In this document: positions 1 to 64,000 of the stretch, piece by piece | Layout: each line of letters opens with the position of its first letter | Position numbering within the stretch: the stretch's first letter is position 1 | DNA from: Eledone cirrhosa | Taxonomy: Eukaryota | Assembly (NCBI GenBank): GCA_964016885.1 | Contig: OZ024741.1 | Coordinates: 125,798,001 to 125,862,000 of the forward strand | DNA length: 64,000 nucleotides | Direction of reading: 5' to 3' | Notes under the pieces: generated by a model | Database searches by the model: none | Told to the model about the DNA's origin: nothing | The model's input: the letters and a program-made list of their open reading frames with translations, nothing else | Program-made: the position numbers and the translations under genes

Positions 1-224
1 GTAAAGTAAGAGATCTGACATTCGCAGTGTATATATATATATACAGGTGGGGTGGGGCGACAGTGAACTAACAGATCAGACATTCAAATTGTATCATATC
101 ATCTAATCTAGACCGCATTGTAACTGTGGCTAAAACCACTTAGCTATAAATATAGTGACTGCAATGGACGACGTAAGGAAATAACTCACCGCTGAAAGCA
201 GTGATAGTGAGTGAGAACGTTGTA

Positions 225-727
225 AAATCAATGATGTTAATAGTGGTGGCGGTGGTGGTGGTGGTGGCGGTGGTGGTGGAGTTGGTGGCGGCGGCGGCGG
301 TGGTGGTGGTGGTGGTAGTGGTGGTGGTGGTGGTGGTAGTGGTGGCGTTGGTGGTAGCGGTGAAGTTGATGTTGATGGTGGTGTGGTGGCGGTGGTGGCG
401 GTGGAGTTGGTGTTGTTGTTGTTGGTGGTGGTGGTGGCGGTGGCGGTGGCGGTGGCGGTGGCGGTGGTAGCGGTGGAGTTGGTGGTGTTGCTGTTGTCGT
501 TGTTGTTGTTGTTGTAGTTGGTGGTGGTGGTGGTGGTGGTGGTGGCAGTTGTTGGTGGTGTTTTGGTGGTGGTGGTGGTGGTGATTGTGGTGGCGGCGGT
601 GGCGGTTGTTGTTGGTTGTAGTTTGGTGCTGGTAGTGGTGGTAGTGGTGGTAATGGTGGTGGTTGTGGTGGTGGTGGTGGTGATGCTGGTGGTAGTGATG
701 ATTGGTAGTGGTTGGTGGTTGTGATGG

Positions 728-759
<32 letters not shown>

Positions 760-785
760 GGTAGTGGTAGTTGCTGTTGGGTTTT
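225..785. repeat. Degenerate (GGT/GTT/GGC)n trinucleotide microsatellite
   Basis: Continuous GGT/GTT/GGCGGT runs; explains the poly-His/Val/Thr ORFs. Confidence 0.95.
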
Positions 786-962
786 TTTTTGTGTGTGGCA
801 GACTCTCTTAGATTGGATTGCGATTCCAGCTTTGTAAAAACCATTCTAAAAACCATAATAAAACCATTGTGTTTCTCTTATGTCATTAATGCCATTGAGA
901 ACTGCACGGAATTCATCTCATAGATATGAAAAAACGAAAATACGACCAAGCCCAACAAATAA

Positions 963-1180
963 TAATGATTTCTAATTTAGACATAGGCCAACAATTTTGT
1001 GACAAGGGAAAGTCGATTAAACTGATCTCAATGCGTCACTGGTACTTCATTCGTCGACCCTGTAAGGATGAAAGGCGAAGTTAACCATGGCGGCTTTTGA
1101 ACTCAGAACGTAAAGGGCCGTATTTAAATGCCGCAAAGCATTTTGTCCAACACTCAAATGACTCTCCCTATCCATCGCCC
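963..1180 (-). mobile_element. tRNA-derived SINE, family A (diverged)
   Basis: Matches the recurrent ggtactt..tcgaccc.gtaaggatgaaaggc.aagttaacc..ggcgg..tttgaactcag core seen >10 times in the window; B-box-like GAGTTCAAA on the minus strand. Confidence 0.85.
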
Positions 1181-1349
1181 AAATCTATAAATAATTTGCA
1201 AATTTCCAACAAGAGAAATTCCTCCATGGGAAGGGATGAGATCACCTTGAGTAATTCGAGGTAAAATCTCCACACAACGTCTTGGATTACTCTCGATCAC
1301 CAAAGGCATGAAAAGTGTCCTCGCCCAGTTTTCCTCCTGTTTTAGAAAT

Positions 1350-2115
1350 GCGTAGGCAGATTACACCCCATTCTGCCACGTCAATTTCACCGCTCTAACA
1401 CACCTTCCGTGAAACACACTAGAAAGCAAAACGTTCTTCTTTACTTCCACTTTCCACTTCAAGTTGATGAAGGCTTAGCCGGAGAGGAAAATTCCTGTCA
1501 TCAAACATTTAGATATGTCCATCATACAGCTTCTTTCACCATAGCTACTAGGCAGAGGAAGACTTGCCCTGCTTTCCTTCTAAAGGAAGGTGGCAATCCG
1601 ATGTTCACTATAGACTCGGCTGATTACCGGATTTGCCCTACACGTGATAGCAACTGTTTGAGACAAGCCCACAAGCCTGCAATACTCGGATGCGGAGTGA
1701 TAGCATGCAGGACGGTTTCGTCGCCCTATGTGCATCTCAGACAGGTTTAGCTGTTGGTATTTCCCTGCCTGTAGAGCATGTTTCCTGTAACATTACCATG
1801 TTTTCCTGTAACATAATCATGACAAGGATTTTTTGGAAAATTTCCATAATCCCTAAAATACAAATCTTCCAGAATAGTCACCTAAGACAGTCTTCTTTGG
1901 CACCCAGAGCCGCTACCAGGCCACCATCGCTCATACCATCCACTAACCCTCTATAGAAAACAAGTGATGTATTTTGGAGTGCCGATTGCATTTTCCATCT
2001 GGTAAAGTGCCGTGAGTGATCAACATCGGTTTGCGCTTGACTCAAGGTTGGATTTTAGTCAAGAGGTCAAGCTGCAGAAAAACGTATTGCACGGAAGCTG
2101 CCCACAATGATTGGC
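1350..2115 (-). pseudogene. Decayed 3' fragment of Tx1/L1-type LINE ORF2
   Basis: Minus-strand translation (FYRGLV..., EIFQKSL, ETVLHA..., AESIVNI, VFLCLVAMVKEAV) aligns by eye with the C-terminus of the ORF2 ending at 55155; many stops. Confidence 0.85.
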
Positions 2116-2419
2116 TTTCGTTTTCGATGTCATCGTTGTAATAATTGTCAAAGTAATTCTGCTGATGTATCAGTAGCAGCGCATGCCTGCATATCATTGA
2201 CAATGACAACCCGAGGCTACGACGGAGTGGGTGTTGGAAGCAGATGGGTTTTCTGATTAGCTGGACTTGCCCTTTTCACACACATGAAAAAAGAAAAACG
2301 AAAGAGGATAGTGATAATAACAATTTAAATAAATGTATAAAAATAAACTAGGAAAGATTTTCCAATAAGAGAGGACACCTCCTACAGAACCCCACTGCCA
2401 CCAGCAAATCCAAATTCTG

Positions 2420-2690
2420 GGCCTTCTCACTTCTGTTGGAGGAACCCCTTCCTGGTTGACTTCCACTGCTTCCTATCTCTGGCCATACTGGGTCACGTGG
2501 GGCCAAGGTATCAAGTCAGATCGTCGTACCATCTTGCCTTTGACCACCCTCCAAGGTCTGCTCCATTACCATGGTGTCATTTTAATAATACACTGGTTGT
2601 CTCTGGGACGAGAGACGCCACCAGCCTATCTATGTTTGCCTTTCTTGATGGTCTCGATTATGTCCTTCACCCCAATCTGCTGTTGAATCA
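2420..2690 (-). pseudogene. RTE-clade LINE 3' fragment
   Basis: Minus-strand translation VKDIIETIKKGK..AG...RDN...RWYDDL...ARDRKQWK resembles the RTE ORF C-terminus. Confidence 0.7.
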
Positions 2691-2742
2691 AAAACAACCA
2701 CCACCACCGCCAACAAATTATTATGTCGCATGAAGTGTATTA

Positions 2743-2890
2743 ATAATTGTTTCTACTTTAGGCACAAGGCCAGCAATTTGAAGGGGAGGGGAAAGTCGAT
2801 TAAATCGACCCTAGTGCATTACTGGTGCTTTATTTTAGCGACCCCGTAAGGATGAAAGGCAAAGCTAACCTCGGCGGGATTTGAACTCTG
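2743..2890 (-). mobile_element. SINE family A, partial
   Basis: ttgtttctactttaggcacaaggccagcaa...gaccccgtaaggatgaaaggcaaagctaacctcggcgggatttgaactc. Confidence 0.85.
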
Positions 2891-3737
2891 ATGAAGTGTA
2901 TTAATAATAAGAATCAATTTTTCTTTATTTGATAATTTGATGTATTATGCCATTGACATGGTTGACATCTGTGTATTTAGCACCTTTTCTCCCAGTTAAG
3001 CGTCCCATTCTCTCAAGTAAAATAATTTCAACTTACAGTTTGGTAAGCTAACAAACCCAAACTTAGTTCGTGACACATCTTTCTCTAACCACTGGAAGAA
3101 AATTACTAATCCTGCATTTCCAGTTAAACAGTCTGCACTCACACACATCAAATCATGTGACAGGTCTTACAACCTTCTCCACCGCTTTGGACACTTCTAC
3201 AACGGTGCTACGCAGCAAAGATGTTTAGTGATTTATTTATTAGTTGCAAGAAATTATTGTATACTGTATAAGAAATTATTGAAATTATTATATCAATTAT
3301 ACAGATTTGTACAAAACTGTGATCCTTTAAGGATCAGTAATGTCCTTTTTTGAGATGTGCACCCTAGGAGGCTGCTTAGTTGGCCTTTATAGTAGTGCTG
3401 GCTCTGGATACTCGACAAAGTGTTTATTCTTTAGTGTTTTATACTTTGATCTCAAGAAAGTATATTTTTTCAATTTAATTATAGGGATTGATATAAAACT
3501 GTGATTCTTTAAGGTTCACTATGTCCCTTTGTTGAGGTGTGCGCCCAAGACAGCTACCTAGTTAGCCTAAATGGTTGCACCAGCCCTGATCATTGGAAGA
3601 ACTTGCTATGTTAGAGCCGTTGGATTACATTGATTCTTTTATCTGCCACAACAGTAAATTGCCTGCAGCTAGATGTTACTTTCTTTTCCCTCAATGAGAC
3701 TAAAATGTTGAGAGCACTTCCTAGTGAACATTATATA

Positions 3738-3916
3738 TGGTGGATTGGCAGTATCGGTAGAGGGTCTGACGCCATGCTTTGCAGCAAAGTGTTACGGCCT
3801 TTTCTGAGTTCAAATCCCGCCGAGGTTAACTTTGCCTTTCATCCTTACGGGGTCGATAAAATAAAGTACCAGTAATACACTGGGATAATTGCTGGCCTTG
3901 TGCCAAAAGTAGAAAC

Positions 3917-3920
<4 letters not shown>
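3738..3920 (+). mobile_element. SINE family A
   Basis: tggcagtatcggtag A-box-like head, gagttcaaatccc B-box, core, and ggccttgtgccaaaagtagaaac tail. Confidence 0.9.
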
Positions 3921-4949
<1,029 letters not shown>

Positions 4950-5262
4950 CATCTGTATGTATATATATGTTACTAGATATATTAATTCTTTATAATTATC
5001 TCCAAATTATTTGTCGAGCAATATTGGCCAAGACTGCTGCTATGGTAGCAGGTAGGCCGCTGTCTTCTTAACAAACCACTTCCCACTGATTGACCTCGAT
5101 GTAACATGATTGATTCTTTTTGAATTTGCCACCGACGCAGTAGGCAGTGATTTTTTCAATGGCTAGGAATTCAGTCCACGCTTTGCTATTTTCTATCCAC
5201 TGAATTATTTTTGTATAAGTTTCCAGAGTCCACGCTTTGCCTGGATACTTAGCTGAGAATAG

Positions 5263-5344
5263 ACTTCCCTGACGACGAAATGATTCTCTATATTTTCTTC
5301 GGAAAGTATATTTATTCCATTTCAGAAACTAATTAGTTGGGAGT
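5263..5344 (+). ncRNA. Type I hammerhead ribozyme
   Basis: ACUUCC-CUGACGA-cGAAAUG..(UAUAUUUUC-UUCG-GAAAGUAUA)..CAUUUCa-GAAA-CUAAUUAG-UU-GGGAGU; 6-bp stem I, palindromic stem III. Confidence 0.8.
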
Positions 5345-5389
5345 GAAATTTTAGTAAGTAAGTTAATTTTATAATTTTCTTATTTTACG

Positions 5390-5465
<76 letters not shown>

Positions 5466-5470
<5 letters not shown>

Positions 5471-5800
5471 TAAAAAGGAAAAGAAAATGCTGACAGCTTT
5501 TTCCAGTGAAAAGTAGTTTAATTAGGAATAAGTATAAATTAGTAATAAGTAATTGTTTCTACTTTAGGCACAAGGCCAGCAATTACTCACTGAATTACTG
5601 GTACTTTATTTTATCGACCCCGTAAGGATGAAAGGCAAAGTCAACCTCGGCGGGATTTGAACTCAGATCGTAAAGGGACGTAACTATGCTGGAAAGCATG
5701 GCGTCCGACCCTCTACCGATACTGCCAATTCAGTGTTAGTTTTAAGTTTTTTACCGGTTGCGCATTTCAAATGCTTTTCAAAAATAATTTTGAGATATGT
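5466..5800 (-). mobile_element. Older copy of pLTR-like family P-A, interrupted by a SINE
   Basis: 5466-5550 plus 5733-5800 match 38381-38553; SINE A lies between the two parts. Confidence 0.8.
5550..5733 (-). mobile_element. SINE family A (nested insertion)
   Basis: Full family-A sequence in reverse orientation. Confidence 0.9.
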
Positions 5801-6036
5801 AACTTACATACGTACTACATAACACGAGTGGTGTAGATGTAAATATAACCAACAAGCATTTTTGAACACACAAACCCACACGCACACACACAAACGTACA
5901 TATATATATATGTTTGAGTGTGTGTGTGTATATACATATATACATACAGACACACACTCACACGCACGCACGCACACACACACACACACACACATACACA
6001 CATATATATATATTTGTGTGTGTATATATATACAAA

Positions 6037-6142
6037 GCGTATGGCCTCATGGTTATGTTGGGATTACGATCATAAGTTAGGTGGCGGAATCAATTCCGGT
6101 ACATGGCGACACACTGTGTCCCTGAGCAAGGCGCTTCATGAG
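6037..6142 (+). mobile_element. tRNA-head CORE-like SINE fragment (family B)
   Basis: tRNA-like head followed by ctgtgtccctgagcaaggcgctt; similar to 59207-59320. Confidence 0.6.
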
Positions 6143-6173
6143 AACTAGGAGCAGCTACAGGAGAGTTAGCAAA

Positions 6174-6733
6174 TCTTTATATATATAAAAGCGAGGATGT
6201 GTGTGTGTCTGTGTACAACTTTGGATACCTAAAGCTTTTACAATTACCAACCGAATTTGACCAAATTTTCTGTGCACGTTGCACAGGTCGCTAAGATGGT
6301 CACATCACAAACATTTTTCCAATCGACCCACGTTGAGCAATAAAAATTCTATATCAAAATTATCGGTAGCAAAATTGATGTAAGGGAGATAACCAACTTT
6401 ATTGACAATCCTTATAAAAAGGGAGATAACCAACTTTATTGACAATCCTTATAAAGAGAGTAAGATATGGAGACCTTCATTTTCAATTTTAAAACAACAA
6501 TCATCGTCGGACGAAATTTCAAAAATATAAACATCAGATTCATTTGAAGATAAATCACTAATATTATCGTTTGTTTCTTGTTTATTCTTTGTTACACTTA
6601 CAAAGTTAAAAAAAACACTTGTTGTTTTAACTTGTTTCACTATATTAAGTGTTAATTTTCGCGCTAACGGCCTAATCTCGCAATATTCTCAGCATAATTT
6701 CAAACCCCGACCAACGCCGGGTAAATCTGCTAG
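6174..6733 (+). mobile_element. Non-autonomous Helitron-like element
   Basis: Starts A|TC, ends with hairpin cccgaccaacgccggg and CTAG|T, no TSD; internal ~38-bp tandem duplication at ~6381-6456. Confidence 0.8.
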
Positions 6734-6804
6734 TAATTTATAAACCTAGAGTTATTAAGATATCAGTCTTTTAGAAATGGCATTCCCCGACGATAAACTA
6801 CGTA

Positions 6805-7025
6805 TTAATAGTTTCCACATGTGGCACAAGGCCAGCAATTTGAAGAGAAGGGGAAAGTCGATGAAATCGACCTCCGTTTGTTACTGGTACTTTATTTTAT
6901 CGACCCCGTAGGGATTAAAGGCAAAGCTAACCTCGGCGGGATTTGAACACAGAACGTAAAGGGATGTAACTATATGCCGTAAAGCATGTTGTCCGATACT
7001 CTATGGATATTGCTAATCCACTGCC
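6805..7025 (-). mobile_element. SINE family A
   Basis: Full core in reverse orientation. Confidence 0.9.
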
Positions 7026-7489
7026 CTATGCTACTTATTAATACCAGTTGATTGAATTGAGGTGTGGAGATAGAATATAAAGGCTTATGTATATTTTGAA
7101 TGGTTGAAATGTGTTCAAACGAGCAAACAGACAATAAACTATTAATGTCATGTCAAAAAAATAAATGAAACAAAGAAATATATCGATGTATTATTCCATG
7201 GGATTTTACAAATCCGGTGACACGGTAACAGATATCAAGCCAGTGAACCGTGGCCTAAGTTTGTTGACTTTCTCATAGGGAGACCTGGAAACTGATCTCT
7301 GATCTCGATCAAGCGAACGACAATAACGGGGAGACCAACTCATACGCAAGAAGAAAACGATGACGACCCTCCCAGAAGAAGAAGAAAAAGAAGAAGTTAG
7401 TGAATGGACCAATTCGAAATTGTCCAGACTTCTGGTCATAGCATAAAACCCCGTACACATTGTTGTTTTTACCTAATTATGTTCAATAT

Positions 7490-8000
7490 GAGGTGGCGAA
7501 TTGGCAGAGAGAGTCGTTAGAACGTCGGGTAGAATGCGTTATGGTATTTTTTCCGGCTCTCTGCTCTCTGAGTTCAAATCCAGCCGAAGTCAACTTTGCC
7601 TTTCATCCTTTCAAGGTTGATAGTACCAGTCTAGTACTGGGATCGATTCTTCCTCTTTATCTCATTCTCATTTCCTCTCTCTCCCTTTCTATCTTTCTCT
7701 GGAAGAAATCTGTTGGACTCAGGCCCGGAGAAGGGTGGGCTACGCCTGGCTTAAAATGCCTAAGAAACGCCGCATGTCAATACGGCGCTCCTTCGACTCT
7801 ATCAGGAATTACGGAACCATAATGAGGTGGGCAAATTGGCTGAGCCATTAGATAGAAGGCTTTGTGGTATTGGTTTTGGCACTTTGCGCTCTGAGTTCAA
7901 ATCACGCCAAGGTCAACTTCCCTTTTCATCCTTTCGAGTCAATAAAAAATGTCCTACTTTAATACTGGGGCCCATTCTTCTTCTGTATCACGTTTCATTT
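7490..8000 (+). mobile_element. Two tandem family-A-related SINEs, the first with an extended 3' tail
   Basis: Heads at ~7490 and ~7823, each with ctgagttcaaatc; the tail of the first resembles 60730-60835. Confidence 0.8.
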
Positions 8001-8519
8001 CTTCTCTATCACACATACACACACATAGACTCTCCCCCCCTCTCTCTCTCTCTTTCTTCCCCCTCTCTCTTTCTCCTCTGTTCAGACCTGCGGATGTAAT
8101 GAGCTCCGCCAGGTTTTTTAAAACGGCCGACGACATGTTGCATATCAATACAGAGCGCCTACAATTTCACCAGAATTTACAAGTATATACATGCCCAATA
8201 TGGCTTATAATACTTTGTGATTAATCTGACCAGTTATCCAACAAACAGTCATACGAATATAATACTCACCGTATAATCGATGTCTTACTGCATTACGGAA
8301 AGATCTTCGCAGCAACTTCGCTCCTAATGTCACCAACCAAATTCTACAACATTATTTTTTCTCTATTATAAATTGGATTTTATTATTTTTATATTTTTTC
8401 TACCTTAAAACATAAGTAAAATACAAAAATATAAATATCAACCATTATCTAAAAATAGGATGCCGTAGCAAGAATAAATAATACCTTATGTTTTAAATCA
8501 CACATACACACTCACACTA

Positions 8520-9530
8520 AGGTACACGCTAACGTACACATGCTAACGTACACACGCTAACGTACACATATTAACGTACATATACTAACGTACACATACT
8601 AACGTACATATACTAACGTACACATGCTAACGTACACATGCTAACGTACACATTCTAACGTACACATTCTAACGTACACACGCTAACGTACACATGCTAA
8701 CGTACACATACTAACGTACACATATTAACGTACACATACTAACGTACACACGCTAACGTACACATATTAACGTACATATACTAACGTACACACGCTAACG
8801 TACACATTCTAACGTACACATGCTAACGTACACGCGCTAACGTACACATATTAACGTACACATTCTAACGTATACACACTAACGTACACATACTAACGTA
8901 CACATACTAACGTACACATACTAACGTACACATACTAACGTACACATACTAACGTACATATATTAACGTACACATACTAACGTACACATACTAACGTACA
9001 TATACTAACGTACATATATTAACGTACATATACTAACGTACACATATTAACGTACATATACTAACGTACACATACTAACGTACACATATTAACGTACACA
9101 TACTAACGTATACATACTAACGTACACATACTAACGTACACATACTAACGTACACATACTAACGTACACATACTAACGTACACATACTAACGTATACACA
9201 CTAACGTACACACACTAACGTACATATACTAACGTACATATATTAACGTACACATACTAACGTACACATACTAACGTATACATACTAACGTACACATACT
9301 AACGTACATATACTAACGTACACATGCTAACGTACATATACTAACGTACATATATTAACGTACATATACTAACGTACACATGCTAACGTACATATATTAA
9401 CGTGCACACACTAACGTACTCATATTAACGTACACATATTAACGTACACATATTAACATACACACACTAACGTACACATACTAACGTACACACACTAACG
9501 TACACATACTAACGTGCACACACAAACGTA
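8520..9530. repeat. 14-bp minisatellite (CTAACGTACACATA), ~70 copies
   Basis: Direct reading. Confidence 0.97.
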
Positions 9531-9762
9531 CACACTAACACACACAAACACATACACACACACACGCAGACACACGTACACGCATACACACTAACATGCA
9601 ACACACATACATACACACACGACATTAATATATACTTGCAAATCTTTACCTAAAAATAGGAACCGTAATAGCTTGTTTTAAATTACACACACACACACAC
9701 GCACACATACAGTTAGACACGGCTACACAGACACACACACAGACACACACACAGAAGCGTGC

Positions 9763-9821
<59 letters not shown>

Positions 9822-9865
9822 CTCACACATGCAGACAGAGAGAGAGAGAGAGAGAGACCGACACA

Positions 9866-9908
<43 letters not shown>

Positions 9909-9911
9909 ACC

Positions 9912-9959
<48 letters not shown>

Positions 9960-10039
9960 TACACACACTCAAACAACAAACAAACAACCGATAATGGCAT
10001 ATGTTTTAAATCAACCTCCTAGAAACGTATAAAAACCAA

Positions 10040-13000
10040 AACACACAGACAGACATACACAGACACACACAGACATATACAGGCATACACAGACATATAC
10101 AGGCATACACAGACATATACAGGCATACACAGACATATACAGGCATACACAGACACACACAGAGGCATACACAGACATATACAGGCATACACAGACACAC
10201 ACAGAGGCTTACACAGACATATACAGGCATACACAGACACACACAGAGGCATACACAGACATATACAGGCATACACAGACATATACAGAGGCATACACAG
10301 ACATATACAGGCATACACAGACATATACAGGCACACACAGACATATACAGGCATACACAGACATATACAGGCACACACAGACATATACAGACATACACAG
10401 ACATATACAGGCATACACAGACATATACAGAGGCATACACAGACACACACAGGCATACAGAGACATATACAGGCACACACAGACATATACAGGCATACAC
10501 AGACATATACAGGCATAAACAGACATATACAGGCACACACAGACATATACAGGCATACAGAGACATATACAGGCATACACAGACATATACAGGCATACAC
10601 AGACATATACAGGCACACACAGACATATACAGGCATACACAGACATATACAGGAACACACAGACATATACAGGCACATACAGACATATACAGAGGCATAC
10701 AGAGACATATACAGGCATATACAGACATATACAGGCATACACAGACATATACAGGCACACACAGACATATACAGGCACACACAGACATATACAGAGGCAT
10801 ACACAGACATATACAGGCATACACAGACACACAGAGGCATACACGGATATATACAGGCATACACAGACATATACAGGCATACACAGACATATACAGGCAT
10901 ACACAGACACACACAGGCACACACAGACATATACAGAGGCATACACAGACATATACAGGCATACAGAGACATATACAGGCATACACAGACATATACAGGC
11001 ATACACAGACATATACAGGCATACACAGACATATACAGGCATACACAGACATATACAGGCATACATAGGCATATACAGGCATACACAAACACACACAGGC
11101 ACACACAGACATATACAGAGGCATACACAGACACACACAGGCATACACAGACATATACAGGCATACACAGACATATACAGAGGCATACACAGACATATAC
11201 AGGCATACACAGACATATACAGAGGCATACACAGACATATACAGGCATACACAGACATATACAGGCACACACAGACATATACAGGCATACACAGACATAT
11301 ACAGGCACACACAGACATATACAGGCATACACAGACATATACAGGCATACACAGACATATACAGAGGCATACACAGACACACACAGGCATACAGAGACAT
11401 ATACAGGCACACACAGACATATACAGGCATACACAGACATATACAGGCATACACAGACATATACAGGCACACACAGACATATACAGGCATACAGAGACAT
11501 ATACAGGCATACACAGACATATACAGGCATACACAGACATATACAGGCACACACAGACATATACAGGCATACACAGACATATACAGGAACACACAGACAT
11601 ATACAGGCACACACAGACATATACAGAGGCATACAGAGACATATACAGGCATATACAGACATATACAGGCATACACAGACATATACAGGCACACACAGAC
11701 ATATACAGGCACACACAGACATATACAGAGGCATACACAGACATATACAGGCATACACAGACACACACAGGCATACACGGACATATACAGGCATACACAG
11801 ACATATACAGGCATACACAGACATATACAGGCATACACAGACACACACAGGCACACACAAACATATACAGAGGCATACACAGACATATACAGGCATACAG
11901 AGACATATACAGGCATACACAGACATATACAGGCATACACAGACATATACAGGCATACACAGACATATACAGGCATACACAGACATATACAGGCATACAT
12001 AGGCATATACAGGCATACACAGACACACACAGGCACACACAGACATATACAGAGGCATACACAGACACACACAGGCATACACAGACATATACAGGCATAC
12101 ACAGACATATACAGAGGCATACACAGACATATACAGGCATACACAGACATTTACAGGCATACACAGACATATACAGGCATACACAGACATATACAGAGGC
12201 ATACACAGACATATACAGGCATACACAGATATATACAGGCATACACAGACATATACAGGCATACACAGACATATACAGGCATACAGAGACATATACAGGC
12301 ATACACAGACATATACAGGCATACAGAGACATATACAGGCATACAGAGACATATACAGGCATACACAGACATATACAGGTACACACAGACATATACAGGC
12401 ATACACAGACATATACAGGCATACACAGACACACACAGGCATACACAGACATATAGAGGCATACACAGACGCACACACAGGCATACACAGACATATACAG
12501 GCACACACAGACATATACAGGCAAACACTGACATATACAGGCATATACAGACACACACAGGCATACAGAGACATATACAGGCATACACAGACATATACAG
12601 GCATACACAGACATATACAGGCATACACAGACATATACAGGCATACACAGACATATACAGGCATACACAGACACACAGGCACACACATACATATACAGAG
12701 GCATACACAGACATATACAGGCATACACAGACATATACAGGCACACACAGACATATACAGGCATACACAGACATATACAGGCACACACAGACATATACAG
12801 GCATACACAGACATATACAGGCACACACAGACATATACAGGCACACACGGACATATACAGGCATACACAGACATATAGAGGCACACGCAGACATATACAT
12901 GCATACACAGACATATAAAGGCACACACAGACATATACAGGCACACACAGACATATACAGGTATACACAGACATATACAGGCACACACAGACATAGACAG

Positions 13001-16000
13001 AGGCATACAGAGACATATACAGGCATATACAGACAGATACAGGCATACACAGACATATACAGGCACACACAGACATATACAGGCACACACAGACATATAC
13101 AGAGGCATACAGAGACATATACAGGCATATACAGACATATACAGGCATACACAGACATATACAGGCACAGACAGACATATACAGGCACACACAGACATAT
13201 ACAGAGGCATACACAGACATATACAGGTATACACAGACACACACAGGCATACACGGAAATATACAGGCATACACAGACATATACAGGCATACACAGACAT
13301 ATACAGGCATACACAGACACACACAGGCACACACAGACATTTACAGAAGCATACACAGACATATACAGGCATACACAGACATATACAGACATACACAAAC
13401 ATATACAGAGGCATACACAGACATATACAGGCATACACAGACATATACAGGCATACAGAGACATATACAGGCATACACAGACATATACAGGCATACACAG
13501 ACATATACAGGCATACACAGACATATACAGGCATACACAGACATATACAGGCATACACAGACACACACAGGCACACACAGACATATACAGAGGCATAGAC
13601 AGACACACACAGGCATACACAGACATATACAGGCATACACAGACATATACAGAGGCATACACAGACATTTACAGGCATACACAGACATATACAGGCATAC
13701 AGAGACATATACAGGCATACACAGAGATATACAGGCATACAGAGACATATACAGGCATACAGAGACATATACAGGCATACACAGACATATACAAGCATAC
13801 ACAGACATATAGAGGCACACACAGACATATACAGGCACACACAGACATATACAGGCATACACAGACATATACAGGCATACAGAGACATATACAGGCATAC
13901 AGAGACATATACAGGCATACACAGACATATACAAGCATACACAGACATATAGAGGCACACACAGACATATACAGGCACACACAGACATATACAGCCATAC
14001 ACAGACATATACAGGCATACACAGACATATACAGGCATACAGAGACATATACAGACATACACAGACATATACAGGCACACACAGACATATACAGGCATAC
14101 ACAGACACACACAGGCATACACAGACATATACAGGCATACACAGACGCACACACAGGCATACACAGACATATACAGGCACACACAGACATATACAGGCAC
14201 ACACAGACATATACAGGCATATACAGACACACACAGGTATACAGAGACATATACAGGCATACACAGACATATACAGGCATATACAGACACACACAGGCAT
14301 ACACAGACATATACAGGCATACACAGACGCACACACAGGCATACACAGACATATACAGGCACACACAGACATATACAGGCACACACAGACATATACAGGC
14401 ATATACAGACACACACAGGTATACAGAGACATATACAGGCATACACAGACATATACAGGCATACACAGACATATACAGGCACACACAGACATATACAGGC
14501 ATACACAGACATATACAGGCATACAGAGACATATACAGGCATACACAGATATATACAGGCATACACAGACATATACAGGCACACACAGACATATACAGGC
14601 ACACACAGACATATACAGGCAGATGCAGACATATACAGGCATACACAGACATATACAGGCATACACAGACATATACAGGCACACACAGACATATTCTGGC
14701 ATACACAGACATATACAGGCAGATGCAGACATATACAGGCATACACAGACATATACAGGCATACAGAGACATATACAGGCACACACAGACATATACAGGC
14801 ATACACAGACATATACAGGCACACACAGACATATACAGGCACACACAGACATATACAGGCATGCACAGACATATACAGGCATACACAAACATATACAGGC
14901 ATACACAGACATATACAGGCATACACAGACATATACATACATACACAGACATATACAGGCATACACAGACATATACAGGCATACACAGACATATACAGGC
15001 ATACACAGACACACAGGCACACATATACATATACAGAGGCATACACAGACATATACAGGCATACACAGACATATACAGGCACACACAGACATATACAGAC
15101 ATATACAGACATACACAGACATATACAGGCACACAGACATATACAGGCATACACAGACATATACAGGCACACACAGACATATACAGGCACACACAGACAT
15201 ATACAGGCATACACAGACATATACAGGCACACACAGACATATACAGGCACACACAGACATATACAGGCATACACAGACATATACAGGCACACACAGACAT
15301 ATACAGAGGCATACAGAGACATATACAGGCATATACAGACATATACAGGCATACACAGACATATACAGGCACAGACAGACATATACAGGCACACACAGAC
15401 ATATACAGAGGCATACACAGACATATACAGGCATACACAGACACACACAGGCATACACGGAAATATACAGGCATACACAGACATATACAGGCATACACAG
15501 ACATATACAGGCATACACAGACACACACAGGCACACACAGACATATACAGAAGCATACACAGACATATACAGGCATACACAGACATATACAGACATACAC
15601 AGACATATACAGGCACACACAGACATAGATAGGCATACACAGACATATACAGGCACACACAGACATATACAGGCACACACAGACATATACAGGCATACAC
15701 AGACATATAGAGGCACACACAGACATATACAGGCATACACAGACATATACAGGCATACACAGACATATACAGGCACACACAGACATATACAGAGGCATAC
15801 AGAGACATATACAGGCATATACAGACATATACAGGCATACACAGACATATACAGGCACAGACAGACATATACAGGCACACACAGACATATACAGAGGCAT
15901 ACACAGACATATACAGGTATACACAGACACACACAGGCATACACGGAAATATACAGGCATACACAGACATATACAGGCATACACAGACATATACAGGCAT

Positions 16001-19000
16001 ACACAGACACACACAGGCACACACAGACATTTACAGAAGCATACACAGACATATACAGGCATACACAGACATATACAGACATACACAAACATATACAGAG
16101 GCATACACAGACATATACAGGCATACACAGACATATACAGGCATACAGAGACATATACAGGCATACACAGACATATACAGGCATACACAGACATATACAG
16201 GCATACACAGACATATACAGGCATACACAGACATATACAGGCATACACAGACACACACAGGCACACACAGACATATACAGAGGCATAGACAGACACACAC
16301 AGGCATACACAGACATATACAGGCATACACAGACATATACAGAGGCATACACAGACATTTACAGGCATACACAGACATATACAGGCATACAGAGACATAT
16401 ACAGGCATACACAGAGATATACAGGCATACAGAGACATATACAGGCATACAGAGACATATACAGGCATACACAGACATATACAAGCATACACAGACATAT
16501 AGAGGCACACACAGACATATACAGGCACACACAGACATATACAGGCATACACAGACATATACAGGCATACAGAGACATATACAGGCATACAGAGACATAT
16601 ACAGGCATACACAGACATATACAAGCATACACAGACATATAGAGGCACACACAGACATATACAGGCACACACAGACATATACAGCCATACACAGACATAT
16701 ACAGGCATACACAGACATATACAGGCATACAGAGACATATACAGACATACACAGACATATACAGGCACACACAGACATATACAGGCATACACAGACACAC
16801 ACAGGCATACACAGACATATACAGGCATACACAGACGCACACACAGGCATACACAGACATATACAGGCACACACAGACATATACAGGCACACACAGACAT
16901 ATACAGGCATATACAGACACACACAGGTATACAGAGACATATACAGGCATACACAGACATATACAGGCATATACAGACACACACAGGCATACACAGACAT
17001 ATACAGGCATACACAGACGCACACACAGGCATACACAGACATATACAGGCACACACAGACATATACAGGCACACACAGACATATACAGGCATATACAGAC
17101 ACACACAGGTATACAGAGACATATACAGGCATACACAGACATATACAGGCATACACAGACATATACAGGCACACACAGACATATACAGGCATACACAGAC
17201 ATATACAGGCATACAGAGACATATACAGGCATACACAGATATATACAGGCATACACAGACATATACAGGCACACACAGACATATACAGGCACACACAGAC
17301 ATATACAGGCAGATGCAGACATATACAGGCATACACAGACATATACAGGCATACACAGACATATACAGGCACACACAGACATATTCTGGCATACACAGAC
17401 ATATACAGGCAGATGCAGACATATACAGGCATACACAGACATATACAGGCATACAGAGACATATACAGGCACACACAGACATATACAGGCATACACAGAC
17501 ATATACAGGCACACACAGACATATACAGGCACACACAGACATATACAGGCATGCACAGACATATACAGGCATACACAAACATATACAGGCATACACAGAC
17601 ATATACAGGCATACACAGACATATACATACATACACAGACATATACAGGCATACACAGACATATACAGGCATACACAGACATATACAGGCATACACAGAC
17701 ACACAGGCACACATATACATATACAGAGGCATACACAGACATATACAGGCATACACAGACATATACAGGCACACACAGACATATACAGACATATACAGAC
17801 ATACACAGACATATACAGGCACACAGACATATACAGGCATACACAGACATATACAGGCACACACAGACATATACAGGCACACACAGACATATACAGGCAT
17901 ACACAGACATATACAGGCACACACAGACATATACAGGCACACACAGACATATACAGGCATACACAGACATATACAGGCACACACAGACATATACAGAGGC
18001 ATACAGAGACATATACAGGCATATACAGACATATACAGGCATACACAGACATATACAGGCACAGACAGACATATACAGGCACACACAGACATATACAGAG
18101 GCATACACAGACATATACAGGCATACACAGACACACACAGGCATACACGGAAATATACAGGCATACACAGACATATACAGGCATACACAGACATATACAG
18201 GCATACACAGACACACACAGGCACACACAGACATATACAGAAGCATACACAGACATATACAGGCATACACAGACATATACAGACATACACAGACATATAC
18301 AGGCACACACAGACATAGATAGGCATACACAGACATATACAGGCACACACAGACATATACAGGCACACACAGACATATACAGGCATACACAGACATATAG
18401 AGGCACACACAGACATATACAGGCATACACAGACATATACAGGCATACACAGACATATACAGGCACACACAGACATATACAGAGGCATACAGAGACATAT
18501 ACAGGCATATACAGACATATACAGGCATACACAGACATATACAGGCACACACAGACATATACAGGCATACACAGACATATACAGAGGCATACACAGACAT
18601 ATACAGGCCTACACAGACACACACAGGCATACACGGAAATATACAGGAATACACAGACATATACAGGCATACACAGACATATACAGGCATACACAGACAT
18701 ATACAGGCATACACAGACATATACAGAGGCATACACAGACATATACAGGCATACACAGACATATACAGGCATACACAGACATATACAGGCATACACAGAC
18801 ACATACAAGCACACACAGACATATACAGGCATACACAGACATATACAGGCATACACAGACGCACACACAGGCATACACAGACATATACAGGCACACACAG
18901 ACATATACAGGCACACACAGACATATACAGGCATACACACACATATACAGGCATACAGAGACATATACAGGCATACACAGACATATACAGGCATACACAG

Positions 19001-22000
19001 ACATATACAGGCACACACAGACATATACAGGCATACACAGACATATACAGGCATACACAGACATATACAGGCATACACAGACATATACAGGCATACACAG
19101 ACATATACAGGCACATGCAGACATATACAGGCATACACAGACATATACAGGCATACAGAGACATATACAGGCACACACAGAGATATACAGGCACACACAG
19201 ACATATACTGGCATACACAGACATATACATGCACACACAGATATATACAGGCATACAGAGACATATACAGGCACACACAGACATATACAGGCATACACAG
19301 ACACACACAGGCATACACAGACATATACAGGTATACACAGACATATACAGGCATGCACAGACATATACAGGCATACACAAACATATACAGGCATACACAG
19401 ACATATACAGGCATACACAGACATATACATACATACACAGACATATACAGGCATACACAGACATATACAGGCATACACAGACATATACAGGCATACACAG
19501 ACACACAGGCACACACATACATATACAGAGGCATACACAGACATATACAGGCATACACAGACATATACAGGCACACACAGACATATACAGACATACACAG
19601 ACATATACAGGCACACAGACATATACAGGCATACACAGACATATACAGGCACACACAGACATATACAGGCACACACAGACATATACAGGCATACACAGAC
19701 ATATACAGGCACACACAGACATATACAGGCACGCACAGACATATACAGGCATACACAGACATATACAGGCACACACAGACATATACAGAGGCATACAGAG
19801 ACATATACAGGCATATACAGACATATACAGGCATACACAGACATATACAGGCACAGACAGACATATACAGGCACACACAGACATATACAGAGGCATACAC
19901 AGACATATACAGGCATACACAGACACACACAGGCATACACGGAAATATACAGGCATACACAGACATATACAGGCATACACAGACATATACAGGCATACAC
20001 AGACACACACAGGCACACACAGACATATACAGAAGCATACACAGACATATACAGGCATGCACAGACATATACAGACATACACAGACATATACAGGCATAC
20101 ACAGACATATACAGGCACACACAGACATATACAGGCACACACAGACATATACAGGCATACACAGACATATACAGGCACACACAGACATATACAGAGGCAT
20201 ACAGAGACATATACAGGCATATACAGACATATACAGACATATACAGGCATACACAGACATATACAGGCACACACAGACATATACAGGCACACACAGACAT
20301 ATACAGAAGCATACACAGACATATACAGGCCTACACAGACACACACAGGCATACACGGAAATATACAGGCATACACAGACATATACAGGCATACACAGAC
20401 ATATACAGGCATACACAGACATATACAGGCATACACAGACATATACAGAGGCATACACAGACATATACAGGCATACACAGACATATACAGAGGCATACAC
20501 AGACACACACAGGCATACACAGACATATACAGGCATACACAGACATATACAGAGGCATACACAGACATATACAGGCATACACAGACATATACAGGCATAC
20601 AGAGACATATACAGGCATACACAGACATATACAGGCATACACAGACATATACAGGCATACACAGACATATACAGGCATACACAGACACATACAAGCACAC
20701 ACAGACATATACAGGCATACACAGACATATACAGGCATACACAGACGCACACACAGGCATACACAGACATATACAGGCACACACAGACATATACAGGCAC
20801 ACACAGACATATACAGGCATACACAGACATATACAGGCATACAGAGACATATACAGGCATACACAGACATATACAGGCATACACAGACATATACAGGCAC
20901 ACACAAACATATACAGGCATACACAGATATATACAGGCATACACAGACATATACAGGCATACACAGACATATACAGGCATACACAGACATATACAGGCAC
21001 ATGCAGACATATACAGGCATACACAGACATATACAGGCATACAGAGACATATACAGGCACACACAGAGATATACAGGCACACACAGACATATACTGGCAT
21101 ACACAGACATATACATGCACACACAGATATATACAGGCATACAGAGACATATACAGGCACACACAGACATATACATACATACACAGACATATACAGGCAT
21201 ACACAGACATATACAGGCATACACAGACATATACAGGCATACACAGACACACAGGCACACACATACATATACAGAGGCATACACAGACATATACAGGCAT
21301 ACACAGACATATACAGGCACACACAGACATATACAGACATACACAGACATATACAGGCACACAGACATATACAGGCATACACAGACATATACAGGCACAC
21401 ACAGACATATACAGGCACACACAGACATATACAGGCATACACAGACATATACAGGCACACACAGACATATACAGGCACACACAGACATATACAGGCATAC
21501 ACAGACATATACAGGCACACACAGACATATACAGAGGCATACAGAGACATATACAGGCATATACAGACATATACAGGCATACACAGACATATACAGGCAC
21601 AGACAGACATATACAGGCACACACAGACATATACAGAGGCATACACAGACATATACAGGTATACACAGACACACACAGGCATACACGGAAATATACAGGC
21701 ATACACAGACATATACAGGCATACACAGACATATACAGGCATACACAGACACACACAGGCACACACAGACATTTACAGAAGCATACACAGACATATACAG
21801 GCATACACAGACATATACAGACATACACAAACATATACAGAGGCATACACAGACATATACAGGCATACACAGACATATACAGGCATACAGAGACATATAC
21901 AGGCATACACAGACATATACAGGCATACACAGACATATACAGGCATACACAGACATATACAGGCATACACAGACATATACAGGCATACACAGACACACAC

Positions 22001-24630
22001 AGGCACACACAGACATATACAGAGGCATAGACAGACACACACAGGCATACACAGACATATACAGGCATACACAGACATATACAGAGGCATACACAGACAT
22101 TTACAGGCATACACAGACATATACAGGCATACAGAGACATATACAGGCATACACAGAGATATACAGGCATACAGAGACATATACAGGCATACACAGAGAT
22201 ATACAGGCATACAGAGACATATACAGGCATACAGAGACATATACAGGCATACACAGACATATACAAGCATACACAGACATATAGAGGCACACACAGACAT
22301 ATACAGGCACACACAGACATATACAGGCATACACAGACATATACAGGCATACAGAGACATATACAGGCATACAGAGACATATACAGGCATACACAGACAT
22401 ATACAAGCATACACAGACATATAGAGGCACACACAGACATATACAGGCACACACAGACATATACAGCCATACACAGACATATACAGGCATACACAGACAT
22501 ATACAGGCATACAGAGACATATACAGACATACACAGACATATACAGGCACACACAGACATATACAGGCATACACAGACACACACAGGCATACACAGACAT
22601 ATACAGGCATACACAGACGCACACACAGGCATACACAGACATATACAGGCACACACAGACATATACAGGCACACACAGACATATACAGGCATATACAGAC
22701 ACACACAGGTATACAGAGACATATACAGGCATACACAGACATATACAGGCATATACAGACACACACAGGCATACACAGACATATACAGGCATACACAGAC
22801 GCACACACAGGCATACACAGACATATACAGGCACACACAGACATATACAGGCACACACAGACATATACAGGCATATACAGACACACACAGGTATACAGAG
22901 ACATATACAGGCATACACAGACATATACAGGCATACACAGACATATACAGGCACACACAGACATATACAGGCATACACAGACATATACAGGCATACAGAG
23001 ACATATACAGGCATACACAGATATATACAGGCATACACAGACATATACAGGCACACACAGACATATACAGGCACACACAGACATATACAGGCAGATGCAG
23101 ACATATACAGGCATACACAGACATATACAGGCATACACAGACATATACAGGCACACACAGACATATTCTGGCATACACAGACATATACAGGCAGATGCAG
23201 ACATATACAGGCATACACAGACATATACAGGCATACAGAGACATATACAGGCACACACAGGCATATACAGGCATACACAGACATATACAGGCATACACAG
23301 ACATATACAGGCATACACAGACATATACAGGCATACACAGACGCACACACAGGCATACACAGACATATACAGGCACACACAGACATATACAGGCATATAC
23401 AGACACACACAGGTATACAGAGACATATACAGGCATACACAGACATATACAGGCATATACAGACACACACAGGCATACACAGACATATACAGGCATACAC
23501 AGACGCACACACAGGCATACACAGACATATACAGGCACACACAGACATATACAGGCACACACAGACATATACAGGCATATACAGACACACACAGGTATAC
23601 AGAGACATATACAGGCATACACAGACATATACAGGCATACACAGACATATACATGCACACACAGACATATACAGGCATACACAGACATATACAGGCATAC
23701 AGAGACATATACAGGCATACACAGATAAATACAGGCATACAGAGACATATACAGGCACACACAGACATATACAGGCATACACAGACATATACAGGCAGAT
23801 GCAGACATATACAGGCATACACAGACATATACAGGCATACACAGACATATACAGGCACACACAGACATATTCAGGCATACACAGACATATACAGGCAGAT
23901 GCAGACATATACAGGCATACACAGACATATACAGGCATACAGAGACATATACAGGCACACACAGACATATACAGGCATACACAGACATATACAGGCACAC
24001 ACAGACATATACAGGCACACACAGACATATACAGGCATACAGAGACATATACAGGCACACACAGACTTATACAGGCATACACAGACACACACAGGCATAC
24101 GCAGACATATACAGGCATACACAGACATATACAGGCATGCACAGACATATACAGGCATACACAGACATATACAGGCATACACAGACATATACAGGCATAC
24201 ACAGACATATACAGGCATACACAGACATATACAGGCACACACAGGCATATACAGGCATACACAGACATATACAGGCATACACAGACATATACAGGCATAC
24301 ACAGACATATACAGGCATACACAGACGCACACACAGGCATACACAGACATATACAGGCACACACAGACATATACAGGCACACACAGACATATACAGAGGC
24401 ATACACAGACATATACAGGCATACACAGACATATACAGGCACACACAGGCATATACAGGCATACACAGACATATACAGGCATACACAGACATATACAGGC
24501 ATACACAGACATATACAAGCATACACAGACGCACACACAGGCCTACACAGACATATACAGGCACACACAGACATATACAGGCATACACAGACATATACAG
24601 GCACACACAGACATATACAGACATACACAT
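10040..24630. repeat. 20-bp minisatellite (ACAGACATATACAGGCATAC)n with kilobase higher-order repeats
   Basis: Unit is a dimer of 10-mers; rare variants recur at a fixed 2690-bp spacing (14623/17313, 13341/16031, 13669/16359). Confidence 0.98.
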
Positions 24631-24708
24631 ACATACATCTATACATAAACATACACACTGAGACACACAGACATTCACATACATACTAAGACACACACAA
24701 AAGCACAG

Positions 24709-25078
24709 ACAGTCATACACATATAAATATGTACATACACACCAACACACTCACACATTAACACAGTGACACACACACACACACACAGTCATACACATAT
24801 AGATATGTACATACACACCAACACACTCACACATTAACACCGTGACACACACACACACACACACACAGTCATACACATATAGATATGTACATACACACCA
24901 ACACACTCACACATTAACACAGTGACACACACACACACACACACACAGTCATACACATATAGATATGTACATACACACCAACACACTCACACATTAACAC
25001 AGTGACACACACACACAGTCATACACATATAGATATGTACATACACACCAACACACTCACACATTAACACAGTGACAC
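24709..25078. repeat. Five-copy tandem repeat, ~60-bp core plus a variable (CA)n spacer
   Basis: cagtcatacacatatagatatgtacatacacaccaacacactcacacattaacacagtga repeated. Confidence 0.92.
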
Positions 25079-25079
25079 C

Positions 25080-26830
25080 CCTCCTTCACACACACATGAT
25101 GATAGCACGTTTTAATCCACACAGACAGACACATACACACAGACACAAACAAAATACAGACACAGTTACACATACACTGACATGCACATACATATAAAGA
25201 AACAAATACAAACATACACAAATTATAATAGCTCATGTTTTAAATCACACACATATACACACACACACTCACATACACGCAATAAGACATGCACAAACAT
25301 ACTTGCACACACAAACGCACACCCGCATTTACATACATACACAAAACACATGCACAATACGCCACACTGACATTCACACACACACACTGACATACACACA
25401 CACACTGACATACACACACACACACACACACATACATACACACACTCTGGCATGCACACAGATACACACAAACGATAACGGCTCATGTTTAAAATCATAC
25501 AAATACTAACACACATACATACAAATTGTTATTGTTATTATATCATGACTCATACACTGTTTATTTTCCTGACATTTGTACATTATTCTATGTACTATAC
25601 ATGCACCTTTGATGAGTTGTAGTGCACCTGAGCACTGTACACAATAATTTCATTATTTCAAATAGGTGATCACACCCGCATACAGTCAGATATACAGGCA
25701 CACACATATATACACTCACAGAGACAGACACATGTACACACACACACATAATAGGTGATGTTTTACATCATATGCATACAGACACACACACACATACACA
25801 TACACACGCACGCACACACCCACTGGCACACGAAAATAGGTGATGTTTTAAATCAAACACACAGACATACACACAAACACCAAACACAGACATACACAGA
25901 CACAGGCAGAGAGAGAGGGGGTGGAGAGGGGGTGGAAGAGAGAGACACACACAACCAAAGGCACACACACAATAATAGGTGATGTCTTAAATCACACGCA
26001 CAAACAGACAGACACACACACACACACACAAGCACTCACACAGGCACACATACACATGCATAAAGAGACACAGGCACTCACACACAGAGATACAGACAAA
26101 TACAGGCAGACACAGGCACACTCACACACACAGACATACACAAACACACACACAGGCAGACACAGGCACACATACACACACAGACATACAGACAAACACA
26201 GGCAAACACAGGCAAACACAGGCAGACACACAGAGACAGACACAGGCAGACACACAGAGACAGACACACACAAACACAGGCAGACACACAGAGACAGACA
26301 CACACACAGAGGCCTACGCAGGCACACACACACACACACACATACACACAACGTCAGGTATACACAGACACACACGATAATAGGTGATGTTTTAAATCGC
26401 ACACACACAGACATACAGACAAACACAGGCAAACACAGGCAGACACACACAGACATACACACACACACACACACACAGACAGACATACAGACAAACACAG
26501 GCAGACACACACAGACAGACACACAGAGACAGACACACAAACACAGGCAGATACAGGCAGACACAGGCAGACACACACACACAGACATTCACACACACAC
26601 ACAGAGGCAGACGCAGGCACACACACACACTCACAGACATACACACAAACACAGGCAGACACACACAGACAGACACACAGAGACAGACACACAAACACAG
26701 GCAGACACACAGAGACAGACACACACAAACACAGGCAGACACAGGCAGACACACAGAGACAGACACACATAAACACAGGCTTACACAGGCAGACACACAC
26801 AGACATACACACACACAGAGGCCTACGCAG

Positions 26831-26870
<40 letters not shown>

Positions 26871-27090
26871 CGTCAGGTATACACAGACACACACGATAAT
26901 AGGTGATGTTTTAAATCGCACACACACACACAGACATACACACGACAGGCACACACATACACACACAGAAATATACACAAACACAAGCAGACAGAGACAC
27001 ACACACACATACACACACACACACATACAGACATACGCACAACGACAGGTATACACAGACACAGGATAATAGGTGATGTTTTAAAAAGCT
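25080..27090. repeat. CA-rich low-complexity array punctuated by ATAATAGGTGATGTTTTAAATC motifs
   Basis: Motif or variant at ~25100, 25225, 25473, 25748, 25833, 25971, 26376, 26895, 27065. Confidence 0.9.
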
Positions 27091-27255
27091 CCATCAAGGT
27101 GTGATATTGATACAGCTGCTTTAACGGAAAGTCAATGTGAAGGTGAAGGTGAAAGGTGAAAGGTGAAAGGTCAGATATTGAGTAACAGCCGGATGTCTAA
27201 TTCTGGCAAATGGAATTGACTAGCGATTGTAGTAAGTTACATCATCATTATCATC

Positions 27256-27286
<31 letters not shown>

Positions 27287-27399
27287 CCATCATCATCACC
27301 ATTATTATCATCATAACAACCACCATCTTTATTTGTTGTTATTTTTTTTCCAATACGATCAGAATAATATACATATGGATTAGAATTAATGTAACAAAG

Positions 27400-27835
27400 G
27401 AATAATGGTTTCTAAATTAGGCATGGGGTGGGGTGGGGTGGGGTGGGGGAAATTGATTGTATCGACTTTAGTATCAGTCTACTCCTTTATTTTATTGACC
27501 TCCCAGAAAGATCAAAGGTGAAGTTGACATTGGCGAAATTTGAACTCAGATCGTAAAGAGCGGAAACAAATACTTCAAAGAATTCTGTCTGACGCTTTAA
27601 CGGTTTTACCAATCCACTGTCCTCGAGATAATGGTTTCTGATTCAGGCACAAGGCCAACAATTTTTGCGGGAGGGGAAAGTCGATTAAATCGACCACAGT
27701 GCGTTACTGGTGTTTTGTTTTATCGACCCCGTAATGATGAAAAGCAAAGTTAACCTTGGCGGGATTTGAACTTAGAATGTAAAGATTCGAAATAAATACT
27801 GCAAAACGGTTTTTCCAAGATTCTATCGATTCAGC
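27400..27835 (-). mobile_element. Two tandem family-A SINEs
   Basis: Two reverse copies, ~27400-27622 and ~27627-27835. Confidence 0.85.
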
Positions 27836-28029
27836 CTTCAATCAGATATTTCCCATAATGCAGATTTTTTCAGAGAATCTTAGGATTGTAAAAATCTATG
27901 GAATCTAAGATGATATCTTAATTGGAAAACAGAATTTCACACTGAAACATATGTCTCTAAAATGATCTTTGGTTGATTCCTTGGGAGTTCTCGGTAGTAA
28001 AGAAGCCGAAATATTATAATCATTTTAAG

Positions 28030-28350
28030 TTAGAAAGGACTTCCGTCGATTTCGAAGACGATTGTTTCAGTTGCCCTATCAACGGAACAGCATGATTATG
28101 AAATGAACGTGCAGACATGTAATTCTCGGGGAGATTCAACGTGACACAGTGTGTGACAAGACTAGCCCTTTGAATTACAGTTACAATCTTACCATCTTAC
28201 GGGCTTCCACATAGCTTCTGTCTACCCAATTTCATTCATAAGATTTGAGTTGACTTGGGGTTATGATAAATGAAACTACACTTGCTACGCTGAGATTGAA
28301 CTCGGAGCTTAATGATTGTCAAACAAACATCTTAATTATGCAATAATGCT
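28030..28350. mobile_element. Decayed SINE fragments (3' body on plus, CORE-like copy on minus)
   Basis: atcaacggaacagc..ctcggggagattcaacgtgacacagtgtgtgacaag..ccctttgaa resembles octopus SINE bodies as recalled; reverse B-box gattgaactc. Confidence 0.55.
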
Positions 28351-28423
28351 GCGTCCATAATTTTCCGCTACATCCTTATTCGAACATAACAGGAATATTG
28401 CTGCTCTTTAGGCCACTCTACAC

Positions 28424-28786
28424 CAGGCATGGGCAACATTTTTCGAGCAATGAACCACATAGGATGTGGTTCATCATAAAGCGGGCCGCACTGCTAAAAG
28501 ATTCAAAGGAATTTTAAATTAGGTGAGCCATTCAGGAAGCAGACCTTCCAAACCTCTAAAAACCCAAATGGGGAGTACCATGAAAAAAAGTCCCTCAAAA
28601 CGGGGAGAAATGAGGCAAAATGGAGATTTTACATAATAAAAGCTATACCCATTTTCACGGGAGAAGACATCTCTCATCCACCCCAAAGTGGGTGGGAGAT
28701 CTTCCCGTCTGACGGGGAGAGTTGACAGGTCTGAGAAAGCCAAACGAGCTGCATGCGGCTCACGAGCCACAGTTTGCCCATGACTG
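28424..28786. mobile_element. hAT-type MITE
   Basis: TIRs CAGGCATGGGCAA / TTGCCCATGACTG; 8-bp TSD CTCTACAC / CTCTATAC. Confidence 0.9.
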
Positions 28787-29156
28787 CTCTATACCAAGAA
28801 AGATATAAAGAATATCGAGAATAAATGCGTACAAAGACCTAACCACTCAGCCATTCTTCAATGCACCAATTCATAAATAGCATTAGTTTGAATATCTTAT
28901 TATTAACGTCCTTTGCGTCCCTTTTATTCAATATCTTTTAAATCATTGAAGCAATATAAAATCACTACCCATCCACCGATCAACCAAACAAGTCAAAGAT
29001 AAATATCTTCACATATTTTCCGAATATTAGTTTTATAAATATTAATAGATCTCCAAACCAAAAAATTGGATGGGCAGATGTATTTAGTTTTAGTATAATA
29101 TTCACTGGTGAGGTTGCAAGACGTAGTGCATAACATTATCAAGAACTAGATTCTGT

Positions 29157-29293
<137 letters not shown>

Positions 29294-29306
29294 TCAATAT
29301 AGAAAT

Positions 29307-29355
29307 GCTTCTACAGGACTAGAACCGTTTCATCCGGGAGAAATCATCAGGAAGC
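29307..29355 (-). ncRNA. Type I hammerhead ribozyme in a fold-back pLTR remnant
   Basis: GCUUC-CUGAUGA-uuucucccggau-GAAA-CGGuucuaguCCUG-UA-GAAGC; lies in a hairpin at 29293-29403 between (TA)n tracts. Confidence 0.75.
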
Positions 29356-29497
29356 CCTGATAAAACAGTTCTAGTCCTGTAGAAGCCATTTCTATATTAA
29401 ATATTTATACTCTGCTATGTATTGAGTACTTTACTTACTGTAGTTACCCTCGATTGAACCCGGGATTAACTTATTTATATATATATACAGTATATCA

Positions 29498-29581
<84 letters not shown>

Positions 29582-30283
29582 CGAATAAGGAAAAGCGAAG
29601 TAGTTTCAGATGTTCAAGTCCTTTAATAATAATGCTGTGATATATATTTCAGTGACGACACTGGCCACACTGTTCTGTGTGCGAGTGTCGTGTCATCATC
29701 AGACAGCTTGTTACATAATAAGGTTATGTTTCCGAGGCAATCCAAATTGGATCGACAAGGGAACGGATGAATTGCGTGTTCTTGGGTTTTTCATCCGCTC
29801 CCTTGTGAGTACCAATTCACCCCCACCGGCCTGCGCAAGCGCATGTTTGAAGGAAGTTGACCATTCTCCACCGCAGACTTCAACGAAATTTGCTTAGTCA
29901 GTTCACCCTGTCAGCCAAAACAGTGGCCCACCAATGCCTGTACCATATTTTACTGCTACCCATCACGGCTGTGGCAGTCAGCCGAGAGCCAGAGGGGATG
30001 GGAGAGTGTTAGTTTTTACAGTGTTAGTTTTTCCCTTGTCGAACCAATTTGGATTGCCTCGGAAACATAACCTTATTATGTAACAAGCTGTCTAATGATG
30101 ACACGACACTCGCACACAGAACAGTGTGGCCAGTGTCGTCACTTAAATATATATCACAGCATTATTATTAAAGGACTTGAACATTTGAAACTACTTCGTT
30201 TTTCCTTATTCGATATTTACTCCGTCACTCCTATGTGGAAAAAGTAGGTTGAGTGGTTGAATTGAATTGCATCAATGTTTACC

Positions 30284-30290
<7 letters not shown>
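29582..30290. mobile_element. pLTR-like cassette with ~180-bp inverted arms in (TA)n
   Basis: 29582-29762 is the reverse complement of 30031-30212. Confidence 0.8.
29634..29707 (-). ncRNA. Type I hammerhead ribozyme with long stem II
   Basis: GCUGU-CUGAUGA-UGAC(ac)GACACU..CACAC..GUGUG..AGUGUC-GUCA-cu-GAAA-UAUAUA-UC-ACAGC; the opposite-arm copy at 30087-30160 has core mutations. Confidence 0.85.
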
Positions 30291-30312
<22 letters not shown>

Positions 30313-30317
<5 letters not shown>

Positions 30318-31289
30318 AATAATGGAGCTGAGGCGCTGCAAATGGGTTACATATGAAAAAGTTTGTCCTCATCAGTGGCCATCCAACCGTCGTAGGCATT
30401 TCGTCGCATTAAAGGCCATATACCTCAGGTTGGTGCGAGCAACGGCTAAAAAAAAGTCGTTGGGACACGTTAATAAAGGGGACGCTAGGGTAAACAAACA
30501 AAATGGTTTAAGCAGCAGAAAGAGAGGAAGAAGGAAACAAGTCCCAGATTTCTATGAATATAAATTCGGTGGAATCGTGAACGAGAGAATAAAGACCATC
30601 AAACCTGGTTGAAATGTGAGCAAGGAAGGAATTTCGCACAGGTCTAACGGGAGGAAGAAGGGGTCTGGTCTGCGAATTCGGTAAACATAAGTTCTGTGAA
30701 GTCGCAGACGAGAGAGAGAGAAAAAAAAATTCATACCGGCTTGGCGAAGAGCCCGCGAGAAGAGGATTGTGGACAGGTCAAACGGGAAGAAAGGGGAGGA
30801 GGAGAGGTAGTGACAGAAAGTGAGTGAGTGAAAGGTGAGGAAGAGGCTAACAGAGAGAGAGAGAGAGACTGCTAGAAAGGGTAAAGACACAAAGAACGAA
30901 ACAGACTGGTGGCAGCGGAGGAAAAAATATATGTGTAAATATGATAATAATGGAGCTGCGGCGCTGCAAATGGGTTACATATGAAAAAGTTTGTCCTCAT
31001 CAGTGGCCTTCCAACCGTCGTAGGCATTTCGTCGCATTAAAGGCCATATACCTCAGGTTGGTGCGAGCAACGGCTAAAAAAAGTCGTTGGGACACGTAAA
31101 TAAGGGGGACGCTAGGGTAAACAAACAAATCTGTTGCTTAAAGCATTTTGTTTGTTTACCCTAGCGTCCCCCTTATTTACGTGTCCCAACGACTTTTTTT
31201 AGCCGTTGCTCGCACCAACCTGAGGTATATGGCCTTTAATGCGACGAAATGCCTACGACGGTTGGAAGGCCACTGATGAGGACAAACTT

Positions 31290-31297
<8 letters not shown>
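30313..31297. mobile_element. Direct-direct-inverted ~190-bp repeat cassette (pLTR-like) in (TA)n
   Basis: Copies at 30313-30512 and 30941-31130 (direct) and 31138-31297 (inverted). Confidence 0.7.
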
Positions 31298-31366
<69 letters not shown>

Positions 31367-31458
31367 TATATATATATACATATATACATATATGAAGTAC
31401 GCCCTTATATATTTATGTATATATATACATATATATATATATATACATATATATATGC

Positions 31459-31511
<53 letters not shown>

Positions 31512-31516
<5 letters not shown>

Positions 31517-34500
31517 AATAACTCCCTCTGGTTGAGTAATCTTTGAAGTGTGGTGGCTGCTGGAAAGCTGCCATTACTCATACTTCTCGCCTCCTTCACC
31601 ACCTCTTCTGCGGCTTCGATATAAATACCCCCTCCGCCTCTGTGGTATTTTCTTCGGGGTTATAAGAGGCTTAGCTCTGTTTCTCGACCGTTATATCGCG
31701 TGACTATCTCCCCCTCCGCCTTTTGGGATTCTTTCTCACGTCGTGTAGACGCGTTCTTGAGACTAGTAAAATGAGGTATCCTCTTGATAAGTCGGCAGAC
31801 CTCGCAGGGACTCTATATCTTTATGATGTATTGTTTTTGTTTATGCCACGAAACTACGTAGTCGAGGAATCTAGGAGCAGTTTAGGTATGATACATTTTA
31901 TTACTAATTATATCTAAATGTTTCTTCTCTCTTCATAATGTATTTTTAACTCTGATACTGGTTCAGTCTGGTTCAACCGGATTGGTCTGTCCCGGTCATT
32001 CATTGAGCAACATCGGTGAGGTTGGCACCCTTAACTCACGGTTGGGTGTGGATGCATTCATGTATATGTGTGTGTCCGCATGTATCTGTGTGTTTCTAAA
32101 TATATTGTTAATAACTCCCTCTGGTTGAGTAATCTTTGAAGTGTGGTGGCTGCTGGAAAGCTGCCATTACTCATACTTCTCGCCTCCTTCACCACCTCTT
32201 CTGCGGCTTCGATATAAATACCCCCTCCGCCTCTGTGGTATTTTCTTCGGGGTTATAAGAGGCTTAGCTCTGTTTCTCGACCGTTATATCGCGTGACTAT
32301 CTCCCCCTCCGCCTTTTGGGATTCTTTCTCACGTCGTGTAGACGCGTTCTTGAGACTAGTAAAATGAGGTATCCTCTTGATAAGTCGGCAGACCTCGCAG
32401 GGACTCTATATCTTTATGATGTATTGTTTTTGTTTATGCCACGAAACTACGTAGTCGAGGAATCTAGGAGCAGTTTAGGTATGATACATTTTATTACTAA
32501 TTATATCTAAATGTTTCTTCTCTCTTCATAATGTATTTTTAACTCTGATACTGGTTCAGTCTGGTTCAACCGGATTGGTCTGTCCCGGTCATTCATTGAG
32601 CAACATCGGTGAGGTTGGCACCCTTAACTCACGGTTGGGTGTGGATGCATTCATGTATATGTGTGTGTCCGCATGTATCTGTGTGTTTCTAAATATATTG
32701 TTAATAACTCCCTCTGGTTGAGTAATCTTTGAAGTGTGGTGGCTGCTGGAAAGCTGCCATTACTCATACTTCTCGCCTCCTTCACCACCTCTTCTGCGGC
32801 TTCGATATAAATACACTCTCCGCCTCTGTGGTATTTTCTTCGGGGTTATAAGAGGCTTAGCTCTGTTTCTCGACCGTTATATCGCGTGTCTATCTCCCCC
32901 TCCGCCTTTTGGGATTCTTTCTCACGTCGTGTAGACGCGTTCTTGAGACTAGTAAAATGAGGTATCCTCTTGATAAGTCGGCAGACCTCGCAGGGACTCT
33001 ATATCTTTATGATGTATTGTTTTTGTTTATGCCACGAAACTACGTAGTCGAGGAATCTAGGAGCAGTTTAGGTATGATACATTTTATTACTAATTATATC
33101 TAAATGTTTCTTCTCTCTTCATAATGTATTTTTAACTCTGATACTGGTTCAGTCTGGTTCAACCGGATTGGTCTGTCCCGGTCATTCATTGAGCAACATC
33201 GGTGAGGTTGGCACCCTTAACTCACGGTTGGGTGTGGATGCATTCATGTATATGTGTGTGTCCGCATGTATCTGTGTGTTTCTAAATATATTGTTAATAA
33301 CTCCCTCTGGTTGAGTAATCTTTGAAGTGTAGTGGCTGCTGGAAAGCTGCCATTACTCATACTTCTCGCCTCCTTCACCACCTCTTCTGCGGCTTCGATA
33401 TAAATACCCTCTCCGCCTCTGTGGTATTTTCTTCGGGGTTATAAGAGGCTTAGCTCTGTTTCTCGACCGTTATATCGCGTGTCTATCTCCCCCTCCGCCT
33501 TTTGGGATTCTTTCTCACGTCGTGTAGACGCGTTCTTGAGACTAGTAAAATGAGGTATCCTCTTGATAAGTCGGCAGACCTCGCAGGGACTCTATATCTT
33601 TATGATGTATTGTTTTTGTTTATGCCACGAAACTACGTAGTCGAGGAATCTAGGAGCAGTTTAGGTATGATACATTTTATTACTAATTATATCTAAATGT
33701 TTCTTCTCTCTTCATAATGTATTTTTAACTCTGATACTGGTTCAGTCTGGTTCAACCGGATTGGTCTGTCCCGGTCATTCATTGAGCAACATCGGTGAGG
33801 TTGGCACCCTTAACTCACGGTTGGGTGTGGATGCATTCATGTATATGTGTGTGTCCGCATGTATCTGTGTGTTTCTAAATATATTGTTAATAACTCCCTC
33901 TGGTTGAGTAATCTTTGAAGTGTAGTGGCTGCTGGAAAGCTGCCATTACTCATACTTCTCGCCTCCTTCACCACCTCTTCTGCGGCTTCGATATAAATAC
34001 CCTCTCCGCCTCTGTGGTATTTTCTTCGGGGTTATAAGAGGCTTAGCTCTGTTTCTCGACCGTTATATCGCGTGTCTATCTCCCCCTCCGCCTTTTGGGA
34101 TTCTTTCTCACGTCGTGTAGACGCGTTCTTGAGACTAGTAAAATGAGGTATCCTCTTGATAAGTCGGCAGACCTCGCAGGGACTCTATATCTTTATGATG
34201 TATTGTTTTTGTTTATGCCACGAAACTACGTAGTCGAGGAATCTAGGAGCAGTTTAGGTATGATACATTTTATTACTAATTATATCTAAATGTTTCTTCT
34301 CTCTTCATAATGTATTTTTAACTCTGATACTGGTTCAGTCTGGTTCAACCGGATTGGTCTGTCCCGGTCATTCATTGAGCAACATCGGTGAGGTTGGCAC
34401 CCTTAACTCACGGTTGGGTGTGGATGCATTCATGTATATGTGTGTGTCCGCATGTATCTGTGTGTTTCTAAATATATTGTTAATAACTCCCTCTGGTTGA

Positions 34501-35070
34501 GTAATCTTTGAAGTGTAGTGGCTGCTGGAAAGCTGCCATTACTCATACTTCTCGCCTCCTTCACCACCTCTTCTGCGGCTTCGATATAAATACCCTCTCC
34601 GCCTCTGTGGTATTTTCTTCGGGGTTATAAGAGGCTTAGCTCTGTTTCTCGACCGTTATATCGCGTGTCTATCTCCCCCTCCGCCTTTTGGGATTCTTTC
34701 TCACGTCGTGTAGACGCGTTCTTGAGACTAGTAAAATGAGGTATCCTCTTGATAAGTCGGCAGACCTCGCAGGGACTCTATATCTTTATGATGTATTGTT
34801 TTTGTTTATGCCACGAAACTACGTAGTCGAGGAATCTAGGAGCAGTTTAGGTATGATACATTTTATTACTAATTATATCTAAATGTTTCTTCTCTCTTCA
34901 TAATGTATTTTTAACTCTGATACTGTTTCAGTCTGGTTCAACCGGATTGGTCTGTCCCGGTCATTCATTGAGTAATATCGGTGAGGTTGGCACCCTTAAC
35001 TCACGGTTGGGTGTGGATGCATTCATGTATATGTGTGTGTCCGCATGTATCTGTGTGTTTCTAAATATAT
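31512..35070 (+). repeat. 6 x 593-bp tandem array with one hammerhead per unit (retrozyme-like)
   Basis: Unit marker at 31514, 32107, 32700, 33293, 33886, 34479; units differ by only a few SNPs; flanked by (TA)n. Confidence 0.95.
31779..31868 (+). ncRNA. Type I hammerhead, U3-A8 variant (repeats every 593 bp through 34744-34833)
   Basis: UCCUC-UUGAUAA-GU(c)GGCA..loop..UGCCAC-GAAA-CUACGUAG-UC-GAGGA; predicted cut after C31863. Confidence 0.75.
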
Positions 35071-35105
<35 letters not shown>

Positions 35106-35215
35106 ATATATATGTATATATATCAATGATATTAATAAATGGAAACTATATTTATAAAACTATATTTATTTTATTATATATATTTCAATGGCACCATAAT
35201 CGTCTCTTTCTACCT

Positions 35216-35253
<38 letters not shown>

Positions 35254-35280
35254 TAACTCGTGTGCCGCCTCTCCACATTT

Positions 35281-35351
<71 letters not shown>

Positions 35352-35356
<5 letters not shown>

Positions 35357-36155
35357 GAAATGGGTGGTGGTTGAAATTCAGATGTGCACGGTTAAATGGT
35401 AGTAGACGTGGTCGGACGAATATGAAAATTTACACACCTATGTAAAAAGTGCCAAGGAAGCAAATAGACGAGGTTTCAAATCTCTAACTTGAAAAATGTC
35501 GTCCCTAGGGTCCCCAAACGGTCATTAACTATCGCGTTCGGTGAGTTATTTCCCCCTGTTCTAATACTTGGCTGAGTTATTTACAATTTCATACACATTT
35601 TTAAACTCATCAACGTTCTTTCGCTGTTAACATACAGTACCAATAATTTGAAAAATATTATTGAAAGTTTATTATAAAGAAGCAGTTTCAGGAAAAAGTG
35701 TAAACTATCATACAAACCTTCATAATATGCATTTTTAAACTTGCATATCATCGACATTGCTATTTCGCTGTTAATAAACTATCATCCTTCTACATTTAAC
35801 GATCATACAGTGCCGTTTTATGAAATCGATTCTGCAGTATGGTCACTGTTTTTCATCAAAAGAAATAAAACCCTTAAATTGTGAAGAAGGGACGCGTGTT
35901 TTTATTTTAATTCTAATACATGTTAACCACCACTAACAGTAAGTAGTATTTTTCAAATTACATATAATTGACATTGCTATTTCGTTGTTAATAAACAACG
36001 CTTTTCACGTCGCTCCACTTCTCATTGTACGCCGTGCAAGTGCATATTTCTTTTTTTCCCTGAAACTGCTTCTTTATAATAAACTTTCAATAATATTTTT
36101 CAAATTATTAACTTAATAAAAAGTGGTCCCGGGTGCAACCGGGCTCAGCTGCTAG
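35352..36155 (+). mobile_element. Helitron-like non-autonomous element
   Basis: 3' hairpin cccgggtgcaaccggg followed by CTAG|T; internal ~55-bp inverted repeat (35643-35698 / 36054-36109); 5' end uncertain. Confidence 0.65.
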
Positions 36156-36229
36156 TATATATATATAAATGAAAATAGAGAAATTAATGTGAGCAAGAAG
36201 CCAAGAGTATTTCATAATATATAAGTGAC

Positions 36230-36314
<85 letters not shown>

Positions 36315-36958
36315 CGAAGGAAGTGTAGTAAGGAACCAGAGTCCAGAGTACTCAATACTTAGGGTAGTAGAGTGGGTAATAGGAAAAGGTATAACCCCGA
36401 CGGCAGAGCTCAAGCTGTTTCGACGGGTGGTTTTCTGCTAGCATGTGTAGTGTGTATATTGATATTATACGCAAGTATATATACATGTAGATATGATACA
36501 TCAAATAAAATCGTAATCAGTAACGTAATCCATGATACATTTTAAAAAGACGATATTATATATAAACTGCATTAGTAGAAAATTAGTGACAAAAAATTAG
36601 TATGTTTATTTAAGTGATCGCCACCGGAAGTGTTGACATCACACACTCTCTCTCATTCTATATATATGGTAGTTGAAATGGTGGTGGCAACGATATACCG
36701 GAAGTGCAACTTTGAAAAGAAGTCAATTTTAAATTATTTATTTTTACGAAATTATTTTTGTTTACGAAATTTAGTAGCGATAAAATAAAGTACCAGTAAT
36801 ACACTGCTAAATTGCTGGCCTTGTGCCAAAAGTAGAAACAATTATTTATTCAAAGTAATCCAACTTATTTTACTAACGGGATAAAAAAAAATAAACCGTG
36901 CGCAGTCCCGCAGACCTTCCTTTATTATAGTATATATGTATATATATATATTATAGTA

Positions 36959-37060
<102 letters not shown>

Positions 37061-37070
37061 AACCAGTAAG

Positions 37071-37164
37071 ACCCCGACGGCTGAGCTCAAGCCGTTTCGA
37101 CGGCTAATTCTGGACTAAATGAAAATTTATCCTGGTATTTAAATAGCCGAGCTTCTCAAAGGGT
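37071..37164 (-). ncRNA. Type I hammerhead, U3-A8 variant
   Basis: ACCCU-UUGAGAA-gcuCGGCUA..loop..UAGCCGuc-GAAA-CGGCU-ugagcuc-AGCCG-UC-GGGGU; half-copies at 36394-36427 (-) and ~49552-49568 (+). Confidence 0.8.
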
Positions 37165-37494
37165 AATTCCATATATGGTCAAAGTGATTGTCACAAGGAT
37201 TGGTCACAAGTTAGTAGTAATTCTGTGATGGCAAATTAATGGGGGAAGGGGTAGCTAAACCTGCCAGTAGGAGAAAAGGAGGAGGGGTGGAGTAGACCCA
37301 TTCATGCGTTGGTGGTGCCGGCTACAGCTGGGCGTGAGGTCAAAGAAGATACTAGGGAGGGGGAGGGGGAGGGGGAGGAAGTCGAAACGGTAAGTAGAAC
37401 AATGAAGGGTAAAAATATACTGAGAGTGAAGCGAATAAATGTAAAGAAAAAAAAAAGCAATTTCTACGACCTAAGTCTCTCGCTATTGCTAGGC

Positions 37495-37537
<43 letters not shown>

Positions 37538-38265
37538 ATGAATAAATAGATAAAGAAATAAAAAAATAATAAATAAATAAACTAGGTGGGACGGAATAGG
37601 AAAGGACCCTCTTAAGAGGTATAAGTACGTATATCATACAGTGACGGGTCAACAAAGGGGGGCCAAAATACTAAAGAAACTACCACGAAATAATTAATAA
37701 AGGTTTCTATCCCGGGCACAAGGCCAGCAACCACCCAGTGCAGAAAAGTAAACTAGTACGAAATAATAATTCAGAGTCCCGAAAAAAATATACTAATGCT
37801 AACTCTAAGGGTACCGCCACGCTACAAAAGTTCTTATACAAGCTACATGAAAGTTCATACGAAGTAAAAGTGGAATACGGAAAATTAATTCAGAATCCAC
37901 CCCGCCCAAATATATATATATATATATATAAATTAATAAAAATAATGAATAAAAACAAAGAAACAGTTCCTTATATTAAAAAATTCATCATTTTACGATC
38001 GTTTCTAGGATATATATGTGTGTGTTGTATGTATATCATATAGATCTATGTAAAAGTTTTACAAACTATCAGAGGGAATATACATACCTACACATATATA
38101 TGCTGTTTTTATTCATTATTTTTATTAATTTATCTTGACTCTGTTTTCCTGTGTTTTTCATCGAAAAGATTTTGAATACATCTTCTCTTTTCCTGATATT
38201 TGGATTACATTGAGTTCTTCATACGGATTGGACACTACCGTATATTTTGGTAGATTTATCTACGT

Positions 38266-38346
<81 letters not shown>

Positions 38347-38380
38347 AAAGAATAGAGGTGTAACACACAAGTTATTATAT

Positions 38381-39113
38381 ATTGGTAAACGGAATAGAAA
38401 ATGCTGACAAATTGTTCACAGTTGAAAAATGGTTTAATTAGGAATAAAAGAGTATTAGTGATTGTATGGGTTAGTATTCAGTTGTGGTTTTAAGTTTTTA
38501 AGTTTTTACCGGTTGCGCATTTTTAAATGCTTTTCAAAAATAATTTTGAGATAGAGTGTCCGTGTTGTTTGCTCTGATCTGATTAGTTTTGGGAATTCTA
38601 CCTGTTTTTATGTTAAAAAAGTGGCTCCAGCGTTACTTTGGTGTTGCAAAAATTCTTGTGGTCAAAACAATTTTGATTGGTCGGTAGAGGTCATGTGAAT
38701 GTAAAAAATTGATTTTGCGCCAAGACTGTTTTTATGTTAAAAAAGTGGCTCCAGCGCTAGCCACTTTTTAAACATAAAAACAGTCTTGGCGCAACATCAA
38801 TTTTTTACATTCACATGACCTCTACCGACCAATCAAAATTGTTTTGACCACAAGAATTTTTGCAAATTGGAGCCACTTTTTTAACATAAAAACAGGTAGA
38901 ATTCCAAAAACTAATCAGATCAGAGCAAACAACACGGACACTCTATCTCAAAATTATTTTTGAAAAGCATTTAGAAATGCGCAACCGGTAAAAACTTCAA
39001 AACTTAAAACCACAACTGAATAACCCATACAATCACTAATACTCTTTTATTCCTAATTAAACCATTTTTCAACTGTGAACAATTTGTCAGCATTTTCTAT
39101 TCCGTTTACCAAT
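38381..39113. repeat. ~730-bp near-perfect palindrome of pLTR-like family P-A
   Basis: 38381-38756 mirrors 38759-39113 with almost no spacer. Confidence 0.92.
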
Positions 39114-39446
39114 ATATATATATATATATATATCATAAAACATGTCTATAGAATCACAAGATAAAATATATACTATTTCCTCTCCCAATTAGCATAATTA
39201 ACTAAATAAAAAATCGAATAGACCAGACTATACGAATGAGGCTTCTATGAAGGAATCTCCGACAAATAACCGAAACTAGCGCTTCACGTCGGCCGTAGCG
39301 GAATATTTATCGAATATTTCGACAGCGTAATCGCCTAGATATAGTCAACTAAACAGAATTAGGTTTAAAATAAACTAGGAGAAAATAGAATACATTTAAA
39401 TACCTCTACCATGGTTTCGTCCGTGTTTTGAGTTTTCCAATAATTA

Positions 39447-44618
<5,172 letters not shown>

Positions 44619-44691
44619 AACTTATTTAAAAATTGTATCCCAGTCGTCGGTATTTTTCAACGCATTGTTGATATATACCGTATATATATTG

Positions 44692-44912
<221 letters not shown>

Positions 44913-45254
44913 AGGTTGTCAATCATTGTATGGGACATGACGTCCACTTTGCTTCCCCGCTCCGTGTTGTGGTTTCATATTTGACACTTTTTCTTCAGAT
45001 CTTCTCACTTGTTTGTTCTGATGCCATTTCACAACCAAGTACAACATTTTTGTGTTGCAGCCATAAATAAAAAAAATGTACTCTCCGATACTCTCGAAGT
45101 CCCCAACAACTCTCTTGACATATATTAGGAATAATATGTATATACAAGGTAACAAAATCACTTGTTTCTCGTTTTCCTTTCCTTCTTCATTCTGTTCATC
45201 CTTTCCTTAAAATTTACAATGCCTTTTGCATTTCGGCACCATCCAAACATACCT

Positions 45255-45495
45255 CTTCTTCTTCTTCTTGGGGGTCTTGGAGCAGAGTCCTCAAACACAC
45301 CTTCTACCAGGTCCTATCAGAAGCAGCCGTCTCAAATTGATCCGGCTGGATCCGATCCTCAAGCGAGACAAGCCGAGCTCATGGATGTTATCCAACCATG
45401 TTACTCGAGGTTTACCCCCAGGCCTCCTGCCGGTTGGTTTTGCCCGGAAAATCTGTCCACCGGTTCTTTCCTGAGACATTCTAACCACATATCTA
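45255..45495 (-). pseudogene. RTE-clade LINE 3' end with (GAA)n tail
   Basis: VVRMSQER..IFRAKPTGRRPGGKPRVTWLDNI resembles the RTE C-terminus. Confidence 0.75.
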
Positions 45496-46539
45496 ATTTT
45501 TATATATAACAATGCGTTGAAAAATACCGACGACTGGGATACAATTTTTAAATAAGTTTTAAAAAATGGCATTTATTTACCAAGTCGGGTAGGTAATTAA
45601 TATTCATGATAACAAACGAAACCAACAAAAAATATAATAAAGTGTAATGTGATTTAACTGTCATTAAAATTGTTAAATCAATTTTTCAGAAATATTTAGA
45701 GGAACGGAAACCAAAGACGACAGGATATCGTGTGAAATAGAATATATTTTAATTTGAAGCCAATATAAACACACACACATATATATTTAACACATACACA
45801 CATATACACGTACATACTCTTACACATACCCATATAACACACACATACACATATATATATATATATATATTTAACATATACACACATATACACGTACATA
45901 CTCTTACACATACCCATATAACACACATATCCATATGCACACATACATACACGCAATTACAAACACAAATACACATTTATACATACATACACACACACTA
46001 TCTCCATCTTTGTCGCTCACACACATACATATATACCGACACACACATACTCTCTCTCCCTCTCATATAAATCTACATCCACACTGGAATACACACATAT
46101 GCGCACACATATACAAACATATATACCTACACGCTCATACTCTCTCCCACACATACACCTACACACGCATATGCGCACACATACACACGCACAAATATAT
46201 CCCTACACGCACATACTCTCTCACACACACATACACACACATACGTATACATACGCACATACATAGACAAACGCACGCATACTCACACACACATATACAC
46301 CTACACGTAATCTCACTTATACATACACCTATATACAGACACATACGCACACATACTCACGTATGTACATATACATGCACACACAAACACACACATGCAC
46401 ACTTGTGTCCAATCACCATCTCAGAGCCCACACGCACGCAAACCTCGTGGTGGGCCCTTGAAATTAATCACTGATCTCAATCAGGCGTATGACTACAACA
46501 TGAGATCAACTCAAACGTAAGATATGTATATATATATAT

Positions 46540-47150
46540 ACGGTGGCTGCCAACTCGTTTTCGAGTACGGCCACTACCTTATATCCATGTAGGAGAACCC
46601 CTACCGATGCGTTGAACGAGTGTGACTTTTTACTCCAGCCAGCGACTTGAAAACTCTGGTACAAACATTACACTTGTGACAATTATTGACATATAGTGCT
46701 GGGCCGATGGTACCATGGGACGCAAGTGCAGAGAGATCTCCAGATATAAAGCAATGCCTGTGCTGTGAAGCTTTTATAGTGAGCAAAGGCACTGCACAAA
46801 GCCAGTCCCACTCTCTTAACCAAGATGATATTTACCAAAAAGAAGAACAAGTCAACATCATTAGATACCATCAGGGTTGCAGGTGTTATATCAGAGTTTT
46901 CCTTCTCCTAGAATTCTGCCTTCACAAAGGCTAAGAGGTCATCTCTCCCGGTGATTTTGGATGGCCATTGACTCTTAAGAGCTCCTTTGCCCTTTGACAG
47001 GTTTTGTTTTTAGTCCTGCAGGATGTCCAAAGTCACCCTCCTCACCAAGAAACCTTGGTGGGGTTGTCAGTTTAGTCACCAACGACCCGACCGCGAGACA
47101 GGTTGTACTGGAATACATGTTACCAGTAGCACCAACTGGTGACCTGACAC

Positions 47151-47153
<3 letters not shown>
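46540..47153 (-). mobile_element. Internally deleted RTE-like element (5'UTR-like part plus C-terminal C2H2 finger)
   Basis: CNVCTRVFKSLAGVKSHTRSTH finger at the 3' end; ctaggagaaggaaaactctga motif, recalled from RTE 5'UTRs, lies upstream. Confidence 0.6.
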
Positions 47154-47247
<94 letters not shown>

Positions 47248-47439
47248 CATATATAACTACATACATATATACGCACATTAAAATATTGGTCAATTCTGCT
47301 ATAAAACCTGTCTGGTGTGTATTTTTAATAGTTACATTAAATAGTGTCTTATCAAGTGTGTTTGTGGGTTCAGATATTTTCTCTTTCACTCACTGCCTCG
47401 CTCTCTCTCGCTCTCTCCACCTCTCACTTTTATGTACAA

Positions 47440-47660
47440 ATGGTAGCTCACGCGCTGGCCGCTCCACGATCCCTGTGGACAGAATAGAGAAAGCGTTTCC
47501 CCGGAGGATGGTGAGGGAGACGCGTTGGAAGAGCCATTCCAGCTCACGAGGCTCAAACATGCGGGTAGCCAACTCCATGCCGATGGTGGTGAATAGGGAG
47601 GTGGTCCTAGAGCCAAGGACACCAGAAGTTACCACTGCTACGAGTAAGTTACTTATCATT
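47440..47660 (-). pseudogene. CRE-like non-LTR element, C-terminal restriction-like endonuclease fragment
   Basis: TSGVLG...EPRELEWLFQRVSLTILRGNAFSIL matches the QRxSxxxxRGNA motif. Confidence 0.75.
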
Positions 47661-47949
47661 TTTGGGGGGGTTTTCATCAGAAAGTCCCAAACATGACGAT
47701 TGAGAAATTATGACAAAAGGAATGAATTTACTTAGACTTGAAAGAGTTCAGGTCATAAGAAGGAGGAAAACAATGAGATGGAAGAGAGTTCCAAAGTCTG
47801 GCAGTTTGAGGGGAAAAGCTACGCCCGTTATGTCATGGCTGCTGTTCTCTATATAACAACTAGAATGAACCCAAGAATCGATCAACGATTTGCTATATTT
47901 TGAGAGGGTATGTCTAGAGGAAGGGGCAGTGGTCTTAGCCTTCACAGGG

Positions 47950-48900
47950 CCTCAAAGTCCGGAGAGATGAATGCAGTTGATGTTTTGCTTAAACTGTGGC
48001 ATGTAGATTATTTTTGTAAAGAATTGAGCCGGGAGGAAATTCCACAGACCTAACAATCTAGACAAGAAGAACTGGGTGCAATGGTTAGTGTGGGCTCTGA
48101 AATGGTGGCTGGACACAAGTATGATGAGAGGTGGAGAGAGGGGGTCTGGACACAAGTATGATGGGAGGTGGAGAGAGGGGGTCTGGACACAAGTATGATG
48201 AGAGGTGGAGAGAGGGGGTCTGGACACAAGTATGATGGGAGGTGGAGAGAGGGGGTCTGGACACAAGTATGATGAGAGGTGGAGAGAGGGGGTCTGGACA
48301 CAAGTATGATGGGAGGTGGAGAGAGGGGGTCTGGACACAAGTATGATGGGAGGTGGAGAGAGGGGGTCTGGACACAAGTATGATGGGAGGTGGAGAGAGG
48401 GGGTCTGGACACAAGTATGATGGGAGGTGGAGAGAGGGGGTCTGGACACAAGTATGATGGGAGGTGGAGAGAGGGGGTCTGGACACAAGTATGATGGGAG
48501 GTGGAGAGAGGGGGTCTGGACACAAGTATGATGGGAGGTGGAGAGAGGGGGTCTGGACACAAGTATGATGGGAGGTGGAGAGAGGGGGTCTGGACACAAG
48601 TATGATGGGAGGTGGAGAGAGGGGGTCTGGACACAAGTATGATGAGAGGTGGAGAGAGGGGGTCTGGACACAAGTATGATGAGAGGTGGAGAGAGGGGGT
48701 CTGGACACAAGTATGATGGGAGGTGAACACAACTTAAGTTATGATAAGTGGAGAAACAAGTAATTTGGGATTGCTCAAGTGGACGTAGCATGAGACCAGC
48801 AGGTTTAGAATAGCAAAGAACATTGTAGTATCTGTAGACAGGAAAGAAGAGGGAGACCGCAACTCTTTTGGTCAGAGGCCGGAGAGTGTCAGTGAGTGAC
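47950..48900 (-). pseudogene. CR1/L2-type LINE 3' fragment split by a minisatellite
   Basis: YRYYN..C on one side and FFLSRLLGLWNFLP...FKQNIN on the other side of the array. Confidence 0.7.
48109..48725. repeat. 37-bp G-rich minisatellite, ~16.7 copies
   Basis: GGACACAAGTATGATG(G/A)GAGGTGGAGAGAGGGGGTCT. Confidence 0.97.
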
Positions 48901-49514
48901 TGATTGGCTTTTCCGTTTGCTGTCTAGGATGGCAACACCGTCCTAGATATGAGAGCAGTACTCCATTCTGGGTCTCACTTGGAAAGTTCATTAATTTGAA
49001 GAAATTATTTCGCAATAGAAGAGAATACTAGCTTTTGAGTATGACCGTTTAGGGGGTTCTTTGGATGTGGAATGTAGTATTCGGAATATATATGTTAGGA
49101 GAGGAGCGTGGGGAGGATCTTTCTTTTAAATCCGTATAGGTATGGAAGTGGTAAGGTTGAAGATCAGCTTCTTCGCTGTATTTTCAGAGGAAGCTGGGGT
49201 AGCTAAAACATTCACGCGTTTCAAAATACAAGAGGTCCTTTTTTAGGGGATAAGTGAGAAGCCATAAGCAATTTAACGACCGAAGTTATCATTCATAAAT
49301 AAGACAGCTGAAAGCCTGATTTGCGTGCTAAGTCCTGGAACAGCAGTTTCAGAGGTTTAGTTGACCGTATCAACTCCAAGTATTTATTTCGTCGACCTTT
49401 ACGTTAACGAAGGTAAACAGCACCGGTTGTTAAAATGGTGTAAATGTAAACACACGCACACATACATATATATATATATATATATACATACACATATACA
49501 TATATACATACATT

Positions 49515-49549
<35 letters not shown>

Positions 49550-49884
49550 CGTGAGCTCAGCCATCGGGCACTACCTTTTAATTATACATACATTCTACTT
49601 TCCCAAGTATCTAGTACTTAGCTGAATATAGTTTTAGTAGTCTAACCGGTAACTCCTAATCTATCTATCTATCTATCTATCTTGATAGAGTAAGACACGC
49701 TTCGCATCGGCTCCGCTATTCCATCGGGATTTACCCTTACTATTGTAAGTACCGGATAAATTGTTTAGTGCAACACATTTGGAACACTAACCCCTGTTAT
49801 TTAGGGAAACATTTTTGCATTTACCCCCTTTTTAGGGGGTAAAATAAATATCTATTTTTGCCGAAAAATTTCTTTCTTGGCAGC

Positions 49885-51717
49885 ATGGCGGAAAAGATGG
49901 CAGACATGTCTGCCATTAGTTCTGCCACATCCCCCAAGTCTGAAGAACAAAAAATAATTACACCAAAATTAGACATTGAAACAAACAAACAAAATGAAAA
50001 AACAAATGTTAAGGAAAATGAGCAAACAGAAAACAAACAAACAGAAAATAATACAAATAACGACAGGGCAACTTTCGCCCAGAAAACAAAACAATCCATT
50101 ACATACACACCAATTGACCTAACTGCCGCCAGAGAAAAACTGGCAGAAGCAAAGAAACACATTGTTTTGGGGGAGAACGGAATGTTTTCCATTAACTCCC
50201 CCCCAGAATTCAAGAAAGCCAGAGCAGAAAACACAGTTCTCTACAGAACTATACTGAACCAGACAAGAAAGCCAGCACAGCCCAGCCAAATGGAAATAGA
50301 GTTAGTCCTAAAAGACTATATGAAGAATATTCTCTTCATACGAAAGGACCGACTCTATGGCAGCATTTCGGTCCTAACAAGAGACAAAGAAACGGCGGAG
50401 AAGCTTTCCCTAAGCCCACTCTCGTCGACAACATATAGCTTCTATCCCTCCTACATGGGTAGAAGAACACAGAGAGTAAAAGTAAAAACAATGCTGCCCA
50501 CAATGGACTTCTGGTGGGCTATTGCTGGCTTCATTGATATGGGCGAAGACACAATGCTGTCAATGGGGAAGGCAACTGGAGATGCGTTCCTGGGAATGGG
50601 CCTCGACATACTAGTCCAAATGAGGCCCGAAAGAATAGCACAAATCCCGGATCGCATCTGGCTGGATGACCTTACCCCAATAGACATAATTGTAGAGGGG
50701 AGAAGACCAGCATGCTATTTATGCATGGAAAGGGGACACGTTAAGGCTAACTGCCCGAAACGTATCCCCCAAAAAGGACTATTGCCCACACCCACCACAA
50801 ACAGTACACCAAAACCACCCACCTCCAAAAATACACTAATACCACACACAGCAAACAAAATACAGACACCACCAACCACAAACACAACACAAACATCACC
50901 ACCACCAGCACCAAACACAAGCACGACACAAAAATCACCACCACCAACCACAACACAAACATCACCACCACCATCACCAACCACAAGCACGACACAAACA
51001 TTACCACCACCACCACAAAACCCATTCCAAACAAATAATAAAAAAAACAGTAACAAATCTACCCCTCCCGCAAAAAAAAAACAACCACACAACACGTCCC
51101 TCCCACCTAGCGCTGAAGAGTTTCCCCCAACTTCTGAAGAAGAAGGAGGAGAAGCCTTCAGACAAGTTAAAAGAAAAAAAAGAAAACACACACCCAGCAC
51201 ACCACAAATAACCCACACACAAACACCAACTCCAATCAAAAACACCCCACCCTCAACAAACAAAAATAAATCTGCGCCTCCCCTCTCCGAAACATTGACA
51301 GCATCACAAAAAAAGACGTTGCAATACACATATATAAATAAAGAAAACAAAAAACTGGTTAAATTAATAAACAATAACCCTATGGTGCAGACCGAAGGGC
51401 CAAACTTTATCTCAACAGAGAACTTCACCCATTTAAAAATGATAAAGGTCCCTCTGGACCTTTATCGTTCCTTAAAAGAACAATTTAGACGGGACGTGAG
51501 CCCCCCCTGTTTAAAACCGTTGAATCGCGTCCTCTTGAAAGATTTCCCCATAACCGCCCCTCTCCCTGACACAACTCCAAATACCCCAACCCCACCACAC
51601 ACGTGTACCCCCACACCACCACAAAACATCCCTCCACCCAACACACCTGATGCCATGGAAATTACGCAACCCGGAGAGGTAAGTGCTTTTCTTTCTTCAC
51701 TTTCAACACCAAAATAG
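49885..51717 (+). CDS. LINE ORF1 protein with a CCHC zinc knuckle and P/T-rich tail
   Basis: Open from ATG 49885; CYLCMERGHVKANC. Confidence 0.88.
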   Translation: MAEKMADMSAISSATSPKSEEQKIITPKLDIETNKQNEKTNVKENEQTENKQTENNTNNDRATFAQKTKQSITYTPIDLTAAREKLAEAKKHIVLGENGMFSINSPPEFKKARAENTVLYRTILNQTRKPAQPSQMEIELVLKDYMKNILFIRKDRLYGSISVLTRDKETAEKLSLSPLSSTTYSFYPSYMGRRTQRVKVKTMLPTMDFWWAIAGFIDMGEDTMLSMGKATGDAFLGMGLDILVQMRPERIAQIPDRIWLDDLTPIDIIVEGRRPACYLCMERGHVKANCPKRIPQKGLLPTPTTNSTPKPPTSKNTLIPHTANKIQTPPTTNTTQTSPPPAPNTSTTQKSPPPTTTQTSPPPSPTTSTTQTLPPPPQNPFQTNNKKNSNKSTPPAKKKQPHNTSLPPSAEEFPPTSEEEGGEAFRQVKRKKRKHTPSTPQITHTQTPTPIKNTPPSTNKNKSAPPLSETLTASQKKTLQYTYINKENKKLVKLINNNPMVQTEGPNFISTENFTHLKMIKVPLDLYRSLKEQFRRDVSPPCLKPLNRVLLKDFPITAPLPDTTPNTPTPPHTCTPTPPQNIPPPNTPDAMEITQPGEVSAFLSSLSTPK

Positions 51718-51722
51718 ATCAA

Positions 51723-54700
51723 TTGAGAGTTGGCTGTTTGAACGCGCGTGGCCTGGGCTCAGCTTGGAAGCAAGCAAAGCTTCTAAGTGACCTCAGGTCA
51801 CAAAGTATAGATGTGATGGTTGTTTGCGAGAGTCGGATCAGCAGCGTGAGACAGCTGGCGCCCGCCTTCGATGACTTTGAGATGCACGCATCTCTCTGTC
51901 AACCCGGAGGCGGGGGGGGGGGGAGTTGCCGTACTGCTGGATAAACGTCTGACTCTCGACGTACAGATTGTTCACTCGGACCCGGGGGGTCGATTACTGG
52001 TGCTGGACGTCGGAGGCGGTGAAGGCGGGGCTTTCAGACAGGTCGGTCTTTATGCTCCCTTCGGGGCGGAAAGAGCCGACTTCTTCCAGCGTCTGGAGAC
52101 TTTTCTAGGAACGTCGCGTTCCCTGCTTTTAGTGGGGGACTGGAATGGAATCCTAGATGCGCGTTGGGACTATGCAGGGGCATGTCCCGATAGAGGGGGG
52201 TGTAGCAGCCTCAAGGGGTTACTCGATCGATTCGACCTGGTCGATAGATTTCGACTAGATTGTCCAACTGCGCCAACCTGGACCTGGGCAAACCGCAGTG
52301 GACAATCTAGATCGTACCTAGATAGGTTTTTGGTTAGGAGTAAGGATAGGGACGTATTTAGTTGTCCAGAACTGATCATGGTTGGCTATTCAGATCACAA
52401 ATTAGTGACCTGCGTGGTCAACCTTGATAGAACGCATAGACAGGGTCCCGGTTACTGGAAGATGAACTTGTCCTTACCGACAAAGAAAGATTACAGAAAC
52501 CGGATTAGTAGCTTAGTTAAGATGCGGTTGACGGGAGCGATCGTCAACAGTAGGTGGTGGATATCTCTAAAGAGAGAGATTAGAGTAAGTTCGATAGGTT
52601 ACAGTAAGGAACTAGCGGCGAATAGAAATAGGAGGGAAAGGGAGTTAACAGATAAACTAGAAGAGGCGATTAGGAGCGGAGACGTAGCCAGAGTGTTAGC
52701 GACGAGAACGGCATTGAGCCAGTTCTTTGACGCGAAGCACGAAGGCTGCGTTGTCCGAAGTAAAATACGTGCTTTAGGAAACGAGGGGACCAAAGCTGTT
52801 AGCTGGGCCCGCGTGACAGAAGCCAAGAGTGGGATTAAATCCACCATTCGGTCTTTGCGAGACCAGGATGGACGGGTGATCCTTGAACCTGAGCGAATGT
52901 GCGAGACCTTTCAAAGGCACTTTGCTCGACTGTTCGGAGGTGGCGGGGGGCCGGACGGGGATGTGGACTTCGGTCCATACCTCGACGGTCTACCGCGTCT
53001 TTCGAGCGGCGAAGCGGAGTGCTGCGAAAGGCCAATCACAGCCACTGAAATCGGGGAAGCGCTCAGCCAATGCAGCAGACGCAAATCCCCGGGTCTCGAT
53101 GGTCTACCATACGAACTTTATTTAGCTATGCCGGTCTTGTTCTCCGAACTCCTCGAGGCTGTCTATTGCAACTGGCAACAGAACGGGAGAATTCCCTGTT
53201 CTGTGACCAAGGGCGTGGTCACGCTAGTGAGGAAGGACGAGAGCAAGGGGGACGACTTAAGTAACTTTAGGCCCATAACTCTGCTGAATGCAGAGTTACA
53301 GATTTTGGCCAAGGTGTTGGCGAAGAGGTTGGCGCTTGTGATGGGTGGTTTGGTGGGAGACGCGCAGACATGCGCTATCCCGTCCAGGTCCATTCACGAC
53401 AACCTCCACCTCATGCGATACATCATAGAGAGGGTTGGCTACGAACCCGGCTTTGGTGGGGCCCTGATCAACTTGGATCAATCTAAGGCGTTCGATAGGG
53501 TCGACCATGGTTACCTGGATGCGGCGCTAGCGGCGGCGGGCTTCGGACCCGTTTTCAGGGGCTGGATTTCTGCCATGCACAGTGGCAACATCTACTCTAG
53601 GATTAAAGTAAACGGCTACCTCTCGGAGCCGTTTCAAATCACCCGATCCATCAGACAGGGGTGCCCCCTCTCCTCCCTTCTGTACGTATTGACTCTCGAG
53701 TCACTGCTGCGGAAGTTGGAGTTGCTGCGGGGCATACCCCTGGAACCGGGATTGCACAAAGCGGTCTCGGCCTATGCCGACGACGTAACAGTAATGGTGG
53801 CGGACGCCTCGGAAATCGGGGCGATCGCCACCCTACTGGAGGAATACGAAAGGCTGACGGGGGCTAAGCTGAACCAGGACAAGTCAGTCGGTTTGCAACT
53901 CGGAACGTGGAGGGGCAAACCGATGCCGTTAGACGGTGCCGTCGGGCGGTGGACGGAGGGCCCGGTGAAGCTGCTCGGGGTCTGGTTCGGACCGGACCTC
54001 CAGGTGGAGAAGAATTGGGGCGAGGTGACGAGCAGGGTGTTTGCGCTGACCCAGAAGTGGGCCAAGTGCAAACTATCACTGAAAGGTCGGGCGGAGGTGA
54101 CGAACGCTTACATAGCGTCCGTCATCTACTACCGCCTGACCGTCGTGCCTTGCCCCAAGGAAAAGCTCACCATCATGGAACGCATGCTCTTCCAGTTCCT
54201 CTGGAAGAAGCGGCCTCCCATGGTGAGGAGATCCATCTGCTGCCAGCACCCTTCGAAAGGAGGGCTGGGTATGCCGTGGCTGTTGATGCGTAGGCACGCA
54301 TTGAGGCTACGGCATCTACAGGTATTCCTCAACGGTCAGCCGGTGTGGGCCCCGTTTGTGAGGCGAGCCTTCCCACAGCTCGTCTCGCTCACCGAACTGC
54401 AATCCTGGGTGAAGCAAAGACCGAGAAAACTGGGCAACTGGCACACCGAGTGTGCCCAGGCGCTCACGGCTATCTGGCAAGCGGACCCGACTGTCAGTGG
54501 AGAATCCACCTCGACATTCTATAGAGGGTTGGTGGCTAGCAGGGGCGACGACACCCTTGGAGAGTCGCTAGGCATGGAGGAGGACGAACTGGCCAGCCTG
54601 TTCGGTAGAACTTTCGGCCCGGGACCCATGGACAACTTCCAGAGGTCCCTAGCCTGGCAGTGTTACCGGGGGGCTCTGCCCGTTCGAGAAAAGCTCTACA

Positions 54701-55155
54701 GACACGGGCGCCCGGGCAGGGATCCCGCGAAAAAGATCTGTCCCAGATGCGTGCGCGACGAGGAAACCGTTGCGCATGCACTGGTACACTGCCCGGGCGT
54801 TGCCGATCTGTGGGGCTACGTCGAACGACTGCTGTCGCGTGTGGCGCCGATTCGATTAACCGCCGAGTCTGTGGTGAACATCAAGCCACCTCCTCCCTTC
54901 AGAAATGAAGCAGAGGCGGTCTTTCTGTGCGTAATAGCCATGATGAAAGAGGTTGTGTGGTGGACGCGCCTGAAAGGTCTGAGGTCGGGTGACTTTCTCT
55001 CCGGCCATCACCTGGTTTACTTCTTCCGATACCACTTCGGAAGAAGAATCAGGATGGAGAGAGAAGTGCTTGGTCCCAGACAGTTTTATGAAAGGTGGGT
55101 GAAAGAAGCGAGAATGGCCCGTGTAAATGGGCCTTCTCTCTACATTGTTCTGTAG
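51723..55155 (+). CDS. LINE ORF2 (APE endonuclease, RT, C-terminal zinc finger); single frameshift in G12 at 51912-51923
   Basis: CLNARGL, GDWN, YLDRF, SDH; KSPGLDG, FRPITLLN, KAFDRV, RQGCPLS, YADD; CPRC..ET..H...HC. Confidence 0.92.
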
Positions 55156-55421
55156 GTGAAGAAGTGAAGAGGAAAGGGGGAGCGCCTCCTCTCTGGGCTT
55201 CCCCCGCGAAAAGAGTTGCACACTTTTCGGGGGTATGTGCAATCCCCAACACGCCCCCTCCCTTTTGAGGACTTTTTATTGTTATATTATTATTGTTATT
55301 CCTTTTTTCTTTACTCGATTTATGTAAACTCCCCCACTGTGTAAATGTCCCCTTCTTTTGTGCCCTCGTGGCAAATAAATAGAAATTTATCTATCTATCT
55401 ATCTATTTATCTATCTCTCTC

Positions 55422-55455
<34 letters not shown>

Positions 55456-58400
55456 CATTTCCACCCCGCCAGAGACCACCACCCGACCAAACAACCCCTC
55501 CAACACCCCATGGAAATTGTGAAGCCTGGTCCCCAGGAGACGATGAGGTGAGCGATTTCTTTTCCTCTTCTTTTAATTGTTTAGCACCAACATGGCCAAT
55601 ATAAGAGTTGGATGTGTGAATGTACGCGGCCTTGGGATGCCCTGGAAACAGGGTAAACTCTTAAACGACCTCAGGTCGCACAGTATGGATGTAGTAGCCA
55701 TTTGCGAGTCCAGGATCCACAGCGAGCGACAACTGGCCCCCATCTTCGACGACTTTGAGATCTACGCATCTCTCTGTTAGCCGGGAGGTGGGGGTGGCGT
55801 TGCCGTTTGGCTGCGGAAACACCTGGAGCTCGTAACACAGACGGTACATCTAGACCCGGAGGATCGACTGGTGGTCCTAGACGCTGACGGTAGTGAAGGT
55901 GGAGCCTTCAGGCTGGTGGCCGCATATGCCCCATCCGGGACACCGCGGCCAGACTTCTTCAAACGTCTAGAGACTTTTCTGGGAACGTCTCTCTCCCTGC
56001 TGTTAGTGGGGGACTGGAATGGAATCCTAGATGCACGTTGGGACTATGTGGGAGCATGTCCCGATAGAGGGGGGTGTAACAGCCTCAAACAGTTAATCGG
56101 CCGATTTGACCTGGCCGATAGATATCGACTAGATTTTCCGACTGCGCCACTGTAGACGTGGACTAATCGTAGCGGAACATCTAGATCGTACCTAGATAGG
56201 GTTCTAGTTAGAAAGAAGGATAGGGACATGTTAAGCTGTCCACAAATGTTCGTGGGTGCCTATTCAGATTACAAATTAGTGACCTGCTTAGTCAACCTTG
56301 ACAAAACCCATAGACAAAGACCCGGCTACTGGAAGCTGAACTTGTCGTTACCGACATGCAAAGCCTACAGTAGACGGATTAGCACTTTAGTTAAGCAGTA
56401 CTTGACGGAGGCCATTGTCAACAACAGATGGTGGTACTCTCTCAAGAGGGCAGTTAGATTAGACTCGATAGGTTTTAGTAAAGAATTAGTGTTAGATAGA
56501 AATAAGACCGAAAAGGAACAGGTAGATAAAGTAGAAGAGGCACTTAGGAGTGGCAACGTAGCCAGCGTGCTAGCGACGAGACCGGCCTTGGACCAGTTCT
56601 TCGACACAAAGCATGAAGGCTGCGTTGTCAGAAGCAAAATACGTGCTCTGGGAAACGAGGGAGCCAAAGCTGTTAGCTGAGTCCGAGTGACGGAGGCGAA
56701 AAGTGGCAACAAGTCCACGATTCGGTCTTTGAAGGACCAAGACGGATGCGTGATACGTGAGCCGAAGCAGATGTGCGCGGCCTTTCAGCGGCACTTTGCT
56801 CAACTGTTTGGGCAGGGCGGCGCGCCGGTAGGGGCTATGGATTTCGGTCCATACCTCGACGGCCTACCGCGACTCTCGGACAGCGAGGCGAAGTTCTGCG
56901 AAAGGCCGATTTCGGCCGCTGAGATAGGGGACGCGCTGAGCCAATGCGGCAAACGCAAATCTCCAGGTCTCGACGGTCTACCCTACGAATGTTACGTAGC
57001 AATGCCGGACTTGTTCTCCGGTCTCCTGGAAGCGGTCTACTGCAACTGGCAGCAGAACGGGAGAATTCCCAGTTCTGTGACCAAGGGCGTAATCACGTTA
57101 GTCAGGAAGGACGAGAACAAGGGGGAAAACATAGGCAACTTCCGGCTATAACTCTGCTCAACACAGAGTTACAGATTTTGGCCAAGATGTTGGCAAAGAG
57201 GCTGGCGCTTGTCGTCGAAAACCTGGTGGGAGAAGCGCAGACATGCGCAATCCCGACCAGGTCTATACACGACAACCTCCACCTCATGCGATACATCATA
57301 GAGAGGGTAGGGTGTAAACCCGGCTTCGGTGGGGCCCTGATCAACTTGGATCAGTCTAAGGCTTTCGATAGCGTTGACCATCGTTATCTGGACGGTGCTC
57401 AAGGGTCAAGGTGAACGGCTACCTCTCGGAGCCATTCCATATCACGCGATCCATCCGACAGGGATGCCTTCTCTCCTCCCTTCTGTACATACTGATTCTC
57501 GAGCCACTACTGCGGAAGTTGGAGCTATTGCCGACGACGTGACAGTAATGGTGTCGAGCACCTCGCAAATAGGGGAAGTCGGCACCTTACTGGAGGAATA
57601 CGAAAGGTTCACAGGAGCGAAGCTGAACCGGGACAAATCCGTCGGTTTGCAACTCGGAACGTGGAGAGGCAAACCGATGCCTTCCGATGGCGTCGTCGGA
57701 CGCTGGACGGAAGGACCGGTAGAGCTGCTCGGGGTCTGGTTTGGTCCGGACCTCCAGGTGGAGAAGAACTGGAACGAGGTAACGGCCAAGGTGTTTGCAC
57801 TCACCCAGAAGTGGGCCGAGTGCAAACTATCCTTGAAAAGTCGAGCGGAGGTGGCGAACACTTTTATAGCGTCCGTCATCTACTACCGCTTGACCGTCGT
57901 GCCTTGTCCAGCCAAAACGCTCACCAAAATGGAGCGCGCGCTCTTCCAATTCCTTTGGAAGAAACGGGCTCCTTTGGTGAGAAGATCCATCTGCTGCCAA
58001 CACCCTTCAAACGGAGGGCTGGGGTTGCCGTGGCTGACGATGCGCAAACACGCGCTCAGGCTGCGGCACCTCCACGTATTCCTCACCAGACAACCGGTGT
58101 GGGCCCCGTTCGTGAGGCGAGCCTTCCCACGACTCGTCTCGCTGACCGAGCTGCAGTCCTGGGTCAAGCAAAGACCGAGGAAAATGGGCGACTGGCACAT
58201 CGAATGTGCTCAGGCGCTCACAGTCCTCTGGCAAACGAACCCAGCGATCAGTGGAGACTCCACTTCGACATTCTATAGAGGGTTGGTCCGCAGCAAGTGC
58301 GACGACACGCTAGGAGAAACTCTAGGCGTAGAGGAGGACGAACTGCCAGTCTGTTCGGTAGGACCTTCCGCCCGGGACCAATGGACAACTTCCAAAAGTC

Positions 58401-59140
58401 CCTGGCCTGGCAGTGCTACCGAAAAGCTCTATCAGTTCGAGACAAGCTCTACAGACACGGGCGCCCGGGTAGGGACCCTTCGAAAAAGATCTGTCCGAGA
58501 TGCGTGCGCGACGAGGAAACCGTCGCGCACGCATTTGTACACTGCCCGGGCGTTACCGACCTGTGGGCTATGTAGAACGACTATTGTCGCGGGTGGGACC
58601 AATCCGGTTGACCACCGAGTCCATTGTCATGATCAAACCGCCACCCTCCTTCAAAAACGAGGGAGAGGCGGTTTTCCTATGTGTTATGGCTATGGTGAAA
58701 GAGGTTATATGGTGGACGAGGTTAAAAGGGCTGAGGTCAGACACCTTTCTCTCCGGCGAGCAACTGATTCGTTTTTTCAAATATTATTTTGGAAGAAGAA
58801 TCAGGATGGAGAGAGAGGTGCTGTACCCCAGAACATTTTATAAAAGGTGGGTGAATGTGGCAAAAATGGCCCGAGTGGTTGGGCCTTCTCTCTATATAAA
58901 CCTGTAGGTTGAGGAAAAAGAGGAAGAGAGGAAAGGAGTACTCACTCTTGGTTCTCCTGGAGATGAGGGTTGTACATTTTTTCGGTTTGTGTACAACCCC
59001 TGTGTAACACCTCCCCTCTATTGGGGATATCAATTGTTATTTGTTATTTTATTAATAGTTTTATTTTCATATACCTGTATGTAAACTCCCCATTTGTATT
59101 TGTTCCCTTCTTTTGTGCCCTTGTGGCTAATAAAGAAATT
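55456..59140 (+). pseudogene. Second, 5'-truncated and disabled Tx1/L1 copy (sister subfamily) followed by (CTAT)n
   Basis: ORF1 tail plus ORF2 from ATG 55592, with stops, frameshifts and deletions near 57400 and 57525; AATAAA at 59129. Confidence 0.92.
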
Positions 59141-59206
59141 TATCTATCTATTTATCTATCTGTCTATATCTATCTATCTATCCATCTATCTACCTACCTA
59201 AATATA

Positions 59207-59320
59207 TGTGGCTGAGTGGTTAGAGAATTGGATTCGCAATCGTAAGGTTGTGAGTTCGATTCCTGGACCAGGCGATGCGTTATGTCCTTGAGCAAGACAC
59301 TTTATTTCACGTTGCTCCTT
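59207..59320 (+). mobile_element. tRNA-head CORE-like SINE (family B)
   Basis: TGGCTGAGTGG A-box, GAGTTCGATTCC B-box, tgtccttgagcaagacact. Confidence 0.8.
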
Positions 59321-59416
59321 ATACCTGGAGTTGCGACCGATAGATAGTATTAGCAATTGGAAAGACCAACGGAAACATTGTTCCCTCGGTCCGATTTGAC
59401 GAAAGTCGATCGTTCC

Positions 59417-59458
<42 letters not shown>

Positions 59459-59509
59459 CTGTTGGTTTTAAAGTATAAAAGAACACAAACTGCAGAAGTG
59501 TTAATATAT

Positions 59510-59680
59510 AATTGTTTCTACTTATGGCACAAGGCCAGCAATTACCCAGTACATTACTGGTACTTTATTTTATCGACCCCGTAAGGATGAAAGGCAAAGT
59601 TAACCTCGACAGGATTTGAACTCAGACCGTAATGGGACGTAACTATGCTAGAAAGCATGGCGTCCAACCCTCTACCGATA
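59510..59680 (-). mobile_element. SINE family A
   Basis: Reverse core. Confidence 0.9.
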
Positions 59681-60507
59681 ACGTATGCAAGTATTTTGTT
59701 AACTACATTCAGGCTAAAGAAGAAACATAGAACATAAAACATTTTTGTTGGTGGGGAAGAAGAGAAAGAGAAAGTGGCGATCTTCATTAACAGTAACTTT
59801 ATACATGGTTACACCATTCACAAAAACTTTATATGTACATACATCAAGAGTGATAAAAATCTCTTTTTAAAAGTCATACCTATAAAACTATGCACCATTG
59901 TGTAGCTGGTTATTTAAATATATGCGTATTTAATCACTGCAAATATTAGCAAGACTTTTCAGAATTTTGTCAAAGAACTGTAAACAGTGCTGTGACTTAT
60001 GTAATTCTAGAAAATCACGGAGTCCTTCAGTTATGTTGATATATGAGATCCATCGATTGTTATTCTAAACACAGGTAAACCATTATACCTTAGCGTTTCA
60101 CGTGTGACATTTCCAAACTACTTGCATGCTGATTCCAAATACACAGCATATACAATCATAATAGCTTCTCTGTGTAGAAATTTAAAGATCAACTGACTGT
60201 TTATTCTCAAGTGACACAAAAGCTGTTCTCTGCGTCGACAATAAATATATTTTACAGTTTTTAAAAAAAATGTTTGTGGACGTTACCTACAAGGTGAAAA
60301 GTGTATTAAACATGCATTATCAATAAAATTTGAACATGTTAACGGTGGCTTCTGTTAGCAAATGGCAATTCAGTTCAATGAGAAGGTGAAGTATGTTAAT
60401 ATGCCGTGAGGGCAAGAAACTTCTGACCTTCATTTGGTGTCTTTCATTTTAAACGAATAACTCTTCCTGTGATGTTACCTACACATGCTTCTCAAAACAC
60501 ACTAAGC

Positions 60508-60835
60508 AGTGAACTGGCAGAGTCGTGAGACGGTTGGATAGAATGCTTTGTTGTATCCGTTCCGGTTCTCTGCGCTCTGAGTTTAAATCCCGTCGAGGTC
60601 AACTTTGCCTTTCATTTTTCTGAAGTCGATAAATGAAGTACCAGTCCAGTACTGGGATCAACTTTTCTTCTATATTTCTTTCCCCACTTCTCTCTCTCGT
60701 TCTGCCTCTCCGGAATATACCAGCTGCGTTCAGACTTGGTGAGAGATGGGCTCAGCCAGGTTTAAATGCTAGAGACAAGCCGCGTGCCACAACAGCGCTT
60801 CTGCAACTCTACCATGAGCTAAAATCCCATGAGTA
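60508..60835 (+). mobile_element. Family-A-related SINE with extended tail
   Basis: Same organisation as 7490-7822. Confidence 0.8.
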
Positions 60836-60939
60836 GATGGATGAAGTAAAAAAAGAAATGCCTTTCAATGTCAGTTTCATCTCACTTCAATATTATTTGA
60901 AAGTATCATTTCAAGTAAATTGACAGACTTGTTAGAGTT

Positions 60940-61310
60940 AAATAAGATGCAGTGTTTATTTATGTGGTTTCCTCATTGGGTTTGTGAAATGGGTAATGTT
61001 TACCGGCTATAAGCTTTAAAATTATATATAGGAAGTTAGCTATTTTTAGATTTGTGTTAATTGTTTTTTCAAGGTTCGGTTGGTTGAATATGCGAATACA
61101 CTTCTTTCTAATTTTGTCCATCTCATGTCCGATCCTATTATACACAATTCCAAGCCTCTCATCTCTATGTAATCCCATATTCGCCTCTCCTACTTTCTTT
61201 CATAGATTTTATAAAACCTATAGGCCTACTAGTTTTGCTATTTCTATTCCGTTAAAACTCCCCATTGCTATGTCAAAGTATTCTTCGTTTTATTATTCGT
61301 AGGAACGATC
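60940..61310 (-). pseudogene. Decayed Penelope-like RT fragment of a second lineage
   Basis: MGSFNGIEIAKLVGL...GLHRDERL...NLKIANFL...PFHKPN resembles the MGSxDGAE..ELVG / YRDDGL type of PLE RT. Confidence 0.7.
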
Positions 61311-62667
61311 GTAAACTGACAGCGATTTCTAGTAATCTAGTAATACCAATGTCCGGCTCTATGATTGTGGTGAAAGTTCGAGAAAACTCTTTTTATTTCA
61401 TTGTTCTCAAAACATACTCATATGGTGTACAGTTTTTTTCCAGATGGTATTCTGATGTAGTGGAGCTTGTATTTGAGCAACCTGGGATGCTCTTGTGATT
61501 GACCTCTGACCTTACCCACAAAAAACACAACACAATACACACCAAAATTGACTAAAGTTGTAGCTCTCCAAGAAGTACTACCCGGGGTGGACCACAACCT
61601 CGTCTTGCTCTATTTAGGTAGGTTACTGTATTTCTAGAAAGTTAAGCGGTGGTCATATAGACAGAAGTTGCCTGGTTGGCTAACGTCGTCGTCATTGTTG
61701 TTGCTGTTGCAGTCTGTCTGCTTGGCTGTTTATTACAAGAAGAAGAAGAAGAAGAAGAAGAACAACAACAACAGCAACAGCAACAGCAACAGCAACAATA
61801 GCAATAGCAAGCTTTCAACAATGGCATCACTTATAATCTAAAATAATAAATAAGTATAAGATAAAAACAAAACAAGAAACACAAAAGTGCCATGATTTGT
61901 CTACAACTTAAGGGGCTTATCAAACAACGAATCAATGAACATTAGGAATTTCTTGCATATCATTATTATTTTTATTATTTATCATTATTATGATTTTTTT
62001 TTTTTTTTTGTAGCTATGTTATTTTTCCCCGGACAAGCACATTTGCTGGATTTATCGAGTTTTATTGCCTCAAATGATGGAATTATCTCAGTGTTACAAA
62101 ATAAATGAATAAATAAAAATAAAAACATAAAATAAAAATAAAGATAAAGATAAATAAAAATCGATAAAAAAATAAAGACATAGAATAAAGGTAAATAAAA
62201 ATAAATAAATAAATAAAAGAAAGAGGAAAATAATAACAAAATAAAAAATAAAAGTAATAATCTAAAATTAAAAAAAAACAACATCTGTTCATGACTTTCT
62301 GTGTATGGAATCTGTGAATGGTGGAGACAAGCAGATATTTTGTTTGTGGCACGAAACATTCAGATATATTTGTACTGTACTGAGACGGACAGAATTCTTT
62401 CCTGTTTGTTCTAGAAGCTTCCAATCAATCAATACCAATTTAATCTGCATTACTTTTTTCATTATTTGTTAACGAAAAGGGAATCTAATCTAATTATGGT
62501 TTTAGGGTTTGTTAACGCCATTTTGAAACAAGTGAAAAATAAAATATGAAAAATAAAAAATAAAAATAAAACTGGTGAGACGGAAGTAGAAGAAAGATAA
62601 TAGAACATTTCTGTAAATAGTCATGTTCTTCTTGTTTATATAGCCTTATGTTATTGCTGTTGTATGC

Positions 62668-62775
62668 AGGCGCGTAGTTTAGTAGTTAGGGTATTCAACT
62701 CTCGATCGAATGGTCGTGAGTTCGATTTCTGATGACTCTTTGTATAATTGAACCAGTCACTTTATTTCGCGTTAG
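62668..62775 (+). mobile_element. SINE family B, decayed
   Basis: tRNA-like head with gtgagttcgatt, then cactttatttcgcgtt. Confidence 0.6.
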
Positions 62776-62987
62776 CAAAGTTGGTCTCGGCGTGATTTAA
62801 ACTCAGAGTATAAGAAATACTGCAATGCATATGTTTTATGTTTTAATAACTCTGCTAATTCGCCACCTTTCCACGGTGAAAGAGGCTTCGGCAGGGTTTT
62901 AAATCAGAACATAAAGGGCTGTAACGAAACACCCACCACAGTAGGAATTTTGTCCCACAGCTCTATTCTGACAACCCGATATTATTT

Positions 62988-63172
62988 GAGGATTGGTAGT
63001 ATCGGAAAAGGGTCGGACGCCATGGGTTGCCGCACAGAGTTATATCCCTTTACGTTCTGAGTTCAAATTCCGCTGAGATTAACTTTGTCTTTCATCCTTA
63101 CGAGGTTGATAAAATAAAGTACCAGTAATGCACTGGGTAATTGCCTGCCTTGTGCCAAAAGTAGAAACAATT
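62988..63172 (+). mobile_element. SINE family A
   Basis: Full copy similar to 3738-3920. Confidence 0.9.
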
Positions 63173-63516
63173 ATTTGAGAGAGTTTTGGGCTGTTATTTC
63201 TCGCAGTATGACGAACTGTCAATCATCCCATGTTTGTTTTTTTAATAAGAATTATTAATGAATGGTTGAAGGAATAGCTGCCATGTTGAATTCCTAAATG
63301 TAGCAACATATTTATGTAACATTCATATCTTTTGCAACATTATATCACCCATGTCTGTTTGTCTATCAGTCTGTCTGTATGTATGTATGAATATATGTAT
63401 GTATGTGTGTATGTATGCATGCATGTATGCATGTATATATATATATATGTATGCATGCTTGTATGCATGTATGAATGAATATATATATATATATATTATA
63501 AAGAGCCGGTACCCCG

Positions 63517-63576
<60 letters not shown>

Positions 63577-63964
63577 TCTATCTGTTTGTACACATACCAC
63601 AATACATGTGTAGGCAGTTGTTTAAATGCATACACAATGGCTTGACTTAAATGTTACCTCACCAAACACAAACAGATAATACAGCTTCATAACACACACC
63701 ATATAAGACAGGAAAGAAAAAGATTGGGAAAAAAACAAATGGACACAAAAAACATACTAATAATAAATATATAACTGAATAAACGTAAATATTGTTGTTG
63801 TTCTTGCTGTTGCAGTTGTTGTCTTTGAGTTGTTTTTTTTTTAAGCAATCACTCATTCTAATTTATCTAATGAATTTCTGTGAAAATAACACTGACTTAA
63901 CGTGACCAAATAGACTCCAGAGAAAGCTATTTTGAAAATTGTTTTCACACCATTTTGAATAATA

Positions 63965-63986
63965 AAATATCTCTTTCATTTTGCAG
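63965..63986 (+). promoter_or_regulatory. Candidate 3' splice acceptor
   Basis: tctctttcattttgcag|G, followed by GC-richer sequence at the window edge. Confidence 0.35.
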
Positions 63987-64000
63987 GCGATGCCGTGTCA

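What the first reader, a model, noticed from the sequence alone, without database searches (positions are those of the whole stretch)
31512..35070. Retrozyme-like 6 x 593-bp tandem array, each unit carrying a variant-core hammerhead ribozyme
Seen: six nearly identical non-coding 593-bp units between (TA)n tracts. Each unit has UCCUC/GAGGA stem I, a UUGAUAA core, stem II GU(c)GGCA/UGCCAC closing a long loop, GAAA, palindromic stem III ACUACGUAGU and a GUC site. A TATAAATA box lies ~160 bp upstream of the motif. Known: metazoan non-LTR retrozymes are tandem repeats with one type I hammerhead per unit; multimeric transcripts self-cleave to monomers that can circularise. Palindromic stem III motifs of Penelope elements are thought to cleave as dimers. 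Inference: a large-unit retrozyme or rolling-copied pLTR, possibly mobilised by a Penelope RT such as the one ~5.6 kb away. A search for canonical CUGANGA would miss it.
Basis: partly seen in the sequence, partly recalled or inferred. Interest (0 to 1): 0.88.

Follow-up and report, generated by a model that had tools for sequence, protein, structure and literature searches.

The report
Penelope-mobilised hammerhead retrozyme, two start sites
This array is one insertion of a non-coding 593-base repeat that carries a predicted self-cutting RNA motif and occurs thousands of times in this animal genome; the ends of its copies suggest that a borrowed Penelope-type jumping-gene enzyme copies it from two fixed start points, likely around a small RNA circle, a step proposed but not shown in the papers read.

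Summary
Confirmed: six 593-bp units (0-6 differences), each with a type I hammerhead with U3-A8 core; predicted cut after 31863+593n. The 'long loop' is a second hairpin extending helix II. A 24-nt ribozyme piece occurs 7,444 times in the genome. A sister family 78% identical elsewhere keeps 43 of 44 ribozyme positions, but there is no two-sided covariation. In 49 insertions taken in genome order, 71 of 73 arms end at unit position 432 or 593-596 against TA repeats; 22 of 24 two-armed insertions use one site each, none the same site twice. An autonomous Hydra-clade Penelope family with a similar U3-A8 hammerhead leaves this footprint (4 of 4). Both arms share private variants, enriched for sense-strand A>G; copying passes through the cut site. 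Best reading: a non-autonomous Penelope-mobilised retrozyme, likely copied from one circular RNA. Against: this array shows nested DNA-type changes, so it was probably partly expanded as DNA; cleavage and circles are untested; the partner element was not found, and the RT 5.6 kb away shares no sequence with the unit. Class, unit size and U3-A8 core are in print. The scan has noted 591/595-bp arrays of this description and similar families elsewhere in this genome.

The parts
31512..35071 (+). Single-armed insertion: six head-to-tail 593-bp non-coding units (43% GC)
31294..31512 (.). (TA)n target tract, 5' side; the 5' junction uses the unit's own ATATAT as microhomology
35065..35123 (.). (TA)n target tract, 3' side
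31620..31627 (+). TATAAATA (repeated every 593 nt); promoter role uncertain, polymorphic in the family
31779..31868 (+). Type I hammerhead, unit 1: stem I 31779-31783/31864-31868; U3-A8 core 31784-31790; helix II 31791-31797/31844-31849 with bulged C; extension hairpin 31804-31840; GAA 31850-31852; palindromic helix III 31853-31862; C17 31863
32372..32461 (+). Hammerhead, unit 2 (cut predicted after 32456)
32965..33054 (+). Hammerhead, unit 3 (cut predicted after 33049)
33558..33647 (+). Hammerhead, unit 4 (cut predicted after 33642)
34151..34240 (+). Hammerhead, unit 5 (cut predicted after 34235)
34744..34833 (+). Hammerhead, unit 6 (cut predicted after 34828)
31935..31943 (+). End site E1 (unit position 432, 80 nt after the cut): fixed 3' end of about half of the family's arms; passed through in this insertion
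35062..35071 (+). End site E2 (unit position 593-596, 161-164 nt after E1): the 3' end of this insertion
37056..37910 (-). Neighbour, not part of the array: 3' end of an autonomous Hydra-clade Penelope family with a U3-A8 hammerhead (37071-37164) of the same design
40687..44078 (-).

Best explanation
The array is one insertion of an abundant non-coding repeat family with one hammerhead motif per unit, whose copies end at two fixed sites against TA repeats, and it was likely written into DNA by the reverse transcriptase-endonuclease of a Penelope-like element, probably from a circular RNA made by predicted self-cleavage. Steps: (1) shown: family size, conservation of the ribozyme, sense-strand-only RNA structure, two fixed ends used one per arm, arms alike, copying passes through the cut site; (2) inferred: multi-unit transcript, cleavage by paired hammerheads, ligation to a 593-nt circle (as shown for coral, mussel and axolotl retrozymes); (3) inferred: an enzyme dimer nicks both strands of a TA tract and starts one cDNA at E1 and the other at E2 on the same template, giving tail-out two-armed insertions, or one arm when only one cDNA is kept, as here; (4) inferred for this locus: later unequal exchange at DNA level raised the unit number to six. 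The mobiliser is most likely a Hydra-clade element; the family was not identified.
For: 7,444 exact matches, control 0; 127 matches, most at 95-100%, from 40 of 2,483 candidates scored. 71 of 73 arms in 49 insertions end at E1 (35) or E2 (36); 22 of 24 two-armed insertions are E1/E2, none E1/E1 or E2/E2 (0.5^22 = 2e-7); sister family 10 of 10 detected opposite-end pairs; the same two loose ends appear in public DNA contigs. Autonomous Hydra-clade family with 784-aa ORF: two ends at +17/+97 after its cut, one per arm in 4 of 4 two-armed loci seen, helix II with the same bulged-C GGC/GCC design. Two internal RT starts, both-strand nicking of AT-rich DNA and a predicted dimer are reported for an anole Penelope enzyme (PMC11167929). 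Ribozyme stems and core 43 of 44 identical between sister families against 429 of 549 elsewhere (p=7e-4; 19 of 19 in the 5' half, p=0.02). Circle folds at z=-4.6 on the sense strand, z=+0.7 antisense. Arms of one insertion differ at 43 of 7,091 sites, against medians of 1.1-5.1% to other arms (11.5% for one old copy); adjacent units 104 of 25,557. Private variants shared by all copies of an insertion, in both arms for L037, L038, L040, L109, L120, are A>G in 12 of 44 (10 of 22 without old copy L092) against 4 of 90 single-copy variants (p=3e-4). 100 passages through the cut site, 0 of 69 arms begin there. 5' junctions with AT-rich flanks fall on the cut site 13 times against 5 and 4 at two control positions (p about 0.01), a weak sign of cleavage in vivo.
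Against: No cleavage, transcript or circle was tested. In this array variants are nested (units 3-6 share two private changes, units 4-6 a third; none is A>G), which fits DNA duplication and not one pass around a circle; L103, L127 and L128 also show partly shared variants. No two-sided covariation in the ribozyme: helices I-III are nearly invariant, the extension changes on one side only and does not beat the shuffles. Stem I and helix III are not favoured in folds of the whole unit (probability 0.00-0.02). The A>G sites lack the ADAR neighbour bias, so editing as their cause is not shown. A uniform source array read as an uncut linear multimer would also give alike arms. In L053 the two arms differ as much as unrelated arms (8 of 403). 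8 of 9 predicted Xenopus retrozyme dimers did not cleave in vitro, and the anole hammerhead needed protein and was dispensable for insertion. No partner element with shared sequence was found.
Confidence: 0.72

Rival explanations
1. Same element and enzyme, but the template is an uncut linear multi-unit transcript; arrays are rebuilt by unequal crossing-over in DNA, and the hammerhead has a minor or late role.
For: Nested private variants in this array and in L103, L127, L128; copying passes through the cut site; uncut RNA is the main substrate of the anole enzyme; Li et al. favour local tandem amplification.
Against: Sense-strand A>G variants shared by every unit of an insertion, in L120 across 7 copies in two arms with otherwise only single-copy changes; 31 of 69 arms exceed one unit although linear read-out can only shorten arrays; ribozyme conserved across 22% divergence.
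Confidence: 0.2
2. The unit is the terminal repeat (pLTR) of an autonomous Penelope element that was not sampled; the arrays are its truncated tandem copies.
For: Identical insertion footprint and ribozyme design in an autonomous Hydra-clade family; only 40 of 2,483 candidates could be scored.
Against: In 49 insertions taken in genome order and 30 sister-family loci no arm runs into a coding region; units follow units. Penelope protein matches in these loci lie beyond a TA tract or on the other strand where I read them (L025, L122); one sister-family end abuts an RT fragment directly (L149), tail-first, which reads as an insertion into it.
Confidence: 0.06
3. A plain satellite or a locally mis-assembled repeat with a chance hammerhead-like motif.
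For: Contigs cannot confirm six units at this place; units 1=2 and 4=5 are identical.
Against: Thousands of dispersed copies with fixed ends, selective conservation, other arrays of 4-5 units.
Confidence: 0.02

Closest known systems
Metazoan non-LTR retrozymes (Cervera and de la Pena 2020, PMC7229834: abstract, passages, sections 13 and 17 read; Li, Clavereau and Pollet 2026, 10.64898/2026.07.22.740005: parts 1-3 of 5 read, supplements not seen)
   Same: Non-coding tandem units, one type I hammerhead each, GC under 50%, no LTR organisation, stable sense-strand fold, size within the 51-972 bp range, co-occurrence with Penelope elements.
   Different: U3-A8 core and long extended helix II instead of the canonical motif; the parts read propose Penelope mobilisation and circle copying but do not describe fixed RT start sites, two-armed insertions or TA targeting for retrozymes; expression and cleavage not tested here.
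Penelope minimal hammerheads, U3-A8 variant of Schistosoma mansoni Cercyon (Cervera and de la Pena 2014, PMC4209133: parts 1-2 of 4 read)
   Same: U3-A8 core (about 1,300 hits there), 5-bp helix I, long helix II, bulge in helix II, palindromic helix III, motifs on opposite strands 100-700 bp apart, dimer model.
   Different: There mostly single, heterogeneous motifs; here a homogeneous young tandem family with a 10-nt palindrome and a 14-pair extension.
Anolis Poseidon element PAc (Frangieh et al. 2024, PMC11167929: parts 1-2 of 4 read)
   Same: Two internal RT start sites downstream of the hammerhead that define an optional tail; AT-rich targets; both strands extended.
   Different: PAc is autonomous, tail 30-40 bp, and no strand difference in start site was seen in vitro; here the tail is 161-164 nt and the two sites are always used one per arm.
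Hydra-clade Penelope-like elements (Craig et al. 2021, PMC8557442: passages, section 11 and one supplementary file searched)
   Same: (TA)n targeting, inverted 5'-truncated copies, tail at one end only, hammerheads; a member in this genome has the same ribozyme design and footprint.
   Different: The unit has no ORF and no sequence match to the two Hydra families examined; its motifs were not found in the one supplementary file held.

Membership tests
Metazoan non-LTR retrozyme | [quoted passage not shown] | tested here: met
   6 of 6 units; criterion
Metazoan non-LTR retrozyme | Non-coding, GC under 50% | tested here: met
   longest ORF 48 aa, GC 43%
Metazoan non-LTR retrozyme | Dispersed multi-copy family without LTR organisation | tested here: met
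   PBS/PPT not searched separately
Metazoan non-LTR retrozyme | Canonical C3-G8 core | tested here: not met
   U3-A8 in all units and in 36 of 38 sister-family rows at position 3; a described variant
Metazoan non-LTR retrozyme | Self-cleavage of the transcript | not testable with these tools
   indirect only: conservation, 13 against 5 and 4 junctions at the cut site
Metazoan non-LTR retrozyme | Linear and circular monomer RNA in cells | not testable with these tools
   needs RNA data or a blot; see Tried and rejected
Metazoan non-LTR retrozyme | Target-site duplication | tested here: inconclusive
   both flanks are TA repeats
Penelope-like element insertion | 5' truncation, partial tandems, inverted 5'-truncated copy | tested here: met
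   24 of 49 insertions two-armed; 5' ends spread over the unit
Penelope-like element insertion | Optional tail at one end only (two RT starts) | tested here: met
   22 of 24; length 161-164 nt rather than 30-40
Autonomous Penelope-like element | RT + GIY-YIG ORF between pLTRs | tested here: not met
   none joined to the unit in 49 + 30 loci
Non-autonomous partner of a named Penelope family | Shared terminal sequence with an autonomous family | tested here: inconclusive
   no match to the three autonomous families examined; others in this genome not examined
Hydra clade (neighbour at 37056-37910) | C-terminal GIY-YIG with CxCX5C linker, CxxC and CxH motifs, hammerhead, (TA)n target | tested here: met
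   motifs read in translations of related loci against the description; no tree built, RWK and DKT motifs not checked

The most novel reading that the evidence does not exclude
Each insertion of this family is the fossil of one Penelope enzyme dimer copying one edited 593-nt RNA circle from two fixed, obligately paired start sites into both strands of a TA repeat: genomic proof of rolling-circle retrotransposition, and a ready non-coding cargo RNA for programmable tandem insertion.
Probability: 0.45. Interest if true: 0.72.

Novelty: new variant of a known kind. Interest (0 to 1): 0.5.

Why it matters
How animal retrozymes move is proposed (Penelope enzyme, circular template) but not shown in the papers read, and why Penelope insertions carry a tail at one end only is unexplained there. 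This family gives exact, testable coordinates: cut site, two start sites 161-164 nt apart, a strict one-per-strand rule and a candidate enzyme clade with intact ORFs in the same genome. It also shows that hammerhead searches fixed on CUGANGA miss families with thousands of copies. The class itself, the unit size and the core variant are known, which caps the surprise.

Tried and rejected
Rfam scan: no hit. RNA evidence: no RNA holder listed; contigs of 4 and 3 runs were laid and cannot show expression, ends or array length; run X1 may be the source sample and is not independent. The RT at 40687-44078 as partner: no similarity to unit positions 1-540 in the rest of the window or 30 loci of its family. 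Hydra families as direct parent: no match in 6 + 30 + 13 loci; an 83% 29-nt hit lies beyond a TA tract in another element. Covariation in the stems: not found; the whole-unit alignment of 10 monomers has only 7 of 176 pairs with a two-sided change. Simple L1-type twin priming: fits some loci (L011) but most arm pairs overlap by hundreds of bases. Cleaved linear monomer as main template: rejected; a stricter junction pattern gave 1 match and was superseded. ADAR context test: negative. TATA box as fixed promoter: doubtful. A possible short ORF or intron starting in helix II: nothing convincing. Look-up of earlier notes by sequence and near this place: nothing. Paper searches for a published genomic demonstration of two-armed or edited retrozyme insertions (listings and abstract starts only, apart from the five papers named) found none; the library lacks most subscription journals, and the preprint's supplements and Craig's File S2 of hammerheads were not seen.

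Full report
Observation. The array is as described: six 593-bp units from 31512, 0-6 differences per pair, between TA tracts. Each unit holds a type I hammerhead on the + strand with C17 at 31863+593n. The core reads UUGAUAA, that is U3-A8 in place of C3-G8. Rfam does not detect it. The 46 nt between the helix II strands are not a loop: they fold into a 14-pair, G-U-rich extension. The unit is non-coding and 43% GC.

Family. The window lies in a 3.0-Gb animal genome. The 24-nt 3' half of the ribozyme matches 7,444 times exactly, the reversed control never; this count includes some sister-family copies. The first 100 matches fall in 50 loci, which extrapolates to roughly 3,700 insertions (my estimate). 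Subfamilies of about 588-595 bp exist. A sister family (40 of 1,662 candidates scored) is also tandem and non-coding in the loci read.

Is the ribozyme real? Between the two families 43 of 44 stem and core positions agree against 429 of 549 elsewhere (p=7e-4); the 5' half, which was not in my pattern search, agrees at 19 of 19 (p=0.02). The sister loci were found by DNA similarity over a stretch that includes the ribozyme, which may favour conserved copies. There is no two-sided covariation: in 20 chosen rows of 81 distinct ones, helices I-III barely vary, and 9 of 14 extension pairs change on one side only, no better than shuffles. The monomer folds strongly as RNA on the sense strand (z=-5.05 linear; -4.6 circular) but not on the antisense strand (+0.7). 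Helix III is unstable as a hairpin (+1.5 kcal/mol) and stable as a self-duplex (-12.9), which fits the dimer model; in whole-unit folds stem I is not formed. Cleavage is untested. A weak genomic sign: 13 junctions with AT-rich flanks begin exactly at the cut site, against 5 and 4 at two control positions (p about 0.01).

Insertion anatomy. I analysed all 50 loci behind the first 100 matches on one contig; one is the sister family and one insertion is present twice by a local duplication and counted once, leaving 49. Four long arrays picked were kept out of these counts. Of 73 arms, 35 end at unit position 432 (E1) and 36 at 593-596 (E2), running into TA repeats, some degenerate; 5' ends are scattered. 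25 insertions have one arm (12 E1, 13 E2). 24 have two arms pointing outward: 22 pair E1 with E2, 2 have one odd end, none uses the same site twice (chance 2e-7). The best-scoring loci show the same, as do the 10 opposite-end pairs detected among 30 sister-family loci. Public DNA contigs show loose TA ends at 31943 and 32105. The window's array is a one-armed E2 insertion.

This is the Penelope footprint: truncation, partial tandems, an inverted copy and a tail at one end only (PMC8557442). For an anole element the tail marks two internal RT start sites, the enzyme nicks and extends both strands of AT-rich DNA and is modelled as a dimer (PMC11167929). In this genome an autonomous family with a 784-aa ORF and Hydra-clade endonuclease motifs has a U3-A8 hammerhead with the same bulged-C helix II and a palindromic helix III, ends at +17 or +97 after its cut, and uses one end per arm in 4 of 4 two-armed loci seen. 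A 3' fragment of it lies at window 37056-37910. It shares no further DNA similarity with the unit, nor does a second Hydra family or the RT element at 40687-44078. The partner is therefore unidentified; the Hydra clade is the best guess.

Template. The two arms of an insertion differ at 43 of 7,091 sites in 20 insertions with enough overlap (3 had too little), against medians of 1.1-5.1% to other arms (11.5% for one old copy); L053 is an exception. Adjacent units differ at 104 of 25,557 sites. Variants private to an insertion and carried by all its copies are A>G on the sense strand in 12 of 44 cases (10 of 22 without old copy L092), against 4 of 90 single-copy variants; L120 carries three such variants in all 7-8 copies over both arms. 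'Private' is relative to 53 insertions only. Sense-strand A>G is what A-to-I editing would leave (own knowledge), but the neighbour bias was not found. Copying crosses the cut site 100 times and no arm of 69 starts there; 31 of 69 arms exceed one unit. These loci were selected for an intact cut site, which biases against arms that stop there. A single template that is either circular or an uncut uniform multimer explains all this; the circle is favoured because it regenerates multimers and spreads one RNA-level change to every unit.

This locus. Here the evidence goes against a pure rolling copy: units 1-2 carry the family alleles, units 3-6 share two private changes, units 4-6 a third, unit 6 three more, none A>G. 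Such nesting fits DNA-level duplication after insertion, also seen in L103, L127 and L128. A shorter insertion later expanded to six units is the most likely history.

Known and new. Tandem hammerhead repeats expressed as circles are known and Penelope mobilisation is proposed (PMC7229834; preprint 10.64898/2026.07.22.740005, units of 51-972 bp). U3-A8 is described for Schistosoma Penelope hammerheads (PMC4209133). Not found in the parts read or in my searches: a tandem retrozyme with this core, a 161-164-nt tail, the strict one-site-per-arm rule, or shared strand-biased variants. Earlier notes of this scan describe 591/595-bp U3-A8 arrays and 310-, 422- and 467-bp families in this genome with the same reading; they are not independent support, and one calls the host a cephalopod, which I did not test. 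My end analysis preceded those look-ups; the A>G test was prompted by one of them.

Verdict: a real, young, abundant non-autonomous Penelope-type retrozyme; new variant of a known kind; its value lies in making the proposed circle-copying step directly testable.

Noticed in passing
window 37056-37910 (-) and 36320-36430 (-): 3' ends of an autonomous Hydra-clade Penelope family (or a close relative, for the shorter piece) with a U3-A8 hammerhead; full copies elsewhere have a 784-aa ORF between two hammerhead repeats and an 80-nt optional tail.
   Followed up: yes
window 40687-44078 (-), repeats 38376-39871 and 44092-44631: Broken copy (frameshift and stop) of a very young RT + GIY-YIG family (35,509 candidates); the sequence around the ORF start recurs inverted after the 3' UTR, also in L079; no hammerhead found by my scans.
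   Followed up: partly
window 29295-29470: Short inverted piece resembling the hammerhead region of a second Hydra-clade family (758-aa ORF, C3-G8 core, simple-repeat 3' region over 1.5 kb); judged by eye.
   Followed up: partly
window 30299-31300: 154-bp near-perfect inverted repeat (30976-31300) and a direct copy at 30299-30454, with CUGAUGA at 31273; probably a fold-back fragment of another small Penelope-type element in the same TA tract.
   Followed up: no
window 29575-30219: 189-bp inverted repeat beginning at a TA tract; the related locus L204 shows a C3-G8 hammerhead in this sequence.
   Followed up: no
window 10049-24635: 14.6-kb array of a 20-bp unit, about 724 copies.
   Followed up: no
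window 49843-55155 (+) and 55781-58907 (+): LINE with open ORF1 (624 aa) and ORF2 (1,101 aa; APE, RT, zf-RVT), followed by a broken relative.
   Followed up: no
G000, e.g. L131-L160: Sister retrozyme family, about 78% identical, same ribozyme and same two end sites.
   Followed up: yes
flanks of L006, L016, L028, L035, L045, L211, L215, L218, L221: At least eight further hammerhead sequence types beside TA tracts, several with long helix II and palindromic helix III, one more with a U3-A8 core.
   Followed up: no
unit positions 427-431 with 344-348 (window 31938-31942 with the helix III palindrome): In folds of the monomer the E1 site pairs with the helix III palindrome, invariant in 10 of 10 aligned monomers; a 5-pair helix that might link ribozyme blocking and RT start, or be chance.
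   Followed up: no
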